DNA from: Cyanidioschyzon merolae
Lineage: Eukaryota
NCBI GenBank assembly: GCA_000091205.1
Contig: AP006497.2
DNA: 64,000 bases
Direction: 5' to 3' (one strand)
Shown here: one piece after another, positions 1 to 64,000 of the stretch
How the letters are laid out: every line of letters starts with the position of its first letter
How positions within the stretch are numbered: the stretch's first letter is position 1
Position numbers and translations under genes: made by a program
The notes under the pieces: model-generated
Told to the model about the DNA's origin: nothing
Database searches by the model: none
The model's input: the letters and a program-made list of their open reading frames with translations, nothing else

Positions 1-82
1 GGAACCCCGTGCTTGCCCCGCAGTCCAGGGCTTGTCGAGGCTGGACGCGATCGCTACCCGAGATGGATACGGGATACGCACC

Positions 83-622
83 CTACTTGTGATAGGGCGT
101 ATGGTTGTAAATCTCAATAGCCCGATAAATTTGTTCCATCAACACAAGTCGAGCTAGTTGATGGGTAAACGTCAGCGTAGACAAGCTCAATAATTCGTGG
201 GCATGCTGGTAGACTGCTTGTGGCAGACCCGAGGCGCCGCCTATCACGAACGTGACGCGGGAGCCGCCTTGTTCCATCTGCCTCATGAAAACCTCTGCAA
301 ACTCCTCACTTGTGTATACCTTTCCGCGCTGGGCATCAAGGGCAACCACTTGACCGCTGCTGCTGGCACGTTCCTGTCGAGTCCGTTTGACAAGGGCCTC
401 CTCGTCGCGCACCCAGACCTGCTCCACGGTAACAAACGGAGCGAGTCGCTTCGTGTATTCCCGGAAACCTTCCTCGATCCACTGGAACTTGCTCTTACCC
501 TGAGCCAGGATTGTAACGTGTAATCGCGCACATAAACTGTTCAAGGGGCGTGTGCGTTTGCACCGTGCCCGGGCCGGCTCGAGCGCGGTCCAGAGCGCTA
601 CAAAGCCGCAGCTCCGCGGCAT
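83..622 (-). CDS. RlmH-like SPOUT rRNA methyltransferase (23S rRNA m3-pseudouridine methyltransferase family), probably organelle-targeted
   Basis: The translation ends in ...VTFVIGGASGLPQAVYQHAHELLSLSTLTFTHQLARLVLMEQIYRAIEIYNHTPYHK, which matches the RlmH/YbeA (DUF163) C-terminal signature. The core starts near 'VTILAQGKSK'. An N-terminal extension MPRSCGFVALW... has an F-V-A motif. The track start at 646 is TTG; the first in-frame ATG is complement 620-622. Confidence 0.62.
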   Translation of the reverse strand: MPRSCGFVALWTALEPARARCKRTRPLNSLCARLHVTILAQGKSKFQWIEEGFREYTKRLAPFVTVEQVWVRDEEALVKRTRQERASSSGQVVALDAQRGKVYTSEEFAEVFMRQMEQGGSRVTFVIGGASGLPQAVYQHAHELLSLSTLTFTHQLARLVLMEQIYRAIEIYNHTPYHK

Positions 623-1367
623 CAGTCCGGCTGCGAAGCGCTTCAAACCGTCAAAACGCGTTCAACGTCGAGGTCAGCAAACGTGCAACCAGCGCTGGAA
701 CCGCGCTTCGCCGGACGCGCCCCACAAACGCAGAACGAACGCTAGTCGTTCTTATGGATGAGAGACACGAGCGCCGCGTCCGCACCACGAAAAGCAGTGA
801 AACATAGGGGTTGCATCAACAGCCGTGGAAGTGCTCTATGCGCTTCCAAACTGCATCATGCGTCCATGAATCGCTTTTACAGCATCCGCAGTGCATCCGA
901 TTTTTCATCATGCTAGCCAGCGGGTACGTCAGGGAAGTACTCGTGAACAAGCCGGTATCCAGAACTGGGGCAGCATGTGGTTCCCTTATTTGCGCACACT
1001 CTACCCGGTCATTTGGCAAACACCGGATAGCCTGGAAACCGGAATTGGTTTGGATGCGAGAACTTTGCCTATCCAACTCACATTTATCAAATTCATCTAC
1101 TCGACATACCTTTTGAACCTTCCATCGCCTTGTTTGATTTTTCCAATAAACTTTCCGCGAAATTCTCGATACCAGGCCTCGATGCTTCCTCAGCACGACC
1201 CAGGTCCGATACAATGCGCTTCGCCACCTCAGTATCGACAAGCGCGCCCGCCTCTCCAACGTGCCGCTTTCGCGGTCATGATGGGCGAATCCTCCATGCG
1301 TCTCCATGGCACGGCGCTCGCTTGCCGAACACTCGACATTGCCAACGCAACGAGCCAGAAGAACAAG

Positions 1368-1410
1368 AAGAGGAGGAGGAGGAGGAGGAGGAGGAGGAGG
1401 AGGAGGCGGA
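1368..1410. repeat. (GGA)n trinucleotide microsatellite, intergenic
   Basis: A direct run gaagaggaggaggagg...ggcgga of about 14 units. Spurious poly-E/poly-P/poly-L ORFs are read through it in several frames. Confidence 0.9.
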
Positions 1411-1816
1411 AACCCTCGCAGGTCGCTCCTTGTGATCGCAAGCATGCAACTGCGAGCCAGCAACTAGCGATACGCTTCCATGCCCGAGCGGCCGTGTATG
1501 GACGGCATCACCATACATACAGCGTTCCAGTCGTCGTCGTCGTCGTCGTTGCCTCTGGAAGCGCTCTCGTGTCCACGAGGCTAGCAACAAACCCATCATT
1601 GGACGAAAAAACAGCAGTGCACCCAGAGTGCATCAGCTTCGCCAGCAAACGCTTCGACCGCTGGCACGCAGAACACTCGGAGCATCTCTCTGTTACGAGT
1701 TGGCATCCGTTGTGCTAGCATTGTCGTTGCATCCGAAAACCCATCATGACAGCAGCATCAACCGGTGCGCGCACATCCTACTCTCCAGCGTGGCTGTTTC
1801 GCAGTCCACCTTGTGC

Positions 1817-4800
1817 TCAGAAATCGACACCTTCAATACGGTCTTCGATTTCGCGGTACAGATCCCGCAAGCGTTCGATATTCTCCTCGGAGGTTTCCCA
1901 GTAGCCACGGCCGTGTGCCTCCAGCATCGTTGTCACCATAGAGCGGAAGCTGTTGGGATTCGAGTCCATGAGCTTCTTCCGCATGGCCTCGTCGACAAAG
2001 AAGGTCTGGTTGGCGTTCTCATAGACCCAGTTGTCGACAGCGTCCGAGGTCACCGAGAACGCCATGGTGTTCCGCAAACGCTTGGAAAGTTCTCGCACAC
2101 CTTCGTAACCAGAGTTCACGAGTCCGTCGATCCACTTGGGATTCAGCAGTTTGGTCCGGCTATCGAGACGAATGGTCTCGTCGAGGCTGCGCACGGCAAC
2201 GTTCGCCGTCGTCGAGTCCGCGATATACGAGCGGGGCTTGCGCTTGTCACCCCGAAGGGCGGCAACCCACTTCTCGTTTGCGCCATCTGCATAATTCGAG
2301 ACGTCCGTCAAGGAGATCTCAGACGAATCCAGATTCTGCATCGTGACCTCGACGGTTTTGAGCGCCCGCTCGAAGCGCTGCCGCGCGGGAATCATGGCCC
2401 CCGGGCGATCACTATCGTAGGCGAAGGATTTGCGAGAGAGGTACTGTTCCTGGAGCTGCTGTTCATCGGTCCATCCTCCATTTTCAATGGCAATGCCAAC
2501 GTTCGCAGAATAACTGCCCGATGCATTCGAAAACACACGCGTTGCTGCCTCCCGTACACTGATGTTCTCCTCGGCTGCCTGCTCCAGGGCGTGCTTGCGC
2601 ACGTAGTTCATCTCGGGCGGTTCATCAGCCTCTGCTGCCATCTTGATCGCTTGGTCCATCAGCGCCATCTGGTTGATCAACAGATCGCGAAAGATGCCGC
2701 TAACCGTGACGACCACATCGATTCGTGGGCGTCCCAGCTCCGAGAGCGACACCAGCTCCACCCGGTTGACTCGTCCCGATGCGTCCGGCACCGGACGTGC
2801 CCCAATGAGCCACAGCACCTGGGCAATGCTCTGGCCAAACGACTTGATCGCCTCTGTGCCATAAAGTACCAGCGATACCGTCTCTGGCATTTGACCTTGG
2901 TTCGCGGCTGCTTCCCGCTCGAGCAGGCGCTCTACGACGACTTTGGCTTCGGCGAAGGCCGAACTCGTCGGAATCGACTGCGGATCCAGCGCGTGAATGT
3001 TCTTGCCGGTTGGGACGACGGCGGGGTTCCGGATGGGATCTCCCCCCGGACCCGGTTCGATGTAACGTCCTTGGAGTGCCTGCATCAGCGAACCGAGCTC
3101 GTTATCCTTAATGATCTGCTCTAGGCAGACCTCAAGGTACTCAAAGAGCGGCTTCAGGTCTCGTGCTGAGCACTGGGGAAAGCCGCTCTCCTCGAGCGCC
3201 ACCAGATACGTCGGTTTGATCGCTTCGGACAGGAACGATACCATCACGCGATCAATGCGTCCATCCTTGTTGACTGACTTGGAGACAACCCGCTCAACAG
3301 CGTTGCGGCACGCACGCTGAATGCGATCCAACAGCTCGACATCGTCTAGCGCTGTTGAGCGGTACAACTGCTCAATATCCCGATCAACAGACTCGGCTAC
3401 AATACGGGGCAAGGCCTTGAGTCCTTTCTCCGGCCGATCGACACCGGCGATATTCACGAGTGTTGCTACCGCCTCCGCCGCAGTCGGTGGTTTGCCTATC
3501 GTATGCAGCCCGATCGGCAACAAACGAGCTTCTATCTCCATGAGACGGGCGTAGATCGATCCAATAACCTGGTCCCGCTCTTGACGCGTGAGTTGATCGA
3601 ATCCGTCTACGGGCAAGTTGGGAATGTCTCGGTCGAGGTTGCACTGTCGAGCGGTTGCGACGATCGCTGCGCACAGTGCAGCAGCTCTGGACTCATTCGC
3701 ACGCAGTTCCTGGTACTCCCGGATAAGCGATTGACACTCTTTGAGTTCCTTGTAGAGGCCGGCGTTCTCTGCAGGCGGTGTAAGGTAGGAGATGATTCCG
3801 GCGTAGGAGCGTCGCTTCGCTATGGTTGCCTCCGAGGGATTATTCGCGGCATAATAGTAGAGGTTGGGTAGACCCCCGATGAGAAGGTCGGGGTAGCAAT
3901 CTCCACTCATGCCGACCTGTTTGCCCGGCATAAATTCCAGACTTCCATGCGTTCCAAAATGAATCACCGCATTCGCGTCGAAAATCTTCTGCAACCACGT
4001 ATAGCAGGCTGCGAATCCATGATGCGGCGATGCAGACTTGGAGAACAGCAGCCGCATAGGGTCGCCTTCGTACCCGAAACTTGGTTGCACGACCACGGCG
4101 ACATTTCCGAACTGTGCACCGTAGACCAGCAGATTTGTGCCGTCGGTGTTCAGGGTACCGGGAGGCGGACCCCAGTGCTCCTGCAATGAACGCTGATACT
4201 CACATAGACGTTCGTATTCGGATACAGGCATTCGATAGAGCACGTTGAGTTCAGGCGAGCTGATTTTGGCCTCGCGATCGTGCAGTACGCGCTCCATCAA
4301 CGCATCAACAGTCTCGGGAATATCACCGACGGTATAACCATCCAGCTTCATTGCCTGGAGGACCTTGTGGATCGAGCCGAACACGTCCAGATAGGCCGCG
4401 GTACCGACATTGCCCTTGTCTGGTGGAAACGAGAACACGACGACTGCAACCTTCTTCTCGCGGTTCTTCATGCGTCCAAGTTGGGCCCACTTCAGCGCTC
4501 GTGACGCCAGCAAATGAATGCGATCGTGCAGTGGAATACTCCGCCCTGTGAGTCCGTCTCGCCCCGCATAGATGAGCGGCTCGATCGCGCCGTCCAGCTC
4601 AGGCAGACTAACCTGTAATGCAGTCTGAATCGGATGCAGTCCGAGCTCGCTTCGCTTCCACTCATCAAATGTCTGGAATACAAGCGGCAGCGAGCAAATG
4701 TATGGGCGATTCAGGGCTTTGAGGGCTGCAACTGCGCGCGGATGGTCCTGTTTGGCGGGACCCCCAACCAGCGCAAATCCCGTAAGCGACACAACGACGT

Positions 4801-6091
4801 CGACCAGGGGCACTGCTGTATTCAGCGCATAAAAGAAACGGTTCACTGGCTCGCTGAAATCCAGGGCTCCCGAGAAAATCGGGATTACTTTCGCTCCACG
4901 GGCCTCCAGTTCCTGGATGAACGACACATAGTGACAATCATCTTTGGTGACCAGATGAGAGCGCTGCAGTACGATGCCGATGGTGGGCGCATCATTCGCA
5001 AGCCTTGCTCGCGGAGCGTGCTCCTTGTCGTACCAACGTATGTACTCGGTGACGTCCTCAAACATCTTGGGTGCCACAGGATGCCAGATTCCTGCATCCG
5101 GAAACAGGACCGGATCCTTCACTTCAAACTGGAAGCTCTGAACATCCTGAACGTACTTGGATGCAACCATTAAGATCATGTTTTCGAGGTTCTCTACAGT
5201 GCCCCCGAGCCAGTACTGAAAAGAGAGCATAAACGATCGCGCATCCTGAGCCTTGTCGCTCGGCAAGTACTTAAGCACCTTTGGCAGAGTGCGCAGCAAG
5301 CGAAGCATTTGGGACTCGAAGTCTGCACCCTGTTGTTCTCGCCGTTTCTTCATGATCTGCCCGATGAACGATGTCGTAGACTGTCCAGTCTGGTTCAGTT
5401 GGCCCATACTAAAAGCCCCGAGTTTGTTCAGTTTCATCACCGGAGGTAAGGACGGAAACACGACGCATGCATCGAGACGATCTCTTACAGGCGCGACGGC
5501 GGCGACGACCTTGTCGGCAAGCTCTTGGACAAAAATCAGAGATCCGATGAAAATGTTCGCATCCGCAATATCGCGCTTGAAGGCGTTGTAGTTGGCCTCG
5601 TTTCGAAGCTCCTCCAGGAGATAGCCACTCAGTTCCACCGCCATGTGCTCCTGTTTCGCGTTGATCTTTCGAACCGCAGCCGTCAGCGTCGACTGGTACT
5701 GCGACTCCAACACGACATATACAATTTTGACCAGTTTCCGTCCTTCTAGCACTGGAGGTACAATGTGCCTGTCCTCTGGCTTCGACGCCGTAAACAGGCC
5801 GCCTGGCGCTCCGGCCAGAATGCCCGTACCGTCGTCATTCACACCGTTTCCACCAGCGTTCCAGTTCACTGCAGCACCCGTACCTTTACGGCGCTCGTTC
5901 GCAGCAGTCATCACCGACCGAGTGCGCATCTGTTGCGAGCGGCGGCTGCTCGAAGGCAGCACCAGCGGCCCCCAGGCTGAGGTCTTGCCCCACTGGTGCA
6001 GCGGCTGCACGGAACCAGCTTTCACAGCAACACCGGTTCCTAAAAAGCGCTTCTGCAACGTGGTACTCGGCGCTACAAAGCTAATCTCCAT
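1817..6091 (-). CDS. CHLH: Magnesium-chelatase subunit H (ChlH; CobN/Mg-chelatase family), 1424 aa, single uninterrupted ORF
   Basis: A 1424-aa ORF with a proper ATG at complement 6089-6091. The long protein ends in ...[69 protein letters not shown]. Its length matches plant/algal ChlH (~1380 aa). The N-terminus [11 protein letters not shown]... looks like a plastid transit peptide with an FVAP motif. Confidence 0.92.
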
Positions 6092-6650
6092 ATTTAACGC
6101 ACGGTGGAATGTTTACCAGACCCTACGCTGGACGGAAGAAGCGTTCAGGTTGTGAAGCGTACACTACTTCTCTTCGTCAAACGTGTCTACTATGCGCAAG
6201 CCTCTGCACACGTGACAAGATGCTACGAGTTACTATACGCTCCAGGGAACGCTGAACTAGAAAATATCAAAACCAGACGCCAAGCCACAGCAATGCTATG
6301 CGCTCGTAGCAAAAGAGCGCGATAGGTTGTAAAGTGACCCGGAGATCAGTTCGACGAGGGCATGCGGCGGTGCAGTCGCACCTGCGCGTATCAGCGACGG
6401 CAGGAACGGCGGCGACGATCAGAAAACGACCGATGCAGAAGCGTTGAGGGCCGCATTGCGCAGCGCCCCGGATGGTGACCTGAAGCGTTCCTCCGGAGGT
6501 GCAGGGAAATCAGTGGAATAAAATGGATATTTATGGATAGAGTGCGTCGGGATCTGATTCTTATCTTCACGAAACGATGACATCGGGACCATGGATCCCC
6601 GAATTCGGAATCTATGATGGCTTTCGGGAAAGCGTCCACCATGAAGCACT

Positions 6651-8560
6651 TTCCTTCAAGTTCCATTACCCATACTTGCTTTCGGATAAACAGGTCTTTT
6701 CATAGGTTCCATCCAGCGGCGAATGGCTGCCTTGAGCACTCGCCGTAGCGCCTGCACCGCTCAAGCAGATGCTGCATAGAGAGTCAGAGGGGCTCTGCAA
6801 TACCACAGAGGGCGTCGGCTCGAGGCGTCATTCATTCAACCTCGACTCGACATTCATAATGAAACTGGGAGCCTGCAAGCGCTGCTGACAGACCTACTGT
6901 CTGCGGCAGCGCGAAGCAACAGACTAGGAGTCCACTGCGACCAGGGCGACGCCCAGACGCAGTAAAGCGGCGTCTAGACCCAGAATGAACTGCGTTGCGG
7001 AAGAGTTGAACAGGTCTCACGAAAGCACCTGCCACTGGAGGAAGCATAAAGCGCGACCCGGGCAGACTCGTCCAGGTCGCGGGACCTTCCGCCTAGGGGG
7101 TAAGCTTTTGACGGCATCGGAAACTTTCCCCTCGTTTCACGTCTATCGTAAAGCGGGGAAGGAATCGTTATCTCGTTGCAATGTAGTGGTACGTTGCTGT
7201 TATTTTGTCTATACGGCGCTCGACAGGCGCACCTGGAATATCTGGCGGTCACGAGACAAGACGGATATCTCGCCGTTGAAGGGAAACCCGATCGTGATCA
7301 TTTGCGTGTTGCTCTGACGTACATGTTGTGTTTGCGTTACAGTCGTGCCAAAGTACAGTATTTCATCTCGATGGTGTTTCGACCATCAAGCAACGATATT
7401 CCGGTAGTTTTCGCGCAGTTTGTATCAGAAGCGTTCAAAAAGCGTTCTTTTTCAAAAAAACAAAAAAGGAAAGTTTTGGAGAGGCAAGTCGTCGATCCCA
7501 GAGGCCAAGTGTCACCGGATGCCGGAAAAAGCGGAGAGCACTGCCGAGCCCAGAAGCACTGGAGAGGACCGCGACGCGGAAAGTGCATGAGAACGACTTG
7601 GTCGTTGGTGCAGACGCCGGACACACGAAGATCCGTAGCCATCGCGGTTCGCGAGTGTGCGGAAGATGGCATGGACGGTAACCTACGTCCGAAAGACATG
7701 CGGCTTTTGAGCTTCTCGAGAGCGAGATGCTATCGAGAATCTGGAATCATGAATGCAAGGACAAAAATCGAGACGTGGAACGCAGGAATGAAGGATCACG
7801 TGGAAGCTTCGAGCGATGTGACGAGCCGAGGAGCAGACTTTCAAACTTTTCTGAAATGCATGGAAGTTCGCGTCGCTGACTGGGAGGCGCTGTGGAAAGC
7901 GTATCCAAAGCCCCGGTGGGCTCGTCTGCGTATGCGTCTATACTGTGGGAAGCAGCGCGCATTCGCCAATTTTTTCAATCCACTGAACGCCTTGAAGGAG
8001 GACGAGGGTCAGAGGCTCCTAGTAGCGTACGGAGCAGGGCGCTGGATGACCCAAAACAGGATATACGCCAGCTCCAACAACAAGAACGTACAAGGAGCGC
8101 GCACGGCGTTTTGTCACCATACCGATAGATGCGTTCCGAACATCGTACACACACCATGAGCTGGGCTGCACGCTTCAGAGGGTCGAGATAGAAAAGTGCC
8201 AGCGGGGCCCTGAGCATTTAAAAAAGTACGGAGCGCCGACGGAAGAGCAAATGGAAAGGAGGGCAAAAGTGCGAGAGCTACTCGCATTAGTATATACAAC
8301 CAGTGATGGCAAGAAACGTATGGAATTCGTGAACCGAGACTTGAACGCCGCTATCAATATTCGGAGAAGTGCGGTGATGGGGAAAAGACCTCCAGAGTTG
8401 ACAGGAGAGAATTTTGTGGGGCAGCGTCTCATGGTCGAATTGTACAGAATGAAAATGAAGCCAGTTGTAGGTGGCCAGTCGAGCGAGACAGTGAGGCTTC
8501 GGCGTTTCAGTTGGAGACGTTTTGTGTAGGGCGCGTTTGCCGCCACTGCTGTATACCGCT
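6651..8560 (+). mobile_element. TnpB/Fanzor-like RuvC-nuclease element, copy 1 (high-identity block; true ends uncertain)
   Basis: Direct repeat of 16372-18280 at about 99% identity overall (see the patchwork finding for how identity varies along the element). It encodes a multi-frame ORF set with a RuvC-I-like motif LVVGADAGHTKI and a RuvC-III motif FVNRDLNAAINIRR. I see no terminal inverted repeats. Weaker (~60%) similarity continues at least 60 bp beyond both edges. Confidence 0.55.
7328..8529 (+). CDS. TnpB/Fanzor-like RNA-guided-nuclease homologue, read across three frames
   Basis: Frame 2 (7328-7681) gives ...KVHENDLVVGADAGHTKI (G-x-D-x-G, RuvC-I-like). Frame 0 (to 8159) gives ...NALKEDEGQRLLVAYGAGRW...ASSNNKNV...FCHHTDRC (RuvC-II/bridge-like region with Cys residues). 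Frame 1 (8050-8529) gives ...ELGCTLQRVEIEKCQRG...KKRMEFVNRDLNAAINIRR (RuvC-III D-x-N-A-A-x-N-I). The frame switches are identical in copy 2, so they are more likely introns than random decay. The span is the sum of ORFs 7328..7681, 7176..8159 and 8251..8529. Confidence 0.5.
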
Positions 8561-9175
8561 GCGCCACCGTGTTCCCATGGAAGAGAAATTTCGAAAACTT
8601 GAAGACTGCGTGACTGGGAGCTTCTGCACACGAATTCGAGAGTATATCATTTGCTCTCCGATGCCTTGTTCGACGGCGTCGCGAATCTTCATGTTTCCCG
8701 TGGCGTATCGAACTGCAGCGGTAAAGATCCCAGGTATCCATTCCGAAAACCCGACCGAGAATCCTAAAACTACCTTTGAGTTCTCAAGTCCGTCTCTTTA
8801 TATTTCGAATGTCGACTTTGGAAATCACGGAATAAAACATTCAGAAAAAAATGCAAAGCCACGAACACAGTGCGAGCATCTCCCAATCCACTTGTAATCC
8901 AGGATTGGCGTGGTATCATCTGCGCGCTGTTGATGCAGCACTAGCACCAATACGCTGGTCTCTCAGGAACTCAAGTCGGTTGGGTCCTAAAAACCACCAG
9001 CGTGGGAGGAATTTTCATCTGTCCGTGCTAACCGCTTGGCTGTTTCTTTGAACCAGTGGCGGGAAGCAAGGCTCGGTTCACTAGGACGAGTCTAGCGGAG
9101 CGTTACGGTGCTGATCGAAAGGCCGTGCCGCTCTACCGCCGAGCACTCCGAGTTCATGTGGCTGGCTCTTTCGAC

Positions 9176-12100
9176 ATGAGCGCCGGTCCACGTTACAGCG
9201 ACGAGTCAGGCACGTTCTTGCTCGAAACGAGCCGTTTGGCTCGGCGCCGAAGAGCCGTCGTCGAGGAGCTGTGGAACCATCGTCTGGCGTGGCCACCAGC
9301 ACAACTGCATCACGTTTACCAGGGCACGTTTTATACGAGCCTGAATGATCTAGACGTTGCTCGAAGTGCCTTCCGCGAGTCTCACGTTCCCTTACGCGAA
9401 GCGTTGGGCACCGAAATCCAAATGCTTCTGGGTTTCGACCTTGATAGTGGAAAGTGGTGCGGCCGTATGCCTGCACCGCCTCCGTTGCCGGACAGTTTCG
9501 TGTACAAAGTGCTTTTCGAGTCCGGCTTGCCTTGGCAGGAAAGCGTGCTCGCGCTTGGGTATATCCCTTTCCAGTATGGTTTATCTGGCGATGCTACCGA
9601 TCGGTTAACCCGGTTTCGTGAAACCTCTTGGCGCAAAGCACCAAGGGCGGCACCAGCAGGCGCACCCGAACAGAGTCGTGGACGCTCGCTAAAGAACAGC
9701 TCCTTGGTGGACACTACGCAACCAGTGATAGTACCTTTGCGCTTGAGCGCCGTCCTCCTGGAGCAGGCAGTGACCTTTCTAATGACAAGCGTTTCTGGAG
9801 CTTCTTTGGAGGACCCCGACACGATCGTCGTTAGAGAACGCACGAGCGCTGTTCTCTGTGGAGATGTACAAGTTGCTTCGCAGGATGAATCGACGCCATC
9901 GTCGATACCAACATTGAAACCTCACCATGAGTTCTCAGATCGTGTACAGCAACAGACGCATCGCGCCGAACCCGCCACGGATATGGCGGTTGGAGAAAAT
10001 AGGTCCAGGAGGACAACACCTGCTTGCGTGCGTCGCATGAATGTGTGCACTGGTGAAGCGCATGCAACGGCACCTAGTAGAATCACGTCGCCTACTCGGC
10101 CGGATAGGTACCAAGCAGCGTTTGGGCATCGAGCCAAAACAGGTCGATTAGCGGCCTCATCTCATGCCAGCGCTGCTGATGCTGCTGCTTCCGCGTCTAC
10201 GAATACAGCCCCAGCAGGTACGGGACAATGCGAGCAGAATGACCTGGCGCAGCGAGAGCGGCATTTTTTGATAGGGAGACATATCGCAAGGCTTCCATCG
10301 ATGCTAGCGCGCTGTTTGCTCATTCGTCTGATTGCCACAAACCAGCTAACGCTGCCGCTGCTATGCCTTTTCCAGGGATTGGAGCTGCCGATCCTTTCGC
10401 TGAGATCGTGTCGTATGCACATCACCGACACGTGGATGCCGTTAATTGGGACTTTTGTGGGGCTCGAAGAACTCGATCTCTCGTTCTGTCATCGCATCAC
10501 TGACCAGGGTATCCGTTTCCTCGCTAGGCGTTACGGATCCGAAGAGAACACCGAGGAGCCGTCGGTGGCGTCGAGAACGCTGCGATCGCTTTCTCTCCAG
10601 GGGTGCAACCAGCTGACCAATACGGCAGTTTTACACCTGGAGGCGTTTCCGCGGCTGAAACGACTCGACGTGAGCGATTGCCCCAATATGGGGAATGCGG
10701 CGCTTCAGGTTCTCGCGGAGCGCTTTCGGCTGAGAGCACTCTCGGTTGCTCGTTGCGAGCGGGTCGGGAGCTCCAGCATAGCGGCGCTGTTACGGGGAGA
10801 AAACCACAATCGCATGGCATCTAGCAAAAGCGTACAGCTCGACCAGAAAGCACCCATCGAAGAGGTACCGTTGGAGACCAATGAATGTCAGTTAGAGTTT
10901 TTGGACGTTTCTGGATGCCCAGCTGTTGGCGAGTACGCCTTTCTTGGATCCGCAACACGCTTCAGTAATCGTATCGCTGCGAACGCTGCATCGCCGTCGA
11001 CCGGCTTGCCGCTTCGGACTCTGCGTTTACGAGGATGTACGCGGGTCAACGACACGGTTTGCGAACAAATAGGGCATCTGTTCCGAAATCTGCAGGAGCT
11101 GGACCTTTACGGGTGTGCACGCGTTACCGATCGCGGCATACTAGACTTGGTACGAAGCCTCGAAGAATCCCTCCAGGTGCTCTGCTTGGCGGAAACCCAG
11201 ATTACGGACAAGGGGCTCGCCGCATTGGCACAGCTGCGGTGTTTGCGTCGCTTGCACCTGACCCGCTGTCGACGGCTGGAGTTTGCACCAGGTGTTATGG
11301 AGATGTTCTGTACCCGAATGGCTGCGCAGGCGAGTCTGAGCGAACTCCGATTGCGCTCTCTGCCTTCGGTGAACGCCCGAGTCATCGCAGAACTGAGCGG
11401 TTTGTTTGTCGCGGGCGAGCTCAAGCATTTGAATTTGACGGACTGCCACCAGGTGAACGACGAGGCACTGCTGGCTCTGGGCGAGGCGCTGCGCGTACGC
11501 CTTATGGACGCCACGCCTCGAACGTCGTCAAGAACGGGAAACTCCTCAGCTGTCGCCACACAGCGACCTCCGCGTTGTCTCGTACAATCTTTATCGTTAC
11601 GGAATACCGGTATCCGCGATACAGGCCTAATATTCAAGGTTTTTATTGGCATGCGTCATCTGGACCTGGGCGAGTGCCCGACCCTAGAGAAACTGGATAC
11701 GCTCTTTGGCGACATTGCCGAGGCGGAGGAAGCACTTGCACGTTTCGGACGCCGTTCGATGCGCCTAGAGCGGCCTGCGGTGCCCACTGCGAACCGCACC
11801 AGTGCGCCTGCCTTCAGTGCCTACGAGGGCATCGTTTCAGGCACCTGCAGCCGTGCTTGCCGCGATTCGCATGATGACGTCGCAGACTGGCGAGGTCGCA
11901 CAAACACCAACACAGAGGATGCCGGCTGCTGGGCGCCTTGGGGCCTCGCGAACGCACGCGCCTCACAGGAAGCGGGGTTGTCCCATGGACCAAGCGCACT
12001 GCCCGTGGTCCCTCCCTGGCTGAATACGCTCGAATATCTGGACTTGTCCCATTGTCAGTCGGTTTCATTCGCAAATCTGCGTACACTGCGCTCAGAAAGT

Positions 12101-12838
12101 TTGCGAATCCTCATACTCGATCATTGTTCTGGGGTGACAAACGCATGCGTCGCCCTGCTTGCCTATCACGTACCGAATCTCCAGGAATTGAGCCTGCGCT
12201 TCACTGCCGTTGGTGACCTGGGAATTGCCGCTTTTGCGAACCGCTTCCGGCATTTGGAGAAACTGCACCTTCGAGGCCTACCCGATGTGACGCATGTTGG
12301 CATACGACGACTTGCTGCGTCTCCACTGGCGACGAAGCTCCGTGTTTTGGAGCTTGCCGAGTGTCCAGCGATCGGCGAACTTGCGCTCGCATCCCTGAAT
12401 GGCATGAAAGCGCTCGAATATCTGAGCCTCAAAGGATGCACCGAAATCAACGACGCTGCATTGCGGCAATTAGAAGACGTACCAGTTTTGACGGTTCTTA
12501 ACCTGCGGCAGTGTCCTTTAGTGAGCAGCAAACAGATTGAATTGTTGCGCAGTCGACTGCCAAGTCTTGTCGAAGTGAAATTTTCAAATGAATCCAGGGG
12601 CCTTGCGGAGCACACCGGCACGCCGAGTGCGCTTGTGGATAGCTTTCTCGCCTACGTTCATGGCGGTTCGCGAAGATCACCAACGGGTCGAAATCAGGCG
12701 CTTGCGCGGCAGCAACAAGTCGATGAGGCAGCACCGTCTCCGACTCGCATTTTTCTGGACATGTTTGACGCTTGGGAGATGGGACAGCGTTCAGCCCGAC
12801 GCCGCTGCAGCCGTAGTAGCAGCAGCGCAAACCGCTAA
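9176..12838 (+). CDS. Leucine-rich-repeat protein (F-box/LRR, RNI-like Cys-containing LRRs) with a long disordered N-terminal region
   Basis: A 1260-aa ORF whose track start at 9056 is GTG; the first ATG is 9176. From about aa 470 there are repeated LxxLxLxxCxxITD units: LEELDLSFCHRITDQGIRFL, LRSLSLQGCNQLTNTAVLHL, LKRLDVSDCPNMGNAAL, LQELDLYGCARVTDRGILDL, LEYLSLKGCTEINDAAL and others. This is the AMN1/FBXL-type architecture. Confidence 0.7.
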   Translation: MSAGPRYSDESGTFLLETSRLARRRRAVVEELWNHRLAWPPAQLHHVYQGTFYTSLNDLDVARSAFRESHVPLREALGTEIQMLLGFDLDSGKWCGRMPAPPPLPDSFVYKVLFESGLPWQESVLALGYIPFQYGLSGDATDRLTRFRETSWRKAPRAAPAGAPEQSRGRSLKNSSLVDTTQPVIVPLRLSAVLLEQAVTFLMTSVSGASLEDPDTIVVRERTSAVLCGDVQVASQDESTPSSIPTLKPHHEFSDRVQQQTHRAEPATDMAVGENRSRRTTPACVRRMNVCTGEAHATAPSRITSPTRPDRYQAAFGHRAKTGRLAASSHASAADAAASASTNTAPAGTGQCEQNDLAQRERHFLIGRHIARLPSMLARCLLIRLIATNQLTLPLLCLFQGLELPILSLRSCRMHITDTWMPLIGTFVGLEELDLSFCHRITDQGIRFLARRYGSEENTEEPSVASRTLRSLSLQGCNQLTNTAVLHLEAFPRLKRLDVSDCPNMGNAALQVLAERFRLRALSVARCERVGSSSIAALLRGENHNRMASSKSVQLDQKAPIEEVPLETNECQLEFLDVSGCPAVGEYAFLGSATRFSNRIAANAASPSTGLPLRTLRLRGCTRVNDTVCEQIGHLFRNLQELDLYGCARVTDRGILDLVRSLEESLQVLCLAETQITDKGLAALAQLRCLRRLHLTRCRRLEFAPGVMEMFCTRMAAQASLSELRLRSLPSVNARVIAELSGLFVAGELKHLNLTDCHQVNDEALLALGEALRVRLMDATPRTSSRTGNSSAVATQRPPRCLVQSLSLRNTGIRDTGLIFKVFIGMRHLDLGECPTLEKLDTLFGDIAEAEEALARFGRRSMRLERPAVPTANRTSAPAFSAYEGIVSGTCSRACRDSHDDVADWRGRTNTNTEDAGCWAPWGLANARASQEAGLSHGPSALPVVPPWLNTLEYLDLSHCQSVSFANLRTLRSESLRILILDHCSGVTNACVALLAYHVPNLQELSLRFTAVGDLGIAAFANRFRHLEKLHLRGLPDVTHVGIRRLAASPLATKLRVLELAECPAIGELALASLNGMKALEYLSLKGCTEINDAALRQLEDVPVLTVLNLRQCPLVSSKQIELLRSRLPSLVEVKFSNESRGLAEHTGTPSALVDSFLAYVHGGSRRSPTGRNQALARQQQVDEAAPSPTRIFLDMFDAWEMGQRSARRRCSRSSSSANR

Positions 12839-13177
12839 CTTGGATCTCGTATAACGACTGCAAGTTGCCACGCTTCTGGATTCGCACATGAACGCTCCCC
12901 AAAGACCGGGTCGAATGCAGGCTACAGCGAGCGCTCGGGCACGCGGAACCGAGACGCTTTCCGTTTAGACCGTTATCACATGCGGCGACGATGCGTTCTT
13001 TCGGACGACGACGAGACCGCCATACTTGCCTCCGTCAAGCGGTGTTTTCTGGTCGCATCCGGTTCACTCGCTACTCGGCGACGTAGAGACGTCAGGTGCC
13101 GTCTCAGAGCACAGCATCCGATCGATTGATGCACCTCAAGGCACAGGGCGCCTTTGTTGCAAGCATTGCCGCCAGTA

Positions 13178-13202
13178 GCGGCGGCGGCGGCGGCGGCGGC
13201 GC
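13178..13202. repeat. (GGC)n microsatellite followed by (TG)n at 13265-13285
   Basis: gcggcggcggcggcggcggc and tgtatgtgtgtgtgtgtac lie in the convergent intergenic spacer. Confidence 0.85.
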
Positions 13203-13831
13203 CTGACACGACTGCCGTGCCCTGTAGTGCCTCGCTATGTACGAATACAGCCCAGGCGCATGCCCTGTGTATGTGTGTGTGTGTACAGACCTCGGCGGAG
13301 AAGTTGCGGCGTGAAACGCTTCGGTGCACAACTGGGTCACGCTAGTGCAGAGCGAGCGTTTCTCGCATGCGAACACTGCACAGGCTGAATACAGGCGAAC
13401 AGATGGGACGCTGGGGCCTGGTTACCCGCTGGGATTCCCTCTCGCGGCTGGCAAGTTGCCCCAGTCATGTCTGGCCACTCGCTTCTCATCGCGTAAAGCG
13501 CTTTTTCGCGAGACGGCGTCGTCTGCGCATGCCGGCTACGACGCCCTGCAGCATATCACGAGGGGATCAGCGGCAGCCCGCGTCGCCGCTGTACAGCGCA
13601 TCCCAGGTCACATCAGCACCTGGAGCATTGTTTAAACGTACCGCGCTTCTCAAGCCAAGTGCGGTTTATCGCGTGCTTTCGAAGATAGGGAATGGCTCTG
13701 GAACGGAGAGCTGGTCGCTTTCCCAAATGGCGATGCAGAAACGCATATCCCTGCATCCTTGGTTCGATGCAACGCGTCCACAGAAAAACGTGCCGCAGAG
13801 GCGCGATCACCGCTACGTCATCTTTATCCAT

Positions 13832-15931
13832 TTATATACTATATCGTCCAGATTCTTCCGTGCTGCCCGATGCCTTGTGTCTGCCGTTCGCATCCGCCTC
13901 GTGTGATAACGACAGCACCGCTACCGTCTCTATATGCGGTGTGTGCGGGAACTGGTCAACCAGCGCCACTTTCTCCAGGCGATACCAAGGTGCATCTCGC
14001 AAGAGTAGGTCTAGGTCACGCGTCTGGCTCGCTGGATTACAGGACACGTATACAAGGCGGCGCGGTCGTAGTGCCGGCGGTGCACCGGCGATCGCTTTGA
14101 GCTGCCGCGGGTGCACGCCGGCACGCGGCGGGTCCATTACCAGCAGGTCCACTGGATGTTGCCGCGCCAGCGGCAAGTGTCGAAAGATGACTTGCCACAA
14201 GTTCTCTTTCTCCAGGTCCGTCACTTGAAAAACCGTGTTTGTGCGTGCATTGAGTCTGGCGTTCGTGCGGGCGTCATCGACGGCACTCGCCACGAGCTCC
14301 AGTCCCAGAACTTGCTCGGCGAAAGGTGCCAAGCAAAGCGCAATGGTGCCAGTGCCGCAGAAGAGGTCCACAACGAGCGCACCGGTGTCTTGTCTGGCCT
14401 GCGGGCTCGACACGGCAAGCTCGGCAGAAGACTCTGCAGCGGGTGACACCTGACCGACGCTCGGCTGTTCCAGGAGGCCGCTGTTCTCCAGAACAACCGC
14501 CATGAGCCGTTCAGCTTGTGCTGGATTCGTCTGAAAGAAGGAATTCGCGGAAATCTGAAAGTTGATGCCCGTCTCGGACCAGGAGCTGGTTTGGATTCGA
14601 GAGCGCACGTGGCGAAGCGGACGCAGGCACTGTTCGATGGTATCCTGGGTACCTGCCAGGCGTCGTTGGCTCTCTCCGACCGCAACTCCGGAGCGATTGC
14701 TGGTAATGTTTTGCAGCACGCAAACAAGGCCACGATTGGTCTCACCGAAAGCTTTCCACAGCGCAGCCGCAACGTCCTCCAGTGCAGCCTGCTGGTGAGC
14801 GTCTGCCGGTGGGCTCGTGACTAGGTTGACCATCACCTGCGTCTGATTGTGTCGGTCTTGAGCTGTCCGAATGACCAGGTTGCGCAGGAAACCAACGTGT
14901 TCCACGAGGTCGTAGGGCGGCAAGAGCGTCTCGGCCAGCGGTCGACAATGACGCTCGACGAAGCGAAGGATTTCGTTCGCGACGTCGATCTGAAGTGCGC
15001 AGTCCTCAATGCAGAGCACCTTATCGTAGCGTCGCGGTACGTGCAGTCCCAGCGCAAACCCAGTGCGCATGTCCTCACCGCTTTCCGGAGCTGTGTCCGT
15101 CCCGGGTCGTTTCCTACCAGAACTAACCGTGTTTTCGTCTCGCGTGGACGTGTCCCGGCCCTGACGCAGCGTGACCTTTCCGCTATCGTCTGCTGTATTC
15201 GGTTTCGGACGCCATACACGAGTTCCAAAGGTGAAATCCATCTTGTTCCGATACGCGTAGAGTCCTGTAGGCACCGTTGCTCCTACGGCCGGTAAGAACT
15301 CTACCGATGCCTCAGATGCAAGTCCATCTGTCTCCAGACGGCGGAGCAAGGCCCGATACATGTCACGAACTTGCTCCTCCTTCTCGGACAACTGTTTTGT
15401 GTAGATCAAGTTCTGAAACTTGCAGCCTCCACAACCTTCGAGGAAGTGTCGACACAGTGGCGCAGTTGCGAACATCGAGGGTGGATCTAGGCGTTCCACC
15501 ACTATCGCCTCCGCATGGTTACGTTTCCGACGAATGATGCGAGCACGCACTCGTTCTCCTGGAATGGCGTTGTGGACGAGCACCACGAATGACTCGTTCT
15601 CACTCAGTTGCAAACGACTGACGCCCATGCCAGTACCGTGCGCCAGTGACTCGACAGCGAGCTCCACCAGGAGGCCGCGCGAGGGCGACTTTTGTGACGA
15701 GGGCGCTCCAGGTCCATCGGTCGCTACCATGGTAGCGCTAGAGAGTCGCTCGCCCGCTGAAAAGTGTCGAGTTTGACGACTCCTGTGACACGGACGCTGC
15801 CAGACGCGTGCCCTGTAGATAATCGGTGAAAGCACTCGCGCAAAAGCAGGTTTTAGCGACACAGGTCTTTCGAAAAGTGAAACATACGTTCGTTCGACCA
15901 GGACAGCACCAGTGCGAATCTCTGTCCGCAT
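13832..15931 (-). CDS. TrmA/RumA-family RNA (uracil-5)-methyltransferase (TRM2-like), with an N-terminal extension
   Basis: The ATG start at complement 15929-15931 is verified. There is a TRAM-like N-region. A Cys cluster ...CRHFLEGCGGCKFQNL resembles the RumA Fe-S motif. A SAM-binding motif VVDLFCGTGTIALCLAP is present. The C-terminus has VYVSCNPASQTRDL, typical of class I m5U methyltransferases. Confidence 0.75.
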   Translation of the reverse strand: MRTEIRTGAVLVERTYVSLFERPVSLKPAFARVLSPIIYRARVWQRPCHRSRQTRHFSAGERLSSATMVATDGPGAPSSQKSPSRGLLVELAVESLAHGTGMGVSRLQLSENESFVVLVHNAIPGERVRARIIRRKRNHAEAIVVERLDPPSMFATAPLCRHFLEGCGGCKFQNLIYTKQLSEKEEQVRDMYRALLRRLETDGLASEASVEFLPAVGATVPTGLYAYRNKMDFTFGTRVWRPKPNTADDSGKVTLRQGRDTSTRDENTVSSGRKRPGTDTAPESGEDMRTGFALGLHVPRRYDKVLCIEDCALQIDVANEILRFVERHCRPLAETLLPPYDLVEHVGFLRNLVIRTAQDRHNQTQVMVNLVTSPPADAHQQAALEDVAAALWKAFGETNRGLVCVLQNITSNRSGVAVGESQRRLAGTQDTIEQCLRPLRHVRSRIQTSSWSETGINFQISANSFFQTNPAQAERLMAVVLENSGLLEQPSVGQVSPAAESSAELAVSSPQARQDTGALVVDLFCGTGTIALCLAPFAEQVLGLELVASAVDDARTNARLNARTNTVFQVTDLEKENLWQVIFRHLPLARQHPVDLLVMDPPRAGVHPRQLKAIAGAPPALRPRRLVYVSCNPASQTRDLDLLLRDAPWYRLEKVALVDQFPHTPHIETVAVLSLSHEADANGRHKASGSTEESGRYSI

Positions 15932-16371
15932 CCACGAGCAGTGCGAAAGGGCAAGTACTCGGAGCCTGGAAACACAGCGTCAGTGCCAGTTCGAGACTGA
16001 GCGACCTGCGTCCGTCTTGGTAGAGGTTTTCAACTTGGCAGGCTCGCGAAGCCGACTTTTCGGTTAAGGGACGCACTGTTGCTGCTCTTTAATCCTAACG
16101 AGAGCTTGCCTCTTCAGCAGAGACTACCGCGTTCCAATAGCCCCGCAGTAAAGTTCGTGAAGAGAATAGAGTCTGGTTTTTCACGCGGCTCTGCGGGGGT
16201 AGCGTCTACCGCTGGTGTTTTAAGAAAAAGCGGTACGATGTGTGGTTTTGGAGCAAAAGAGCATCGCGCAGCGTAGATATGTCCTCGATGACAGAACGTC
16301 TCCATTGATCAGGGATCCCAGATTGCGGGATGGATTTCGGCAAGCGGGAAAGTGTTTATGAAACTGTACCC

Positions 16372-18280
16372 TACCTTCAAGTTCCATTACCCATACTTGC
16401 TTTCGGATATACAGGTCTTTTCATAGGTTCCATCCAGCGGCGAATGGCTGCCTTGAGCACTCGCCGTAGCGCCTGCACCGCTCAAGCAGATGCTGCATAG
16501 AGAGTCAGAGGGGCTCTGCAATACCACAGAGGGCGTCGGCTCGAGGCGTCATTCATTCAACCTCGACTCGAGATTCGTAATGAAACTGGGAGCCTGCAAG
16601 CGCTGCTGGCAGACCTACTGTCTGCGGCAGCGCGAAGCAACAGACTAGGAGTCCACTGCGACCAGGGCGACGCCCAGACGCAGTAAAGCGGCGTCTAGAC
16701 CCAGAATGAACTGCGTTGCGGAAGAGTTGAACAGGTCTCACGAAAGCACCTGCCACTGGAGGAAGCATAAAGCGCGACCCGGGCAGACTCGTCCAGGTCG
16801 CGGGACCTTCCGCCTAGGGGGTAAGCTTTTGACGGCATCGGAAACTTTCCCCTCGTTTCACGTCTATCGTAAAGCGGGGAAGGAATCGTTATCTCGTTGC
16901 TATGTAGTGGTACGTTGCTGTTATTTTGTCTATACGGCGCTCGACAGGCGCACCTGGAATATCTGGCGGTCACGAGACAAGACGGATATCTCGCCGTTGA
17001 AGGGAAACCCGATCGTGATCATTTGCGTGTTGCTCTGACGTACAAGTTGTGTTTGCGTTACAGTCGTGCCAAAGTACAGTGTTTCATCTCGATGGTGTTT
17101 CGACCATCAAGCAACGATATTCCGGTAGTTTTCGCGCAGTTTGTATCAGAAGCGTTCAAAAAGCGTTCTTTTTCAAAAAAACAAAAAAGGAAAGTTTTGG
17201 AGAGGCAAGTCGACGATCCCAGAGGCCAAGTGTCACCGGATGCCGGAAAAAGCGGAGAGCACTGCCGAGCCCAGAAGCACTGGAGAGGAGTGCGACGCGG
17301 AAAGTGCATGAGAACGACTTGGTCGTTGGTGCAGACGCCGGAAACACGAAGATCAGGAACCATCGCCGTGCGCGAGTGTGCGGAAGATGGCGTGGACGGT
17401 AACCTACGTCCGAAAGACATGCGGCTTTTGAGCTTCTCGAGAGCGAGATGCTATCGAGAATCTGGAATCATGAATGCAAGGACAAAAATCGAGACGTGGA
17501 ACGCAGGAATGAAGGATCACGTGGAAGCTTCGAGCGATGTGACGAGCCGAGGAGCAGACTTTCAAACTTTTCTGAAATGCATGGAAGTTCGCGTCGCTGA
17601 CTGGGAGGCGCTGTGGAAAGCGTATCCAAAGCCCCGGTGGGCTCGTCTGCGTATGCGTCTATACTGTGGGAAGCAGCGCGCATTCGCCAATTTTTTCAAT
17701 CCACTGAACGCCTTGAAGGAGGACGAGGGTCAGAGGCTCCTAGTAGCGTACGGAGCAGGGCGCTGGATGACCCAAAACAGGATATACGCCAGCTCCAACA
17801 ACAAGAACGTACAAGGAGCGCGCACGGCGTTTTGTCACCATACCGATAGATGCGTTCCGAACATCGTACACACACCATGAGCTGGGCTGCACGCTTCAGA
17901 GGGTCGAGATAGAAAAGTGCCAGCGGGGCCCTGAGCATTTAAAAAAGTACGGAGCGCCGACGGAAGAGCAAATGGAAAGGAGGGCAAAAGTGCGAGAGCT
18001 ACTCGCATTAGTATATACAACCAGTGATGGCAAGAAACGTATGGAATTCGTGAACCGAGACTTGAACGCCGCTATCAATATTCGGAGAAGTGCGGTGATG
18101 GGGAAAAGACCTCCAGAGTTGACAGGAGAGAATTTTGTGGGGCAGCGTCTCATGGTCGAATTGTACAGAATGAAAATGAAGCCAGTTGTAGGTGGCCAGT
18201 CGAGCGAGACAGTGAGGCTTCGGCGTTTCAGTTGGAGACGTTTTGTGTAGGGCGCGTTTGCCGCCACTGCTGTGCACCGC
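16372..18280 (+). mobile_element. TnpB/Fanzor-like RuvC-nuclease element, copy 2
   Basis: Direct repeat of copy 1. The ORFs 16897..17880 and 17972..18250 match 7176..8159 and 8251..8529. The last ~850 bp are identical; differences cluster around 17280-17400 (G-x-D-x-G is retained: LVVGADAGNTKI). The right edge lies ~50 bp upstream of the DUF1992 ORF. Confidence 0.55.
17049..18250 (+). CDS. TnpB/Fanzor-like nuclease homologue, copy 2 (multi-frame)
   Basis: Same frame structure as copy 1, with RuvC-I-like VVGADAGNTKI and RuvC-III FVNRDLNAAINIRR. Confidence 0.5.
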
Positions 18281-18325
18281 TGACGACTGCTTTCGACTTT
18301 TGAAAGGCGTTTGCTAGCGGTGTAA

Positions 18326-19222
18326 GCGTTGGCGCACCTCCGGAGGACTGACACTGGGCCCGGGCGGTCATCTGTGCAACAGTCGCATGTTCTCGGTATT
18401 CTTCGCTCATATCTGCTTCGCCCGCTCACCACTCGTGGACGCAGTCACTGGCACGCAGTACCGAGCCGAGCACTCGTGGCCGTAGCAGAGCGCCCTGCTG
18501 GCCCTGGAGGCGTGCAAAAGCGCACCGAACGCGTCGTACCGAGTGAGGCCGCTCGACAGGAGCGCACTGCCCGTCTGCGTCGCGCCGTAGACCTTCCACA
18601 AAATCGCATTTATCCCTTTCTAGAGCATAAGGTTGCTGGCGAGGCCAAACGCAAGGACCTCCTGGCCGTTCTGGAGCAGGACTCGAGTCGCTTCGAAGAT
18701 GAACGAGCCATTCGTGACTGGGTTGAGTCACAGATTCAGGAAGCGATTCGGCAAGGGGCGTTCGAGCGGCTCCCGCGAGGGCCACTGCAGCTGCCGCAAC
18801 CACCACTCGGTGTCGACCTTGTCACGTATACCATGCATGGTCTTTTACAGCGGCACGGACTGCGACCTGTCTGGATAGAATGTATGCATGAAGTAGACGC
18901 CGAAGTGAAACGTATTCGTCTGGCTCTGGAACGAGCGTATCGAGCTCGAGTTGCTACCGCCGAGGACACGTCACCTGCGAGCACAGCACAACGAGCTGAG
19001 CGCTGGGAGGCAGCAGCGCGGGAGCTCCAGGAACAGATGCATCAAGTGAACCGACGAAATGATGCTTTTAATCTCATGAAACCCGAGCGCCTGGACACTG
19101 TTTTCCGACTGCGCATGCGTTGGGAGCACGAATTCATGCGCGTCAAGCAACGAGTGGAAAGCGAGTACTCAGCTGAACCGCGTAGCAGTTTAGCTCCGGA
19201 GGCAACGGACCCGAAAGCTTGA
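18326..19222 (+). CDS. DUF1992 (DNAJC28 C-terminal domain-like) protein; 5' end unresolved, no in-frame ATG before the domain
   Basis: ...ERAIRDWVESQIQEAIRQGAFERLPRGPLQLPQPPLGVDLVTYTMHGLLQRHGLRPVWIECMHEVDAEVKRIRLALERAY matches the DUF1992 pattern (IEEAIRxGxFDNLPGKGKPL...). The track start at 18329 is TTG and there is an in-frame stop at 18323-18325. The first in-frame ATG falls only inside the domain. Confidence 0.5.
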   Translation, partial: ALAHLRRTDTGPGRSSVQQSHVLGILRSYLLRPLTTRGRSHWHAVPSRALVAVAERPAGPGGVQKRTERVVPSEAARQERTARLRRAVDLPQNRIYPFLEHKVAGEAKRKDLLAVLEQDSSRFEDERAIRDWVESQIQEAIRQGAFERLPRGPLQLPQPPLGVDLVTYTMHGLLQRHGLRPVWIECMHEVDAEVKRIRLALERAYRARVATAEDTSPASTAQRAERWEAAARELQEQMHQVNRRNDAFNLMKPERLDTVFRLRMRWEHEFMRVKQRVESEYSAEPRSSLAPEATDPKA

Positions 19223-21427
19223 CGGTTTCATGGGATGTTTATGAACATACGGAGCGCCTTTACAATCGATAAAGGTCATAGCGGTCAAGTATCTAGTGGT
19301 CGTTGATACCGATGATATTTGCCATGGCGAGCATGATGATGAGAATGAGCATCTTCACGCGATGGATGTGCGATGCATCATACAGTAGATCATGCGTTCG
19401 TCTACGTTGATCCGATAACGCTCATGTCAAAATACAGTTCGATGGGATCGGGTAGACAAGTCAGGTGTACGTCCTTAAATTTCATCTCTTCCCATTGTAA
19501 TAAACACCAGTCCGTGTCGGAGTTTTTTGCAACTGCTCACTTGTCGTCTCCCTCGTACCGCTGGCTTTCAATTAGCTGGTACCTCCTAGTCCTGCAGCTC
19601 GGTCGCCAACTCTTGAGAACTGTTTACCGCAGCGTTCAGGTCCGGTATTCTGCTGCTTACTCCTGTTGTGCACCAATTTCGTGCACAGACAAAGGTTGCG
19701 ATCTAGGCCTCACCTGCCATGTTCATCGTTCCTGTGCACATTTTTGGTGCGCTCGTCACTGCTGTGACACTTAGTTGTGGTCAGGTGCTTCCGTGTGACC
19801 GCCGCTTACGCTTCTTTGCGCGTCACCCTGTGGCGTATAAACGCTTGCCTTATCGCTCAGTGCATGCCCTCTACGGATACGGAAGGCGTCCACAGATTCC
19901 CGCATCCGTTTCTGGAACTCGAGCCATTTCCTGCGATCCTGGGCTTGTCATCGTCAATGCTTTCGGCGAGTACACTGTCTGCTGCATGCGCTAGCGCACA
20001 CTGTCCCAGGCAATACAGGGCTTATGGAACGCAATGTTGCCCGTGATGAGAAAAGTACCGGAAGTAAAATCCAAGCCGGAGAACAAGTAAGGAAAATTCG
20101 GTCCGCCTGTCCGCCGTTCGTGCAAGGCGACGATGCACGCTCCACTGGAAGCAAGCGCTGCGATGCCTAAACCACGAGTCGAGCAACCCTTTCCACGCAA
20201 CTAGAAGAGATCGAAGCCTCTGTGAGCACATCTCACGGGGTGTATCATGCTGCCGTCGAATCCTGACTTGTCGATGGCCACACAGTCAGGATGATTTATC
20301 ATTCGATCTGAACTGATTTTTCGACCTGAAAAGTTACGGGTACTTTCTGCATGAGCTTATAGAAAAGGCCGTTAACCAGTGGCGTCCAGTTTATGCCTTG
20401 TCAATCAAGCCGCGCAAATAGCTACGCCCGCGAATTGCCCTGAAACAAAAAATTCGAAAACCTGAATCACGCGTGATTTCAGCATGCTTCTCGCAAGGAA
20501 ACAGGATGATTCGAGCCGTGTCCATATGCATCGGATTCTGATATCCATCATTTCACGAATCCTTGTTCGAAGGTTTCCAACATCCTTTTGTTTTCCATAA
20601 CGCTACAAACTCCAGCTGCAAATCACGAAAGCAACCCCTCGAAAATTCAACAGAAAACCGGTTTGCGCATTCCTGAACTCGTTATGGATGAACCTCGATG
20701 TCGAGACTGTACATCTAGCAACCATTTCAAACAAAAATAGTTATTCATAGACAGCGCATGTATCTCGGTAAACATCGATCACAGGGATCCGCGGCGCGCG
20801 CGCTCGCTCGCGCATCTGGCACAATCGATCCAAACCTGCACGCACGCGATGCCAGGAGCGATACTGCCCCGCGATTCGACGCAGCGGCGATGCGCGGATT
20901 CCCAAGCAATATATCTGGCAGGGGCGCGGAGCGTTGCCGGTTGAACGCCGCCTCGGTCGGTGTGCTGCGTGGCGAAAGGCGGCAGCATGCAGCGCAGCGC
21001 CGCCTGCGCAGCACGGGACACGTGTACGAACGCCTCCGCTGCGCATCCGTTTTTTCGCGTAGTGCCTGCTCTGGACGCTTGCTGTGACGCGTCATAGACC
21101 CTGGGGCTTGCTCTCTCTGTCTCTCTCTGTGTGTGCGCGCGCTTGGGTGTGCCCTTGTGCTGTACAACTGTCGCCGTTACGTAGGTGAGTTGTCAGACCG
21201 TTGGCACGCGTTTGTGCGCGCGCGAGTCAACTGGTGTCCGCACAACGTTTCGGGTGAGACGCGTAGAGGCTGCTGAGCGGACGCGTGTGTATCTGCAAAC
21301 CTGCCCTGCGTGGCGCCTAGACTCGCGGGAGACACGCGTCTGGAACGGTGATCGACGTGGTGGAAGGAACGCGTGGTGCTGGTGCGTGAAGCTTGCGTGT
21401 TTTTCACGAGCTGCACCTGCGTGCGGA

Positions 21428-22789
21428 ATGCCGGCTGACTGCAGCGACCGGCCTTCAGCGGCAAGCGACGCGACAAACGGTTTGGAGCACAGGCACGATA
21501 GCCTCGTTTCCGAACCTGTAGTTCAGGACTCTGATCTCGCTGGAGGAAGCAGTGGAAGCTGTCCCGTCCCGACGGCACCGGTGAGCTCGTTGCAGTCGGA
21601 GTGCACCTCGGCGACCAAAAGCAGTGTGGGAGCACCGGCGAGCGATCCGCACCATGCCCGGGAGCTGGCGCTTGCAGACCTTGCGGAAAACGGCCCCAAC
21701 AACTTCGCACCTAACTCCAATGCAATCCACCAGACCATATCTTATTCAGCGGATCGTCTGATAGGCAACGGTTCCTTTGGCGTCGTTTTCCAGGCGACAG
21801 TGGTCGAGACCGGCGAGATCGTGGCCATCAAGAAAGTCATCCAGGACAAGCGGTACAAGAATCGGGAACTGCAGATTATGCGGATGCTCTCCCATCCAAA
21901 TATCGTAGAATTGAAACATTGCTTTTTCTCCTCCGGAGAAAAGACAGGGGAAGTGTGCCTCAACCTTGTGCTCGAGTACATACCCGAGACGGTCTACCGC
22001 ATTTCAAGGCACTACTCGAAACTACGCCAACCGATGCCGCTTTTGTACGTGCGTCTCTACGCATACCAACTACTTCGCGCCTTGGCCTATATCCACGACT
22101 TGAACATCGCACATCGCGACGTGAAACCGCAGAATCTCCTCGTCGAGCCGCGCACGCAAGTGCTCAAGTTATGCGATTTTGGGTCCGCCAAGGTTCTAGT
22201 ACCCGGAGAAAAATCCCTCTCCTACATAGTTTCACGCTTTTACCGGGCAATCGAGTTACTGATTGGTTCAGAAGACTATACGCCAGCGATTGACCTCTGG
22301 AGCGCAGGCTGCGTCATTGGGGAACTCCTGCTCGGGCGTCCGCTTTTCTGCGGTGAGTCGGGCCTCAGCCAGCTGATCGAAATCATCAAAGTTCTGGGCG
22401 CACCAACCGAGGAAGATCTCGTCGCGATGCGGAGCAAGCACAGTGACTTCAAAATTCCCCGGGTGCAGCCATTGACGCTTCGGCGTGTCTTCAAAGCACG
22501 CACGGACGCCGATGCTGTCGATCTGGTTAGCCAGTTGCTCGTCTACAATCCGCAGAAGCGGATTCGGGCGATGCAGGCGCTTGCGCATCCCTTTTTTGAC
22601 CCACTGCGCCAACTGGAAGCAGCCCTGCCGAACGGTCGTCCGTTACCGCCCCTGTTCAACTTCTCCCAACGAGAATGGGAAATCGCTGGAATCGACCTTG
22701 CTCATCGTATCCTTCCACGCGAGCACTTTGAAGCGGCGCTACGCATGTACGGGGTGTCTCGCCAGCGGGCGTCGGGCGCCTCCGCGTGA
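21428..22789 (+). CDS. Glycogen synthase kinase-3 (GSK3/shaggy-like) Ser/Thr protein kinase
   Basis: [11 protein letters not shown]...[36 protein letters not shown]...[13 protein letters not shown]...[51 protein letters not shown] is a GSK3 signature: the activation-loop Tyr context and the [11 protein letters not shown] motif. The first ATG is at 21428; a ~90-aa Ser-rich extension precedes the kinase domain. Confidence 0.85.
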
Positions 22790-22922
22790 ACGGCGCCACT
22801 GGCTGGGTACCCAGACGCCGCGAAAACAACCGTATGCATGTTCGACGGCTGGACAGGGCATCGCGCTAGGTTGCCTTCGGATCCTCTGTAAAGTCTCTAA
22901 CCATCGCTGCGACGCGCAATGA

Positions 22923-25900
22923 TCATGGATTCTCTCCATGAGGTTCCAGGGATGTTGGAGGCGACTCGTACTCGCGCTCCGAGGGGTATCTGCTGGCATG
23001 CTGTTGCCACTTTCGAACAGAAGCAGCAGTTGCCAGCAGCAGCGTCCGCGTTCGTTCTTCGAGGCCCTGCTGGGTTTCTTTCGTAGCCAGGTACGCGGCA
23101 ACTTGGTCGACCTGCAGCGCGCCGCCTTCCACTGGCATCCAACAGAACGGAACCGCGTAGACGCGCAGGCTACCTCCGTGGCGATGTCCGCAGACCTCGT
23201 TTTCCCAAAACGTACGCAGCAACGCGTGGAACTTGACCAGCGAAAGCGTACCTGTTGCGTTCACGTCTGTTGCCGCCTCATCGGTGTCTTGCTTCAAGAG
23301 CGCGCGTAGGTAGCGAGCCTCCTGTTCTCCTCGTTGGTACTGGTAGGTACCGTGCTCTATCTCGGCCCAGAAGCGCGCACCCCGTTCGGGGAGGTTTCGA
23401 TCCGGCTCCTCTCGTTTCTCTGCCATCGCCTCCAGGTACGGCCGCAGGTCATCGACGCGCAGGCGCTGCAGCTGGTTCTGGTAAAAGTCGTGGAGAAAGC
23501 ACTCGAGCCGTTCGGCAACATGCCACGGCGGATGCCGCTCCGTCGACTGTACCAGGAAGAAGAGTCCCTGCGCTCCGCACCGGCGATACACAAAGTTGGA
23601 TACCACATAGCCCAGCTGTTGGACAGTGCGTAGCTCGTGGAACAGCGGCTTCTGGAGCAGGTTCGAGAGCACCTCTACCAAGAGATCCCGTTCCAGGGAG
23701 CGCACGCCCGTCTGCACATAGTATCCGAGGCTCGCATTCGACTCCGTTGCGTTTGGCAGTGGAATGAAGAGCCCCAGGGGCGAGAGCTCCGCAGGGATGC
23801 GCAACTGGTGGCACTCGAGTCGCCGGAGAAACTGACGAAGGTCGCCGACCTCTGGACGCAAACACGGCTGGACAATCGCCATGCAGCGATCAAAAAGCAG
23901 TCTTGCTTCGTCTTCGGTCACATTGCCATGGAGAAGCGCTTCGACGACGAGGTTGCGCATGGAGCACCCAGGCGCCCCGGATGCACCACCGAACAGTGTC
24001 GTTCGGAATGCGTCGACGCTTTCCAGAGAGAAACGTTCGGTCCCAGCTGATGACGCTTCCCGCAACAACGAGAGATAGTCCCAGGTCGCGTGCCAGTGCG
24101 GTAGCTGCAGCAGCACGCGTGTGTTGTACATTACCTGCTGATACGGTTTCTGCAAGGCAGCATCCTCGTAAGAGCGTCGCAGACGATCCAGATGCGCGTC
24201 CAGGAGCCGCTGACGAATCTCCGTCGACTGCTTGACATCCTCGCCTGAGCAGGTTGCTGCAGCGGTGCGGAAAACATGCTCGGTGAAGCGGATGAAGGTA
24301 TCGGCGAAGCCGCTGAGACCAAGGAAAACACCCGTTGCTGTGGGCGTGAGTGTATACGACATGCCCGCGAGTTCGGCATCGTACGCACTCGCTGTGAGCG
24401 CATCTTCAATGAGAGCTATCGCTAGTTTCGTGAAAATGGCCTGCTCAGGGCTCGCGTACGCCATATCTGTGTAGAGTTGAAAGAAGGCCTGAATTCGTGG
24501 CTGCCGAAAACTCGTATCCAGGCTGTGGTGGAGCACCCGACCTTGGGCCTCATCCAAGAGAAGGCAGCGAGGCAACGGCTGCTGACCGTTTGCGTCGGCC
24601 GCAGCGGTTCCCGCAGCCGGTGCTACCTTCAAGCTGAAAGAACGCGGCATGAACGGGTTCGGAAGCGGTACGTGGAGCGCACGCGCAGCGGGTGTCTCTG
24701 AGTACCAAGCGGCTGCTGGCATGGTGCCCGTCAGGTAACGCGTCTGGTACCAAGGCTCCAGGCCGTGCACTAGCTGCGTGGATTCCAGCCCATAAGCCTC
24801 AGGCTGCTGATACATTTCAGTGGTCACCAGAAAAACGATCGCCTGTTCAGGGCACATGTGCTCAGAGAGAAGCTCCCGCAGCGCACAGGCGGATGGACGA
24901 TCCCAGTAGAGAAACGGCCCCGCCAGCACGTCCTCTGGATCAAAGACGCGGAGTGAGGAACTCAGCTCCACAACAGCCTGGAATGGTGAGGACTCTCGCT
25001 CCTGGTATCGAAAGTGGATCTCGCCAAGTAACTGCAGTTCCTCGTAGATGTAGGAAGGCAAGTCGGCGTCGAGGATATCTCCGGGCCCCAGCAGAGTACG
25101 CAGTAGGCGCAAGTAGGCACCTACTAGACTCAGCGTTTGTTGCCAGTGAACAAGGCCCCGCTCGGTAAGTGCGATATCGATGTCAAAAAACGCGATGCCC
25201 GTTAATTCCCAAGAGACGCCCGCACTGAGGGCAGTGGCGAACCCGTGCTCCTTTAGCGCGGCGAGCAGCGAGCCATTCGACTCATGTCCCAGGAGGTGTG
25301 CAAGACAGTGTGCCGGCTTTGTGCGATACAGCGGCCGTTGCGGCGGTATCGTGAAGACGATGCGCATCTCCCGGAGCGCCTTCACCGGTTCCACGACATA
25401 AAGTTTGCCTTGGGGTTGGTGGTCCTCTCGAAAGAGTGGCTGATGCGCATAGGACGCGGCTGGCGCCTTCTGGAGGGCACGCGGCACCTCTCCGAATAGC
25501 GACCAAACAGCGGACTGCATTTCCGCCATCGTCTGGTGCGCGGTAAAACTGACGCATAAACACATGAGGTCAGCGCCATAGTACTGACGATGAAATTCGC
25601 AAAGTGCTTCCCGAACGCTTTCCTGGCTTTCAACGACCGCAGCTGGTAGGCAGGTTGGTGCTTGGTGCGGTTCTGCTGCGGCTTCTGCTGCTGCTGCTGC
25701 TGCTGCTGATGCGGACCCCAGAAGCGTCTCGCGGTTGCCCGTTCCAAAGTTGTGAAAGGGATGCACGGGGTCCGTGAGCGATTTGAGTAGTTGGAAAAGG
25801 CGATGGGTATCACTCTGAATATTCATGCGATACTCGGCATCGACAGCATCTACTTCACGCCCGACCGCGGCTTTGTGGAAGCGAGGGTGTAGGAAGCACT

Positions 25901-26351
25901 GTGCAAAGCGATCGAGTGTCTCCAGCAGCTGCTCGGGTCCGATTTCGAAGGCGTAGTTCGTCTCCTCTAATGAAGTGAAGGCATTTGCGTGCCCACCGTG
26001 ACGAGCGATGTGCTCATGATAGGCTCCTTCGTCAGGGTATTTGTCCGAGCCCAGAAAACACATGTGTTCACAGAAATGTGCCAGGCCAGGATACGAGGGC
26101 GGGTCCTGCATGTGACCAACGCCTACCGACATGGAGGCGGCAGCGCGGTTGGCCTTGGGATCTTGGATGAGAAGCACCTGCAAGTTGTTCGAGGCGAGTC
26201 GGAAATAGCAGTAGCTGCGTTCATCGATATCGGGTTTGCGGGGCCACTTGAACACAGTGACACCTTCAGGAGGCTCCGTGGCGGTACGGCAGGGCTCGAT
26301 GGAGCGCTGCGGTGCCGGCTGAACGGCGGGGTTTGAGGTAGGATCACTCAT
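22923..26351 (-). CDS. M16-family zinc metallopeptidase (insulin-degrading-enzyme / nardilysin-like), 1142 aa
   Basis: An inverted zincin motif HFCEHMCFLGSDKYPDEGAYHEHIARHGGHANAFTSLEETNYAFEI (HxxEH...E). The length and four-domain architecture are typical of M16A. An internal poly-Ala run is encoded by (GCT)n at about 25674-25708. Confidence 0.85.
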   Translation of the reverse strand: MSDPTSNPAVQPAPQRSIEPCRTATEPPEGVTVFKWPRKPDIDERSYCYFRLASNNLQVLLIQDPKANRAAASMSVGVGHMQDPPSYPGLAHFCEHMCFLGSDKYPDEGAYHEHIARHGGHANAFTSLEETNYAFEIGPEQLLETLDRFAQCFLHPRFHKAAVGREVDAVDAEYRMNIQSDTHRLFQLLKSLTDPVHPFHNFGTGNRETLLGSASAAAAAAAEAAAEPHQAPTCLPAAVVESQESVREALCEFHRQYYGADLMCLCVSFTAHQTMAEMQSAVWSLFGEVPRALQKAPAASYAHQPLFREDHQPQGKLYVVEPVKALREMRIVFTIPPQRPLYRTKPAHCLAHLLGHESNGSLLAALKEHGFATALSAGVSWELTGIAFFDIDIALTERGLVHWQQTLSLVGAYLRLLRTLLGPGDILDADLPSYIYEELQLLGEIHFRYQERESSPFQAVVELSSSLRVFDPEDVLAGPFLYWDRPSACALRELLSEHMCPEQAIVFLVTTEMYQQPEAYGLESTQLVHGLEPWYQTRYLTGTMPAAAWYSETPAARALHVPLPNPFMPRSFSLKVAPAAGTAAADANGQQPLPRCLLLDEAQGRVLHHSLDTSFRQPRIQAFFQLYTDMAYASPEQAIFTKLAIALIEDALTASAYDAELAGMSYTLTPTATGVFLGLSGFADTFIRFTEHVFRTAAATCSGEDVKQSTEIRQRLLDAHLDRLRRSYEDAALQKPYQQVMYNTRVLLQLPHWHATWDYLSLLREASSAGTERFSLESVDAFRTTLFGGASGAPGCSMRNLVVEALLHGNVTEDEARLLFDRCMAIVQPCLRPEVGDLRQFLRRLECHQLRIPAELSPLGLFIPLPNATESNASLGYYVQTGVRSLERDLLVEVLSNLLQKPLFHELRTVQQLGYVVSNFVYRRCGAQGLFFLVQSTERHPPWHVAERLECFLHDFYQNQLQRLRVDDLRPYLEAMAEKREEPDRNLPERGARFWAEIEHGTYQYQRGEQEARYLRALLKQDTDEAATDVNATGTLSLVKFHALLRTFWENEVCGHRHGGSLRVYAVPFCWMPVEGGALQVDQVAAYLATKETQQGLEERTRTLLLATAASVRKWQQHASRYPSEREYESPPTSLEPHGENP

Positions 26352-26354
26352 GGC

Positions 26355-26630
26355 TATGACAGCAAACAGAGCCAGGCGAGTCCTTCAATGTTAGAGAAGT
26401 TTTCCGCGAATCCGATCAGGGCCTGGTGGGTCCTTCTACCGTAGTGTCGTGACCGCCGACTGCAAACAAAGCCAGGCGAGTCTTCGAGACTTTGCGTAGT
26501 CTTCCGCGTTGTCGACAAAAGCCAGACAGCTCTCGCAATCTTACGGTCCTCTTCCGCGCCCTCAAACGGAGTCAGGCGGATCTTTACGTCGCAGTGTAGT
26601 TACCTGCGACGATGAATAGAGCCAGGCGAA
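26355..26630. repeat. Degenerate ~50-60-bp tandem repeat (about 5 units) directly upstream of the M16 peptidase start codon
   Basis: The units share '(a)caaa(g)agccaggcga(g/a)tc...cttccgcg', for example cagcaaacagagccaggcgagtcc...ttttccgcg, ctgcaaacaaagccaggcgagtct...gtcttccgcg, gacaaaagccagacagctc...cctcttccgcg, atgaatagagccaggcgaatacc. Confidence 0.6.
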
Positions 26631-28670
26631 TACCCTTTTTTCTGACGTTTTCACTCACGAGCAGGCACCGGGCCGACGCGCAATGGTGCAGTGTGCTTCT
26701 CACTCTATGCTCACGAGCACGCGAAGGCAACTCATGAAGCGGCAGTTTGTTTTCGAAGTGTGTTCACTCGGGGGTACGAAATCTCCGCCTCGCACTTGAT
26801 TTGACCAGGTCGAAACAGTGGGCATTATGCTGGGAGCATTCTACGCTGGAATCTGTATACCAGCACCTCATTGTTTTTGTTTGTTTTCTACCAGCTGTTG
26901 AACAAACCCGGAGTATCCTGTGGATCGGAGAATAGCTGCGGAAAGACGATACGCGGTCACTGGTGGCTTACGAAGGACCGCGTTGCTTCGGCAAGCCAAT
27001 TATTCTACTATTAGCAGGTAGGTGAAGCTCCTGTCACGCAGTCCTCATTCAGAACGTCGCGTACCTAAACCAGAACTTGATTAACTCGATGAATATGAAT
27101 GCCTCTTCCTCGATCTTTTCCACTCGATAGATTCCCCAAGAAATGCTACCGAACAAGGCTAAGGATGCAAAGTCTTCGCACCGTGGATACGACCGGTGAT
27201 TACCAGACACGAATGTACTGGAAACAAATCGCGTTTCTATGGAGGAGTATCGCGCATTGACCAAGTACCTATCGATCTCGTACCGAGTCGCTAACGCTTA
27301 CTACATGGCGGGACGGATGCTCGCCAACTGTGGGGAGCATTCACCTGCGAGAAACGATAGACCTGTCCATAGGCTGGCAAAGAGCAGCAAACCGCTGTTC
27401 AGAAAGCAGAGGCAAGGAGCCTCTACAAAAGCGTCACCCCAAGCGCCGATTTCATCCTGTGTACGCCAACCAAGCGCCAAATGCATGGGATCATTCACCA
27501 TCTCGTCCTTCATCGAAGCGATTCGTGGCTTCTGTTTCCCACATGCCTCTGTCCAGGGCGTAGAACGTGTGGCTCCCGATTACCCAGAAGCGGTCGGCGA
27601 GTAGGCAGCTGAAATCCGCGTCGAGCTGCTGTTCCTGCTAGCCTCTTCTTTCTCGGTACGTCCGGTCAAAGGAGTCTTGTTTTTCGTGAAACACCGACTC
27701 GAAGCTCACCGATCCATCAATGAGTCGTGCCCATCTGGGACACACTTCCTCGATGAATCGCTCTTCGACATGTCGTTCTTGATGTCACCTGGCCCTGAAG
27801 TGGTGTGTTGCACCTCTGGTCATGCACTGGAGGGAGTGGTATGAGGCGCCTCGGTCCACGGGCGTGCTCGCGACCGAGAAGGTAGCAAAGAGGTATTCGA
27901 CGAGTCGCACGTATGCATACTTATAGAGAAAGCAAGTTTCGGTTCTACCTCTCACCCAATAAGACTGAATCCCGACGGAAACGAACCGATGTAGAGGGTA
28001 CCGATCACGGCTATGCTACCGCGCCAGGTAGCGGGGAAGAAGAGATCGGACAAGGAAGAAAAAAGATCCTCACGAAAAGAGGACAATAGGAGGCAGGAAG
28101 GAAAAACACGTCGGATCGGAACCATCAGTTTGCTGTCGTCGTTAATGACTTGCTAATACAACACAACAACGAGAAGAATCTTTTGAAGCGTGCGATGCAG
28201 GTCGCCAGGCGCGATCGCGTAGCTTCGAACTCGACAAGTCTCGCGGAGCGTCTCCCGCCTTGCCGCGCATCGTCGAGCATCTAATCCAGGGCACCCGGAC
28301 ACCCAGCGCTGCTACCTGTCCACATGGTTCTCGGAATCTTTCGATCAAACCTTCATGCGATCATACAGTTCATGTTCACGACAGAACATGTCGTACGGTA
28401 TGATCCAAGGATCGGAAGTTTGCATACTCACACACATAGACAGTCACGCTTCCCAGTGTACCTTGAGCGGTCGCCACACCACCTCAGCGACTGGAACCTT
28501 AATAGCACAGATACCAAACAGGATCAAACCATGCCCAGCCGCTCCTACACCAGACGTCTGGGGACAGAGGCGCAAAGCAATGCTCGGATGCACGTCGCAC
28601 CCGATGACATCATCGATCTCATTCGAAACAAGGAGCATCTCACGAACGGGGCGCTCTATCCATGCGGCAT

Positions 28671-28762
28671 ACTGAAAAAATAACACAAAAAAGTAAGACA
28701 AGAAAAATGCGCATCCTCGGAGAACGCTGGCTTAAGGAAACGTTTTGTCCATGAGAAAAAAA
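28671..28762 (+). mobile_element. Short poly(A)-tailed retroposon copy (SINE-like or 5'-truncated retrocopy), 92 bp, flanked by a 12-bp TSD
   Basis: A perfect 12-bp direct repeat tccatgcggcat at 28659-28670 and 28763-28774 brackets the insert exactly. The insert ends in gagaaaaaaa and is about 85% identical to 44621-44710. It contains the micro-ORF MRILGERWLKETFCP* (28707-28754). Confidence 0.6.
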
Positions 28763-28992
28763 TCCATGCGGCATCATCGCGGCGGACTGCTGCACACACG
28801 TTGCGCCGAGACGCCAACGCGCCCCTGCGAATCGATCGTCGCGGATACGCCGCCGCCCGGCAGGCCGCAGCGGCGCCCGGCAGGAGATCGGATCTACGGG
28901 CGAGGCGCGGGTAGCCCGCAGGTCCCCGCAGTCGTAGCACGAGGCGTTGTCGTCACTGGTGCTGGCGAAGGTCTGCTTTCACTGGGCTCTTG

Positions 28993-30201
28993 ATGATAGG
29001 CTCACACGGTGAACGCGCTATTTCCATGCCTCCTCGACCTGTGCGTACCGTACTACGACGCTCCGTGGAGTTTAGTCTTTGTGCTGTTGGCATCTACGCA
29101 ACGTACCTGGGCTATGGCGTGCTGCACGAGCGGCTGTACTGGCGGCTTTACCGGACGCGTGATGGAGCAGCATACGACCGCTTCCGATACCCTCTCTTTC
29201 TTGTCTTCTGGCAGTGCCTGTGTAACGCAAGCGTCTCGTTTTTTTCTCGGAAAATCGCGCGGAGCACGCCTCACGACGAGCGTCTGCGGTTCAATGAAAA
29301 ACGACGTTTGTACAGCGCGGGAAGCGCAGCGTCGAGCCGTTTCTATGCGTTGGTTGCGGCGTGCCATGTGGTCGCCATGTGCTGTGCTTTCGGCGCACTG
29401 ATTTACGTTCCGTATCCTCTGCAAGTCCTCGCCAAGAGCAGTAAAATGATCCCAATCATGCTCACTGGAGCCGCGATGCGACGAAAGCGATACACCCGCA
29501 CCGAGATCATCCGCGTACTTTTGATCACGTTCGGTGTGGTGCAGTTCTCTCGGCAGCGGCACTCGAAGGAAAGTACTTTCCGACAGGCAGCAGTTCCAGG
29601 TCCGCAGTCAGGCGGTGGCCACCAGAGGCACCTGGGATGGGCGTTGCTCCTCATGAGCCTCGTTATGGACGGGATCGTAGGGCCGCTGCAAGAGCATACG
29701 CGCGCCCTCTTTGATGTTGAGGCGATTCACTTCATGTTTGCGCAGAATTCCTGGGCTACGTTCTGGATGACGTTGGTCCTGCTGGCGACAGGCCAGGGTG
29801 TTGCTGCATGGAGCTTTCTCCGAACACACCCGAGTGTCTGGCGAGACCTGTTCGGTTTCGGTCTGCTGAGTGCAATGGGACAACATTTTGTCTTCTACGT
29901 CGTTTGTCATTTTTCCGCACTCACTTTGGCGATGATCACGACAACTCGGAAACTCTTTTCTGTCCTGTTGAGCATTGTGGTATTTGCGCACAGGCTCTCC
30001 GTTGGTCAGGCCCTAGGGATGTGTTGCGCGTTCGCAGGATTGCTCTGGGAAGCGATAGCGAGTTTGGCCACGCGGAACGTGGCGGGCAGTGCGCTCAGCG
30101 GCAAGTGCTCGAGTTCTGTGCCAGGGGCGCAGGAGAAACAGGCCAGTGGAGCGAGTTGCAGAAACACGAGTACGTCTGTACATGTCGGCGAAGAGGGCTA
30201 G
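28993..30201 (+). CDS. Nucleotide-sugar transporter, SLC35B / UAA family (UDP-galactose-transporter-related)
   Basis: A multi-TM protein with the characteristic ...SSKMIPIMLTGAAMRRKRYTRTEIIRVLLITFGVVQF motif of SLC35B/HUT1-type transporters. The track start at 28990 is TTG; the ATG is at 28993. Confidence 0.72.
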   Translation: MIGSHGERAISMPPRPVRTVLRRSVEFSLCAVGIYATYLGYGVLHERLYWRLYRTRDGAAYDRFRYPLFLVFWQCLCNASVSFFSRKIARSTPHDERLRFNEKRRLYSAGSAASSRFYALVAACHVVAMCCAFGALIYVPYPLQVLAKSSKMIPIMLTGAAMRRKRYTRTEIIRVLLITFGVVQFSRQRHSKESTFRQAAVPGPQSGGGHQRHLGWALLLMSLVMDGIVGPLQEHTRALFDVEAIHFMFAQNSWATFWMTLVLLATGQGVAAWSFLRTHPSVWRDLFGFGLLSAMGQHFVFYVVCHFSALTLAMITTTRKLFSVLLSIVVFAHRLSVGQALGMCCAFAGLLWEAIASLATRNVAGSALSGKCSSSVPGAQEKQASGASCRNTSTSVHVGEEG

Positions 30202-30467
30202 CGTTTAGAAACATGGGAGGTCGCTCGAACGCCATGAGCTGCGTCGAGACACCAGCGGTTGCGAGCGACGGTCCCGGATCTCGCGGTGGTGTACCCATTA
30301 CAGCGGATACTCAATTTGGCAGACGCGAAGGCACCCCGAGTTCGATCATTGAACGGAGATATCTACATTCAGCAGCATGTATGCCGGGGGATTTGTCTGC
30401 GACGCTCACCTGAGCAGCCTGGACACGTCCCAACAAACCTCGTCATTCACGGGATTGGATGCTCTTG

Positions 30468-31472
30468 TCACAGCGGATCGCAGCAGGTGTTCATACCGCA
30501 TTCAGCACTGGTTACCGACGAGGTTACATCCTCAATCAGCAACTCTTCTTGATCAACTTGATCCCAGAACCCAGCCTGTTCGAGCACGAGTTCACGTTTC
30601 AAGGCCGGACTGCGTCCGGGCGGGTGGCGCACCCGTGCGTGCACCGTCGCATGAGACACGCGCGTCTGCTCCTGGAGCAGGTTCGACGCCTCATTTCCTG
30701 TCGTCACTGCCGACGGTGTCAACTTGTCCGAAGAGCGCTCATTGATTGGTGACGCTTTCGCGCTGCGCAGCCGACGCGCCCGCGACTTGCGCGCCTGTAC
30801 AGACGGCGCTCCAGTCGTCGACGACGCGGATAAGCGCTTCGGCTCCAGCCGCTCTGTAGTGCTCGACCTCAGGTTTGACTCGGGTACCTCGGCGTTGGGC
30901 TCGAAAACGGAGCTCCCGATATTTTTTCGAAAGCGACGCTCAAACGTAACAAGCTCTTCTTCGGTGCTCGTTGGCGTGCTCAAAGAAATGATTTCGACGC
31001 TTTTGTCGCTGTCGTTTCCAGAAGGCTCTGGTGCGCCCGACGTCAACTGCCTCAGACCGTCTCCTGCCGTTATCGCGTCGACAGGTTTTCCAGGACTAAT
31101 ATTTGCTTCTAACGTCGCGTTAACCGCCTTCGTGGACGTAAGAAGGCGAGCCTTCTTGACTTGGGTCGCACGCGCCTGTGAGAGGCGCCCCCGAGCGTCT
31201 GCACCACGCTGTGCCTCGCGGTTACGCAGGTGTTCGACGTCGCCCGTCACGTCCGCCAGGGGTTGCCTGCTCCCGGCCACTCGCTTGGGAGAAGAGGGCT
31301 GCGTTGAACGGCGCTTACGGCGAGCGCGCTGCATGCTAAGCAAAACCCAACGCTGCGGATACGAGAGCCGTAGCGGAAGCCCGACAATGTCGAAGTGTGC
31401 GCGCACGGATCGCGCCAGAGCGTCCCGATGCCGAATTTGTTTTCTGTTCGACAACGGCATCTTTATACGCAT
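30468..31472 (-). CDS. Hypothetical Ser/Arg/Lys-rich basic protein (low-complexity); coding status uncertain
   Basis: A long ORF; the GTG track start was replaced by the first ATG at complement 31470-31472. I recognise no domain. A 306-aa ORF overlaps it on the opposite strand. Confidence 0.3.
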   Translation of the reverse strand: MRIKMPLSNRKQIRHRDALARSVRAHFDIVGLPLRLSYPQRWVLLSMQRARRKRRSTQPSSPKRVAGSRQPLADVTGDVEHLRNREAQRGADARGRLSQARATQVKKARLLTSTKAVNATLEANISPGKPVDAITAGDGLRQLTSGAPEPSGNDSDKSVEIISLSTPTSTEEELVTFERRFRKNIGSSVFEPNAEVPESNLRSSTTERLEPKRLSASSTTGAPSVQARKSRARRLRSAKASPINERSSDKLTPSAVTTGNEASNLLQEQTRVSHATVHARVRHPPGRSPALKRELVLEQAGFWDQVDQEELLIEDVTSSVTSAECGMNTCCDPL

Positions 31473-32299
31473 AGAGAGAGGCTGGGAATCTTTGATGATG
31501 CGACTGGTAGCAGCTTTGAGGAAAGCATTCACCGTTCCACGCCTTAGTCGTCAGAATTCCAACACCCTTGCTTTCCCGCGGAGATACTGGTTATTCCTCG
31601 TGTTCGCTCGAGCGCCAAGTGCATCGATTGCGCGTCCACAGTGACGTCTGTAGCGCCGGTGCGGACACAGCACGAAACCAGAGCGGCTTTTGTCATGCCA
31701 CTGAGTATCTTGGCTCGAGACGGGCGCGTTTGTGCCGCTACGGGCGCTTTTTATTGAGCGCATCGACACCCTCCGGAAGGTTGCCGGACTGGATGCGGGA
31801 GAAGTGAAGCGCCCTAACCTTATGATCGTAAAATGATCAGAACTGTATAGATAGTGTTGCACCGCTTTCGTTCGCGAAGAGGACGCCTCCGCTGCCTGGT
31901 TTCTTATAGTTTTTCAACTCATTTATGTTCCAGTACCTCTGCGATATAGAGCAGGAGATCGAAATCCGGTTTTAATGTATCCTACAGATCGTAGACGAAT
32001 TGCCTGTAGGATATATATCGTCTACTGAACAATGCAACTAGAACTGGATTCCTCTTTCGGGTCAGTCGTACCGCAGTTTGCAGATCGTTAGGGAACACTG
32101 AACTGAACAAGTATATGCGCTCCGCGCCAAAACCCGATATTCTCAAAGCGTGCTTGCGTTCACTAGCGGAGAACGACCCGTCGACCACCTTACGGAAAGC
32201 AAGAGCGACAATAGTAGCTGCCGTAGACGTCCCAAATTCTCCACACTTTGTTTGTAGGGTCCTGAAAACACTAGGATAAAGTCATATAAAAAAGTCCTA

Positions 32300-33300
32300 G
32301 TTCGCGGACAGCATTCTTCGGATGATATCGCAACGACAGCGTTCCTGGAACGTCTCGATCGGTATGAAGCACAGGGACATGGGCTTGTTTTTCCAGTTGA
32401 TGAGACTTGCTTGGAACGAACCGAACGGTACATATTTGAATATTTGCGGAGAAGAGTGCCCTTTATATGTTCGATCTAGCTCGAAGAGAATGAGGACGTC
32501 ATCTTCTGTTCTATCCGCAGTGGATACGATTCGCAGCCTCGATTTCGCGCACAGAGAACGCTCATACAACAGGATTCGCTTCGTCATATCATTGAAGAAG
32601 ATTCCGCGGACGTTTTGCAACGTTCTTCTATCGGACAACATGGCATTTAACCATTCCTGTTGCGATCGAGTTTTTGCCGATTCTATCTGGGTTACTGCTG
32701 CTTTTCATTCATCCGCACACTCCGTGCTCCAAGTCTATCCAGAGGATGTTTTCTATCACGAAAAGGCATGATCGCTTTACGGAGCGAGTGTCAGCAGCTT
32801 TCAGCACATGGTGACACTGGGGCAGATATCGTCTACCTTCCGCAAATCCGTCCTCCTCGGGGAAGGTACGCACCAAATGGCATAAACAACTGTGTTCATT
32901 TTAAAAAATTACGGGATGAGCTAGGATGCACATTTCAGAAGGTCGGGATGAAGAAAAGCCCGTGGAGCGCTTCGGCGCTAGAAAAGCACAGAGAGCTGAC
33001 AGCGCACCAAACGGGACGGAGGGTACGACGTCGAGGAATCCTTGCATGGATGCGTTCAACCAGTTGCAATCAATGCATGGTATTCGGGAACCGACACTTG
33101 AACGCCGCTATCAATGCCAGCTGATGTGTGCGGTGCAGAAGACGCCACCCGAGGCGCTGACGCGATCCAACTTGTATGCCACAGCCCCTCAGTCTCGAAG
33201 TGTACCTGGATACATCGAAACCGATTGCAGTCTCTCGAATAATAAAAGCAAGGAAGCATCGGCGAGAGTATCTATATGTAAATAAGCGTATGAATAGGTG
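32300..33300 (+). pseudogene. Degenerate third TnpB/Fanzor-like copy (frameshifted, catalytic-site substitution)
   Basis: ORF 32660..33124 ends ...ELGCTFQKVGMKK...AWMRSTSCNQCMVFGNRHLNAAINAS*. This aligns with copy 1 ...ELGCTLQRVEIEK...TSDGKKRMEFVNRDLNAAINIRR. The Asp of D-x-N-A-A is replaced (NRH versus NRD). The downstream peptide AVQKTPPEALTRSNL (copy 1 AVMGKRPPELTGENF) continues in a different frame. The region is AT-richer than its surroundings. Confidence 0.5.
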
Positions 33301-33696
33301 CCCGCCATGGTTGTGGAACGATCGTCATGCTGCTGATCGCATATGCCACACGCCAAGCCATCCATACCACTTCCTCACAATCGGCGAGGAAGCATGCAAG
33401 AATGTATTTCAAATATATTTTCTAAATGAACTACCAGGAAAGTGACCTTGCCCCATTCAGGTACACAAAGCGTGGCAGATGTTGTTCCAAAGGCAGCAAA
33501 TATCGATCATCATACGCTGTGCATGGCCAGGGGCGCGGTGATCCGCCAGCATACGCTCCTTGGGGCATGCCTTGCAACGCGCGCTGGTGATGAACGAGCT
33601 TCAGCGCCTCTTGTTCGTCGTTTTTTGCTTACGTGCTACGGGGTATACGGTGCCGTGCGCTTGAGGAAGAGGTTAGTTTCTTCATAGTCACACGGT

Positions 33697-35133
33697 ATGG
33701 GAGAGCATCGGGTGAACGTGGCGTTTACGTTGGCACCAGTGCAGCCGCCCTGCTTCTCCAGTTATCTGAATGTGACTCGAGCTTGGAGCGCCGATGCCGC
33801 AAGCCGTGCGACGCGTTTCCGGTATCAGGGTACGTCACCGTACCCGAGACAGCGAACACTGTTTCTGAACTTTTTTCATCGACAGGACATGGTTCCGTGC
33901 GGGTTTGCAGCGCTGCACCCATATCACCGGACCTGCAGGTGGCGCCGATCTTTCATAAAAAGCGCTCGCTCCTGCTGCGCACGAGCGGAAGCTATCGCGC
34001 GCGAACATCCACCAGCATCACATGAACCGCTAGTGCGCTGCAACGGGAAGGCTTCGTGCTTCGGGGCCCGCCGAACACGACCTGGTGTAGCGGGAGCCGC
34101 TGGGGCTCCGCGCTTCCCCGGAGCGCTCAGGGCGCACCCCGTGACCGCGAGTCTCGGCATCGCGCTGGTGCTTTTACTCGCGGCGTTGCACAGTCCGTCT
34201 GTCGCAAGCGCGGCCCCAGTTTTCCACGCCAGCAACCTACAAAGCCTGGGCACTAAGATGCTTCATTCCTTCGCATCGGGTTACGCATCGTCGCTAGCAC
34301 TGGTTTTCTTCTCCGAGCTCGGGGACAAGACTTTCTTCATCACCGCTTTGCTGGCCATGAAGTACCATCGAACGTCGATTTTCATTGGCGCCATTGCGGC
34401 GTTATCCCTGATGACCATGATCTCCGTGGTGCTAGGTCAACTCTTTCACGCGCTTCCACCGCTTGTGACGTCATATATCCCATTCGATGACTGGGCAGCG
34501 TGTGCCCTGCTAATCTTCTTTGGCGTATCAAGCATTCGACAAGGTTTGAAAGCGCGAGCAACACGAGCTGGTCCAGGATCGAAAGCAGAAACACCAACAT
34601 CGCTCGACAGCAGCAGTGCCGGCGCATCCGAGCGATCAGGGACGCTTTCGGATTCGAGGTCTACATCTGCGCAAGCTGAAGAGCTTACGGAAGAGGCAGA
34701 AGCAGCGAAATTCATTCGGGAACGAGAGGAGCGTTTGCTGAGCACCAGAAGCCGCCCGGCCTCTGCAACAAATACGCAGATGAGCGACAAGACGCGCGAG
34801 CATCCCCGTCTGAGCCAGGCAGGTGCCGCGCTAGCCGCCATAGCGATGCCGCTAGCATCACATGCGCAGCTCGCTGCTGTCGTCGAAGCGTTCACGCTCG
34901 TCTTTCTCGCGGAATGGGGTGATCGCAGCATGCTCGCCACGATCGCGCTCTCTGCAGCAAAGAATCCTTTTGGAGTAACGGCCGGGGCGATCAGCGGACA
35001 TCTGGTCGCTTCACTCCTGGCCATTCTTGGCGGAAGTGTTCTCGGGCGATACTTTAGCGAGCGCTTCGTTTCCCTAGTCAGCGGCGGGCTGTTCATCGTC
35101 TTTGCCGTCATGACTTTGCTTGGAGTTTTCTAA
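33697..35133 (+). CDS. UPF0016-family cation (Ca2+/Mn2+) transporter, GDT1/TMEM165/PAM71-like, with a long N-terminal extension
   Basis: Two copies of the E-x-G-D-[KR]-[ST] motif in TM helices: [19 protein letters not shown] and [19 protein letters not shown]. An acidic/Ser-rich loop lies between the two halves. The ATG start at 33697 is verified. Confidence 0.8.
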
Positions 35134-35832
35134 GCGATGAAAATCGTGGTGCAAGTGGCGAGTATGCGCTGGGCATACGAATCGAGCGGGTCGCAAACAA
35201 AAAAACCGACTCGTTAGTCGCTTCAGGTCGGCAGCTATTTGTTGAAGCTTTTTGTGTAACATGGATGCCGGTATCAAACATGTTGTCGAGTGTAGGGCTT
35301 TTCGCCCGTTTCGAGCTTGCGCTGTGCTATAAGCTAACGTATGCATGGATCAAAATTTTTTATATGGGCGAAATCAGCGATGCATCTGGTCGCTGAGCCC
35401 GTACCATACCTATGTTGCCACTTGAGTGCATTAGGAAAGGTTTCTGCCTACGTCTACGTCAGTCCCATGATGCGACGACGGATGCATTCGCCTGCAGGTG
35501 CTCTCATATCGGCTACTCGGGATGCTCACGCCATGGCGCAGCGAACGTCTTTGAACAAAGCACGGGCACCGTTGCAGCGCATGCTCGTTACCTATAGTGG
35601 AAACCTCACCCCGGTAAACTCGACCTGTTGTTTGCGTGCTGCCGCCAAATCCGAGAGACACGGGAGCGACCTCGCTCACCCCTGTGAAGCATGTATGCAT
35701 CTTGCTATGGAGGAACTTCCCCCGTCCAAACAGAGAATAGAAGCTCCAGTAAACTGCGGTACGGGCAATGCACTTCTCGCCAGGATCAGTCGTCGCGACC
35801 GCCTTTTTCCACGCCAGTCTCCTGAGGTTGTA

Positions 35833-37035
35833 TCATCGGGGAGCAGGGCGGCGGGATGCCTTCCTAGCCAGTCCGTGCTGTTGCGCTTGGAGTGTCCCTA
35901 TTTCTGCGAGATCTGCAGGCGCTTGCCAGTACAAAGGATTGCGCTCCAGAATGCCCCGTAGAATCGGGGATAATATGGAGTGCTTCGCGGCTTGCGCATC
36001 GACTCTTCTTCCGCGCAGCAGCAAGAGACATTTGTTATGAACACCTAATCCGGCCCAGGACGGGCAGTCACCGACCTTGATATGCTCCATGGATGCGGCA
36101 GCATCGGCTCTGTCATCCGCCCAATCTAGATTTGACTGCTTCTGCACCTGTTCTGCTGCGACTTTGTGCCAGGAGCGCATCCACCACCAGGGAGAGGGCA
36201 ACCGCAGCACGCGCTTCCAGGCTGGTACGCTGGGCGGCTCCGCTGGATGGATCTCATAGAGTTCAAATGCACCGCTAGCAAACGGGGTGCGCGATCTTGT
36301 CAGAGGTCGAACGTAAAGCGATAGTCGCAGGGTATTCTCGGACGCAAGTGGACGCGTGGACGGCCAAGCCGTTGCCCGCGAGTCGATGCGCTGTTTCCTA
36401 GACCGTTCAAAACGCGTCGAGTCCGACTCGGGCGTGAGGCTGGCTACCAGCTGCCTCGCGTTACCGCTACTGTCGCCTTGCTCGGCAACCAGTTTGAACG
36501 TGCCACTTGCATCGTGCACAAACGTCAAAACCTGATAAGGGTAGGCCAGCAGGAATGCAGCGCCCTCGCGACACCACTTGACTGCGTGGATGTGGTCGGT
36601 ATCGTCGATACGCTGCAAGTCGTTTCCCGCGGCACCAAGCGTGCGACTTGTTCGCACTGGTCTAAAAGCGAACAGCTTTCGACAGAGAACCGTCTGGGAG
36701 GCAAGCGGTGCCGTTGCACCAGAGCGAGCAGCAGTCACCAAGGGCGACTGTGACGCAGCGAGCACGCGACTCGTTTCGAAACCCTCCACGCGGGCGATCA
36801 AAGCACCCGAGCTCAGGTTGAATAGCTCACCCGAGTACGCCCAGTGAACAGTGCTTTCGTTGTGGTTTGGATGAAAGCGACGTCGCAGAAACGTGTTCCA
36901 GGAGTCTGCTCGTCTACGAGAAAGCGGCAGCGTCTCGCTCTTATGAGGTTCCGTTGGTGCCGTTGCAGACGGTGAGGTTGGGGTTGGTTCAGCGGCTTGC
37001 GCAACGATCAAGCTCGGTTTTAGGCCTTTAGTCAT
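35833..37035 (-). CDS. Hypothetical protein (about 400 aa), no recognised domain
   Basis: A long ORF. The track start is GTG inside a (CAG)n run (37117-37158), so I used the first ATG at complement 37033-37035. Codon usage resembles neighbouring genes. Confidence 0.4.
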   Translation of the reverse strand: MTKGLKPSLIVAQAAEPTPTSPSATAPTEPHKSETLPLSRRRADSWNTFLRRRFHPNHNESTVHWAYSGELFNLSSGALIARVEGFETSRVLAASQSPLVTAARSGATAPLASQTVLCRKLFAFRPVRTSRTLGAAGNDLQRIDDTDHIHAVKWCREGAAFLLAYPYQVLTFVHDASGTFKLVAEQGDSSGNARQLVASLTPESDSTRFERSRKQRIDSRATAWPSTRPLASENTLRLSLYVRPLTRSRTPFASGAFELYEIHPAEPPSVPAWKRVLRLPSPWWWMRSWHKVAAEQVQKQSNLDWADDRADAAASMEHIKVGDCPSWAGLGVHNKCLLLLRGRRVDAQAAKHSILSPILRGILERNPLYWQAPADLAEIGTLQAQQHGLARKASRRPAPR

Positions 37036-37116
37036 GCTAAAGCAAACCCTAAGGTCGCTCAGCGTCCTCGCAGACACGAGCGTTACCGGGTCTGTAGTCG
37101 TCACGCAAGTCCCGAG

Positions 37117-37158
37117 CAGCAGCAGCACCAGCAGCAGCAGCAGCAGAAGTAGTAGTGC
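37117..37158. repeat. (CAG/AGC)n microsatellite
   Basis: cagcagcagcaccagcagcagcagcagcagaagtagtag lies just upstream of (or at the extreme N-terminus of) the 35833-37035 gene. Confidence 0.85.
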
Positions 37159-39080
37159 ACTTGCGGCTTCGAAGAGGAAGCGTACTCTTTAGGAATTCAT
37201 TCGCGGTGTCGCTGATCGCAGAGCGAGCGCTGGACTATTCACAGATGCTCAAGGCACTGGATGTGCTTGTGAAGGCGACCTCGGTATTCTGCGAGTTTTT
37301 CTAATAGGAACGGTTCTTTCGGACCTTGAGAAACATGCAAGATAATGTACCTGTGTTCGATCCAAACGAAAACCCAATGCGATGACGGTGCATGGGTCTG
37401 GGAAACTCGCGCTTTTCGCTGGTACTTCATTCAACGACACTGTATCCCTGGGTATCGGCTTTGGGATATCGCGCGAGTGGGTGTCATGTTCGAGTAAAGT
37501 AGCGGTACAGGCGAGGACCTATTGCCTTCGCTTTTCAGGGCCGAGCGTGGTCGCGACTCGGTTGCGGCGACTGGGCGAACCGCTGAGAGCCTGTGCCCTC
37601 AGCTCACCTAGGACGCTGGGTTGGAGGCGTCGGACGCCCACTTGCGAGAAACGCACCGGAAACGAGCAAAAAGCCTCCTTCCATCGTAGCGTGTAATCAA
37701 GCCTCTGATGCAGCTCTATGGGAACGTGGTTTGCCGAGCCAGCGCACGTTCGATGAGTCATCGACACAGTGGCCGTGCGGGCACCTGGGCAGGTAGCGCT
37801 CGCGCAGGTCCATGCTTTGTATCCTCTTGCTTTTGAAGCGTATCCTGCTTCGAATGGAACGGTTTCGAAAGTGCAACATATGTGGGCGACTTGAAGTGCA
37901 AATTTTTCCATGAGGAAACAAGCGATATGCTTCAAGATGGTGTTCCAAACGCAGATGCCGCAAGACGCTTTGCAAGCGCGTTCTTCGTGGACATACTGAT
38001 TCGCTGCAGGGCAGGAGTCGCTGCATACTTGCCGTCCCTACAAGCCGGTGAGTACAACTGTTCCCGTTGCTGCTGGTATGGCGGCTGCATACGACCGTTT
38101 TTCACCATACCAAGTTCGTCGACAGCGTTTCACAACGCAAGAGACACGACTCGGGTAAGACTTTTGTTCCAGAGCGCGCGTTCCGGGAGCCGAATGTTCG
38201 GGGAGAGGGCGCCACGAATCCCATGCGGATGTCTGTGGCGTTCCGGCGTTTTTCGATCACGGGTATCGCACTAGTGCATACCCGAGAAATACAAGTCGAG
38301 TCTGGATGATTCGTTGCTGCATTGGTTACACCGCTGGCAACCAGCGGTATCTTTATTGAAGGCCCCTTTCTTACACGAGCGAGACGCTATGCAGATACTC
38401 TTGATTTTTGTCAAAACAAGCTAGGAGGTCGTGTATCGTTGGAATGAACGCATCCCAAGCCACATACCCGTACGACAAGGAAAACTGCGCTGATCAAGCA
38501 TCCGCGTTCAGAGGCATTCGAACGCGACAATGAGAAGGCTCTCGATATGACGCAACCCAGTGGCTGTGTCGCGGGCATCGTGTTCTGCGGCCCGGGGGGC
38601 GCTCAGCGTGGACGGCAGTTGGAACGGACCGCTTCGAGGAATCCGAGCCGTCGCCGACTCGCAACATCGTCGCTACATAAACCCATGTGATCGTTTTTAC
38701 TCCCAAGAACGTGCTGGTTTTTCACGCGAGACGTATCCAAGTTAAGTGACATCACGGGCGGGGCGACAAGTACATGCACCAAAACATCGCTTATGAAGCA
38801 TGCGCTGATCAAGTCCCAGCAGCCGCAGTGAAGATGACAGCAGGGCTCCTGCTCTAGCTCGGCGCGCAACGGGTCGCTGCCAACGCTGCACCTGTGGACA
38901 GCAAACTCGCCAACCGCTACCAGACGTGCATGTTCGAGCACCCATAACCAGCCGCTCGCGGACGACACCTATGCACGGCCTCTAGGGCGTCAAGAAGCTG
39001 GGACGTTTCCGAGGTTGTGATTGTGGAATGCGCCGCCGTGCGCCCGCGAACGGCTCTCTAAAACATTGCAACGCTGGCGT

Positions 39081-40109
39081 CTAGCGCGAGAATGCCAACC
39101 CCATGGCCAGTGAGAATACTGGGTCGTACTTGCCTTTCCCGTCCATGAACGTGCCCGCGGAGGCATGAACCACAAGCCCCCGGGCTCGGAAACCGAGAGA
39201 GTCTATTTTCTCATCAACTTGGCGAGAGAACCGACGCGCCTGCGCCTCTTCGCGTGACTCCCCACCCTTCCTACGGGACCAGTGAAGAAGGCATTCCACA
39301 CCGATTCTTGCATCAGCGCCGTATTCTTCGTCGCTGCGTCTCATTGCACCGAACTGAATGAAAGGGCGCGGGCGTCCTCGCAGCGGACCCAGCAGCGTGA
39401 CACTGCTATCCAGTTCACCGTAGCGGCGATATGCTAAAAGGCTCTCTCCGCCGATAGATAGCGCATTGGGACCTTCCAAACGCCGCACGTAACACGGGGT
39501 CAGCAGCCCGTTCGTACTCACCGCAAGCACCGAGTCGCTGTAGTCAACGAGAGCGCCTTTCACAGCGCGCTCCGAACGCTGCAGGGTTCTCTGCAGCGAG
39601 GTCGCCGCCCGAGCCTCCCCGGCGTGCGCGCTCCTAACCGAAAACGGCGCCATAGCACTCGTACGCATACTGCCCTGGTCCCTGAGTGAAACTGTTCCCG
39701 AACTTCTGGACACGTTTGTAGCTCTGCGCAGCGTACCGTCTATCGAACCCAGTTGCACCTCGTTTAGCGCTGATGCAGGGAGCACCGTGTGCTCATAGCG
39801 CAGTCCACTGGATCGACTCGGTAACGGCACAAGGCTCGCTTGGAATGGATTATCACCTTCTACATCTGCTGTCCACAGAGACCTAATCTCCTGTAAAAAA
39901 GCGTAGGGCATCAGTGTGCGTTGTAGCGTTCTCGCAAGTCGCCGTATCGAGCAGCGAAACGAGCTCCACGAGCGTGCGCCTTTTCGAACGCCGGAGCGCG
40001 CCAATCTGTGGCGATGCGTCGCGCCAGTCGCTCGACAACGTGGAAGAGCGCTCTTGCGCGTGCCTGTGCTGTAGTGCGGGCGCGCTCTACGGCATACTGC
40101 AGAGCACAT
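39081..40109 (-). CDS. Hypothetical protein (342 aa), no recognised domain
   Basis: A long ORF with a verified ATG at complement 40107-40109. The N-terminus is Arg-rich; the C-terminus is ...GLVVHASAGTFMDGKGKYDPVFSLAMGL. Confidence 0.4.
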   Translation of the reverse strand: MCSAVCRRARPHYSTGTRKSALPRCRATGATHRHRLARSGVRKGARSWSSFRCSIRRLARTLQRTLMPYAFLQEIRSLWTADVEGDNPFQASLVPLPSRSSGLRYEHTVLPASALNEVQLGSIDGTLRRATNVSRSSGTVSLRDQGSMRTSAMAPFSVRSAHAGEARAATSLQRTLQRSERAVKGALVDYSDSVLAVSTNGLLTPCYVRRLEGPNALSIGGESLLAYRRYGELDSSVTLLGPLRGRPRPFIQFGAMRRSDEEYGADARIGVECLLHWSRRKGGESREEAQARRFSRQVDEKIDSLGFRARGLVVHASAGTFMDGKGKYDPVFSLAMGLAFSR

Positions 40110-41643
40110 CGCCGCGATATGCCAAGAGGCGACGCCGCCCTTGTCGCAAAAGGCACTGGAACGCTATTGGCGTAGTGAGCGGTTTCCGGCTTGGGGCGCA
40201 GCGCTTCGGCCCTGAAAATATGCCAAGCTGCTCTGGGTCTGTCTGATGACTGCAGTGGGTGATGTTGTTGGCGGTACATCCAGTATCACAGCAAGCATTG
40301 ATGACGGATGCGGTACCTGGAGATATCGGTGACGCGGACGCGTGTCTCTCGCTGGTGTGTCCTTGTATGGGCTGGGGAAACGTGGTGACCTTCGGGGATG
40401 AACGGTGACACCAGACCAGATAACTGTCACGAGACGCGCGTCCGGGGAATTCTGGTGAGCTTCATCGCTTCGATACCAGTTGGGACGGGGCTCGCGGGGA
40501 CCGTGCGGAAGTGCTCGCCCTTACGCATGCACCCAACAGAGAAAAGTTGCAGTGAGATGGCGCATCCCTGGCGGATGGTACATGCGCTGGATACGCGCCC
40601 TGCAGCATCGAGTAGCGTGCATGCATGCGTTAGCTCCAGAGATGGCCATGGATACACCTGAAAAGTGGGATCAGACTGGGCGCCGATTCACGATCTGCGG
40701 GACTCGAGCTCCACGAAATGATTTTGTAGGATGCGTAAATTTTACGCAATGGACATATGGATGCGCGCTTTCCATGACGCGCAAGTCTGTCGTGGCAAAG
40801 GTAGGGGGTACGATCCGCCAAGTGCGCTTCGTATCATTATGGACAAATAGGAGATCCGATTTCACCAGCGTCTCTCCCTTGTCGAGATGTGCTGCGTCCC
40901 GGTTGCCGATACTCCGCATCGTAGTCGAATAGATTCCGACCTGTTCCCTATATGCTGCCTGAAATCAAACGCTCACATCGACATCTTTCCACGAACAGCG
41001 TTCCGGAAATACGACGCGTGGAAGTGAAAGCCCGCAAATTTCCTCCGTCAGCAACATGCGTCCGAGACCCTTGAACGATGCATGTCGAGATCCACGGCGA
41101 GCGAGCGACATTGAAGCTGCCGCAGTAGACGTCCCTCGAGAAGCGCAACGATAAGCGCGCTCATGCCCAACACTCTCAAGCGCTATGGTCGCATTCGGCC
41201 GGGTGCATGCCTTGCGTACCGTCATGCGTCTTGCGTGCTTTTGGAATACCCCACTATCCTGAACGCTGAGCGCATGCCTCATGAGCGGGTAGCTCATGCA
41301 CATCGCTGAAGACTGCAACGCTTACCTTATCTTTCGAGAGGTATCACACATCGTGCAGGTACCCGTACCACACAGGCCTGCGGACGAAGCGCGTATCAGC
41401 AGCTGCCGTCAGCTGAGCTAGCCGCATGCGCCAAGTCCACGCGGGAATCTTGACGCCGGCGCTGATGCAGGCCTTTCGGAAATAGGAACTTGCTGCATTT
41501 TAATGTACATAAATGGAAAGGGCGAATCCGTGCACGCGCAGATGCATGCCGTGCGCTGCATCGCGTTTGCCTGCGGCCGCGTACGCTGAACGCATCGCTG
41601 ACACCGCCTTGAAGCACCAGGAACGCGCCTTGCCGAGCTAAGG

Positions 41644-43860
41644 ATGACGTTAAACTTGGAGCGTGTGGTCGCATCGAAAACCCTGCCAACGGTTCTGCGT
41701 TATGCAGCGCTGACAGCAGCAGCTGTATTAGCTTTTGCGATCCGTCTGTTCAGCGTCGTGCGTTACGAGCCTGTGATCCACGAGTTTGATCCCTACTTCA
41801 ACTACCGCGCCACACGTGTTCTTGTCGACAAGGGTCTATACGAGTTCTGGAACTGGTTTGATGATACATCTTGGTACCCACTTGGTCGAGATGTGGGTGG
41901 TACCGTGTACGCTGGTACTATGTACAGCGCCGCCTTGGTCTACTGGGTACTGCAAGCACTTGGTTTCCCCGTCGACGTGCGCTACGTTTGCGTCTTCGTA
42001 TCGCCACTGTGGGCATCGTTCACAACGCTTATTACGTACGCCTTTACAAACGAGTTGACTGAACAAAAGGACTCAATTGCGGGCCTCTTTGCGGCAGTTT
42101 TCGTTGCCATTGTGCCTGGCTACATTTCGCGGTCATCGGCCGGAGGATTCGATAACGAGTGCGTGGCGATTTTCGCGCTGATGAATACCTTCTATCTTTT
42201 CATGAAGGCGGTGAATACCGGTGCGCTGCAGTGGGCGCTTGCGTGTTGTCTCGGCTATCTTTACATGGTAGCATGCTGGGGTGGCTATATCTTCATCATC
42301 AACTTGATTCCAATCTATGTCATCGTCATGATACTAGCTGGGCGGTATTCTCATCGGATCTATGTCGCCTATTCTACTTTTTACATCCTCGGCACGTTGT
42401 TATCCATGCAGATACGCTTCGTTGGCTTTCAAGCCGTGCAATCGGCAGAGCACATGCTCGCTGCTGTCGTCTTCCTGGCGCTGCAAGTTTATTGCCTTGG
42501 GCAATGGATTCGCTCCATTGTCGCCGAACAGGTCTATCACGCATTTGTGCGTTATTTTGTTATAATCGTTGGATCCGCTTTTGCAGGGCTCGGGGTACTG
42601 CTTCTGGCCGCAGGTTACATTCAGCCGTGGACGGGGCGCTTCTACACGCTGCTGGACCCAACGTATGCGAGCAAACATATACCCATCATTGCGTCGGTGA
42701 GTGAACACCAGCCAACGGCATGGTCGTCGTATTTTTTTGATTTGCACTTTCTGACTGTGCTAGCGCCACTCGGTCTCTACTACTGCTTCCAAGAACTGAC
42801 GGATGCAACACTCTTTGCCATCCTGTATTTCGTTTTTGCAGTCTATTTTTCTGGGGTTATGGTTCGACTCATGTTGGTGCTGGCGCCTGCTGCATGCGCA
42901 ATGGGTGCTGTTGGCACAAGCCGTCTCCTGCAGTCCTTTGCTGTGGACTTGAAAGCTGAACTTGCTGAACGCAATTGGATTCCATGGATCAGCGATATGC
43001 AGCAGGCGAGCAATGCGTCGCCTGGCAAAAAGCACACTGCCGGTGCAAGTAGCACCAGCAGCACGAGCGGCAACCGGGGTCGCGTCACGGGCAGCAGTCA
43101 GGGAAACAATCGGGCGAGCGCGCTGCGCTTGGAGGTTTCGTTGGGGATCCTCTTCAGCGCACTCCTTCTCGGAAACGCGTACGTCAAGCACTGCGTCTGG
43201 GCCGCTTCTGAGGCTTATTCTTCTCCGTCCATCGTATTGGCAGGTCAAGGGCCATCTGGCAGGTTCCTCATCGACGATTTCCGAGAAGCCTACTACTGGC
43301 TGGGGTCCAACGCAGCGGCGGACGCAAAAATTGCCTCCTGGTGGGACTACGGCTACCAGATCGCAGGTATGGGTTTCCGCACGACCATTGTGGATAACAA
43401 CACCTGGAACTTTACGCATATTGCAACAGTTGGCAACATGCTCAGTCGACCAGAGAAGCAGGCATACCAAATAGCGCGTATGCTGGACGTTGACTACGTG
43501 CTGGTCATATTTGGCGGCCTGATTGGATACGGTGGCGACGACGTGAACAAGTTTCTTTGGCCGGTACGCATTGGCGGCTCAGTTGATCCAACGCTTCGTG
43601 AGGCGCAGTTCCTCACTCGAAGGGGTGAGTTTCGCCTCGACGAAGAGATGGCTCCAGCGATGCGAGAGTCACTTCTGTTTAAGCTCTGTTACCATCGTTA
43701 CGGTGAAATCAGCAACGGCTATGATCGCGCTCGGGGTTATCGGGTAGCGCATTTGGACGTCAGGTTGGAACTATTCGAAGAGGCATTCACATCCGAGCAT
43801 TGGATCGTACGAATCTATCGAGTGAAACCGCCAAGCAACCGCGGTAATGTAGCATGGTGA
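41644..43860 (+). CDS. STT3: Dolichyl-diphosphooligosaccharide--protein glycosyltransferase catalytic subunit STT3
   Basis: A 738-aa multi-TM protein with the diagnostic WWDYGYQIAGMGFRTTIVDNNTWNFTHIATVGNMLS (WWDYG motif) and a C-terminal ...DYVLVIFGGLIGYGGDDVNKFLWPVRI. The ATG at 41644 is verified. The ORF is uninterrupted. Confidence 0.9.
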   Translation: MTLNLERVVASKTLPTVLRYAALTAAAVLAFAIRLFSVVRYEPVIHEFDPYFNYRATRVLVDKGLYEFWNWFDDTSWYPLGRDVGGTVYAGTMYSAALVYWVLQALGFPVDVRYVCVFVSPLWASFTTLITYAFTNELTEQKDSIAGLFAAVFVAIVPGYISRSSAGGFDNECVAIFALMNTFYLFMKAVNTGALQWALACCLGYLYMVACWGGYIFIINLIPIYVIVMILAGRYSHRIYVAYSTFYILGTLLSMQIRFVGFQAVQSAEHMLAAVVFLALQVYCLGQWIRSIVAEQVYHAFVRYFVIIVGSAFAGLGVLLLAAGYIQPWTGRFYTLLDPTYASKHIPIIASVSEHQPTAWSSYFFDLHFLTVLAPLGLYYCFQELTDATLFAILYFVFAVYFSGVMVRLMLVLAPAACAMGAVGTSRLLQSFAVDLKAELAERNWIPWISDMQQASNASPGKKHTAGASSTSSTSGNRGRVTGSSQGNNRASALRLEVSLGILFSALLLGNAYVKHCVWAASEAYSSPSIVLAGQGPSGRFLIDDFREAYYWLGSNAAADAKIASWWDYGYQIAGMGFRTTIVDNNTWNFTHIATVGNMLSRPEKQAYQIARMLDVDYVLVIFGGLIGYGGDDVNKFLWPVRIGGSVDPTLREAQFLTRRGEFRLDEEMAPAMRESLLFKLCYHRYGEISNGYDRARGYRVAHLDVRLELFEEAFTSEHWIVRIYRVKPPSNRGNVAW

Positions 43861-44585
43861 AAGCGGAAGTCGAGGAACCTTGAGGCATATTTGGCTATAC
43901 GATGGATGTCGACCAGCTTGCAGCACGCTGGTACCGCTTCCTGCACAGTTTACCCATGGCTTGCAGCTGAGAACGCTATGCTCGACGCGCTGGAAGCATA
44001 TCTGTGTGTTGTATCGATGGCGATACTCAAGTTCGGAGCGGGCATCGATCCAACGAGCTCGCTGTCCACGACTGCGTCTAGACGAACAAGTTGATCGTTC
44101 AGCATAGCTCGAACAGGGCAGCTGCAGTCCAGCGAGTGCAGCCTAATGACCAAGTTGTCGTCTCATTTTAAACGATACATGCGTACGCATCCAGACGCTG
44201 AACACGCGTCCCCAGAATTGGATACAGTTCCAGTAGTCCAAAAAATCCGGAAGCGAATAGCGACCAGCTATGCAGCTTACGTGGCCCGACAAACGAGCGC
44301 CCAGCCTGCACAAGGACACATGCACCAAGGTCCCCAGAAACAGTCCCCGGTACGAGTTCCTTTGGATAAGCACCGCTATCGCTGAACTCGGCCTGCAATA
44401 CCTTAAGCAACGGGTCAGCTGGTGTGCTGGAAACGCTTCCATCCTTCGATTCATCGATCGGTTCAGCAAAAAGAGCCGTGTCTAGCGACGAAACCGCTTT
44501 TCGCACAACCTGTTCCAATGGTTGAAGCATGTCGCAGGGATATCGCGCTCTAGAGAAGCGCGTCTCTGCTTCATCGCACAGGAAC

Positions 44586-44710
44586 TTGGGAGTAGGGGGT
44601 TGATGCATACCTCACCGCGCACTGAAAAACACACACAAAAAAATAAGAAAAGAAAAATGCGCATAATCGGAGAACGCTGGCCTAAGTACACATTTTGTCC
44701 ATGAAAAAAA
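44586..44710 (+). mobile_element. Short poly(A)-tailed retroposon copy (longer, 125 bp) flanked by a 12-bp TSD
   Basis: A perfect 12-bp direct repeat tcgcacaggaac at 44574-44585 and 44711-44722 brackets an insert ending in catgaaaaaaa. Its 3' 90 bp match 28671-28762. It contains the micro-ORF MRIIGERWPKYTFCP*. Confidence 0.6.
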
Positions 44711-45447
44711 TCGCACAGGAACGAGGTCACAGGTTCCCAAGCGACAGCCTACACACTAAAACACGTTACATGTATTGTTCCAGCTAGAAGCGCTCTCCCC
44801 GTGCCGTTCGCGAAAACAAATACCAGCGCTAGAAGCGTGCTCGTCACTATGGATAGTTTAAAGCCGGCGTGCTTTGAAGCGCGATACGGCACGTTCCAGA
44901 AAACTCCACGAGCACGGAGCCTTTTATGCAGTGCCGAACGAGAGCCTCGAGGTCTGCTCGCGCTGCTGGGTGCACCGGGAAGGGCCTCACGGGCTTTTCC
45001 AGTCCATAAAAAGCACAGCTCAGCGCTATTCACTCGGGAACTCGAACAACATACCATCGCTTGGCGTACTGTGGCTGTGCTTGCAGTTTCCCAGTCGGTA
45101 CGTTGAAAGCTGATGCGGCTTAAGAGCGTATATTTTGTTCCAGAGGATCTTTGCGTCTCATCAGAGACCTTTGAGAAGCGCAAGCCCCACTCCGAGTCCA
45201 TACCATGGCACCTATGTGCAGCGCCACCACCGCTGCTCCGCTGTCGACGCTCACCCGATGACCAGTCCCGGAACGATACCCAGCGGCGATGGCGTACGTT
45301 GCTTCGTTTCGAAAAGGGTTGGCGAGCCACGTGCGTCGCTTCTTCGTCGCAACACGAAGCCGACCAGTGTGTGTTTAGCATATAGCACTCGGTTTGGAGA
45401 AGCTTGAGGGTGTCTACGCGCCGACCACGCTGACCCAGCAGACGTCC

Positions 45448-48400
45448 ATGGCTTGCAGCGGGAAGCGCTCTGCACGAGACTGCATCGAGCGCTGTGAGAG
45501 CCTCAACTTTCCGAGCTGCTTCAGGCGATCTGGCTTCAGCTTCATTGGTCCCTGGACGGCACATGAGCGTCAGGATGCATCCATTTTCATACCGTGTTGC
45601 CCGATATCGTTTCAGAAACGGAAGTTTGTACGTTTTAGACGAGGTTCCGCGAGCGTCCGGCGTACGCAGCGCGGAGGCGACGTTCGAGCGAGTTCGAGTG
45701 ACCAGAACGGCTCCGTCGCCCGTGACGACGTAGACACGCCACTAGCCCGACGGGGGCATCACCCGGAGACGCAGCCTCCTGACACGACTCAATTCGCTCA
45801 AGCAGGTGCGAACGGCGGGTCAGAGACACCAGCGAAAACGGCGTTTCAACCAGCGCTGGCCCCGAGCCTTGCACACACGTTGGAGCGACGCCTGCCGCAA
45901 CTCCGCAGCACGTTTCTCAGCCTATTCGGATGTATTACAGTGCTATTTATTCGCTTTGCAACGGCCACTGTTTTCCTGGGCATCATGGTGTTGGCCTGGC
46001 TCGGATACTTTGCCGCGAATCAACGGCTGGGTGCGCTCGTTCACAGCGCAGCTTCAACGTCGCTAGGACGCTCCATTAAAGTCGGGAGACTGAAGCGGCT
46101 CGTATTGCCACTCGGTGTTGCCGCTGGAAAACTCGAGATGGCCCCGGATGCCTCCAAACCCTGTGGTTCACTCGGTGCGGTGCAAGTACGACTAGCCATC
46201 GAGCCGCGTCGCTGGATAACCCTTCGTACTGGACGAGTACGTTTCGATGTGCAGTTCCGGCGGGTTGCCCTGGAACTACACCAGCATCAGCCGGGCGAAT
46301 GGGACCTCGGATGGTCAGTCACGCCAGGCAAACGCACCGACGATGCCTCCAGCGACGTCAACACCGCCGATGCACTGCCCAGCGGGCAACGAGCCCGCAG
46401 TGTCCCAACACAGGAGTTACCAGCGAACGGTGCCGAGCAAGCGCTGCCTCCGGCGTTAGCGGAAGCGACGCTACCCGTGGCGCTTCGTGTGGTAGAGTTC
46501 AAACGCTCAAGCGTCGCATTGGACGTGCTAGGGACAGGTGACTCGGCCTTTGGCCGAGGAATTTATGTGTTCCGGGGGATTCACGGGCGCCTGGTGTTTG
46601 CCCAGGGCATGAACGCGCTCACGGGCAAGCTGTCGTTCGAAACTGAGCACCGGGGAGCGGGATCCTGCGAGCTCGCCCTCGACTTGCAGCGCAATATTCA
46701 TCGTATCAGCGTACAGACTAGAGCGCTGCCGGCGAAAACTGTGGTAGCGCTGCTGAACCTGCCCTTCGAAAGCGATACAGGTCGAGTGCACGGCCAGGTC
46801 GCGTTGGTGCTGCGACCCGATGCCAAGGCTCCCGAACTGACCGGAACCGGTAGATTGCAGCAGGTAGCACTGCGACTCGCCCCTGACGCGCCAAGTTTCA
46901 CGGGCATATCGGGTCGCCTCCGCTTCGATGAATCGATGGTGATCTTCGAGGGCCCAACCGGTTTCTTCGGGCAGCTACCCATAACCGTCGTCGGGTCCAT
47001 CGACTTGTCCAAAGACTACAATCTGATTGGTTTCGTGCGTCGGGTAGCGATCAGCGACGTGCTCAAGACGTTTCGAGTGGAGTCTCCGATTCCTGTCCAT
47101 GGGAGCGTCAAGGCAGAGGTTCGCATGCATGGCCCACTGGAGAGTCCGCTTCTCACTGGAGCTGCGATTTCAGTCGGAGCTCCCTGGAGAGCGGATCGAA
47201 TTCATCTGCGAAATGCCCGGGCAGACTTCCAGCTTGATACGCGTTCAATGGAACTGCAGATTGCCGCAATGGAAGCGACGCTTCAGGATGGCGGTCAACT
47301 TAGCGGCCATGGTGTACTGAAACTGGCTGCGAACGGTGCTGTGACCGCCTCGTCAATTCGGGATACCGAAGCAAACGAGTCATCGTCTCCGGTTGCAGTG
47401 AACGATTCCAGAGCAGAGCGAGATCCTGCAACACAGGAGCCGTCTGTTCAGCTGGCGCTGAACCTTCGCGGTGCCCACGCTGGCCCCTTGTTGGCGAGGT
47501 ATCTCCATGAACCCGGCAAGCAGGGCACCGTTATGGACCCTATTGGCCGCCTGTCTGCGGAGCTGACGGTTTCAGGTCCGTTGAGCGAGGCGGAACTCAA
47601 CTTGCGGTGGCGTCTGGTGGGCACTGCGCCACCAGAGGCATCGCAGACGGTTGCGTCTTGCGGGGCGGAAGCACCCACACCGAATGCGAAGCTCTATGGA
47701 GCGGCCTCCGGAACGCTCCGGATGCCCCTGGTTGCTCGACATACCAATGCGAATATCGATATCAATACAGGTACCGGTGCTCGTGCGTTAGCTCCAGTTC
47801 CAGCTCCTCCTCGTACTGCTGTAACTGGGAATACCAGTACGGATCCGGAGCCTCAGCGCCTTCGTTTCACCCTAGACGCCTATGGTATCGACCTGCGTCG
47901 TCTAGCATGGCGACCGGAATGGACGACTGCTCCCAAGGCACTGCTGGACACGCGTCTTTCCGCGGATGTAACGCTGCAACAACCGAAGCGCTCTACAGCC
48001 GACGCCGCACAACGCCAACAGGCTCCTTGCGTAGAAGCGTTTCTCGACGTGAGACGCTTGCAGCTGAACGAGTTCGGCTATACGCGTCGTCTTGCGGGAA
48101 AACTGCGCTTTCATCCAGACGAGGGTGTGCAGTTCCAGGCGCTTCCGCATGAGCACAGCTCAGCGCAACGCAGCGCTGCTTCGACTCTGCAGCCAGGAAG
48201 CGACGAACTCCAAAAGCTACCTGTTTTCCTCAGCGTTCAACTGGACCCGAGTTTCCGACGTGATCTGGCGGTGCATCTTCGTCGTGATCGTTTCCGTCTT
48301 GATGTTTCGTACCAGGAAAACAGCCGCTTCGAAGCATGTCTCGAAAATATGCCCATCGAAGAGTTGCTCGGCCCCGATTACGGGGCTGGTGGCCTCGTTG

Positions 48401-48924
48401 AAGCCACCTTGTCCGTTGACCTGCAACAGGAGCGTGGCACGGGCTCGTTTGCCCTCCGTGATGCGTATTTTCGTCAGTTTCGTTGCCGGGCGTTCGCCGG
48501 TGAGCTCTTCTGGCTCGATAAGACCGTGTTTCTGCAGAACAGCGTGATCCAGCAAGCGCGTTCCGAATACCACATTGAGGGCGTCTACTCGTCCAGCAAT
48601 GTTGCCGTGGGGTCAGCTGCGTCAACGCTGCCCAGTTGGCAGACCAAGATCGTGATTCCTCGCGGGGATATCGCGGAGCTCGCCTGTCTCGCCCAGGCGG
48701 TGAACGGGCAACTGGACCCAACGATCCTCTCGTATTGGGAAATTCCCCCGCATCTCTCTCTGGAGGAGCAGATTCTCTGGTTTGCAGACTATCTCTGTCA
48801 GAGCGCTGATGTGTCTCCCGACGATTTTCTCAATGACGATCGCACACTGCCGCGAAGGGCAGAGCCCGGGAGCAGCGCTTCCCCTGCTGGCGACGCAAGC
48901 GCCGGGTGCCGTCATCTCAGCTGA
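45448..48924 (+). CDS. TamB/TIC236-like giant protein, N-terminal ~1160 aa segment (frame A)
   Basis: A predicted N-terminal membrane anchor FLSLFGCITVLFIRFATATVFLGIMVLAWLGYF is followed by a very long, repetitive, beta-rich sequence. The frame ends inside the 48782-48924 overlap with the next ORF. The track start at 45394 is TTG; the first ATG is 45448. Confidence 0.5.
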   Translation: MACSGKRSARDCIERCESLNFPSCFRRSGFSFIGPWTAHERQDASIFIPCCPISFQKRKFVRFRRGSASVRRTQRGGDVRASSSDQNGSVARDDVDTPLARRGHHPETQPPDTTQFAQAGANGGSETPAKTAFQPALAPSLAHTLERRLPQLRSTFLSLFGCITVLFIRFATATVFLGIMVLAWLGYFAANQRLGALVHSAASTSLGRSIKVGRLKRLVLPLGVAAGKLEMAPDASKPCGSLGAVQVRLAIEPRRWITLRTGRVRFDVQFRRVALELHQHQPGEWDLGWSVTPGKRTDDASSDVNTADALPSGQRARSVPTQELPANGAEQALPPALAEATLPVALRVVEFKRSSVALDVLGTGDSAFGRGIYVFRGIHGRLVFAQGMNALTGKLSFETEHRGAGSCELALDLQRNIHRISVQTRALPAKTVVALLNLPFESDTGRVHGQVALVLRPDAKAPELTGTGRLQQVALRLAPDAPSFTGISGRLRFDESMVIFEGPTGFFGQLPITVVGSIDLSKDYNLIGFVRRVAISDVLKTFRVESPIPVHGSVKAEVRMHGPLESPLLTGAAISVGAPWRADRIHLRNARADFQLDTRSMELQIAAMEATLQDGGQLSGHGVLKLAANGAVTASSIRDTEANESSSPVAVNDSRAERDPATQEPSVQLALNLRGAHAGPLLARYLHEPGKQGTVMDPIGRLSAELTVSGPLSEAELNLRWRLVGTAPPEASQTVASCGAEAPTPNAKLYGAASGTLRMPLVARHTNANIDINTGTGARALAPVPAPPRTAVTGNTSTDPEPQRLRFTLDAYGIDLRRLAWRPEWTTAPKALLDTRLSADVTLQQPKRSTADAAQRQQAPCVEAFLDVRRLQLNEFGYTRRLAGKLRFHPDEGVQFQALPHEHSSAQRSAASTLQPGSDELQKLPVFLSVQLDPSFRRDLAVHLRRDRFRLDVSYQENSRFEACLENMPIEELLGPDYGAGGLVEATLSVDLQQERGTGSFALRDAYFRQFRCRAFAGELFWLDKTVFLQNSVIQQARSEYHIEGVYSSSNVAVGSAASTLPSWQTKIVIPRGDIAELACLAQAVNGQLDPTILSYWEIPPHLSLEEQILWFADYLCQSADVSPDDFLNDDRTLPRRAEPGSSASPAGDASAGCRHLS

Positions 48925-51382
48925 CGGCAGGCGAGCACAGCGGAAACGACCTCTGAAGCCACCGAGTCTCGCTGACTTGCGCGGAAGCTATCGGGGCACC
49001 ATCTCCATGAGCAGCGGTGCAGAGCGACTGGCCTTTGACCTCAACGGCGAACAGTGGGCCATCGGGCCGCACGAACTCGGTACGATGTGTGCTCGCGGGG
49101 GCATCCATCGAGGAATCATTAACCTGGAACAGTTATCGTTTCAGGTGGCGTCTTCGTCGGGGGCTATGGTCCATCTCAGTGGCACTGCCGACCCAGCGGG
49201 AGCCTTACACGCGAACCTACATCTAGCCAAAGTTCCGCTGCACCTGCTCTCTGACTACGGACTGGCACCGGTTCGTCTCACCGGAGTGCTGCACTCGTCA
49301 GCAGAGTTAGCCGGCACGGTTCGGGATCCGACACTCCATGTGAAAGGTCTCTGGCAGGAAGCATCGCTGAATGGTCTTCGGTTGCGGGACCCGCAGGCCG
49401 AGCTGCGCTGTGACCTCGGACGCTGTCGTGTCCGCGCTACCGCAGCTGTTCCAGTTCAGCAGCGCAACTGGGGTCCGGTGCGCCCCAGTTGGCGCTTCTG
49501 GAAACGCCCTAGGCCCAGTGTCGCGCAACAACGCTGGCTGGACGGCAGCGAAACCTCTACAGCGAAACCGGGAGCATCCCGAGCGGCTTCTTCAGATGCT
49601 GCTGCTGCTGCTGCTGCAATGACGCTTCACGGGAGTATGCCTTTGAGCGGCGTTCGTCTTGAGGGGTCGCTTCCGATTCGACTCGCTCATGTGCTGGAGC
49701 GTCTCTTGGACCCGCGGATACCTCTGACAGAACGCTTTACCACGTTCTCGTTGCACGACCTGCTCGTAGCGACAGACGCGAGCGAGTCGATGCAGATTGA
49801 TGTGCAGGTGAAACGCAGTGGTGCTGCGCTTGTCGCAGCTTTTCTTCCTCAGGTGCCCGTTGCAGGCGGCAGCGCTGACCTGCGGATTCGTTTACGCGGA
49901 GCGCCGCTTCAGCCCCAGGTTACCGCTCGATGTAGTCTATCGGATGTGCGAATCGCCCCGCCGGACCTGGAAACACCCATTGAGAGCGTGTATGGCGAGG
50001 TCGAGCTTCGCGACTGGATGCTGCACGTCCACTCGATGACTGGCCTCGTCCAGGGTCGTGTGTGGTCGCTCAAAGGCGTTCTTCCTGTATGGACGCCAAT
50101 GACGAACTGGGACGCCAGTCCCAGCGACGCGGAGAACGTACGAGAACCCGAACCGCTTACGTTGCAGCTGGAGAACCTGCCAGTGCATCTGCGGGATCGC
50201 TATCACGGCAGGGCAACGGGTCAGGTCACCGTTCATGGCACAGCGCTGCAACCGGTACTGCGGGGCTCGCTGACCCTCCACGATGGCTCGATCATGTTAT
50301 TGCCGGGATCCTCGAATCGAAATACCCAGCGAATAACGAATGCAAACAGTAGTAGTAGTGGTAGCATTAGTAGTAGTAGTAGTGGTGGTGGTGGTGGTGG
50401 TGGTGGTGGCGGTGTTGGTAACAGCACTACTACTACTACCAGCAGCAGTAGCAACAGCAGCAGTACTAGTACGAGTAATGGTAACGGCAGTAGCAACAAT
50501 ACGACGCCGCTGCGCCCGGATAACGAACTCGACATGCGCACCTACGAGTCGGATGAGAGTTTTATGAATCCTTTTCTGGAGCTCGTCGAGCAAGGTTTCC
50601 CAGACATTGTCTTTGAAGAGTTTCGATTGCGTTTGGGGTCGCGAACGCGGGTCGTTTTCCCGCTGGTGCTCAGCCTGCATCTGCAAGGAGACGTCGACCT
50701 GAACGGACCGCTCAGTGACTTGCGACCGAGCGGCTCGTTTCGCATTCTCGACGGGTCCCTCAATTTGCTTACCAACCGCTTGTACCTCATTCGATCGGTT
50801 CCCAACTCGGTGAGTTTCAGTCCGGATGCTGAGCAGGGCGCGCCGCTGGACCCCCTGCTACACGTCTCGTTATCCGATCGTCGCAAGTATACAGTTCGTC
50901 TGCGAAACGTACGGGCAAGCAAATGGGAGAGCGCACTTGAGGTGCTGGACGCCCAGGGTGTTCCCCTGGAACGGAGTCAACTGGTAGCGATGCTCAATGA
51001 GCGTCTCGGGAACGTTTCTGCAAACCTGCAACTGCGAAATGGTGGCTCCTTGGCGCTTCGATCCCTGCTGAACACGTATACCGTCGGGGGCTCGCTTGGA
51101 CGTGGTGGTGGTACGCTCTGGCGCCTCAGTCCGAACGTGACGGCACGACCCGAGAGCACAGCGCTGCCCGGCACCGGCTTGCTGTCAGAGCAACTCGGAG
51201 TGTATGGTGAACTTGAGAGTGGTCGCTTTGTTTTGTCATTTTCGCGCGATATGCAAGGTTTGGGGATCACGTCGATCTCCTATCGACCGTGGGAGCGTTT
51301 CAAGATGGAGTACGAGAAGCGGGAGACCGGCGAGCAGCACCTGGAAGCGAAGATCTACCTCAGAGGCGCCAGTGATGATTAG
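48782..51382 (+). CDS. TamB/TIC236-like giant protein, C-terminal ~866 aa segment (frame B), including a DUF490-like terminus
   Basis: The C-terminus ...LRLGSRTRVVFPLVLSLHLQGDVDLNGPLSDLRPSGSFRILDGSLNLLTNRLYLIRSVPNSVSFSPDAEQGAPLDPLLHVSL resembles the TamB C-terminal domain. The frame is offset +1 from the upstream ORF and overlaps it by 143 nt. A poly-Ser/Gly/Thr insert is encoded at 50348-50505. Confidence 0.5.
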   Translation: MQTISVRALMCLPTIFSMTIAHCREGQSPGAALPLLATQAPGAVISADGRRAQRKRPLKPPSLADLRGSYRGTISMSSGAERLAFDLNGEQWAIGPHELGTMCARGGIHRGIINLEQLSFQVASSSGAMVHLSGTADPAGALHANLHLAKVPLHLLSDYGLAPVRLTGVLHSSAELAGTVRDPTLHVKGLWQEASLNGLRLRDPQAELRCDLGRCRVRATAAVPVQQRNWGPVRPSWRFWKRPRPSVAQQRWLDGSETSTAKPGASRAASSDAAAAAAAMTLHGSMPLSGVRLEGSLPIRLAHVLERLLDPRIPLTERFTTFSLHDLLVATDASESMQIDVQVKRSGAALVAAFLPQVPVAGGSADLRIRLRGAPLQPQVTARCSLSDVRIAPPDLETPIESVYGEVELRDWMLHVHSMTGLVQGRVWSLKGVLPVWTPMTNWDASPSDAENVREPEPLTLQLENLPVHLRDRYHGRATGQVTVHGTALQPVLRGSLTLHDGSIMLLPGSSNRNTQRITNANSSSSGSISSSSSGGGGGGGGGGVGNSTTTTTSSSSNSSSTSTSNGNGSSNNTTPLRPDNELDMRTYESDESFMNPFLELVEQGFPDIVFEEFRLRLGSRTRVVFPLVLSLHLQGDVDLNGPLSDLRPSGSFRILDGSLNLLTNRLYLIRSVPNSVSFSPDAEQGAPLDPLLHVSLSDRRKYTVRLRNVRASKWESALEVLDAQGVPLERSQLVAMLNERLGNVSANLQLRNGGSLALRSLLNTYTVGGSLGRGGGTLWRLSPNVTARPESTALPGTGLLSEQLGVYGELESGRFVLSFSRDMQGLGITSISYRPWERFKMEYEKRETGEQHLEAKIYLRGASDD
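50348..50505 (+). repeat. Coding (AGT/GGT/AGC)n microsatellite cluster encoding a poly-Ser/Gly/Thr/Asn tract inside the TamB-like gene
   Basis: agtagtagtagtggtagc...ggtggtggtggtggtggtggtggc...actactactaccagcagcagtagcaacagcagc translates to SSSGSISSSSSGGGGGGGGGGVGNSTTTTTSSSSNSSSTSTSNGNGSSNNTT. Confidence 0.85.
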
Positions 51383-53147
51383 AGGCACTGGCTGGGGCCG
51401 AGCACCGCCACCCGCGCCAGCACCGCACTGGTTTGGTTTCATTACGAGCGCACGAAGATTGTCGAGTGTTTCTTTCCAGTGCAGGCGGTCTCGGGACGTA
51501 AGCGCCAACCATATCAGAGTCGTGAGCAGTGCCTTGCTGGCAACTTTGGCTGGAAGACGAGCGGCAGAAATGCCGGCTTTTGCGGGCAAAGCAAGCAGTT
51601 CTGGTGTATTCAAAGACGGTGCCTGGAGCAGGTACATGCTCTAGTGATGGTCTAAACTCGTTTCAGATGAACATGGAACACTGAACGTTTCGCTCTGTTC
51701 CAGCCTGGAGCATTTGTTTCGGAATGTGTTGGTATGAATAGCATGGCATTCGAGCTGGAATCAGACTGGCTTGATTCTTCACATGTAGGTATAGGATTTT
51801 GCGGGGTCGTTCATTCGGGGTGACCCCTTCGATGCTTTGCCTATGGTACGCGTTACGTCACCAGAATCATGACAATTGGTGACACTTCCAAACAGAAATT
51901 CGTGAAATAAGCACTATGATCATTCATTGCATACGTATAGGTTCACGATTGAACCCGTTTCTTGATACGGACCATGATCAAAATATGCATGCTTCAAGCT
52001 TTCGACCTCTACGTTTCAAAGCTACTCGCAGGTGCAGCAACGCAGGCCGCCGAACTGCCGAGAAGCGGCAACTCGGCGTCGTTCCAGGACAGTTTTTTCA
52101 AAACCTCATGCCGAACGTTCCCTGACCTTGTCGCGTCGCATCAAGAAATTCGAAGGAAGGAACAGTCACGCCTGGTTCGTGGCCAGCGACGGAACCGCAT
52201 TCGACAACAGCAGCGTGATAGCACTCGCGTGTCACGCTCCCCAGAGCTTCCGTCGGTACAGATTGCATGGAAACGAGCCTTGGAAACGGACTTGAGTCAT
52301 CGCAGTGATCGCTTTCTCTGGGGAATCCGTCATCGTTTTGCAGGAAGCGTGCGTAGATGGATCGAAGTCTCTCTACTTGTTCTCGTAAGGCGATGCTGCT
52401 TCCGGTGCTTATTTCATCATGGACCACAGCATCGTACTCAACACATGCTTCGTTGAATAGAGCAGCATGCGCTGGTATCTGCTGCGGACATGGTACTCGA
52501 CGAATGAGCATCGCTCCAGAGAAGCAACCCCTGAACGTTGGGTATGGCGTCAGGCGCAGAGACGCAGCAGAGCGCATGGACGGGAGTCGTCGGTGCCCAA
52601 CGACGTCATGTACGGAGCGGTGAAGTAGGTGTTCGCAGGCCACACAGAGTCGTTCTTGGAGAAGCATCTCTGGCGGACACGTATCTCTAAGCACCTGAAC
52701 AAATCCAAGCGTCAACGCGACGACGGGCGCACCCAAGCTCTGAACCCAAAACATGAAAGCGCCAGTCGAAACGTAGATCACAACGAACGTCGACGCATTC
52801 AATACGTCGCCACCAGCCAGAAAAGTAAAAGCATACGAACTTGAATGTTGGTATGAACATCTTTCGCTACTGCAGAGAACGGAGCTGGATGAAAAAAGAG
52901 AGGCATCTGGAATGAACGCTCGCGACAAGAGAAGGGTACCAGAAGCAGTCGCAGACCCCAGCGCCCAAATCTGGTGTTGATGACAATGGAAGGAGACACA
53001 AAGCTTCGTATGGACGCCCGAGTCAGCATAGTGGGATCATTGTACTCTATGCTGACGCAGGTAGAGTTGGAATGACATGCTTTGACCTGCGTCCGTGTAC
53101 ACGTGGCTGCTTAGGTGCATCCGTACGTCGGTGCGACATGGTGTAAC

Positions 53148-53173
53148 GCACACACACACACACACACACACCA
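53148..53173. repeat. (CA)n dinucleotide microsatellite (a second one at 58044-58063)
   Basis: gcacacacacacacacacacacacc and cacacacacacacacacaca, both intergenic. Confidence 0.9.
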
Positions 53174-53499
53174 CAAGGCGATAACGACCCAGTGCTTGGC
53201 GACTTGTCTTATGCGCCATGCATCTGACATGCCCTAATCTCTTCGAGTCTGCGTCGGTGCGTACACTGCCGCATGAGGAACAGTCGCATTCGCCTAGACA
53301 CTCGCAATGTCATCGTTGCGACACTTGCGCCGCGTTTCGGATCACGTCCTGATCAGAGAAGCGTTGGATGCAGTAACGAAAACGCTGGACTCAACAGCAC
53401 CTGTTAGCTGCTCATGTTCATAGCCAACTCGAATGCACCAGGTTCAGTAGCGTACGCTTCGATACCTGCATCGCAAGCCATGCACATACACACTTGTCT

Positions 53500-54234
53500 T
53501 CAGACAGAATGGTCATGCGCCCTATGAAGTGCCTCCCGTAGCCCAGCAATCACACGCCCAGCATCCGGCCCTGCACCGAATACAGCAGAGCCAGACACCA
53601 GAACATTGCATCCTGCCTGAGCAGCTGCGTCTGCGGTTGTCAGGCCGATGCCACCATCCGCTTGAATATCAAGGAGCGGATATCGTTCGCGAAGAAACCG
53701 CACCTTGGGTAGACATTCAGGCATGAAGCTTTGCCCACCGTGTCCAGGCTCAACGGTCATAATCAGAACCATATCAACTGCGGCTGCGTCTACCAGCGGA
53801 AGCACAGCCTCAACTGGGGTACTCGGGCGAAGGGCCACGGCTGGTCGCGCCCGTAACGCTCGAACACGCTCGCAGAGTGCCAGCGCCATGCGCAGACCGT
53901 CTTCTCCAAACACCTCGTAGTGGAAGGTGCAGCCCAGGTTTGGAGCTGGGCCCTGGTTATCGCCGTTGACGCGGGCGAACTGCTCGATCCAGAACACCGG
54001 CGCGGTGGTCATAAAGTGGCAGTCCAGAAACACTTGTTGGCCGACGGCTCGTCGGAGACCCTGGAAGACAACAGGCCCGAGTGTCAAGTTGTCGACAAAG
54101 TGCCCGTCCATGACGTCCACGTGCAACCAGTCGGCCCCGGCGTCGAGCACGCGTTTCGCCTCAGCTCCGAGGTTGCCAAAGTCACAAGAGAGCAACGACG
54201 GTGCAACGATGGTCGCTAGAGGTTTAGACTGCAT
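53500..54234 (-). CDS. RPE: Ribulose-phosphate 3-epimerase (RPE)
   Basis: ...PLATIVAPSLLSCDFGNLGAEAKRVLDAGADWLHVDVMDGHFVDNLTLGP...MTVEPGHGGQSFMPECLPKVRFLRERYPLLDIQADGGIG are RPE catalytic and metal-binding motifs. The track start is GTG; the first ATG is complement 54232-54234, which gives MQSKPLATIVAPS. Confidence 0.85.
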   Translation of the reverse strand: MQSKPLATIVAPSLLSCDFGNLGAEAKRVLDAGADWLHVDVMDGHFVDNLTLGPVVFQGLRRAVGQQVFLDCHFMTTAPVFWIEQFARVNGDNQGPAPNLGCTFHYEVFGEDGLRMALALCERVRALRARPAVALRPSTPVEAVLPLVDAAAVDMVLIMTVEPGHGGQSFMPECLPKVRFLRERYPLLDIQADGGIGLTTADAAAQAGCNVLVSGSAVFGAGPDAGRVIAGLREALHRAHDHSV

Positions 54235-56590
54235 CTTCTCGTTGACTGCAAAAGGGAGGCAGCACCAGTGCTTTCGCTGCTCGGGCTCTGCTGGTCGAGA
54301 GGAAACGCGACTCACACACGGTTTCTGGGCCTCTGCAGTGCAGCCTCGTCTCCGGAAACGGTACGCTGATGCGACCGGGCAACCGAGTCGAGCGAGGCGG
54401 CGTTCGCGTCTGCGGTAGCTCCAGCAACGGCAAAAGCAGCAACCTCAGGAACGAGGATGCAAGCAACGTTGCGTATGTTGAGGCCGTCTACAGATTGGAT
54501 TTTTGCACGATACTTGTTCACAGTCGGACTGATGCGTGGCGGGTTTCAGGTGCCGCACGACTTGGGTGTTGGCATATGCTTCGGGGAATCTCAGCAGCAT
54601 CGAAACAACGTGCGTGTTTCAGTTCCTGGGGAAACTTAACAGCGCTGATAGAAAAGCACTGCTGGCGACGGAGTGTTGCGGTATTCGCCCTCCTGGTGTC
54701 GAGGTCGGCAAATGCCGCACCATAGTGTTGTGCGAAGCGACTGCATGCTCGACGAAAGCGTTGCGTATCGTCGGATGCTGAGAACGGCATGCGGCTGCCA
54801 AGTCAGCGGTGTGTCGCTGTTGCGGCCGGTGTCGTGCGCTTGGGGTTGGCATCCCGGCTTTTGGACGACATCTGCACCAGTTGAGCGGATACACTGAAAG
54901 ACCGGTCGCACGCTGGTTTTGTTTGCAAGTGCAACGAGCGTGGTGTCGGTGGAGCGTTATGCGCTCCTATCTCGATGCAGGGGCTCCTTCTTCAGAAAAG
55001 CGCTAAGCAGCATAAAAAACTGAGTGAACGAAGCGATCACTGGAGGCCCTAGCACACCTTTCCAGCTTTGGACGCTTTACGAGGGGCTTTTCTTATCGAC
55101 ATGTGCAGCAGCTCCCTTGCGGACGATAAACAGAACGACTTGGCGGAACGGCGACAGATTCATGTTCACGAAAGCGGAAACGTACCGCCCCTGCATCAAG
55201 TTCTCCAGATCCGCACTGCGAGGTTCCGCTGCCTCTGATGCATACCAGTACAACAAATCATCCGGTGCTTGTCTTGAAGGATGTTCGGGGACGTGTCAGA
55301 TGAAGGCACTGCAACCATGGCAGTCACTGGAGCGACATACGACGATGCCGTACTCTTCGAGACGATCCCTGCAACCGTACATGATGCAGCGTAGCGTCAC
55401 CATGGGATAAGCGTGCGTACCTTTGTCCGGTCGAAATAGGACTCTTGGCAAGGCGGCCTGCTCTTTCTGGTGGAGAATTCGATGCCAACTGGCATGCCAA
55501 GTACACAAATGGAAGTCATCGAGTCCCTAACCAACAATTTTTCATCCTAGAGCAAGAATCATGTATTCTTTTCTGATAAGAACGAAGAGTTTTACTCGCT
55601 TTCCACGCTCGTATGCTTTCTCGTTGAAAGACATGTACCGCAGCGATCGAGTGGCACAGCTAGACATGCTACAACGCACCGTTTCGTCTGGACCGTGCTT
55701 GACGCCCTTGCATCGTCATCACGACAGCGACATACTCGCTCCGGCAGCAAATAGTCCGACTTGCGAGCGGCGCTTATTTTTGTACAGAGAAGTCGTGCGC
55801 CGCAAGGACATGATCTACAATGACAATCACGATTTTCACTTGTGCTGCTGAAGACGCGTTGCCGCCTCGGACAGAGGCCGTGGAGGTCGCACCGCCTCCG
55901 CTCATTGCCCGTGAGTGGCTCTCGTTGATCCGGTTGCAACGCGCTGTCAGCGGGGAACGATTGCCACCTGGCGGGTGCACGCCCCTTCCCTCCGAGGCAG
56001 ACGTAAATAGTACGAATGCGGGAGAGCCTCTGACATGGCGCTCGAGGTCCCAGACGAACGGGCGAAACGCACGATGGCTGCACCACCACCGCAGATCGGT
56101 GAGTCGCTCTGCGCTCATTTTTGATCCAGTGTCTGTTGGATAGAACGCTTGCGGTGGTGGTCAACAGGCTGCAAAGTTTCGTTGCCGGGTCCGAAACGGG
56201 ACTGTATGAGGTACTTTTGGGATACGCGTGGAATCCAATGCAAGTGTCTTCAAGTGCATGTTCAAATGCTTGTCCCTAGACACATCCAGACATGCCTAGA
56301 GGGATGCACTGATCTCCATACGAATACGCATCGACTCATGTGCACAATTTTTCATGGATATTCATGGAGGCCTGAGCTTGGACACGCGTCCACAAATCCA
56401 AAGATCGTCGTATACACAGGTACTCACGGGAACACGCGACATGTGCGATCAGAAGATTGCACCATCGCTTCACAATGGAACGCAATGGTATCCTGGGCAG
56501 TAATATCGAAGTAAAGAACAAACGTATCGTGCACCAATTGCGCAGAGAAATCGTTTCCTTTTTAAAGATACAGTGTTTCGGCCTTGCTGA

Positions 56591-57571
56591 TTACCGACGA
56601 TGAATCGGAAGCAGTGCCTGGTTCCAGGCAAGAGTCCAGTGGTCGCTATCCTGGTCATTGATTGCTTGTTCGGAAGTATTCCGAATTGGAGCAAAATGCT
56701 TACACCGAATACGAAACGCTTCCCGCGAAGCTTCGCTCCATGCAATGCTGGTGGAAGCTCCACAAAGCACGAGACACGAACGTATGTCCCTAGCGGCCTT
56801 CAAGTCTCGATGCGGAAAGTGCTCGTGTGCCTGTGTTCCGATGCAATTCCACCTTAGTAAGGCATTGACGTGCGTATGCCTCACCAGGTGACATTCGGTC
56901 AGGTTATTCTCGTGCGTCAGCGCAAGCGACTGTCCCTGTTTGACGCACCTCTTCTCTAACTGTTTCAGAGCATATTGCTGCTCGTCATGCGCGAATGTCG
57001 TCTGGAATTCATCGATGGCATTCGTACAGAGTCGATTCTCGCATTCGAGGTACGATCTCGTTAACGGTGCCAGTCTACGACGTATTCGCACCACAGCACG
57101 CCCGGCGTCATTGACGACAACCACCAAAGGATGCGACTTGCCGATTGTTTCCTTTTCCAACACACTGAAAAAGTACGCGAATGAACGCTGCTTGCTCTTT
57201 TGCGACAGCGACCGTTGGCGCGCACAGCGCTGTCTCATAGGCTCCTGCCAAGGAGCTTCCGCCCGGGTCACGAGAACGCTCGTGTTCACTCTGAACGCAG
57301 CGTAGAATCCACGACATACGTACTGACTTTCTCTGTGGCAGCAAGCTGGTGGCAGGTACAACGCCCACGCGGTGCGCTTCGTGACGCGCTCGACACTGAC
57401 CCGTCTCTGGTGTTGGCTTTTACGGTTGGTTTTGATGCTTTCTGGCATCAGCGCTGTTGATCTTCCGATCATAAGCTCGACATGGTAACGCTTCCAGGTA
57501 TTCTGGGATACGCTTGAGCGCAAGTCGCGGATGCGACGATCAGGCAGTATGCTATGTTCTGTACTGAGCAT
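56591..57571 (-). CDS. Hypothetical protein (326 aa), no recognised domain
   Basis: A long ORF with a verified ATG at complement 57569-57571. Confidence 0.35.
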   Translation of the reverse strand: MLSTEHSILPDRRIRDLRSSVSQNTWKRYHVELMIGRSTALMPESIKTNRKSQHQRRVSVERVTKRTAWALYLPPACCHRESQYVCRGFYAAFRVNTSVLVTRAEAPWQEPMRQRCARQRSLSQKSKQRSFAYFFSVLEKETIGKSHPLVVVVNDAGRAVVRIRRRLAPLTRSYLECENRLCTNAIDEFQTTFAHDEQQYALKQLEKRCVKQGQSLALTHENNLTECHLVRHTHVNALLRWNCIGTQAHEHFPHRDLKAARDIRSCLVLCGASTSIAWSEASREAFRIRCKHFAPIRNTSEQAINDQDSDHWTLAWNQALLPIHRR

Positions 57572-59357
57572 CAGTTGTGTTGGCCTATGAATGGTTCATC
57601 GAAAAGTTGCCGAGAGAGACATGGACAGCTGGCATCTCAGCGTCCCGAACTCGTTCGAACAGTTGCTTGACGAGGTGCGTCGAGTTGACTGAAGCTGGGC
57701 GAGCCTTTCTTCGACTAGGGAGCTACATGCACCCTGATTACATCCTGCGTCTTTCGGTGCCGCGGATGCGAACGATTCGTTTATGGATCCGCAAGCGTAA
57801 AGCAGACGTTTTCAAACATAAAAGATGCGTTCGACGATACCGAACCAGGATGAATAGCCCAGAACAGAGGGCAGCTTCATGACGATTTTGACTAGGTGTG
57901 CCTCGGCCACATCCTTGCGTCGTGGTAGGTGACATGCTCTGGGTGCCGCAGCAAAGTCTATGCGAAGGACAAACCATGAAGATCACTTGGACGAAGGATG
58001 ACGTGATGAACGATCCCGTCTATTTTGCGATTTTCGAGGCGTCCACACACACACACACACACAATGGAATCGCCCGCGTGGCAGCTGTTGTTGATATCTT
58101 CGCTCGTCCCGGCTTTACGAAGAGCGGCTTGACCCGCTTCGAGTACCAGTATACCTGTGTAACCATTTTTCTCTGATGTCGTCTCATCGAGTGAGCCAAA
58201 GACTCGTCATGCCCGTTACATGGATCCGCATTTGAGTACGAAATCGATAGTGGATTGTTGAGCGCTCGACAGTCCCGCATGGAATCATGTTCTCTCCTGT
58301 GTCCATCCGTGTCGCTTCAATGCCGTTCGTATCAGCAGTACGGAAACTTCGCATCCTATGGCTCCTTCCGTCGTGTTTCGTAACGCACATCTGGAGTGGA
58401 ATGGATTGACGAGAAGACCGTCGTACAGCTAGTGTCTGAAAAGTTCTGTTGTGGGTGCATGATGCCTGGGACAAAGAAGACGACGAGAAGAGGCCGGCAT
58501 CCAGCTGCAGATGGTAGAGTAACGGACTTGGACGAGTCAAGCACCTCTGACACGCTAGCACTGCCATCATCGACTCTCTCAGTAAGCTTTCTCCAATCTA
58601 CCGATGTCAATGCATCTGTGAAATATCTGCGAGAGACACCAACAAAACAAAAAGAGCGTACTGGTCCAGACATCGCAGAATTCCCTGCCCGGAGGCTAAC
58701 AATCCAGCCGAACGCATGTCTCTCGATGGAGGCCAGCACTCGCGCTCTCCCAATGCTCTGCAGGTGCACGCACCGTGGAGCGCAAGTGTGTAGGAGTGTT
58801 TGGTGCCTCTTACAGACCGCAGTCACGAAATCCGTATCGCTCTATTCACTAGACCCTCGTATGTGCCCGAGCGATATTCCATCGACTTGCTACTGGTCCG
58901 GGGCCGCCCGCTTATTCCATCACCAAGACATACCGAGGTGAACCTGCGACGCCCACAACGAAGCCTGTTCCCTCGGACGATAATGTCGCACCACGAATGC
59001 GGTAACGCTTTTGACAGTTTGGGTATTTAGCAAACACGCAGCTCGAGCTGTACCGAGCGTCAATCTTCTCTATCCCAGAAGACATTGACCGAATCAGAGA
59101 CCGATATCGAGATGGCAAAGCGCGACCCACACCCATACACTTACACATCCGCCTGAAGCGAGATGAGGAGCGGTTCCTTGCGCACTCACCACTCCGGGAC
59201 CGTACAATGTCTATACGCTAAACATGACAACGCTGCACAGCAGAATATCTGTTGACCCTTGTGGTTATCTCTCGGACTTGGCCACAGCGTACGTCTCATG
59301 GAAGCGCGTTCTCGCTGGACCAAATGCTCGAATGGCTCTTCGTCAATCGGTGCACGC

Positions 59358-59667
59358 GAACGCCTCACATCAGCACGAATAGAGCCTAGGTACGTCATGA
59401 AACGAACGCCTAAAGCCCTGAACGCCTCACATCAGCACGAATAGAGCCTAGGTACGTCATGAAACGAACGCCTAAAGCCCTGAACGCCTCACATCAGCAC
59501 GAATAGAGCCTAGGTACGTCATGAAACGAACGCCTAAAGCCCTGAACGCCTCACATCAGCACGAATAGAGCCTAGGTACGTCATGAAACGAACGCCTAAA
59601 GCCCTGAACGCCTCACATCAGCACGAATAGAGCCTAGGTACGTCATGAAACGAACGCCTAAAGCCCT
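59358..59667. repeat. Minisatellite: 62-bp unit x5 perfect tandem copies
   Basis: The unit gaacgcctcacatcagcacgaatagagcctaggtacgtcatgaaacgaacgcctaaagccct starts at 59358, 59420, 59482, 59544 and 59606. The array overlaps the stop codon of the coiled-coil gene on the minus strand. Confidence 0.95.
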
Positions 59668-60650
59668 GTGGCTTTCGACGTGCCCTCTCGTTGGGTATTT
59701 CGGCCGCGATTCCATTCCCCGTCAAGGTCGTAGAGACGCAACTCCAGCGCTCTGTTTCGTCTTTGCAATGTTTCCACCTCGTCAGAGAGGTGAAGTGACT
59801 TGAGCTTGAGGGCTTCGTAGGCCTCTCGCGTCGCATCCAAGGCTGTCTCAAGCTCTAGAACTCGCTTTCGGAGCGACTGCACTTGGTACTCAAGTCGCTC
59901 TCGTTCCGACTCTGCATTGGCGGCTGCGACTTTGGTCTCGACCAGCAAGCGCTCATAATCTTCTAAAGACGAAGGTTCCACACGTAAAAGTTCAGCGATA
60001 GACAGGCGCTCGACTTGTTCGGTATCCCAGTTCCCGGTTGATGACGTGGCTGGCGTCGGGCGTTGGCGTGACTCGTCGACACGGTCGTGCTGCAGCGTGT
60101 CCCCAGAAGTCCCGATACTGAGGTGTTCAGAACAAGTCACCAGCGACTTTGCCGGAGAGCACGCTTGTTCCGCGACGCGCCTCCGACTTGATGCTTCACG
60201 CGTTTCACCGGGGACAGCTTCCAGCGGCTCTTTTGAGGTGCGGCTCGATGAGCAAGTGTCAGCTGATGCGCAGCCTCTGTCCGTGCCGCCACGCGCTGCC
60301 AAGGCGGCTGTCGTGACTTGCACTCCAGGCAGCGATTCGTCTGTACATTCGTTGCTGAGAGCGTTTGAATTGAGGCCCGTCGCGTGTTCACCTCGCGTTG
60401 CGTCTCGACCGGTGGGGCAGCGCGCACTGGACGCGTCGCTTCCAGCGCTCGTCGACATGGGTAGGCAAGCGACTTTTGCCTTTTCTAAAACCAAAACCGG
60501 TACCGACCAACGGTGCACCCTGGTGCTGGCTAGTGTGTCTCTCGTCGGCTTGAGCAGCACGTTCACACACCGTCTCCACTGTGAGGCACAACGAAGCGCT
60601 TTTCCACGCGTCAACTCTCTGAAACGTCCAGGTAACGCGCACCGATGCAT
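59658..60650 (-). CDS. Hypothetical protein with a C-terminal coiled-coil
   Basis: The ATG at complement 60648-60650 is verified. The C-terminal ~110 aa (...LEDYERLLVETKVAAANAESERERLEYQVQSLRKRVLELETALDATREAYEALKLKSLHLSDEVETLQRRNRALELRLYDL) has heptad-like periodicity. The N-terminal half is Ser/Thr-rich. Confidence 0.45.
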   Translation of the reverse strand: MHRCALPGRFRELTRGKALRCASQWRRCVNVLLKPTRDTLASTRVHRWSVPVLVLEKAKVACLPMSTSAGSDASSARCPTGRDATRGEHATGLNSNALSNECTDESLPGVQVTTAALAARGGTDRGCASADTCSSSRTSKEPLEAVPGETREASSRRRVAEQACSPAKSLVTCSEHLSIGTSGDTLQHDRVDESRQRPTPATSSTGNWDTEQVERLSIAELLRVEPSSLEDYERLLVETKVAAANAESERERLEYQVQSLRKRVLELETALDATREAYEALKLKSLHLSDEVETLQRRNRALELRLYDLDGEWNRGRNTQREGTSKATGL

Positions 60651-61293
60651 CGCATTAGAAACGCTTTCATACCTGAACAGGTACAGCCAAGAGCATTCTG
60701 ACTGTTGGACTAGCGTACACTCATTTCATCGTAAATAGGAAAAAGATCGACAATGACTATTCACAAGTATACACTAAAGCACTGGTACTGTCCCTATTGT
60801 CATCAACATCGGCCTTTGCTCGCCTTTTCTATGACTGCTTCCAGTTCGGATCTCTTATCTCCGGCTTCAAGTACGTCAGTTTCTCAAGTGCCTCCAGATA
60901 CGTTCTCAGCAGTCCACGGATGTTGATGGGAGCGTTCAAGTCCCGATTTTGGAGCTTTCGGATGGTGTCAACATTATTTATGTTCTGGTGCAAGTTGCGA
61001 TCTACGCTTCGCTGGATATAGATAGAGCTTCTCTATGGAGAACCTCGGTACACCCTTCGCTGCAGGAACACTGGGCCATGGTCAAGTCTTTGAACATCTC
61101 GACAACGTGTTGCCTCTTCCTGGGTCTGCCCCGTTGCACGTGGATGCTTGCTTCATCGCCCAGCACATGCCCTTGACCGGTACATAGGGCTTCCATTAAT
61201 GCCCCACTTCGTATCGATACTTGGTGCAGTCCACACCGGTGACGGGACTCCTTCTGGGCGATTTGCCAGGCGAGTACGCTTGAAGCTGCACAC

Positions 61294-61677
61294 GCAAGCG
61301 TACGCCGTTCTACTCGATAGATGATAAGCGGATTCCGATGTCTTCCATGATGAAACAGCAAGCGTACGCCGTTCTACTCGATAGATGAGAAACGGATTCC
61401 GATGTCTTCCATGATGAAACAGCAAGCGCGCGCCGTTCTACTCGATCGATGATAAGCGGATTCCGATGTCTTCCATGATGAAACAGCAAGCGTACGCCGT
61501 TCTACTCGATCGATGATAAGCGGATTCCGATGTCTTCCATGATGAAACAGCAAGCGCGCGCCGTTCTACTCGATCGATGATAAGCGGATTCCGATGTCTT
61601 CCATGATGAAACAGCAAGCGCGCGCCGTTCTACTCGATCGATGATAAGCGGATTCCGATGTCTTCCATGATGAAACA
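61294..61677. repeat. Minisatellite: 64-bp unit x6 tandem copies (minor variants)
   Basis: The unit gcaagcg[ta/cg]cgccgttctactcgat[a/c]gatga[t/g]aa[g/a]cggattccgatgtcttccatgatgaaaca starts at 61294, 61358, 61422, 61486, 61550 and 61614. The spurious minus-strand ORFs MLFHHGRHRNP... are read through it. Confidence 0.95.
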
Positions 61678-64000
61678 AGCACCGGATGAAACATCCACGC
61701 TCGAGAACATGCTTAGATCTTTCGATCCATCTACGCTCCCTTCTTGCAAAGTGGCAGTGAACGCTCCCTTGCATCGATCGCTACGTGAATTCAAGTCCGA
61801 GTCCATGACCGGGTTCCATGTAAACAGAAGAGACGCGAGGTACTCGAAGTGTATGTATTGAACGGAATCATGCTGTGGTGGAAAGCCGTTTCGTCGATGT
61901 CTACGTAGAAAGGAGGATTTCTCTTTCTAACGGGATGGATGATTTCAAGTGGCAGGGTCAGTGAATGTTCTGCAGGCGCTTATGAAGAGGTTTCGATATC
62001 GAACGTCGAGCTTGTTTTCTTCGGCAGAACGGCGGCGCGCGTTGCTGCACCTGCATTCAGACTTGAAACACGAAGGTCAAAAAATGGAAGCATGCTCACT
62101 TCGATCATGTTCTATATCAAGAAAACGGGAAGACTCGGAACTTGCACATTTGCATTGTATCATCATGTCGGATAGTTCACGAATCTCTGTTCGAGGGTGT
62201 CTGGTACCAGATTGATTCCGGTGACGTTTCCACTTGGTGCGGCAAATCGTCGACAGAGCCACTAGGTTCCGGTCGATACCCCTTCAAACTGTGTATGAAT
62301 CCGCAAGCCGTTCCTGCGACACATGAAACGTCCAGACTGTACAGCTGGAAATAGTTTGGAAAGAAGCTCGAGTCCAGGAACACATCGTGCACTACAGTGT
62401 TCCATTTTAATATGAAACGGATGTTGAGGGTCGAAACGGGAAAATCAAAGCGTTCCGGTGACGTCAAACGCTTCGAATCGTGTTTGGGTATGTTCGTATC
62501 GTCATGTTTAGAGCAGTACGGCAGATCAGGCGTCTCGTTCGCCTTGAACGAAACCATTGGCAAGATACGCTTCATGGGTGGACATGGCGCGGTGCTACCA
62601 TTGTTCACGTGTCCCGCTATTGCCTAGCACTGTCATCCCTTCGATGATAATCTGGTAGAATGCAGACTACTCAACAGGGAATCATAAACGCTTGCGCTGG
62701 GGTCGGTGGCACTGCTTTCGTCGCTTCACGCCAGCTCTGAACGAAGGCTTCACCCCGTCCAGATTCTTGCGCCGATTTCTTTGAAGGCGATCCTGTCTCT
62801 GAAAGAGTCGAACTTCGTACTGGGACCGGTTCCAAGGCTTTTGTATCGGTGCTGCACCTATAGGTGCTCGAACGGAGAATCATCTATCGTCAGGGGCGTA
62901 CACCTTGAGCGCCTGCATGGAACGGCACAGGCGGGTCCGTCTTGCATCACCGACGAATGCCGAGCGTGTTTGTGCCGAATCCAGTATTTTCGTATCATCG
63001 GTGTAGAGGCTACTACAAAGAACAAGTCGAAAAACGGATGGAATCAGTGTCCGTAGATATTTAAGGGTGTATGCGGCTCGTCATGCAGAGCGCTTTTGAT
63101 ACAGACAGGCAGTCATGCCGGCATCAACGCCGGCGACGAATGCTCTTCGCTAGAAATACCCAGCTGGTTCCTGCTCTGCAAACAATTTTAGGACTATACA
63201 CGGCATCCGCTGAGCAGGAGTCCTCGCCTATCCCATGTGGTGTTGCGATGCATGGTCGCCTTATCGCCACTGGTTAGCGCCAGCGACGAGCGCAGAGACG
63301 CTTTCGAGTGTATGGCGAGAGGCATCTGCCGGCATTTAAGGCTCACGCGGGCGCTGTTAGTGAGCGATAAGTACAAATCGTATACTACATGGTTCACCAC
63401 GAGACGCCTTCACAATCGGGTACAGAGAGCGCTGCAGACAGCGCAAGTTGCCATGTTCACCAGCTGCTGCACTTTCTACCTCATCCGCGAGAGTCTCGGG
63501 CTGTTTCCACACCACGAGAAGCAGCAAAAGAGGCGATGCAACAACGGATCCTGGACGTGCGCCTGCTTGTCTCTACTCGTTGTTGTTGCTGCTGTTGCTG
63601 CTCTCCATTCGAAGTCGTCTAAGGAGCATGGGTAGACGACGGGCGCGCACGCCCCGCATCACCTTATCCAGCCGTTCGAGCGCACTGCGCATCTCCAGGA
63701 GACGTTGTCGCTCTGCTGTTTCTGGTGTAGTATGATGGGCCAGCCAGAAACTAATCCTCGTGACCGCCTGTACGCGACTGCCTCGTCCCTCTGGACCGCT
63801 TCGCGCTGGCGACCGGGGACTCGTCTCCGACTCGGTCTCACACTGCGTCAGCTCCGACAGCGACGGCTCTTCCATGGTACCCAGCACCGGCGTCAAGCCG
63901 TGCAACTCCGGCGAGACGCTGCCCTGTGATGCAGGTGTAAAAAGCTCCACCCGTGCCGCATCGAAAGCGAACTCCAAAGCGTCTCGAATCAGAGAAACAA

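Follow-up and report, generated by a model that had tools for sequence, protein, structure and literature searches.

Two decayed, internally deleted copies of the Fanzor1 element CMe-1A in Cyanidioschyzon merolae, with interiors very probably homogenised by ectopic gene conversion

Fanzor1 proteins are eukaryotic homologues of TnpB (PMC3627910), and an element of this kind, CMe-1A, has been described from Cyanidioschyzon merolae (Bao and Jurka 2013, Mobile DNA 4:12; PMC3627910), where it is present in about 150 copies with a 3,169-bp consensus, lacks TIRs, encodes no transposase, and has as its sole ORF the 734-aa Fanzor1 protein CMe-1. Later studies of Cyanidiales Fanzors did not come up in a literature search. 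The Fanzor signature consists of a RuvC-I DPG, a C-terminally shifted RuvC-II Glu taken as the catalytic residue, and a RuvC-III RDxxxxxN (Yoon et al., bioRxiv 10.1101/2023.08.09.552727), and solved Fanzor1 structures come from Spizellomyces punctatus (8GKH), Parasitella parasitica (9CF0) and Guillardia theta (9CER). Prokaryotic TnpB (IS200/IS605 and IS607; PF07282 TNB, PF01385) and the clade of CMe-1 and its relatives have the RuvC D-E-D superfamily in common. Interlocus (ectopic) gene conversion between dispersed repeats, for its part, leaves a sharp tract of near-identity inside older, diverged paralogues, and efficient homologous recombination is known in C. merolae (gene-targeting paper PMC3764038).

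The window (the whole 64,000-nt stretch of DNA analysed) is nuclear DNA of C. merolae 10D, in agreement with the algal nuclear locus proposed by a sequence-only reading; the ChlH ORF neighbouring the copies described here is identical to XP_005537601.1/BAM81565.1 of that strain. Comparison of the window with itself by blastn recovered the 1.9-kb repeat of that reading, with bounds at most 2 nt from those it gave, as 1,909 nt of 99.0% identity (19 mismatches, 0 gaps, E = 0; Table 1). Ten of the mismatches were clustered in 7569-7671 and none was found in 7672-8552. The peptides it had quoted (GADAGHTKI at 7607-7633, LLVAYGAGRWMTQ at 8016-8054, IDAFRTSYTHHELGC at 8125-8169, and FVNRDLNAAINIRR) were all present, as was the layout of ORF pieces in three frames. 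Both blocks are parts of longer elements, copies A and B of CMe-1A, which are collinear with the published consensus, both termini included, at 79-85% identity (about 80% for the copies in the CMe-1A paper, PMC3627910). By blastn, 6569-7569 and 7571-8573 of copy A matched consensus 6-1000 (79.2%) and 2154-3155 (84.9%), and 16286-17289 and 17291-18309 of copy B matched consensus 1-999 (79.6%) and 2153-3169 (84.9%), respectively. The ends were set from multi-copy alignments, with an uncertainty of about 5 nt per end in copy A, and a global alignment to the consensus was also made. Since the blocks lie inside CMe-1A copies, the TnpB/Fanzor family call was correct and the element was already known, having been published in 2013; what had been singled out as the window's least ordinary content is ordinary repeat DNA of a catalogued family. 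Organism, element and protein motifs are those of the original description (PMC3627910), and neither there nor here was a transposase or TIR present, no inverted repeats having been found in the analysis. The two copies differ from the 3,169-bp consensus in being frameshifted 2.0-kb derivatives without consensus ~1001-2152. Interlocus gene conversion, a 3'-terminal hairpin and exact termini are absent from the CMe-1A paper, in which TSDs are entered as 'n.a.' (PMC3627910), and the termini are now defined more sharply. No TSDs were definable; an empty site was sought in wild strains, but copy A was present in all three contigs.

Table 1. Features of the CMe-1A copies in the window (positions of the window; all on the + strand)
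Feature	Copy A or single locus	Copy B	Strand	Detail or basis
Copy A, CMe-1A (Fanzor1 element), internally deleted derivative	~6564-8590		+	consensus 1/6-1000 joined to 2154-3169
Copy B, CMe-1A, deletion as in copy A		~16286-18311	+	consensus 1-999 joined to 2153-3169, plus conserved terminal TT
Gene-conversion tract	6653-8561	16374-18282	+	99.0% identical; self-blastn, termini comparison, strain alleles
Former Fanzor1 start codon, ATG to TTG	7476-7478	17197-17199	+	aligned to consensus position 906
Junction of 1,152-nt (384-codon) internal deletion	7569-7571	17289-17291	+	CMe-1 residues ~33-416 lost
RuvC-I GADAG, DPG to DAG	7607-7621	17328-17342	+	catalytic Asp codon 7613-7615 retained
First frameshift, +1-nt insertion	7633-7640	~17355-17357	+	versus consensus ~2216
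Second frameshift, +1-nt insertion	8055-8061, ~8057	~17778	+	after consensus 2638
Predicted shifted RuvC-II catalytic Glu codon, now Ala	8131-8133	17852-17854	+	IDAFRTS versus VDEFRTS
RuvC-III FVNRDLNAAINIRR	8326-8367	18047-18088	+	Asp codon 8338-8340
Stop codon of former Fanzor1 ORF	8527-8529	18248-18250	+	alignment to consensus
3'-terminal hairpin, CTTTCGA-CTT-TTGAAAG, and terminal GCGTT		18290-18311	+	inter-copy homology stops here
Decayed 3'-terminal hairpin remnant, CCGTG-TTCC-CATGG, 5 bp	8567-8580		+	multi-copy comparison
Third CMe-1A relic, strongly decayed	32916-33256		+	consensus 2737-2978 at 72%

Both window copies are dead, being decayed and internally deleted pseudogenes. Besides the lesions listed in Table 1, alignment to the consensus revealed a 1-nt deletion near the start of the ORF that is common to the two copies; the 384-codon deletion is in frame and takes its codons from the N-terminal half. 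Neither copy retains an uninterrupted ORF, a start codon or a complete N-terminal (REC/WED) half, and the D-E-D triad is incomplete, with Glu changed to Ala and both Asp kept. The last 319 codons, corrected for frame, were stop-free and 78% identical to CMe-1, and the published CMe-1 protein carries the motifs seen in the window copies. The sequence-only reading had attributed the two changes of frame to spliceosomal introns, which would make the locus an intact, intron-bearing Fanzor gene, present as a pair of potentially active copies that had transposed recently. Introns do occur in Fanzor genes of other eukaryotes, and this explanation would account for frame changes that are identical in copies A and B and for the lack of in-frame stops within the 319 frame-corrected codons. 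At each change of frame, however, the copies carry one inserted nucleotide (+1) when compared with the published consensus and with over 100 intact relatives, which read through the position with nothing skipped, and the tblastn HSPs abut or overlap there (8042/8038; 17354/17359; 17763/17759); the changes are frameshift mutations. Introns are, moreover, reportedly found in only about 26 C. merolae genes. With a TTG in place of the start, 384 codons gone, DPG changed to DAG, the predicted catalytic Glu changed to Ala, and the published CMe-1 ORF entered as 1 exon in a supplementary table (PMC3627910), an intact and active gene is scarcely credible. The copies should not be reported as a newly found RNA-guided nuclease gene, nor cited as a sign of introns in an almost intron-free genome; the window itself, where the finding comes down to two pseudogenes from a repeat family that was catalogued in 2013, is of little importance.

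The family to which the copies belong was characterised through their relatives. A search of PDB sequences with a profile of 14 close relatives returned nothing but a chance match to angiogenin, and matches to solved Fanzor1 structures were gained only by broadening the profile to 36 sequences (9cf0, E = 2.7e-21; 8gkh, 2.2e-14; 9cer, 1.2e-10). The alignment to these structures runs through the DPG, DEFRTS and NRD motifs and indicates homology across WED/REC-RuvC, the solved proteins and the CMe-1 clade sharing the RuvC-I DPG, the shifted Glu in (D/d)E(F/Y)(R/K)TS and the RuvC-III NRD. Among the 36 diverse relatives, D314, E486 and D555 were invariant, and the pattern DPG...E...RDxxxxxN fitted 32 of them as well as the CMe-1 consensus. 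As judged from the alignments, the CMe-1 clade, and hence the family of the window copies, is assignable to Fanzor1, of predicted RuvC nuclease type, and its catalytic Glu would be the C-terminally shifted one in VDEFRTS, given that E486 aligns with E in the solved Fanzor1 structures. The earlier identification of a TnpB/Fanzor-family RuvC nuclease remnant, with its RuvC-I and RuvC-III motifs, was right, whereas the stretches offered as RuvC-II and zinc finger were partly out-of-frame artefacts: '...ASSN' and 'FCHHTDRC' come from read-through past the +1 insertion near 8057 and lie outside the protein. A zinc-finger pattern ([CH]xxC...C) between RuvC-II and RuvC-III was found in 0 of the 36 relatives and not in the CMe-1 consensus. 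CxxC was absent from all 36 clade members, CMe-1 itself having only HHELGC-x9-C, in contrast to the solved Fanzor1s, in which a CxxC zinc ribbon directly follows 'TS' (CPKC, CPRC, CPSC). A further difference is that the window copies are pseudogenes, unlike the structurally characterised Fanzor1s.

Similarity to prokaryotic TnpB was weaker. When peptides from the window, and a protein crudely joined from them, were searched against Pfam/NCBIfam, PF07282 was matched only below threshold (16.9 bits versus a cut-off of 26.3), over the 11-residue NAAINI motif. A UbiH match in these searches was judged spurious. Full-length relatives gave no or weak Pfam matches (at most 6 of 36, best E = 5e-4; none to PF01385), those to TnpB lying at the RuvC-III/TNB end and none reaching the gathering threshold, and PF26935, listed in the precomputed annotation of some relatives, did not recur in the Pfam search. 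TnpB elements and CMe-1A are alike in style, without TIRs and with subterminal hairpins, but the RuvC-I motif is DPG in the CMe-1 clade and D-hydrophobic-G in TnpB, the Glu is shifted in the former, and CMe-1A has a eukaryotic host and no adjacent TnpA. An AlphaFold2 model of the relative P0108, built from a 37-sequence alignment, was too poor for a fold search (mean pLDDT 45.1, pTM 0.33).

The near-identity of copies A and B had been ascribed to recent mobility or gene conversion, and the evidence supports ectopic gene conversion rather than fresh transposition. Outside the 99% tract, but still within the element, the two copies were only 62% alike over ~84 nt at the 5' terminus and 52% alike over ~27 nt at the 3' terminus, and the 5' terminus of each was ~77% identical to, and the termini collinear with, the consensus. 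Flanks of 400 nt were 57% alike, which equals random background. Three mutually independent assemblies of natural-sample metagenomes contained copy A in matching context at 99% identity, and of 17 comparable sites at which A and B differ, the wild-strain copy A (three contigs) carried the copy-B allele at 11. Unrelated flanks and patchy allele sharing among strains are also features of textbook ectopic gene conversion, from which the A/B case shows no notable difference. Copies A and B would thus represent two old, independent insertions, each in a divergent intergenic region, the 1,909-bp interiors of which were later homogenised, the copies looking alike as a result of one having been overwritten by the other. 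Dead, deleted CMe-1A copies, independently inserted and with interiors homogenised by ectopic conversion, are in our judgement a very probable account of the locus. Conversion appears to be still ongoing in natural populations, and for specialists the locus is a clear C. merolae example of such conversion, acting between transposon relics at dispersed sites.

Recent trans-mobilisation of a non-autonomous CMe-1A deletion derivative, giving two 99%-identical insertions, would also produce near-identical copies with a deletion and frameshifts in common, and other deletion subfamilies do occur, among them one, seen at several loci, that is without consensus ~492-1081. Fresh insertions would, however, have identical termini, so the collapse of identity within the element counts against this explanation, as does the mosaic sharing of alleles with wild strains. 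The A/B deletion junction was, in addition, seen in no other copy among 84 sources searched, where loci were chosen by a match to near full-length protein and deletion derivatives were consequently under-sampled; a small non-autonomous subfamily with this junction accordingly keeps a residual probability. Altogether, we regard trans-mobilisation as quite unlikely. Still less probable is an origin of the second copy by segmental duplication or assembly artefact: a spacing of just 9.7 kb and equal orientation would fit, but the flanks are unrelated, the similarity ends inside the element rather than in unique DNA, the C. merolae 10D genome is finished, and the natural-sample assemblies hold copy A in the same context. 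Both fresh transposition and segmental duplication were rejected on the evidence of termini and flanks, leaving gene conversion as the preferred explanation.

At the 3' terminus, most of 43 CMe-1A copies ended in a hairpin of 8-13 bp and, after it, CGTT, the stems being unrelated in sequence (mean z = -1.27). RNAalifold predicted 0 consensus pairs over the 3' 240 nt of these copies, and a well-conserved long RNA scaffold at this end was unsupported at the alignment level. By analogy with characterised Fanzor1s, intact CMe-1A would produce both its nuclease and a guide RNA; the template of the latter would comprise the 3' end of the ORF plus the right element end, with the transcript running ~20 nt into the flank. 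The terminal hairpin is located where a guide-flanking stem-loop would be expected, a role that it may have. Given the lack of an RNAalifold consensus, what points to a guide RNA is this analogy and the terminal hairpin of the individual copies; on these grounds we infer that intact members may be RNA-guided. Copies A and B, given their lesions, cannot have nuclease or guide-RNA function. Two side findings are modestly new, namely that the CMe-1 clade lacks the zinc-ribbon CxxC and that the 3'-terminal hairpin is conserved in shape and not in sequence; a clade-wide absence of these cysteines with the D-E-D triad kept, together with the conserved hairpin shape, provides leads toward a compact thermoacidophile Fanzor. 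A broader scenario, in which intact members form a functional Fanzor1 lineage without zinc ribbon, the 3' stem-loop flanks the guide and nuclease breaks help drive conversion, is speculative and rather unlikely. If it held, DNA breaks made by the nuclease in a recombination-proficient alga could contribute to interlocus conversion between copies; even then, copies A and B would stay dead relics.

Intact members of the CMe-1 clade were represented by hundreds of copies in acidic hot-spring metagenomes. Decay was further advanced in the third relic of the window, in whose RuvC-III motif, NRHLNAAINAS, His replaces Asp.

The repeated element is one already known, CMe-1A, and its two copies (A and B) are relics kept alike by gene conversion. 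A 1.9-kb block occurring twice had been noticed from the sequence alone, and blastn of the window against itself bore this out, pairing 6653-8561 with 16374-18282 over 1,909 nt (99.0% identity, 19 mismatches, 0 gaps), with a further weak match at 32916-33115 (70% over 205 nt); a separate repeat finder gave just a 300-nt reference piece of the repeat. CMe-1A, one Fanzor1 family of Cyanidioschyzon merolae, was described by Bao and Jurka in 2013 as numbering about 150 copies that each share about 80% identity with a 3,169-bp consensus, without TIRs, with TSDs not determined, and with a single-exon ORF for the 734-aa protein CMe-1 (PMC3627910). The consensus was taken from the supplement of that paper and mapped onto the window, where its collinear match (see table) identified the repeat as copies of the published element; judged by alignment, the window holds two CMe-1A copies plus one scrap. 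The scrap (relic C, 32916-33256) is heavily decayed; it begins at the close of RuvC-II, reaches no further than RuvC-III and has its catalytic Asp changed to His (NRHLNAAINAS). Modestly new here are the gene conversion between copies, sharper CMe-1A termini, a 3'-terminal hairpin and the clade-wide lack of zinc-ribbon cysteines.

CMe-1A copies, their lesions and other repeats in the window (paired positions are copy A / copy B)
Feature	Window position	Consensus position	Description
Copy A	6569-7569	6-1000	79% identity
Copy A	7571-8573	2154-3155	85% identity
Copy B	16286-17289	1-999	
Copy B	17291-18309	2153-3169	
Relic C	32916-33153	2737-2978	72% identity
Copy A setting	6092-9055		between ChlH (-) and LRR ORF (+)
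Copy B setting	15932-18328		between ORF 13832-15931 (-) and ORF 18329-19222 (+)
Start codon	7476-7478 / 17197-17199		ATG to TTG, A and B
Small deletion		after 955	1 nt in A-run, A and B
Large deletion			1,152 nt (384 codons), CMe-1 residues ~33-416 (N-terminal half), A and B
Frame change 1	~7633 / ~17356	near 2216	single inserted base (+1 frameshift), A and B
Frame change 2	~8057 / ~17778	after 2638	single inserted base (+1 frameshift), A and B
RuvC-I			DPG to DAG, A and B
Invariant Glu	8131-8133 / 17852-17854		to Ala (IDAFRTS), A and B
Copy A terminal hairpin	8567-8580		5-bp remnant only
Copy B terminal hairpin	18290-18306		7 bp retained
Tandem array	59358-59668		62-nt unit x5, 100% identity; abuts end of ORF 59658-60650 (-)
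Tandem array	61294-61677		64-nt unit x6, 96% identity; ~1.6 kb from 62-nt array

The earlier assignment to the TnpB/Fanzor family was correct. By themselves, the window peptides matched PF07282 (Cas12f1-like TNB) at 16.9 bits against a cut-off of 26.3 bits, spanning the NAAINI motif alone, and a search of a large protein collection returned 152 unnamed metagenome proteins (55-80% identity). A profile of 14 close relatives had no match among PDB sequences; an exhaustive profile search found a large family (1,885 clusters at 50% identity, E <= 1e-3), and a broader profile of 36 relatives (25-41% identity) matched the solved Fanzor1s of Parasitella parasitica (9cf0, E = 2.7e-21), Spizellomyces punctatus (8gkh, E = 2.2e-14) and Guillardia theta (9cer, E = 1.2e-10), with the DPG, DEFRTS and NRD motifs covered by all three alignments. 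D314, E486 and D555 (numbering of relative P0023) were invariant among the 36. The Fanzor signature given by Yoon et al. (bioRxiv 10.1101/2023.08.09.552727) comprises a DPG RuvC-I motif, RDxxxxxN and a C-terminally shifted RuvC-II Glu that precedes the zinc finger by six residues; DPG...E...RDxxxxxN was matched by the CMe-1 consensus and 32 of the 36 relatives, and the zinc-finger part by none of the 36. The solved Fanzor1s have CPKC, CPRC or CPSC at the zinc-ribbon place, whereas CxxC was found in 0 of the 36 members of the CMe-1 clade. The AlphaFold2 prediction for relative P0108 was of unusable quality (pLDDT 45, pTM 0.33). Many family proteins, among them P0001, P0002 and P0021, carry tandem repeats of about 20 aa (DNDLVV.A.KHEEKKEA.PATQEV; consensus ~2050-2150) directly N-terminal of RuvC-I, and because their number varies, most blastn HSPs break at consensus ~2117-2123. 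Precomputed Pfam annotation places PF26935 in the N-terminal half of several relatives (P0014, P0016, P0019 and others); our own Pfam search of full-length relatives did not recover it.

The peptides quoted in the sequence-only reading were located in the window across three reading frames, and the frame changes had been attributed there to spliceosomal introns. Introns were ruled out, since each change is one extra base relative to the consensus, both sites are read straight through in full-length relatives, and adjacent tblastn HSPs meet or overlap (8042 to 8038 in copy A, 17354 to 17359 and 17763 to 17759 in copy B). Two supposed motifs, '...ASSN' and 'FCHHTDRC', turned out to be out-of-frame read-through past the second insertion, where the true protein continues from VAYGAGRWMTQ into KGYTPAPTTRTYKE...FVTIPIDAFRTSYTHHELGC. 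The window G+C content (about 55%) and long, uninterrupted ORFs are consistent with C. merolae, reportedly a red alga almost without introns. Read from their shared lesions, copies A and B are non-functional relics. After frame correction, the C-terminal 319 codons share 78% identity with CMe-1 and include 0 stop codons, suggesting that selection acted on the source lineage until a fairly recent time.

For the likeness of the copies, recent mobility or gene conversion had been proposed; the latter is supported, and the unlike termini inside the element speak against the former. Fresh transposition is argued against by a 99% tract that ends at both boundaries within the element, the outermost 84 nt at the 5' end being just 62% alike between A and B (each 77% identical to the consensus) and the 3' terminal ~27 nt 52% alike. 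Segmental duplication is argued against by the flanks, where the 400 nt outside each end are 57% alike, equivalent to random background (58%), and an assembly error is argued against by three wild-strain contigs having copy A in the same context (99% identity). These contigs carry the copy-B base at 11 of 17 comparable sites differing between A and B. The 1000/2153 deletion junction was absent from all other copies among 80 metagenome loci, a set chosen by protein match in which deletion derivatives are under-sampled. Together, the internal tract ends, the unlike termini and flanks, a junction seen in no other sampled copy and the wild-strain B alleles indicate that A and B are old independent insertions and that ectopic gene conversion is making their interiors alike. 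Mismatches are unevenly placed (0 in 7672-8552, ten within 7569-7671), and efficient homologous recombination is known in C. merolae (PMC3764038). CMe-1A also has a deletion subfamily without consensus ~492-1081 (5' UTR and ORF start), which is common to loci L014, L015, L033, L053, L072, L073 and L076 on several contigs.

A and B point the same way, and each sits in a divergent intergenic region, which may reflect insertion tolerance of, or preference for, shared promoter regions. The ChlH ORF (1,424 aa, 1817-6091 (-)) is identical to XP_005537601.1/BAM81565.1 of C. merolae strain 10D, and several JGI metagenome contigs carry the same protein.

Characterised Fanzor1s are RNA-guided DNA endonucleases, with a guide RNA derived from the ORF 3' end and the element right end, reaching ~20 nt into the flank, and a conserved stem-loop adjoining the guide (bioRxiv 10.1101/2023.08.09.552727); by analogy, intact CMe-1A would probably work as an RNA-guided nuclease. 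It encodes no transposase. Alignment of the 3' ends of 47 non-redundant copies showed homology ending abruptly a few bases beyond the published consensus end, directly after a hairpin and then CGTT. Per-copy folding gave a terminal hairpin of 8-13 bp in most of 43 copies (mean z-score -1.27; z < -2 in 28%), with stem sequences unrelated between copies (for example, loci L069 and L040). RNAalifold found no consensus structure in the 3' 240 nt, so a longer scaffold lacks alignment-level support. In 18 copies compared at their 5' ends, the element begins abruptly at a T-run then CGATGACAAAACGTTTACATTGACCATGGATCCCAGATTGCGG, and no TIR was found in this comparison.

No tRNA genes were detected across window 1-64000. 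The units of the two tandem arrays are unrelated in sequence. Segments 51855-52423 and 62227-61664 match weakly in inverted orientation, at 65.5% over 580 nt, and could represent either a paralogue that has diverged or a further old repeat. A 90-nt direct repeat (28671-28760 and 44621-44710, 86.7% identity) has 16 kb between its copies.

Follow-up and report, generated by a model that had tools for sequence, protein, structure and literature searches.

A defective CMe-1A Fanzor1 copy in Cyanidioschyzon merolae and a putative guide-RNA scaffold at the 3' end of its family

In IS200/IS605 elements such as ISDra2, the scaffold of the TnpB omega-RNA overlaps the nuclease gene at its 3' end and takes in the structure at the right end of the element, while the DNA flanking that end serves as the guide. 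For Fanzor nucleases, too, the guide-RNA scaffold is found at the 3' terminus of the ORF, beside the right end (PMC10530073), so that the literature bears out the rule from which the first-pass annotation of this DNA had started. The omega-RNAs of SpuFz1 and PpFz1 carry two stem-loops ahead of the guide (PMC11423790), and the Fanzor1 nucleases with described omega-RNAs (SpuFz1, PpFz1, and GtFz1; PMC10432273, PMC11423790, PMC10530073) belong to the same protein family as CMe-1, the protein of the C. merolae Fanzor1 transposon CMe-1A, published in 2013 (Bao & Jurka; PMC3627910). The available part of that paper gives a consensus of 3169 bp, a protein of 734 aa, and copies that are about 80% identical to the consensus, with terminal inverted repeats absent and no target-site duplication determined; a hairpin or guide RNA for CMe-1A is not described in that part.

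We analysed a window of 64,000 nucleotides from C. merolae (contig AP006497.2), in which the interval 8400-8600 contains the 3' terminus of a defective member of CMe-1A, the Fanzor1-only transposon family of this alga. The copies, and a repeat that adjoins one of them, are as follows.

6564-8573, + strand: CMe-1A copy 1, a Fanzor1 element with an internal deletion and a truncated right end (consensus BLAST)
16286-18324, + strand: CMe-1A copy 2, which shares that internal deletion, with the right end and terminal hairpin present (consensus BLAST and hairpin extent)
31557-33153, + strand: a third CMe-1A copy, heavily decayed (consensus BLAST)
8569-8790, no strand assigned: another dispersed repeat, adjoining the truncated right end of copy 1 (BLAST)

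Copies 1 and 2 align to the 3169-bp consensus at 79-85% identity (BLAST), from which they differ by the absence of positions 1000-2153 and by frameshifts. Consensus 6-1000 corresponds to 6569-7569 in copy 1 (79%) and consensus 2154-3155 to 7571-8573 (85%), the start at 6564 being extrapolated from consensus base 6 at 6569; in copy 2, consensus 1-999 corresponds to 16286-17289 and consensus 2153-3169, i.e. up to the last consensus base, to 17291-18309. Copies of the family at metagenome loci give homology from 6586 to about 8573 in copy 1 and from 16285 to 18313 in copy 2 (BLAST), and the third copy retains consensus 96-255 at 31557-31719 (68%) and consensus 2737-2978 at 32916-33153 (72%). The adjoining repeat has weak BLAST matches (68-91% identity, in both orientations) to at least 12 other loci, at sites that are not Fanzor ends. 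Among orthologous metagenome loci, no polymorphic empty sites were found. We regard the CMe-1A identity, the element boundaries, and the gene conversion described below, taken jointly, as highly probable.

The family protein matches the published CMe-1, motif for motif, and profile search together with predicted fold confirms the ORF as a Fanzor1 relative. A profile of 87 family sequences matched only Fanzor1 proteins in the PDB (PpFz1, 1.6e-20; SpuFz1, 2.9e-14; GtFz1, 1e-6), while a shallow profile of 14 sequences reached only SpuFz1, at E 1.6, and phmmer with a single family protein found no match in the PDB. Pfam and NCBIfam scans of the family proteins gave nothing above threshold, the sole match being a sub-threshold one to Cas12f1-like TNB. 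An AlphaFold2 model of the family member P0018 had a pLDDT of 84.4 (an earlier AlphaFold model from a 23-sequence alignment, at pLDDT 36, was unusable), and in a Foldseek search of this model against the PDB the best seven matches were all Fanzor1, led by SpuFz (TM 0.65, E 1.4e-13), with Cas12 enzymes next.

7476-8529, + strand: degenerate Fanzor1 reading frame (consensus BLAST, translation)
8131-8133, + strand: alanine codon GCG in place of the family-invariant glutamate of VDEFRTS (87-sequence alignment)
8329-8358, + strand: RuvC-III motif VNRDLNAAIN (EFVNRDLNAAIN), which is the nucleotide core seen in the third copy (translation, alignment)

The stop codon had been placed at 8529 and 18250, which our analysis confirms (TAG at 8527-8529 in copy 1 and at 18248-18250 in copy 2). 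The element had also been taken to carry an ORF, and here the annotation needs correction, as the frame is not intact: its start codon is lost (ATG to TTG at 7476-7478), 1153 bp of coding sequence are deleted (junction 7569/7571), and +1 insertions at 7633 and 8057 introduce two frameshifts. With the two frameshifts joined, the conceptual protein has 171 homologues, and it shares 62-77% identity with the first 50 of them. RuvC residues of the family comprise D318 (GADPG), the G at VAYGAG, an invariant E490 (VDEFRTS), and a near-invariant D559 (NRDFNAA). In Fanzor RuvC domains the canonical RuvC-II glutamate is replaced and an alternative conserved glutamate lies downstream (PMC10530073), and by that rule the glutamate of VDEFRTS is likely the relocated catalytic residue. 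While E490 is invariant across the 87-sequence alignment, the window copies read IDAFRTS, and through this change from glutamate to alanine they lack the RuvC-triad feature that the family possesses. Judged from their reading frames, both window copies are inert relics, neither of which could make a working nuclease. The core 'attcg.gaaccga.acttgaacgccgctatcaat', reported earlier as conserved at the nucleotide level in the third copy, is indeed kept there at 33083-33116; because it encodes the RuvC-III motif, protein conservation explains its persistence.

6653-8561, + strand: block of 99% identity shared with 16374-18282, read as a gene-conversion tract inside both elements (copy-copy comparison)

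This block is an ungapped direct repeat of 1909 bp, with an offset of 9721 and 19 mismatches, which cluster at 7622-7671 and are followed by 881 identical bases (7672-8552). The complete identity of the last ~150 bp, to which the annotation had pointed, is therefore real without being special, as perfect identity covers 881 bp. At the right edge, mismatches at 8553 and 8554 precede seven common bases, ACCGCTG (8555-8561), and then divergence; an end of identity near 8555/18275 thus agrees with divergence after 8552/8561, but this point is not the right end of the element, since the published consensus runs on past it (...CTGTACACCGCTGGCGGCAGCGTTTTTCTTTTGAAAGGCG). Both copies extend beyond the block on both sides. 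The element segments to its left are only 73% identical between the copies, with indels, and the outer parts of both copies are about 73% identical against 99% inside, which indicates that two old copies underwent gene conversion with each other. We propose that two old CMe-1A copies, 9.7 kb apart, had an internal stretch of 1909 bp homogenised by gene conversion, whereby identity stops inside the element, at the foot of its terminal hairpin. A recent transposition of a 1.9-kb deletion derivative, without gene conversion, could account for the 1153-bp deletion and the two frameshifts being common to both copies, but a transposed copy is expected to have identical termini, whereas the left terminal 67-88 nt and the right hairpin have diverged to family level, with indels, and every shared defect falls inside the block; we consider this explanation very improbable. 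More generally, gene conversion can make sharp false boundaries within old elements, and the point at which two neighbouring repeats cease to match is not necessarily where a transposon ends.

18273-18324, + strand: terminal hairpin in copy 2, its outer stem of 10 bp being TGCACCGCTG / TAGCGGTGTA (folding, family alignment)
8552-8573, + strand: 5'-arm remnant of the terminal hairpin in copy 1 (aligns to consensus 3133-3155)

To place the right end, we compared the window copies with the published consensus and with 46 further distinct 3' ends from metagenome loci. Among closely related copies, homology stops at the 3' base of the hairpin. As aligned, the right end of copy 2 lies at 18324, about 50 nt beyond a boundary of the 8555/18275 type, and that of copy 1 is truncated, its hairpin being cut off near 8568-8573, at the start of the other repeat. 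The first-pass annotation had set the right end at about 8555/18275 and had read the next 16-20 nt (ATACCGCTGCGCCACCGTG and GCACCGCTGACGACTGCTT) as locus-specific guides, in keeping with the fact that the copies do diverge at that point and that neither 19-mer is repeated elsewhere in the window, where a search for protospacer-like matches returned only the sequences themselves. These bases nevertheless have counterparts in the published consensus and in dozens of further copies, with the consensus match reaching 18309 in copy 2 and 8573 in copy 1; they accordingly form the 5' arm of a conserved terminal hairpin, the first 19-mer lying in the 8552-8573 remnant and the second at 18274-18292 in copy 2. 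Moreover, the left side of the identity block is likewise internal to the element. That annotation had itself allowed that the element might not end where identity stops, and family alignment and consensus both indicate that it does not; as judged from the family alignment, the guide assignment is already refuted, and we give it almost no weight.

The hairpin is present in most of 50 unique 3' ends, and its pairing has been kept through compensatory changes across the family. In the family as a whole, pairing in the apical 10 bp reaches 90%, whereas 1000 shuffles of the partners gave 57% (maximum 67%); two major types of apical stem are found repeatedly, UUUUUC/GAAAG and GUUCGA/UCGAAC, and some copies have unrelated perfect palindromes (e.g. 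L040 and L032). Since this covariation comes mainly from two large subfamilies and a few singletons, the independent events behind it are few. The remnant in copy 1 forms no stable hairpin (-8.9 kcal/mol as RNA; z +1.1 as DNA). A 9-bp complement at 8715-8723 had been considered as a displaced 3' arm of the copy 1 hairpin and was dropped because it belongs to another dispersed repeat.

8460-8552, + strand: domain 1, a long irregular stem-loop with consensus closure CAGUAGUGG/CCACUACUG (folding)

Immediately upstream of the hairpin, domain 1 starts within the ORF, of which it takes in the final ~70 nt, and continues for ~23 nt past the stop codon (18181-18273 in copy 2). The final ~150 nt of the family thus hold two stem-loops side by side, namely the 96-nt domain, which includes the stop codon, and a terminal hairpin of about 50 nt, with whose 3' base the element ends. 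The consensus of domain 1 (96 nt) folds at -44 kcal/mol (z -3.6), a stability reached by 0 of 200 shuffles, and the 267-nt consensus has a z of -5.5. Across copies, composition-controlled z-scores average -1.73 for domain 1, compared with +0.57 to -0.67 for six upstream 96-nt coding segments (p 6e-13). Domain 1 is weakened in the window copies (z -1.5 for the window sequence), and the 268-nt 3' region taken from the window is not more stable than its shuffles (z -0.31). The fzRNA scaffold first suggested at the right end is compatible with last ~150 nt that are unusually structured family-wide; the two window copies themselves are defective, and copy 1 lacks a usable right end. The covariation that the annotation had proposed as a check is likewise divided: compensatory changes are found in the terminal hairpin, and domain 1, assessed on a consensus-derived structure, has none beyond column shuffles (83.8% paired both observed and shuffled). 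RNAalifold on 46 copies gave almost no consensus structure in the 215 nt before the hairpin, and an Rfam scan of 6000-19500 returned no match. The divergence of the 3' untranslated stretch (0.158) equals that of third codon positions (0.16-0.17), which indicates no extra sequence constraint.

These properties bear on whether the 3' structures could be ordinary features of an mRNA 3' end, serving its processing or stability, or could simply follow from composition, with no guide function. Such a role would suit a domain 1 that has neither covariation nor additional sequence conservation, and a sense strand whose folding is more favourable than that of the antisense over much of the ORF. Because that asymmetry extends so far into the ORF and is probably compositional, we set it aside as evidence. 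On the other hand, the composition-controlled z picks out the last 96 nt over the six upstream segments, the hairpin has compensatory changes, and homology stops precisely at the hairpin foot, so we regard this alternative as improbable.

The most likely role of the 3' module, to which we lean with a little more confidence than doubt, is that of a Fanzor omega-RNA (fzRNA) scaffold, for which the support on the RNA side is thermodynamic only. The scaffold would be transcribed with, or from, the 3' end of the ORF; flanking DNA directly past the hairpin would supply the guide. We infer from this model that the structure would act as RNA, that it would bind the Fanzor protein, and that, if the model is right, the guide of copy 2 would begin just past the hairpin, near 18325.

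18325-18345, + strand: putative guide start in copy 2, should the omega-RNA model hold (position by analogy with that in Fanzor/TnpB systems; PMC10530073)

We hold the explanation as a whole to be probable, a grading that blends the part on identity, boundaries, and conversion with the part on the omega-RNA. Similar to a Fanzor1 fzRNA, CMe-1A has a structured region at the 3' end of the ORF that adjoins the right end, and, as in SpuFz1 and PpFz1, two predicted stem-loops precede the putative guide start. The CMe-1A sequences could not be aligned to the known Fanzor1 scaffolds, and no equivalent of the 7-bp SL1 was identified. As in ISDra2 TnpB, the scaffold would begin inside the 3' part of the nuclease gene and take in the right-end structure, whereas CMe-1A resides in a eukaryotic host, encodes no TnpA, has an unsupported left-end hairpin, and has a rearranged RuvC glutamate. 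If the model holds, it predicts a red-alga Fanzor1 guide RNA with a scaffold of ~150 nt (the 96-nt domain and the hairpin) and a guide that starts from the hairpin foot; C. merolae is genetically tractable, which makes an intact copy directly testable.

In IS200/IS605 elements, subterminal hairpins are transposition signals, and Helitrons have a 3' hairpin. The terminal hairpin, and perhaps domain 1 as well, might accordingly be a single-stranded-DNA transposition signal that lies outside any guide RNA. This would fit the hairpin's position exactly at the element end, with pairing kept via compensatory changes, and the folding of the copy 2 hairpin as DNA too (-13.3 kcal/mol, z -2.9), as well as the absence of inverted terminal repeats and of a determined target-site duplication in the available part of the original description (PMC3627910). 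Against it, the 3.2-kb element has no transposase ORF and encodes no HUH transposase or helicase, the left-end palindrome of an IS200/605-like architecture is not significantly stable (mean z -0.46), the nearest sister proteins of the family reside in Tc1/mariner-type (DDE) elements, and domain 1 extends 150 nt inward and overlaps the ORF, for which an RNA scaffold is the better fit. We consider such a signal rather unlikely. A classification of CMe-1A as an IS200/IS605-like hairpin-ended element was also rejected, as a hairpin is supported at the right end only and the 3.2 kb hold no transposase ORF.

The same DNA end serves both roles in IS200/605. We can speculate, though we think it doubtful and would not rely on it, that the CMe-1A terminal hairpin has a dual role as the last stem-loop of an undescribed omega-RNA and as the DNA mark of the right end, and that the weak (Y)GA preference seen 5' of the CMe-1A left end is a TAM. 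If true, a eukaryotic element with no transposase of its own would act like an IS200/605 TnpB, and this might account for the coding capacity that an apparently non-autonomous family has long retained.

Independently of the role of the hairpin, the published consensus ends within its 3' arm, and the family alignment adds ~13-15 nt, to the hairpin foot, so that the CMe-1A consensus is now extended to its true 3' end.

The 1909-bp ungapped direct repeat recovered by self-comparison of the window (6653-8561 vs 16374-18282, offset 9721, 19 mismatches) belongs to a Fanzor element, as the first-pass annotation recognized, and the element is already published as the Cyanidioschyzon merolae Fanzor1 family CMe-1A (Bao & Jurka 2013, PMC3627910). 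That paper describes about 150 copies, each ~80% identical to a consensus of ~3 kb, with terminal inverted repeats absent and target duplication not determined; the supplementary files hold a 3169-bp CMe-1A consensus and a 734-aa CMe-1 protein. Alignment to this consensus and to related loci gave the following features.

CMe-1A and associated features in the window
6569-7569, + strand: copy 1, left part (consensus 6-1000, 79%)
7571-8573, + strand: copy 1, right part (consensus 2154-3155, 85%)
8457-8552, + strand: domain 1, a long consensus stem-loop closed by CAGUAGUGG/CCACUACUG, in the 96 nt before the terminal hairpin
8569-8790: other dispersed repeat adjoining the copy 1 right end (weak matches, in both orientations, in a dozen metagenome loci)
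16286-17289, + strand: copy 2, left part (consensus 1-999)
17291-18309, + strand: copy 2, right part (consensus 2153-3169)
18273-18324, + strand: copy 2 terminal hairpin, 10-bp outer stem
31557-33153: third, heavily decayed copy by consensus alignment (5' part 31557-31719, RuvC part 32916-33153)

The host, a photosynthetic eukaryote, is poor in introns; GC content is ~55%, and a magnesium chelatase H subunit (1424 aa) is encoded at 1817-6091 on the minus strand. Translation of the repeat is spread over three frames, and the conceptual protein that joins them has 171 metagenomic homologues from JGI and ENA (62-77% identity among the first 50 listed), the complete-looking ones being 560-590 aa long. 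A representative-library search yielded 1431 relatives, and every PDB structure matched by an 87-sequence profile was a Fanzor1 (PpFz1, 1.6e-20; SpuFz1, 2.9e-14; GtFz1, 1e-6). The AlphaFold2 model (pLDDT 84) is closest in fold to SpuFz (TM 0.65, E 1e-13), followed by PpFz and GtFz and later by Cas12 enzymes. The nearest two Fanzor1 sisters, proteins at 38-41% identity in metagenome loci L082 and L083, each lie directly downstream of a DDE_3 Tc1/mariner-type transposase gene (L082:435-1343; L083:2-847), whereas CMe-1A carries no DDE transposase gene.

Both window loci are dead relics, and from their sequences neither copy 1 nor copy 2 could encode an active nuclease. Relative to the consensus both have lost 1153 bp (positions ~1000-2153), and thereby the N-terminal half of the protein; both also have TTG for ATG (7476-7478 in copy 1) and +1 insertions (7633 and 8057 in copy 1), and read IDAFRTS where the family reads VDEFRTS. 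The Glu of VDEFRTS is invariant in the 87-sequence alignment and lies ~30 residues past a VAYGAG motif whose Gly occupies the canonical RuvC-II Glu position. Fanzors have a relocated catalytic glutamate in this arrangement (PMC10530073), from which we infer that the VDEFRTS Glu is probably its counterpart. The family also lacks the usual TNB zinc finger CxxC...CxxC (8140-8330 in the window) and has instead THHELGC...EKC, in which the His and Cys residues are almost invariant across its members. Just before RuvC-I, four family proteins (P0001, P0003, P0013, and P0021) carry tandem repeats of ~25 aa in variable number (e.g. QEVEDNDLVVDAAKDEEKKEAGPAT), each re-using the 'DNDLVV' start of the RuvC-I motif; AlphaFold confidence is low over this stretch (residues 258-303).

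The first-pass coordinates and identities were essentially reproduced: the copy 1 reading frame stops at TAG 8527-8529, positions 8553 and 8554 are mismatched, 8555-8561 (ACCGCTG) is common to both copies, and divergence follows. The perfect identity noted for the last ~150 bp is real but not confined there, since mismatches are absent over 881 bp (7672-8552). Similarly, the core retained in the third copy (32916-33115, ~70% identical to the repeat by self-comparison) is conserved at the nucleotide level, but what it encodes is the family's best-conserved protein motif, RuvC-III (EFVNRDLNAAIN, 8329-8358). Beyond the 99% block the two elements remain homologous yet have diverged: their left 67-88 nt are 73% identical and include indels, as is typical of the family. 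A transposed copy would be expected to have identical termini, whereas these termini differ, and a segmental duplication would take in the flanks, whereas this block ends inside both elements. The pattern matches what gene conversion between two old copies, separated by 9.7 kb, would leave, and all of their shared defects fall inside the block. Mismatches within it are patchy, with 7 of the 19 in the 50 nt around the first frameshift (7622-7671) and then none for 881 bp, a distribution that points to two conversion tracts differing in age.

For the right end, we took 80 related loci from metagenome contigs, three of which correspond to the window copies themselves; removal of duplicates left 50 distinct 3' ends, the two window copies included. 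Family homology spans 6586 to ~8573 in copy 1 and 16285-18313 in copy 2, passing 8561/18282. In nearly all copies a long imperfect hairpin follows a conserved GCCACTACTGTACAC, and close relatives with different flanks are alike to its 3' foot and diverge directly beyond, one group ending in ...TTTCCAGGGG and another in ...GGTGTGTG. The published consensus ends in ...CTGTACACCGCTGGCGGCAGCGTTTTTCTTTTGAAAGGCG, 27 nt past the position that corresponds to 8561, where the bases common to both copies end. The first-pass annotation had placed the element boundary at about 8555/18275 with locus-specific guides directly after it; this assignment is wrong, because family and consensus homology continue past it into the hairpin, making the two 'guides' hairpin 5' arms. 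The copy 2 hairpin has a folding energy of -24 kcal/mol when treated as RNA and of -13.3 kcal/mol (z -2.9) when treated as DNA. Copy 1 retains just the 5' arm: its homology to the family fades at 8568-8573, and folding of its right end gives no hairpin. A search for empty sites that would fix the ends to the base found none. The metagenome matches of the adjoining 8569-8790 repeat lie away from Fanzor ends; a 9-bp complement of 8554-8562 occurs within it at 8715-8723. Among the metagenome loci, L005:3609-4495 (orthologue L010) has two Fanzor 3' parts head to head with a palindrome centre near 4005, and in L027:462-842 the right-end hairpin region carries a 49-nt tandem duplication, missing from L044, which shares the 3' flank of L027.

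With copies aligned on the apical loop, the apical ten positions of the terminal hairpin are 90% paired, against 57% (maximum 67%) in 1000 partner shuffles, with several pair types at each position. The stems comprise two major recurring types and unrelated perfect palindromes (e.g. loci L040 and L032). Judged by this pairing, the hairpin is under structural selection. Domain 1, which spans the ORF stop, folds in the consensus at -44 kcal/mol (z -3.6; equalled by 0 of 200 shuffles), and its mean z over 44 copies is -1.73, compared with +0.57 to -0.67 for six upstream 96-nt coding segments (Mann-Whitney p 6e-13); the 267-nt consensus 3' end reaches z -5.5. Over the 215 nt preceding the hairpin, RNAalifold found no consensus structure, and domain 1 pair counts equal those of shuffles (83.8% in both), with no covariation excess. 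Divergence at codon positions 1/2/3 is 0.11/0.09/0.17 both in domain 1 and upstream, and 0.158 in the 3' untranslated stretch, indicating no added sequence constraint. An Rfam search returned no match, and the window's own 268-nt 3' region folds no better than shuffles (z -0.31).

The scaffold proposed in the first-pass annotation thus survives, unproven, at the family level and with shifted coordinates, but not for these dead loci; its observation overall is partly confirmed. The omega-RNAs of SpuFz1 and PpFz1 place two stem-loops before the guide (PMC11423790), and Fanzor guide RNAs reportedly lie directly against the right end (PMC10530073). The CMe-1A 3' end, with two predicted stem-loops, resembles this layout, a lead rather than a test, and we lean modestly towards an omega-RNA. 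The main rival is a DNA transposition signal, and the same structure could serve in both roles; thermodynamic support for a left-end palindrome was not found, which weakens an IS200/605-like reading. Directly 5' of the T/C-rich left-end start, GA occurs in 11 of 18 distinct copies (TGA in 7 of those 11), which makes it a weak candidate target motif or TAM.

Other repeats in the window include two tandem arrays (59358-59668 and 61230-61741), one with a 62-nt unit (overlapping 125-nt copies 100% identical) and the other with a 64-nt unit (copies 67-97% identical to the reference). An inverted pair of ~570 bp (51855-52423 vs 61664-62227, 65% identity) flanks the tandem-array region, and an A-rich direct repeat of 90 nt (28671-28760 vs 44621-44710, 87% identity) recurs 16 kb apart.

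Follow-up and report, generated by a model that had tools for sequence, protein, structure and literature searches.

Target duplications of the L1 retrotransposon have an A-rich start, and in "stringent" LINE/SINE pairs, such as UnaL2 and UnaSINE1 of the eel, the two partners have a common 3′ tail. Non-autonomous LINE derivatives with 12-bp duplications are represented by RIME/ingi and NARTc/L1Tc of trypanosomes. Within L1, HAL1 is a non-autonomous LINE deletion derivative (cited in PMC3627910). In Cyanidioschyzon merolae 10D, according to the available portion of Nozaki et al. (2007, PMC1955436), there are 26 class I elements, each of them most similar to non-LTR retrotransposons, and the transposon content is 0.7%; these 26 were counted as related to reverse transcriptase (RT) by BLASTX. 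The same portion contains no description of target-site duplications (TSDs), tails or short copies, and the excerpts of the literature on C. merolae elements that were examined make no mention of TSDs, tails or a short subfamily. Fragments lacking RT, like the two described here, would not have been counted among the 26.

We describe two such fragments, copies A and B, which are almost certainly 5′-truncated products of target-primed reverse transcription (TPRT) derived from one LINE family or from its short derivative.

Structure of the insertions and extent of the family

The window, that is, the whole 64-kb stretch of DNA analyzed, is part of chromosome 15 of C. merolae 10D. It has 55.6% G+C and carries long ORFs without introns on both strands; its STT3 protein, whose closest relatives are Cyanidiales proteins, is exactly XP_005537611.1/BAM81575.1. 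Copies A and B (Table 1) are both intergenic and close to gene starts. A previous reading of the sequence alone (the sequence-only reading) had described each of them as bracketed by perfect 12-bp repeats and ending in an A7 tail, and both features were confirmed at the positions given in the table. In the repeat search, the direct repeats around A and B were scored as perfect 13-mers, ATCCATGCGGCAT and ATCGCACAGGAAC, because an A stands before each 5′ copy. At copy B, the final 3 nt of the TSD (AAC) also fit the element consensus immediately 5′ of the truncation point, so the duplication there measures 9 to 13 bp, according to the junction position chosen.

Table 1. Positions in the window of the two insertions, their flanking duplications, the short reading frames and the diverged modules.
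Feature	Position	Strand	Description
Copy A	28671..28762	+	92-nt 5′-truncated retroposon, the last ~90 nt of the LINE 3′ UTR
Copy A tail	28756-28762		A7
Copy A TSD, 5′ copy	28659..28670	+	tccatgcggcat; 13 nt with the A at 28658
Copy A TSD, 3′ copy	28763..28774	+	tccatgcggcat
Copy B	44586..44710	+	125-nt 5′-truncated retroposon, the last ~128 nt of the LINE 3′ UTR
Copy B tail	44704-44710		A7
Copy B TSD, 5′ copy	44574..44585	+	tcgcacaggaac; 13 nt with the A at 44573
Copy B TSD, 3′ copy	44711..44722	+	tcgcacaggaac
15-codon ATG..TGA, copy A	28707..28754	+	MRILGERWLKETFCP, then stop; not conserved in the family, judged non-coding
15-codon ATG..TGA, copy B	44657..44704	+	MRIIGERWPKYTFCP, then stop; not conserved in the family
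Diverged module (~72%)	6639..6835	-	homologous to LINE 3′ UTR -250..-90
Second diverged module copy	16369..16578	-	in the second 1.9-kb repeat (16374-18282)

The two copies are 88.5% identical across 78 nt (E=3e-19), and no further copies with the 3′ core were found within the 64-kb window. Placed on the family consensus, B starts at -81 and A at -46 relative to the core, which accounts for the 35 nt by which B had been said to extend further 5′. The significance of the repeats was assessed with first-order Markov simulations of the window, counting isolated direct pairs of 12-mers lying 60-400 nt apart. About 2.2 such pairs per 64 kb are expected by chance, and a lone 12-mer repeat is therefore unremarkable; two of them, located right at the ends of homologous sequences with A tails, are not a chance occurrence.

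To count relatives, the exact 20-nt core TCGGAGAACGCTGGCNTAAG was scanned against JGI metagenomes. The scan recovered 104 stretches, all belonging to this element except the unrelated L049, which formed 41 groups by 3′ flank and ~37 distinct loci after allelic and tandem groups were merged. All loci came from seven metagenomes, in which the loci of the window are present as well (98.9-99.8% identity). One contig, Ga0078972_1000908, carries both A and B; copy B was also found in metagenome contigs L001-L003, L013, L039 and L092, and the three contigs reached via STT3 hold it with flanks 98.8% identical to the window. Furthermore, the 438 kb of representative contigs contained 51 family matches, 14 of which had not been selected by the search pattern. 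A rough extrapolation from these transposon-containing contigs suggests a copy number of ~10^2 per genome.

All copies share one 3′ end, ...TCGGAGAACGCTGGCCTAAGTAAACGTTTTGTC(A/C)ATG followed by A4-A9, with a tail of A7GA7 at one locus. The 5′ ends are highly variable. Relative to the core, the shorter copies start at -1, -25, -26, -31, -34, -34, -40, -46 (A), -48, -57, -81 (B) and -92; further upstream, starts were found at about -175 to -194 (5 loci), -241 to -257 (10 loci), -285 and -606; and the longest copies reach at least -1574, at least -2836 and -4210/-4221. Copy length accordingly ranges from 45 nt to ~4.25 kb. The A tails, given their narrow range of 4-9, could be partly encoded by the element instead of being added poly(A).

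Locus-specific TSDs were identified at 23 loci and all differ from one another; 21 loci elsewhere have the architecture of A and B with other repeats. Since the flanking repeats differ at each locus, they are TSDs and not element sequence. Nine of the 23 are perfect, and the others have 1-2 mismatches (~5% overall, as counted from the TSD table). Their length is mostly 12-13 bp, or 13-14 bp if the A shared with the tail is included, with a range of 9-18. The duplications start with AT at 15 of the 23 loci and with ATC at 12, and the base directly 3′ of the A-run is T at 23, C at 11 and G at 3 of 37 loci. Microhomology at the 5′ junction showed no excess (mean 0.4 nt vs 0.33 expected).

Empty sites were also sought. 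For A and B, no empty orthologous site was found, as the insertion is present in every contig covering these loci, and at the syntenic locus of a related species (L004-L008, 78% protein identity) the intergenic sequence is too diverged to align. At L053, a 45-nt copy is nested in an older family member of antisense orientation, and its target is uninterrupted, with a single target site, in three paralogous antisense copies; this empty site is paralogous, not orthologous. When the reconstructed empty sites were compared with all fetched sequences, matches were confined to the nested L053 and to a tandem array (L020/L035/L061).

A long relative encoding reverse transcriptase

The sequence-only reading had suggested looking for a longer parent with RT coding capacity, and such copies exist in the metagenomes. 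Homology extends ~4.2 kb upstream of the tail at two independent loci, L106:4840-9093(-) and L072:5003-9265(-), the latter with the allele L095; other copies, among them L043, L042 and L036, are truncated or cut by contig ends. These long copies are metagenome relatives and were not taken from the 10D genome, and no C. merolae 10D member of the family was found in a protein search. The RT ORFs, defined as stop-to-stop reading frames in L106, L072/L095, L043 and L042, match Pfam RVT_1 (E=4.7e-21, 75.9 bits, cut-off 29.6) and contain a FADD/YADD-type motif; a C-terminal Cys-rich CX2C...C motif is also present in the parent. The best matches among solved structures were R2 (1.9e-18) and human L1 ORF2p (1.6e-13), these two being the only non-LTR references in PDB.

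Two frameshifts remained in the majority consensus (4,373 nt), whose repaired ORF encodes ~1,029 aa. The best database relatives of this ORF, P0121 and P0122 (1,324-1,384 aa), show 33-35% identity over 66-81% of the query (E ~1e-105) and have the Pfam architecture Exo_endo_phos (APE, PF03372) plus RVT_1. Family copies align to them from residue ~374 onward only, and no APE endonuclease domain was found in the recovered long copies by Pfam or tblastn. On the N-terminal side, the long copies weakly resemble the N-terminus that precedes APE (E=0.001); next comes the string ASWNICGIAS, a possible remnant of the first APE motif, and then a K/R/S-rich stretch. No PD-(D/E)XK motif was seen by eye beyond the Cys motif. 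The recovered long copies are endonuclease-less derivatives, and since two loci have this structure in common, the derivative itself must have been retrotransposed.

The RT ORF ends ~200-360 nt upstream of the core, and A and B lie entirely within the LINE 3′ UTR: copy A is 90.0% identical to LINE consensus 4278-4367 and copy B 90.6% identical to 4240-4367. The combination of RT-encoding long copies, relatives with both APE and RT, and this 90% match to the final 90-128 nt of the 3′ UTR leads us to regard A and B as 5′-truncated TPRT products. The TPRT origin that had been proposed from the two copies alone, as a SINE or as the 3′ end of a truncated LINE, is thereby upheld by many copies with locus-specific TSDs, variable 5′ ends and tails, and an RT-bearing parent. 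What has to be given up is the notion of a tiny retroposon as an element of its own, as both copies are truncation products. We hold with great confidence that they are dead-on-arrival insertions and that their family is made up of a LINE measuring at least 4.25 kb and a ~290-nt derivative with a common 3′ end.

We infer the following order of events. An element-encoded endonuclease with a preference for A|TC on the top strand would nick the bottom strand; this enzyme would be of the APE type and supplied in trans, an autonomous partner being assumed. The freed 3′ end would then prime on the short A-run that ends the element RNA, and the reverse transcriptase would copy the 3′ UTR but stop early, after 92 nt at A and 125 nt at B. 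A staggered second nick 12-14 bp away, once filled in, would give rise to the flanking duplication.

Source RNA and rival origins

The segment from -215 to -140 splits the copies into an L-type, which includes all long copies, an S-type (16 loci) and three intermediates. No S-type copy is longer than ~330 nt, and all nine L-type or intermediate copies reach at least 379 nt upstream. Ten loci, five of them with verified TSDs, start at -241..-257 with CCTCGAGCCGACG..., and the final ~140 nt are common to the S-type and the LINE. The S-type, with its discrete length and a 3′ tail shared with the LINE, looks like a discrete non-autonomous unit of ~290 nt. No tRNA, 5S or 7SL-like head was found in a full S-type copy (L024:5860-6230) with Rfam (E<=10) or ARAGORN, and the whole window gave no Rfam matches. 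The 5′ 35 nt of the S-type are also present in the LINE UTR; therefore, it resembles a 3′ UTR variant and not a composite SINE.

These observations allow a variant of the LINE explanation in which A and B were copied from a short (~290-330 nt), SINE-like, non-autonomous S-type RNA mobilized in trans. We consider this a serious possibility, somewhat short of an even chance. It draws on the S-type's own segment and limited length, on the shared start of 10 of the ~37 loci, and on the fact that S-type copies are more numerous than LINE-type ones. However, A and B hold only the shared 3′ part and are equally like the two types (means 0.84-0.86, best values 0.91-0.93 for both), the S-type lacks any of the heads searched for, and the clustered 5′ ends, of which there is a second cluster at ~-190, could be stop sites of the reverse transcriptase. 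Truncated TPRT copying from this family, with the RNA of the LINE or of its derivative as the template, is the explanation that we retain.

Sequence related to the 3′ UTR also occurs on the opposite strand of the window, in the two diverged modules listed in Table 1. These modules are related sequence and not TPRT copies with a tail and a duplication. The first of them makes up the left end of a repeat of 1.9 kb, which carries an ORF that looks like Fanzor/TnpB. This 327-aa ORF, which had no Pfam or PDB sequence match, is one that we take to be Fanzor-like from its motifs. The likeness also draws on PMC3627910.

A wider picture can be offered tentatively, although we think it rather unlikely to hold in full: C. 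merolae, which is quoted as being among the free-living eukaryotes poorest in transposons, may carry a hundred-odd or more small retroposons, mostly from a headless, SINE-like ~290-nt RNA originating in the LINE 3′ UTR, plus an endonuclease-less LINE derivative, both mobilized in trans by an endonuclease preferring A|TC, with a related module incorporated at the end of the CMe-1A-type repeats that bear Fanzor/TnpB.

A different kind of explanation would be that the shared core is under selection, either as a micro-gene for a 15-aa peptide or as a regulatory module near genes. Both window copies do retain ATG...TGA behind an A-rich tract, and their intergenic position near gene starts would suit either role; the sequence-only reading had accordingly spoken of a conserved 15-codon ORF. 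The survey of 36 loci of sufficient length contradicts this. The ATG is kept at 28 loci and absent at 8, and among the 28 loci with it, 21 stop after 10 codons (MRIIGERWPK, with the stop at codon 11), 6 have 15 codons and 1 reads through. The 15-codon form of A and B results from different substitutions in the TAA codon, which was replaced by GAA in A and TAC in B, and at the peptide level L/I, L/P and E/Y are among the differences between the two. It is important to consider that GERW.K appears invariant because the search pattern demanded that stretch. The mini-ORF arose by accident within the 3′ UTR, and nothing was found that points to coding. At the RNA level, RNAalifold proposed the long-range stems GGACGU/ACGUUU, CCAG/CUGG and UCCGA/UCGGA from 25 loci, but the alignment gave no covariation support for them (term -0.2), and one side of each stem falls within the invariant search pattern. 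Since intergenic placement is what survives selection at a density of about one gene per 3.5 kb, it does not argue for function either. Selection on the core is thus highly improbable, and A and B have no demonstrated function.

If the LINE machinery had acted in trans on an ordinary host mRNA, processed retrocopies of its 3′ end would look identical in showing a TSD, an A tail and 5′ truncation. This origin is nevertheless extremely improbable, as the longer copies run upstream into the RT ORF instead of a host gene, and some 37 or more loci have this one 3′ end. As for a MITE or cut-and-paste DNA transposon that duplicates 12 bp of its target, the short, dispersed copies with direct-repeat flanks would fit, but we give it practically no credence, since terminal inverted repeats were not found at A or B in the repeat search, one end is fixed with an A-run while the other varies, the duplication length ranges from 9 to 18, and the parent encodes RT.

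Significance and comparison with known elements

Non-LTR retrotransposons in C. merolae have already been reported, and the present finding is real but ordinary. Two odd intergenic repeats are explained as ordinary retrotransposition debris, and a candidate micro-ORF is removed. Transposon counts based on RT miss short copies, so that past retrotransposition in C. merolae was probably more extensive than the figure of 26 elements indicates. Moreover, perfect TSDs, together with insertions common to populations that are ~1% diverged, provide datable markers for the population history of Cyanidioschyzon. The AT(C) bias and the endonuclease-less long copies raise the question of which protein nicks the target in this tiny genome.

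The nearest described elements are the non-LTR elements of strain 10D, which, going by the available portion of PMC1955436, come from the same genome as the window and belong to the same class as the long copies (non-LTR, RT-encoding). On grounds other than sequence comparison, the LINE family described here is very probably among those 26 elements or related to them.

Compared with APE-type LINEs such as mammalian L1, the family has a similar fixed 3′ end with an A-run, variable 5′ truncation and TSDs of ~12-14 bp, and its parent likewise combines RT with a C-terminal Cys-rich CX2C...C motif, its nearest relatives having both APE and RT. It differs from L1 in several respects: the RT is no more than a distant relative of L1 ORF2p (E=1.6e-13) and matches R2 slightly better, the tails consist of very few A residues (4-9), 5′ microhomology is not in excess, the recovered long copies are without APE, and the TSDs tend to start with AT(C).

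The resemblance to LINE/SINE pairs lies in a ~290-nt subfamily whose 3′ ~140 nt also occur in the LINE and which has the same TSDs and tails. The S-type differs from such SINEs in having no Pol III-type head, and recognition through a 3′ stem-loop has no covariation support here. The likeness to the trypanosomatid elements lies in the duplication length (~12). With LINE deletion derivatives, the likeness is that two independent copies of ~4.25 kb have the same structure, from which the endonuclease domain is missing.

Structure of the long LINE copies

The copies of about 4.25 kb of the LINE family, a non-LTR retrotransposon whose 5'-truncated 3' UTR pieces occur in the window, were found in metagenome contigs L106, L072 and L095 (see table). 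All of them are built alike: they lack the APE endonuclease domain carried by the nearest relatives of the LINE ORF and have a Lys/Arg/Ser-rich stretch in its place. These copies look like a retrotransposed non-autonomous derivative.

Positions of long LINE copies, 1.9-kb repeats and associated features
Feature	Position	Strand	Remark
LINE copy, ~4.25 kb	L106:4840-9093	minus	
LINE copy, ~4.25 kb	L072:5003-9265	minus	
LINE copy, ~4.25 kb	L095:~1870-6134	plus	
1.9-kb repeat, copy 1	window 6653-8561		99% identity to copy 2
1.9-kb repeat, copy 2	window 16374-18282		99% identity to copy 1
327-aa ORF, copy 1	window 7176-8159		
327-aa ORF, copy 2	window 16897-17880		
LINE-UTR-like module, left end of copy 1	window 6639-6835	minus	
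LINE-UTR-like module, left end of copy 2	window 16369-16578	minus	

Rearranged copies and age of the insertions

Head-to-tail repeats with a ~150-nt period occur in contigs L020, L035 and L061, each unit joining the final ~130 nt of the element to ~18 nt of flanking sequence; this is a small tandem array made from a truncated element copy. At L080:~420-1150, the 5' end of an S-type copy (the short, SINE-like form sharing the LINE 3' end) directly abuts LINE ORF sequence (…GIDGIAAEWMKLV…TGTPSIP), and no recognisable duplication was found there. This arrangement represents a LINE with an internal deletion or else a nested insertion. Furthermore, contigs L028 and L110, as well as L072 and L095, carry insertions at the same loci while being only 88-92% identical across several kilobases. 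Consequently, at least two diverged Cyanidioschyzon lineages occur together in these metagenomes, and some insertions are older than the split between them.

Putative Fanzor-type repeats and their LINE-like ends

The ORF adjoining the LINE in L106 matches the 327-aa ORFs of the window's 1.9-kb repeats (55% identity, E=2e-67) and contains the motifs GxDxGxxN, DExxTS and RDxxAAxNI, which are typical of TnpB/Fanzor nucleases. Pfam and PDB sequence searches with the Fanzor/TnpB-looking 327-aa ORF gave no match. Other repeats in the window are two tandem arrays, one of five 100% identical 62-nt units (59358-59668) and one of six 96% identical 64-nt units (61294-61677), and CAAAC(A/G)(A/G)AG(C/T)CAGGCG(A/G)(G/A)TC, present three times at ~100-nt spacing (26368-26640) immediately outside the start of a minus-strand M16-peptidase gene.

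The left-end modules of the Fanzor-type repeats show ~72% similarity to LINE 3' UTR positions -250 to -90, counted upstream from the 3' core, and share the start point CCTCGAGCCGACG with the short S-type copies; they have neither the 3' core nor a tail. Weak similarity between the two repeat copies continues outside the 99% block. Approximately 150 copies of the Fanzor1 element CMe-1A, of unknown class, have been reported from C. merolae (PMC3627910), and the LINE-UTR-like module may be a component of a CMe-1A-type element.

Follow-up and report, generated by a model that had tools for sequence, protein, structure and literature searches.

CMe-1A is the one Fanzor family given for Cyanidioschyzon merolae by Bao and Jurka, who reported ~150 copies that are ~80% identical to the consensus (Bao and Jurka, 2013, Mobile DNA 4:12, PMC3627910). 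The CMe-1A consensus is 3169 bp long and encodes a 734-aa protein. The element is without TIRs or determinable TSDs, and its class was for this reason left unknown (PMC3627910). The 5′ 635 bp of CMe-1A are common to a second repeat, TE-N2_CMe (PMC3627910). Proteins related to the CMe-1A product include the canonical Fanzor1 enzymes (SpuFz1, GtFz1 and PpFz). In SpuFz1 and TnpB, the NUC domain carries a CCCC zinc finger that Saito et al. (2023, PMC10432273) describe as conserved.

We analyzed a 64,000-nt stretch of the 902.9-kb chromosome 15 of C. merolae strain 10D (GenBank contig AP006497.2), hereafter the window, using as references the published CMe-1A consensus DNA and CMe-1 protein (supplementary files of PMC3627910). 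We identified a 3′-terminal relic of a CMe-1-family Fanzor1 element, copy 3, at 32912–33244 on the + strand (nhmmer E = 1.1e-33). The relic corresponds to consensus nt 2733–3065 and to CMe-1 protein aa ~611–720, a span that starts just past RuvC-II and stops near the C-terminus. A sequence-only reading of the window had assigned all of 32300–33300 to a Fanzor-like copy. That assignment holds for 32912–33244 and fails for the rest of the interval.

Copy 3 shares its genome of residence with CMe-1A and is 71% identical to the consensus in DNA (K2P 0.36; 70–72% by blastn, with 70% over 292 nt). It is thus more diverged than the ~80% identity typical of the family. At the protein level, tblastn of CMe-1 on copy 3 gives 42% identity over 97 aa (E = 6e-13). 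A DNA comparison of 32916–33115 with two other copies in the window, copy 1 (8156–8358) and copy 2 (17877–18079), gives 69.8% identity over 205 nt (E = 1e-17). The ~67-aa alignment of copy 3 with copy 1 that had been proposed earlier is correct and applies to copy 2 as well.

The coding remnant of copy 3 is disrupted. An ORF of 154 aa (32660–33124, + strand) has a TTG start and ends in ...STSCNQCMVFGNRHLNAAINAS*, exactly as quoted in the earlier description, and its residues 1–85 have no Fanzor origin. The RuvC-III Asp is lost: the codon at 33095–33097 (+ strand) is CAC (His), versus GAC in other copies, and the motif of copy 3 reads N-R-H. Across the subfamily, 99% of sequences have Asp in this column, and the GAC>CAC change is fixed in every strain variant compared. 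Right after the ...AAINA codons, a gapped DNA alignment places a 2-nt insertion at 33119–33124 (+ strand; ~33119–33122, ambiguous within ~4 nt), which results in a TGA stop at 33122–33124 and a change of frame. Past this frameshift, homology runs on in frame 0 from 33121 (LMCAVQKTPPEALTRSNL) to ~33244. The same alignment shows a 3-nt deletion that adjoins a set of C-N-Q-C codons discussed below. With the nhmmer match, the CAC codon and the 2-nt insertion, the locus is indeed a decayed, frameshifted Fanzor-family fragment with catalytic loss.

Masking the NAAIN core does not abolish the significance of the match. We masked NR[DH]xNAAIN on both sides and performed local alignment with 2000 shuffles. 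The masked alignment scored 123, versus 24.2 ± 3.8 for the shuffles (z = 26), a score reached by 0/2000. The segments on either side of the core were also significant alone (z = 20 upstream, z = 6.3 downstream). Chance similarity of copy 3 to Fanzor is ruled out by the nhmmer result (E = 1e-33) and the masked-core z score.

Most of the element is missing. Consensus nt 257–2732 and 3066–3169 are undetectable at the copy 3 locus by nhmmer and alignment, so copy 3 is a fragment rather than an element, and ~18% of the 3169 bp of CMe-1A is recognizable. Homology begins six residues past the DEF motif, and the RuvC-I Asp and RuvC-II Glu are accordingly absent. Together with the Asp-to-His change, copy 3 retains 0/3 of the catalytic residues of canonical Fanzor1. 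A tblastn comparison found no upstream match to any Fanzor lineage. The right terminus (the last ~100 nt of the consensus) was not found downstream, where the alignment scores the same as the average shuffle.

We also identified a fragment of the 5′ end of CMe-1A/TE-N2_CMe (consensus nt 27–256) at 31485–31720 on the + strand (nhmmer E = 8.1e-18). This fragment is collinear with the 3′ relic, has the same orientation and lies 1.2 kb upstream. Both pieces are unusually diverged when compared with copies 1 and 2 over identical intervals: K2P to the consensus is 0.46 versus 0.21 for the 5′ fragment and 0.36 versus 0.145 for the 3′ relic, a 2.2–2.5-fold excess in both. Copy 3 is older than copies 1 and 2. 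Based on orientation, collinearity and equal divergence, the two fragments probably derive from opposite ends of a single, ancient insertion; the 5′ fragment could instead be a separate TE-N2_CMe copy. The long residence of the family in the C. merolae genome, deduced earlier from copy 3, agrees with what the published copy number (~150) and identity to the consensus (~80%) had already established (PMC3627910).

Between the two fragments lies a 1.19-kb, AT-richer spacer (31721–32911, 47.6% GC). The spacer matches no part of CMe-1A (nhmmer, blastn) and neither CMe-1 nor four divergent family proteins (tblastn). Pfam, NCBIfam and plasmid tblastn searches gave no match, and a search of 5.8 billion proteins returned only the same locus from other strains.

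The sequence preceding RuvC-III in copy 3 contains a Cys pair. The C-N-Q-C codons (TGC AAT CAA TGC, 33065–33076, + strand) lie opposite G-K-K-R in both the consensus and copy 1. The C-x-x-C that had been noticed before RuvC-III is real. By MAFFT alignment, C-N-Q-C occupies the column and has the spacing of the second Cys pair in canonical Fanzor1, where the counterpart is C-N-[DH]-C-x4-[ND]RD in CRe-1, CRe-4 and CVu-1. The first-pair region is absent from the relic, which leaves copy 3 with a single C-x-x-C, and the Pfam TNB match (E = 0.1) falls short of the cutoff. Copy 3 further differs from the consensus in a Trp that replaces Leu. In one strain variant (contig L007), a G>T change at 33087 would convert the Gly codon before N-R-H to Trp, as in canonical Fanzor1 (..TTWNRD); this is almost certainly a neutral polymorphism.

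We searched 1.84 billion representatives with a profile built from five intact family members and identified 3710 relatives (E ≤ 0.001). Motifs were counted among the best 149 of these 3710, of which 127 have a recognizable RuvC-III. None of the 127 has a C-x-x-C in the 14 residues upstream of RuvC-III, and the conserved pattern among these best 149 is RGLLWC.ST...KFVNRD.NAA.N. The first Cys pair after RuvC-II is likewise rare in the best 149 of 3710 (present in 8/117, absent in 109/117). The RuvC-II Glu and RuvC-III Asp are nevertheless 99–100% conserved in the subfamily (P0079–P0232). The pair before RuvC-III is also absent in 11/11 family proteins checked, among them the outgroups P0079–P0082 (31–43% identical) and all CMe-1A-type proteins that cover this region. 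While canonical Fanzor1 and TnpB have the CCCC zinc finger, the subfamily that contains CMe-1 is thus almost universally without both Cys pairs.

These counts reverse the polarity of an earlier suggestion, in which copy 3 showed that active copies had lost part of a zinc ribbon. With the pair in 0/127 relatives and 0/11 family proteins, its loss long predates the CMe-1 family, and the departure from the canonical design is ancient. The CCCC-less design characterizes a large subfamily of Fanzor1 (thousands of representatives) and goes far back in its history, rather than being a recent loss brought to light by this fossil. A subfamily of this kind with conserved catalytic residues may interest those who mine Fanzor proteins for genome editing more than the fossil itself.

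The absence of the pair from all 127 relatives makes C-N-Q-C most likely a secondary by-product of decay. We simulated neutral decay from the consensus DNA with the substitution rates observed for copy 3. Cys arose at exactly both positions with P = 0.35%, and any pair in the residues considered arose with a probability of ~1%. A chance origin is therefore unlikely in itself, yet it is far more parsimonious than retention. The exact canonical position and this low probability make coincidence the weakest link of the explanation.

Copy 3 might alternatively represent a separate, earlier-branching CMe-1 sublineage that kept an ancestral second Cys pair, later lost in CMe-1A. The column-for-column agreement of C-N-Q-C with CRe-1, CRe-4 and CVu-1 and the small simulated probability favor this reading, as do the 2.5-fold greater divergence of copy 3 than of copies 1 and 2 and its Trp, a residue with 94% conservation across the subfamily that 9/9 crown CMe-1A sequences have lost. 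Retained Trp and higher divergence make an early-branching (stem) position plausible, though weakly supported. However, blastp ranks the CMe-1 consensus first for copy 3 (E = 2e-16, 47% identity across 85 aa); 25 CMe-1A-type proteins come next, the matches after these drop to E ~ 1e-7, and copy 3 has the CMe-1-specific ~28-aa insert between RuvC-II and RuvC-III. With the pair missing from the 127 relatives and 11 family proteins, and with copy 3 grouping with CMe-1 in its best match and shared insert, a retained pair would imply separate losses in virtually all the lineages sampled. A metagenome scan for paralogues found none with the peculiarities of copy 3, only three orthologous loci (6.4 kb at 99.5% identity). 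A word-indexed search for homologues of the copy 3 peptide returned the same locus only. The phylogenetic placement proposed as a check gave a neighbor-joining tree (106 C-terminal columns, some distances saturated) with 22% bootstrap for copy 3 plus CMe-1A, weak for any placement. The claim of a different sublineage thus keeps its divergence and its Trp but runs against the best match, the shared insert and the lack of a paralogue in these searches, and we consider retention of the pair in such a sublineage very unlikely. A bolder form of the idea, to which we also assign a very low probability, would have copy 3 as a CMe-1 stem-lineage fossil that was inserted before the CMe-1A radiation and that keeps the ancestral Trp and conceivably the Cys pair, with the spacer as decayed cargo, possibly the missing transposase. 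If true, this cargo would begin to show to which superfamily CMe-1A belongs; Bao and Jurka left the element unclassified in the absence of TIRs and TSDs.

The spacer could also be read as a relic of an IS630/Tc1-mariner transposase, either in a composite mariner-plus-Fanzor1 element like PUl-1 or as a mariner inserted in a CMe-1 element. Mariner elements that contain Fanzor1 are known (PMC3627910), and a hand-stitched spacer translation gave one NCBIfam IS630 match (E = 0.036). Motifs like DE...DNxxH...PE were also seen by eye in the right order across two frames. The match scored 13.5 bits against a cutoff of 100, was not reproduced and disappeared when the translation was stitched better or when single-frame pieces were used, each of which drew a blank (Pfam, NCBIfam); the stitched frames had been picked by eye, which biases this single weak match. 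The spacer has no similarity to the PUl-1 transposase, to plasmid IS630 elements or to any protein outside the locus. A 21-nt imperfect inverted repeat (31829–31849 and 32883–32903), both arms of which begin with TA, is a candidate TIR; a binomial estimate puts its 16/21 matches at about chance level, with ~6 such repeats expected in 2.3 kb. We rejected an IS630/Tc1-mariner identity for 31721–32911 on the basis of the unreproducible match and the lack of PUl-1, plasmid or protein support, and regard it as improbable. Still less credible, to the point of being nearly negligible, is the idea that the ORF at 32660–33124 or a second one at 32926–33285 is a short Fanzor-derived gene with a function, through domestication or otherwise. 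Both frames are open (154 and 119 aa), and the 119-aa ORF is predicted as a gene by metagenome pipelines. Polymorphism in the relic is sparse in one comparison (1 in 289 bp), but it is not significantly low and amounts to 0.9% in a second comparison. Neither ORF is annotated in the reference genome, the longer one begins with TTG and neither has homologues outside the locus. Homology crosses the frameshift, and as a result neither ORF preserves the ancestral reading; a catalytic residue is gone, and RuvC-I and RuvC-II are absent.

We instead conclude, with high confidence, that copy 3 is a non-functional fossil of a CMe-1 Fanzor1 element that was inserted long ago upstream of the GDT1-family gene (33697–35133, + strand, exact protein match BAM81572). 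An ancient CMe-1 element would have inserted in the intergenic DNA that precedes this gene. What is still recognizable of it is ~235 bp of the 5′ end (31485–31720) and, presumably from the same insertion, ~330 bp near the 3′ end (32912–33244). The ~2.5 kb between them, with RuvC-I, RuvC-II and the N-terminal half of the nuclease, would have been deleted or replaced by the 1.19 kb of AT-richer DNA, and the last ~100 bp of the element, including the right terminus, would have been lost. Neutral drift of the coding remnant would then have produced the RuvC-III Asp-to-His change and the 2-nt insertion. Point substitutions, probably by chance, would have turned G-K-K-R into C-N-Q-C.

With RuvC-I and RuvC-II absent, RuvC-III mutated, the frame broken and the right end missing, no function is expected, and copy 3 appears unable to make a nuclease or a guide RNA. 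We found no RNA-structure signal at copy 3 (fold z = 0.13) and no Rfam or tRNA match. The region of the guide (omega) RNA and the right end has no homology to consensus 3066–3169, an indirect test, as the CMe-1 omega RNA is not itself defined. Four other strain-level metagenome contigs (99.2–99.6% identical) contain the relic, with every one of its lesions fixed. Strain polymorphism in the relic, 1–3 variable sites in ~300 bp versus a ~1% background, involves too few sites to speak to constraint. A 473-aa GDT1 variant was considered as a means of dating and discarded, as it comes from another strain (99.2% identical).

Copy 3 is an unremarkable remnant of a transposon family that was known before. 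Little is at stake at this locus, which adds one more dead fragment to a family whose identity, abundance and age were published in 2013. Relative to CMe-1A, it is set apart by the Asp-to-His change, the frameshift, the lost right terminus and the foreign 1.19-kb spacer.

Structural comparison confirms that the CMe-1 family is Fanzor1 by fold, independently of the assignment by Bao and Jurka. We used an AlphaFold model of the intact member P0079 (mean pLDDT 69). In a Foldseek search of the PDB, the top seven matches were SpuFz, PpFz and GtFz structures (E = 5e-14 to 3e-11, probability 1.00), and Cas12f and other Cas12 proteins ranked below these solved Fanzor1 structures. The D...E...RD residues of canonical Fanzor1 are conserved in the intact members. 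Sequence profiles are less sensitive here: the family profile had no match among PDB sequences, and Pfam TNB matches are sub-threshold for the family, intact members included (E = 0.06–0.2).

We identified a further, highly divergent Fanzor1 relic, copy 4, at 56706–57710 on the − strand (tblastn E = 2e-18, nhmmer E = 8e-15). Copy 4 is annotated as the hypothetical protein CMO230C (BAM81579.1; 56591–57571, − strand), with an N-terminal piece at 57435–57710. It is 33–35% identical to every lineage and reads ...IDEFQTT...HRDLKAARDI.... The annotated hypothetical protein CMO230C is thus a Fanzor1 relic.

Copy 1 (6569–8581, + strand) is a non-coding CMe-1A copy with an internal deletion, frameshifts and a RuvC-II Glu-to-Ala change, and copy 2 (16286–18308, + strand) is the same deletion derivative. 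Each is without consensus ~1001–2152, a 1.15-kb internal deletion, and is 79–85% identical to the consensus. At least three frame changes are needed to read from ATG to stop, with the start codon, RuvC-I motif, middle and C-terminus spread over different frames, and RuvC-II reads IDAFRTS in place of DEF. These copies had been taken as active; the deletion, the frame changes and the Glu-to-Ala change contradict this, and copies 1 and 2 of this window should not be treated as such. Like copy 3, they are dead CMe-1-family remnants that keep sequence from both element ends and have lost the middle. They differ in that theirs is a clean 1.15-kb deletion with both termini kept, whereas copy 3 is short of ~2.5 kb and of its 3′ terminus and has acquired unrelated DNA.

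Copies 1 and 2 lie 9.7 kb apart and share 1909 bp at ~99% identity. At their outer edges (~85 bp at the 5′ end, ~20 bp at the 3′ end) the two copies differ strongly, and both are still alignable to the consensus termini. Such homogenization of the interior but not of the ends points to gene conversion between a pair of older insertions rather than to recent transposition.

Base composition around copy 3 is uneven. An AT-rich tract had been described at 31.9–33.4 kb; the flanks are indeed AT-richer (47.6% GC at 31721–32911, 44.3% at 33205–33450), while the relic itself, at 55.4% GC, is at the window mean of 55.6%. Elsewhere in the window, a 1424-aa ORF at 1817–6091 (− strand) encodes magnesium chelatase H (exact protein match BAM81565).

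Several other repeats were detected. A lower-GC stretch with segments at 19817–20098 (− strand) and 20720–20938 (+ strand) has a marginal nhmmer match to the 5′ region of CMe-1A/TE-N2_CMe (E = 1.5) and, in the same area, two collinear weak tblastn matches of the PUl-1 mariner transposase (E ~ 0.9). These segments are possibly more decayed repeats, or noise. Tandem arrays occupy 59358–59668 and 61230–61741, on the right-hand side of the window where GC content is lower, with units of 62 nt (copies 100% identical) and 64 nt (copies 95–97% identical). Two pairs of imperfect inverted repeats, one of 104 nt (51958–52061 and 62021–62124) and one of 92 nt (52337–52428 and 61659–61750), are 76–77% complementary and enclose ~10 kb, within which lie copy 4 and the tandem arrays. 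Finally, an A-rich, 90-nt direct repeat (28671–28760 and 44621–44710, 87% identical) is also found in the orthologous strain contig L007.

Follow-up and report, generated by a model that had tools for sequence, protein, structure and literature searches.

The region from 45448 to 51382 of the window, the 64,000-nucleotide stretch of Cyanidioschyzon merolae DNA analysed here, is almost certainly one C. merolae 10D nuclear gene (chromosome 15, CMO228C), a red-algal TIC236 orthologue split by one surplus G. The case has already been published (PMC7291098); the reading is correct but not new. Two ORFs lie on the + strand, ORF1 at 45394-48924 (1176 aa, frame 1) and ORF2 at 48782-51382 (866 aa, frame 2), adjacent, offset by +1 and with 143 nt in common (48782-48924), as described in an earlier reading of the letters alone (the sequence-only reading). 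The first ATG in ORF1 is at 45448. The frameshift at 48904-48906 leaves no single continuous reading frame in the window as given; when one G is deleted from the GGG run at this site, 1977 codons with zero internal stops result and the translation is identical at every residue to AYA72647.1 (“putative TamB/Tic236 [C. merolae 10D]”). Judged by this identity, the window gene is the same gene as AYA72647.1. The sequence-only reading had offered a 1-nt indel as one means of joining the frames, and this was right, with a joined protein of 1977 aa in place of the roughly 2025 aa it had expected. It had also placed the break inside 48782-48924, where the GGG run indeed falls; a joining intron, its other option, need not sit within the overlap. 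The features of the gene are as follows.

45448-48903, + strand: TIC236/TamB-like coding sequence, codons 1-1152 (frame 1), the intact portion of BAM81577.1 / XP_005537613.1, from the translation (45448-48921 identical to P0002) and 363 homologues
45448-45918, + strand: presequence-like N-terminal region, aa 1-157, basic and Ser/Thr-rich in composition and modelled as unstructured
45919-46062, + strand: single hydrophobic helix, aa 158-205, from the Kyte-Doolittle maximum and the AlphaFold helix
47780-47800, + strand: Pro/Ala-coding site with an in-frame length polymorphism (L001 insertion at about 47792, the environmental relative being 18 nt longer)
48782-48924, + strand: apparent ORF overlap of 143 nt, a frameshift artefact; the coding sequence is frame 1 to 48903 and frame 2 from 48908, and nothing else
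48904-48906, + strand: GGG run with one surplus G, the frameshift site, equal to chr15:592,904 of the published C. merolae sequence
48905-51382, + strand: TIC236/TamB-like coding sequence, codons 1153-1977 and stop (frame 2 of the window as given), from the translation, the identity with AYA72647.1 after correction and a beta-rich model (mean pLDDT 72.8)
49598-49618, + strand: (GCT)6 and GCA, coding for 7 Ala, a low-confidence loop (pLDDT <50, residues 216-244 of the ORF2 model)
50147-50884, + strand: Pfam TamB domain (PF04357, formerly DUF490), ORF2 residues 456-701, profile positions 28-209 of 381, spanning the Ser/Gly/Thr insert
50348-50505, + strand: Ser/Gly/Thr trinucleotide microsatellite, (AGT)12 and (GTG)12.7 by TRF, a disordered loop within the TamB domain

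Read from its ATG, ORF1 is residue-identical to BAM81577.1 / XP_005537613.1, a C. merolae 10D nuclear “hypothetical protein” of 1158 aa encoded on a 902,900-bp record. The extra G in the window and in the published chromosome sequence thus accounts for a reference annotation that ends at 1158 aa and has no TamB domain. This annotation is wrong, the truncated protein still stands in the C. merolae reference proteome, and a survey of import machinery built on this proteome may overlook red-algal TIC236 or give it the wrong size.

Two 10D descendants were resequenced at some 190x by Sato et al. 2020 (PMC7291098), who confirmed in both “the deletion of G at 592,904 (CMO228C or Tic236)”, a finding they trace back to Chen et al. 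2018 (Nature 564:125). With a window start at chr15:544,001, the published position would fall on the first G of the run (592,904 - 48,904 = 544,000). The two descendants have 81 indels in common relative to the reference (PMC7291098). A continuous frame is seen in the resequenced strains and in all relatives examined. An error in the published reference sequence is the likeliest origin of the surplus G, which is at the least a state found in no other examined copy of the gene.

It is unlikely that the extra G is a real mutation in the sequenced clone, TIC236 there being a pseudogene or two separate polypeptides. The G is present in the window and was kept in the 2007 genome update, the 10D culture originally sequenced is no longer in existence (PMC7291098), and an older assembly of Cyanidiococcus yangmingshanensis also has the gene annotated in pieces, of 1012 and 380 aa. 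Against such a mutation, the G is absent from the two independent 10D descendants and from AYA72647.1, an independent 10D sequence, and the common indels point to reference errors or shared ancestry and not to an event specific to this gene. No ATG near the start of ORF2 would retain the homologous sequence; produced separately, the downstream half would have neither presequence nor membrane anchor. The newer Cyanidiococcus assembly has a single 1911-aa gene, and TIC236 loss is embryo-lethal in Arabidopsis (PMC6683743). We consider it very unlikely that the surplus G was truly in the original 10D culture, with TIC236 made in two pieces or recoded at GGG; if it was, an intact TIC236 envelope bridge would be dispensable, or rebuilt from two parts, in a red alga.

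Environmental Cyanidioschyzon sequences provide independent support for the one-G correction. Three environmental contigs (L001, L002 and L003) have GG at the frameshift site, the junction sequence of L002 and L003 being GCCGGTGCC. The metagenome contig L001 encodes one uninterrupted ORF of 1976 aa and differs from the window gene by 28 substitutions over a 5.9-kb alignment and by three indels only (18 nt, 1 nt and 21 nt); the 1-nt indel, at 48904, is the sole one that is not a multiple of three. The differences from L001 that lie 3′ of the break are 9 synonymous and 2 non-synonymous, which fits selection on the frame 2 reading. In protein terms, DASAGAVISADG runs across the junction in nine metagenome proteins and AYA72647.1, 10 related proteins in which DASAG is followed directly by AVISADG, and the corrected translation reads ...DASAGAVISADGR... 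over the break. The frameshift site falls in a linker that is modelled as disordered (1125-1152 in the ORF1-part model).

These alignments also bear on the two ways in which the frames could be joined with the G retained. A short spliceosomal intron of length 3n+1, the second option of the sequence-only reading, is highly improbable. We enumerated the GT..AG pairs: seven of length 3n+1 lie within the overlap, and 967 such pairs could in principle join the frames. An intron was nonetheless ruled out because the intact relatives are fully collinear with frame 1 to 48903 and frame 2 from 48908, with no gap between and nothing left to splice. No donor in the overlap resembles the GTRAG consensus. 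C. merolae introns are reportedly very few (Matsuzaki et al. 2004), which we counted against splicing here. The C. merolae gene is without introns, whereas maize Dek5 has 23 exons (PMC6683743). Programmed +1 ribosomal frameshifting or transcriptional slippage at the G run has next to no probability. The site is a short homopolymer (GGG) and a +1 shift there would yield the full-length protein, but a run of three bases is a poor slippage substrate and inspection by eye recognised no frameshift motif at the site. Close natural relatives and the resequenced 10D strains are without the G, so recoding is unneeded there.

The reading as one gene with a surplus G rests also on the homologues of its two halves. 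ORF1 alone has 363 homologues in an exhaustive search of representative sequences; word-indexed protein searches, with low-complexity tracts masked, returned one cluster each, which identified the gene and missed distant homologues. Among the 100 listed ORF1 homologues of at least 1400 aa, 96 are matched by ORF2 too, the ORF1 match being N-terminal to the ORF2 match in every case, and all five of the long homologues tested have a C-terminal TamB domain. The ORF1 homologues include proteins of Cyanidium (1653 aa) and Cyanidiococcus (1911 aa), land-plant TamB-domain proteins from Riccia (2393 aa), Diphasiastrum (2148 aa) and Cuscuta (2211 aa), and a cyanobacterial TamB of about 2100 aa. The land-plant TamB-domain proteins, some 2100-2400 aa long, are thus homologous over the full length and in the same order; from their size and domain, the three land-plant matches are probably TIC236. 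The chance that the ORFs are separate genes, unrelated neighbours with a fortuitous overlap, is negligible. The reference annotation does have ORF1 as a separate hypothetical protein, and no Pfam domain is found on it, but the two ORFs match the same homologues in the same order, the TamB domain follows in those tested and relatives have a single ORF. The proposal of a single TamB/TIC236 protein spread over two frames is therefore supported, and the two ORFs do not fall into unrelated families.

The TamB/DUF490-like C-terminus that the sequence-only reading had recognised was recovered by profile search, Pfam TamB (PF04357) matching ORF2 with E = 4.1e-17 and 63 bits (cut-off 22.4). A chorein_N profile, also suggested for both halves, gave nothing: no Pfam family, Chorein_N and AsmA included, matches ORF1 at E <= 1, NCBIfam is likewise empty for ORF1, and neither half has a Chorein_N or AsmA match in Pfam. 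NCBIfam NF047952, the proteobacterial TamB equivalog, scored 15.4 bits against a cut-off of 825. These profile scores mark the C. merolae protein as distantly related to TamB and not as the proteobacterial TamB equivalog. By sequence, the full-length protein has no match in the PDB at E <= 0.01.

The model of the ORF2 part (C-terminal 824 aa) is beta-rich. In the cryo-EM structures of TamAB, the TamB chains 9xdc_B (E = 1.9e-7) and 9xdd_B (E = 3.2e-6) are matched with a probability of 1.00. The TamB beta-taco fragment 5vtg is also matched with a probability of 1.00, the TM-score to the target being 0.57-0.63 and the rmsd 2.7-3.3 Å. The C-terminal half is thus predicted to have a beta-taco fold like that of solved TamB. 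In the ORF1-part model the helix at 158-205 is followed by beta-strands up to residue 1072. The arrangement of the TamB family, an N-terminal anchor and then a long beta-rich domain, is accordingly found in the protein, although the fold search gave the N-terminal half no convincing solved neighbour. The matches to this half were weak (LptD, ApoB100; E >= 2.6e-4, TM-score about 0.1), a likely reason being that the N-terminal part of TamB is missing from all solved structures.

The protein has one strongly hydrophobic segment. The Kyte-Doolittle maximum (19-residue window) is 2.23 at aa 165-183, the runner-up is 1.32 and no other window in the whole protein exceeds 1.4; the segment sits in the long helix of the AlphaFold model (aa 158-205). 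This helix is presumed to be an inner-envelope membrane anchor. The sequence-only reading had placed a membrane anchor at the N-terminus. One hydrophobic helix is indeed present, but it follows about 155 residues instead of sitting at the very N-terminus. The preceding residues are basic, Ser/Thr-rich and of low model confidence (pLDDT <50 for residues 1-159); aa 1-90 contain 17 R+K, 7 D+E and 16 S+T. Residues 1-157 are presumed to be a putative plastid transit peptide.

Two low-complexity inserts had been noticed from the letters, and both are real, at 49598-49618 (poly-Ala) and 50348-50505 (Ser/Gly/Thr). They are length-variable, disordered loops. In the structure model they form low-confidence loops flanked by confident beta-strands, pLDDT being below 50 at residues 468-550 of the ORF2 model for the Ser/Gly/Thr loop. 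The Ser/Gly/Thr tract encodes NSSSSGSISSSSSGGGGGGGGGGVGNSTTTTTSSSSNSSSTSTSNGNGSSNNTT, and here the window is longer than L001 by 21 nt (50379-50399); going by the aligned sequences, the length of the tract differs between strains. At the Pro/Ala site P0001 has ARAPAPAPAPVPAPAPPRT and the window ARALAPVPAPPRT.

TIC236 is the plastid descendant of bacterial TamB. The C. merolae protein comprises a presequence-like N-terminus of about 155 aa, the helix, some 1750 aa of repeated beta-strands with disordered loops, and the C-terminal TamB domain. By analogy with plant TIC236 and bacterial TamB, the helix would anchor the protein in the inner envelope membrane and the beta-rich rod would span the intermembrane space. 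The C-terminal TamB domain could then dock on the POTRA domains or the barrel of the Omp85-type TOC75 in the outer envelope, a contact that would link TIC and TOC, the two translocons, for protein import. In Arabidopsis, TIC236 is an integral inner-envelope protein and its C-terminal domain binds the TOC75 POTRA domains (PMC8931380); maize DEK5 is laid out in the same way, with a transit peptide, a membrane helix and a TamB domain (PMC6683743). A role as a lipid groove has been proposed for TamB (PMC10345924, PMC8593681), and as in TamB a hydrophobic groove may move lipids between membranes.

Related known systems include plant TIC236 (Arabidopsis EMB2410), maize DEK5 and rice SSG4, although identity to the listed homologues is only ~20-30%. 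At 1977 aa, the C. merolae protein falls a little short of the land-plant TamB-domain proteins (2148-2393 aa) and differs from plant TIC236 in its lineage-specific low-complexity loops (poly-Ala, Ser/Gly/Thr and Pro/Ala). With bacterial TamB, both that of E. coli TamAB and the cyanobacterial proteins, it has in common the Pfam TamB domain, the C-terminal model fit and the N-terminal membrane helix. Its homology to cyanobacterial TamB proteins of about 2100 aa runs over the full length; E. coli TamB (1259 aa, PMC12800296) is ~700 aa shorter. Unlike bacterial TamB, the C. merolae protein is nuclear-encoded, carries a presequence and would partner TOC75, not TamA. The AsmA-like and repeating beta-groove lipid-bridge proteins (YhdP, YdbH; VPS13, ATG2) likewise have a membrane helix and then a long run of beta-strands, and lipid carriage from one membrane to another has been proposed for this family (PMC10345924, PMC8593681); the two C. 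merolae halves are unlike the Chorein_N/AsmA families in their Pfam matches. Chorein-N-like regions were found in AsmA-like proteins by more sensitive methods, according to the citation of Levine 2019 in PMC10345924.

The value of the correction is practical rather than conceptual. TIC236 as a TamB-derived link between the inner and outer translocons is already known from plants, and the authors of the TIC236 description have already worked with the red-algal sequence and corrected it. The older Cyanidiococcus yangmingshanensis assembly has the same kind of split annotation. What the present analysis adds is the environmental support for the correction and the description of the tracts as length-variable disordered loops. 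Elsewhere in the window, we observed 1.9-kb direct repeats at 6653 and 16374; a reading of these as retrotransposon LTRs was rejected because the genes between them encode a leucine-rich-repeat protein and a tRNA methyltransferase.

A one-base discrepancy in the Cyanidioschyzon merolae reference splits the TIC236 gene (CMO228C); it has been published before and a corrected protein record exists. The window is nuclear DNA of C. merolae 10D, as shown by the identity of one of its ORFs to a 10D protein; its GC content of around 55% and long ORFs without introns are consistent with this. The ORF list places the two halves in different frames of the same strand with 143 nt in common, just as the sequence-only reading had described:

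45394-48924, + strand: ORF1, frame 1, 1176 aa
48782-51382, + strand: ORF2, frame 2, 866 aa

The first ATG in ORF1 is at 45448. In a protein search the concatenated halves fell into one cluster, represented by P0001, a continuous metagenome protein of 1976 aa that is 98% identical to the concatenated query. Cluster members include the annotated protein BAM81577.1 / XP_005537613.1 (1158 aa), identical to ORF1 read from its ATG, and AYA72647.1 (1977 aa), named "putative TamB/Tic236 [Cyanidioschyzon merolae strain 10D]". At the junction, frame 1 reads GCA AGC GCC GGG TGC CGT CAT CTC AGC TGA. With one G taken out of the GGG at 48904-48906, the region becomes one uninterrupted ORF (1977 codons) whose product is identical to AYA72647.1; the suggested 1-nt indel thus joins the frames, and the product is one long protein as anticipated, albeit of 1977 aa rather than around 2025.

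An environmental Cyanidioschyzon contig (L001) differs from the gene by 28 substitutions and three indels in a 5.9-kb alignment:

around 47792: 18 nt, in-frame length difference in a Pro/Ala-coding repeat
48904: 1 nt
50379-50399: 21 nt, in-frame length difference in the Gly/Ser microsatellite

The indel at 48904 is the only one that is not a multiple of three. Scanning metagenome contigs with a junction pattern allowing GG or GGN located two further contigs (L002 and L003), both with GCCGGTGCC at the site. The junction sequence ...DASAGAVISADG... runs uninterrupted in AYA72647.1 and nine metagenome proteins. A programmed frameshift that decodes the break has no support, since the other copies of the gene simply do not have the G. 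An intron joining the two frames, the other route proposed from sequence, is excluded, as relatives stay collinear through the junction. On the 3′ side of the break, nine differences from L001 are synonymous and two non-synonymous, which indicates that the downstream reading frame is under selection in this lineage, as judged from sequence comparison.

Two descendants of strain 10D have been resequenced at around 190x by Sato, Moriyama and Mori-Moriyama in 2020 (PMC7291098), who confirmed that one G is missing at 592,904 in CMO228C (Tic236), a change first reported by Chen et al. 2018 (Nature 564:125; their reference 7). The published site, 592,904, differs from 48,904 by exactly 544,000; it would therefore coincide with the run's first G, provided that the window begins at chr15:544,001. 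The originally sequenced 10D culture is no longer in existence (Sato et al., PMC7291098), and an error in the reference is thus the most likely, rather than the proven, origin of the surplus G. A real mutation in the sequenced clone is unlikely. The original call was correct, and the feature is an ordinary one that was already published.

The Pfam TamB domain (PF04357) was found in ORF2 (residues 456-701; E = 4.1e-17; score 63 bits, cut-off 22.4), as the sequence-only reading had predicted; the Pfam scan of ORF1 returned no match, Chorein_N included. The NCBIfam scan gave only a match to the TamB equivalog, far below threshold. ORF1 without its frameshifted tail (1152 aa) was used to search 1.84 billion representative proteins, giving 363 homologues at E ≤ 1e-3 and 216 at E ≤ 1e-10. 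These are mostly 1600-2400 aa long and are matched in their N-terminal part. With P0001 set aside, 100 of the 149 listed matches are at least 1400 aa long, and 96 of these 100 also match ORF2 (E < 1e-3, scaled to the full library), the ORF1 match being N-terminal to the ORF2 match in all 96. All five long homologues tested carry a C-terminal Pfam TamB domain. The idea of two separate genes, with halves belonging to unrelated families, is refuted by this shared order and by the domain in these five proteins. Homologues include proteins from Cyanidium caldarium (1653 aa), Cyanidiococcus yangmingshanensis (1911 aa) and the land plants Riccia, Diphasiastrum and Cuscuta (2148-2393 aa), as well as cyanobacterial TamB proteins (around 2100 aa). 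ORF1 and ORF2 together show one gene structure and domain order, related to TamB and to plant TamB-domain proteins.

In an older assembly of the sister alga C. yangmingshanensis the TIC236 gene appears as two proteins, P0016 (KAF6004124.1, 1012 aa) and P0166 (KAF6004123.1, 380 aa); a newer assembly has one, P0165 (KAK4530478.1, 1911 aa). A long, GC-rich gene of low complexity such as this one seems liable to be annotated in pieces.

The protein has one strongly hydrophobic segment (Kyte-Doolittle 19-residue maximum 2.23, aa 165-183). The proposed membrane anchor is thus present, but sits behind a presequence-like region of around 155 aa. The part that follows the junction (824 aa) was modelled with AlphaFold from a 33-sequence alignment; this model has a mean pLDDT of 72.8 and is nearly all β-strand. 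Its best solved neighbours are the TamB chains of two TamAB cryo-EM structures (9xdc_B and 9xdd_B) and a crystal fragment of the TamB β-taco, 5vtg. A second model, covering the first 1152 aa, reaches a mean pLDDT of 66.6, and a fold search with it returned nothing informative. Its regions are:

residues 1-159: disordered
residues 158-205: long helix
up to around residue 1072: β-strands, then a few helices
residues 1125-1152: disordered tail

Given this tail, the frameshift site falls in a linker that is disordered in the model; just after the break, confidence is also low for residues 1-12 of the C-terminal model. Both low-complexity tracts noted from sequence were found, in low-confidence loops of the C-terminal model:

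49598-49618, + strand: poly-Ala run, model residues 216-244
50348-50505, + strand: Ser/Gly/Thr microsatellite, model residues 468-550

Both in-frame length polymorphisms between 10D and L001 fall inside loops modelled as disordered, and the length-variable tracts thus behave as microsatellites evolving within coding sequence.

TIC236 is an integral inner-envelope protein whose C-terminal domain extends through the intermembrane space to the TOC75 POTRA domains, which it binds; this contact links the TIC and TOC translocons (PMC8931380). In bacteria the C-terminal strands of TamB enter the TamA barrel (PMC12800296), and a phospholipid-bridge role has been proposed for TamB, YhdP and YdbH (PMC8593681, PMC10345924). 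Maize DEK5 consists of a transit peptide, a membrane helix and a TamB domain (PMC6683743), an architecture also proposed for the C. merolae protein, whose presequence-like region is a presumed transit peptide. By analogy, the C. merolae protein would link TIC and TOC through its C-terminal domain on the TOC75 POTRA domains, and may possibly act as a phospholipid bridge, as proposed for TamB.

The gene order STT3-TIC236-epimerase is common to the window and L001. Pfam identified:

1817-6091, - strand: Mg-chelatase H subunit (CobN/Mg_chel)
41644-43860, + strand: STT3 oligosaccharyltransferase subunit
53500-54315, - strand: ribulose-phosphate 3-epimerase

The window also holds a direct duplication of 1,909 bp at 99% identity (6653-8561 and 16374-18282, 9,721 bp apart), each copy with a 327-aa ORF (7176-8159 and 16897-17880) that has no Pfam match. 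The copies were ruled out as retrotransposon LTRs because a leucine-rich-repeat protein gene (9056-12838) and a tRNA (uracil-5) methyltransferase-like gene (13832-15931, - strand) lie between them. Two tandem arrays (59358-59668, 62-nt unit, 5.0 copies, 100% identity; 61294-61677, 64-nt unit, 6.0 copies, 96%) flank a 330-aa ORF (59658-60650, - strand) without a Pfam match. An A-rich 90-nt element occurs twice at 87% identity (28671-28760 and 44621-44710), the second copy around 740 nt before the TIC236 start codon. The similarity could reflect a common intergenic or regulatory element, or be due to chance. Antisense ORFs overlie the 5′ end of TIC236 (44749-45564, - strand, 271 aa, no Pfam match) and its 3′ end (51236-51637, - strand, 133 aa, a called gene on L001 at 9621-10022); both are probably spurious products of GC-rich DNA. 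An inverted repeat of around 175 nt and 75% identity has arms around 10 kb apart (51891-52064 and 62017-62191), one beginning around 500 nt past the TIC236 stop codon.
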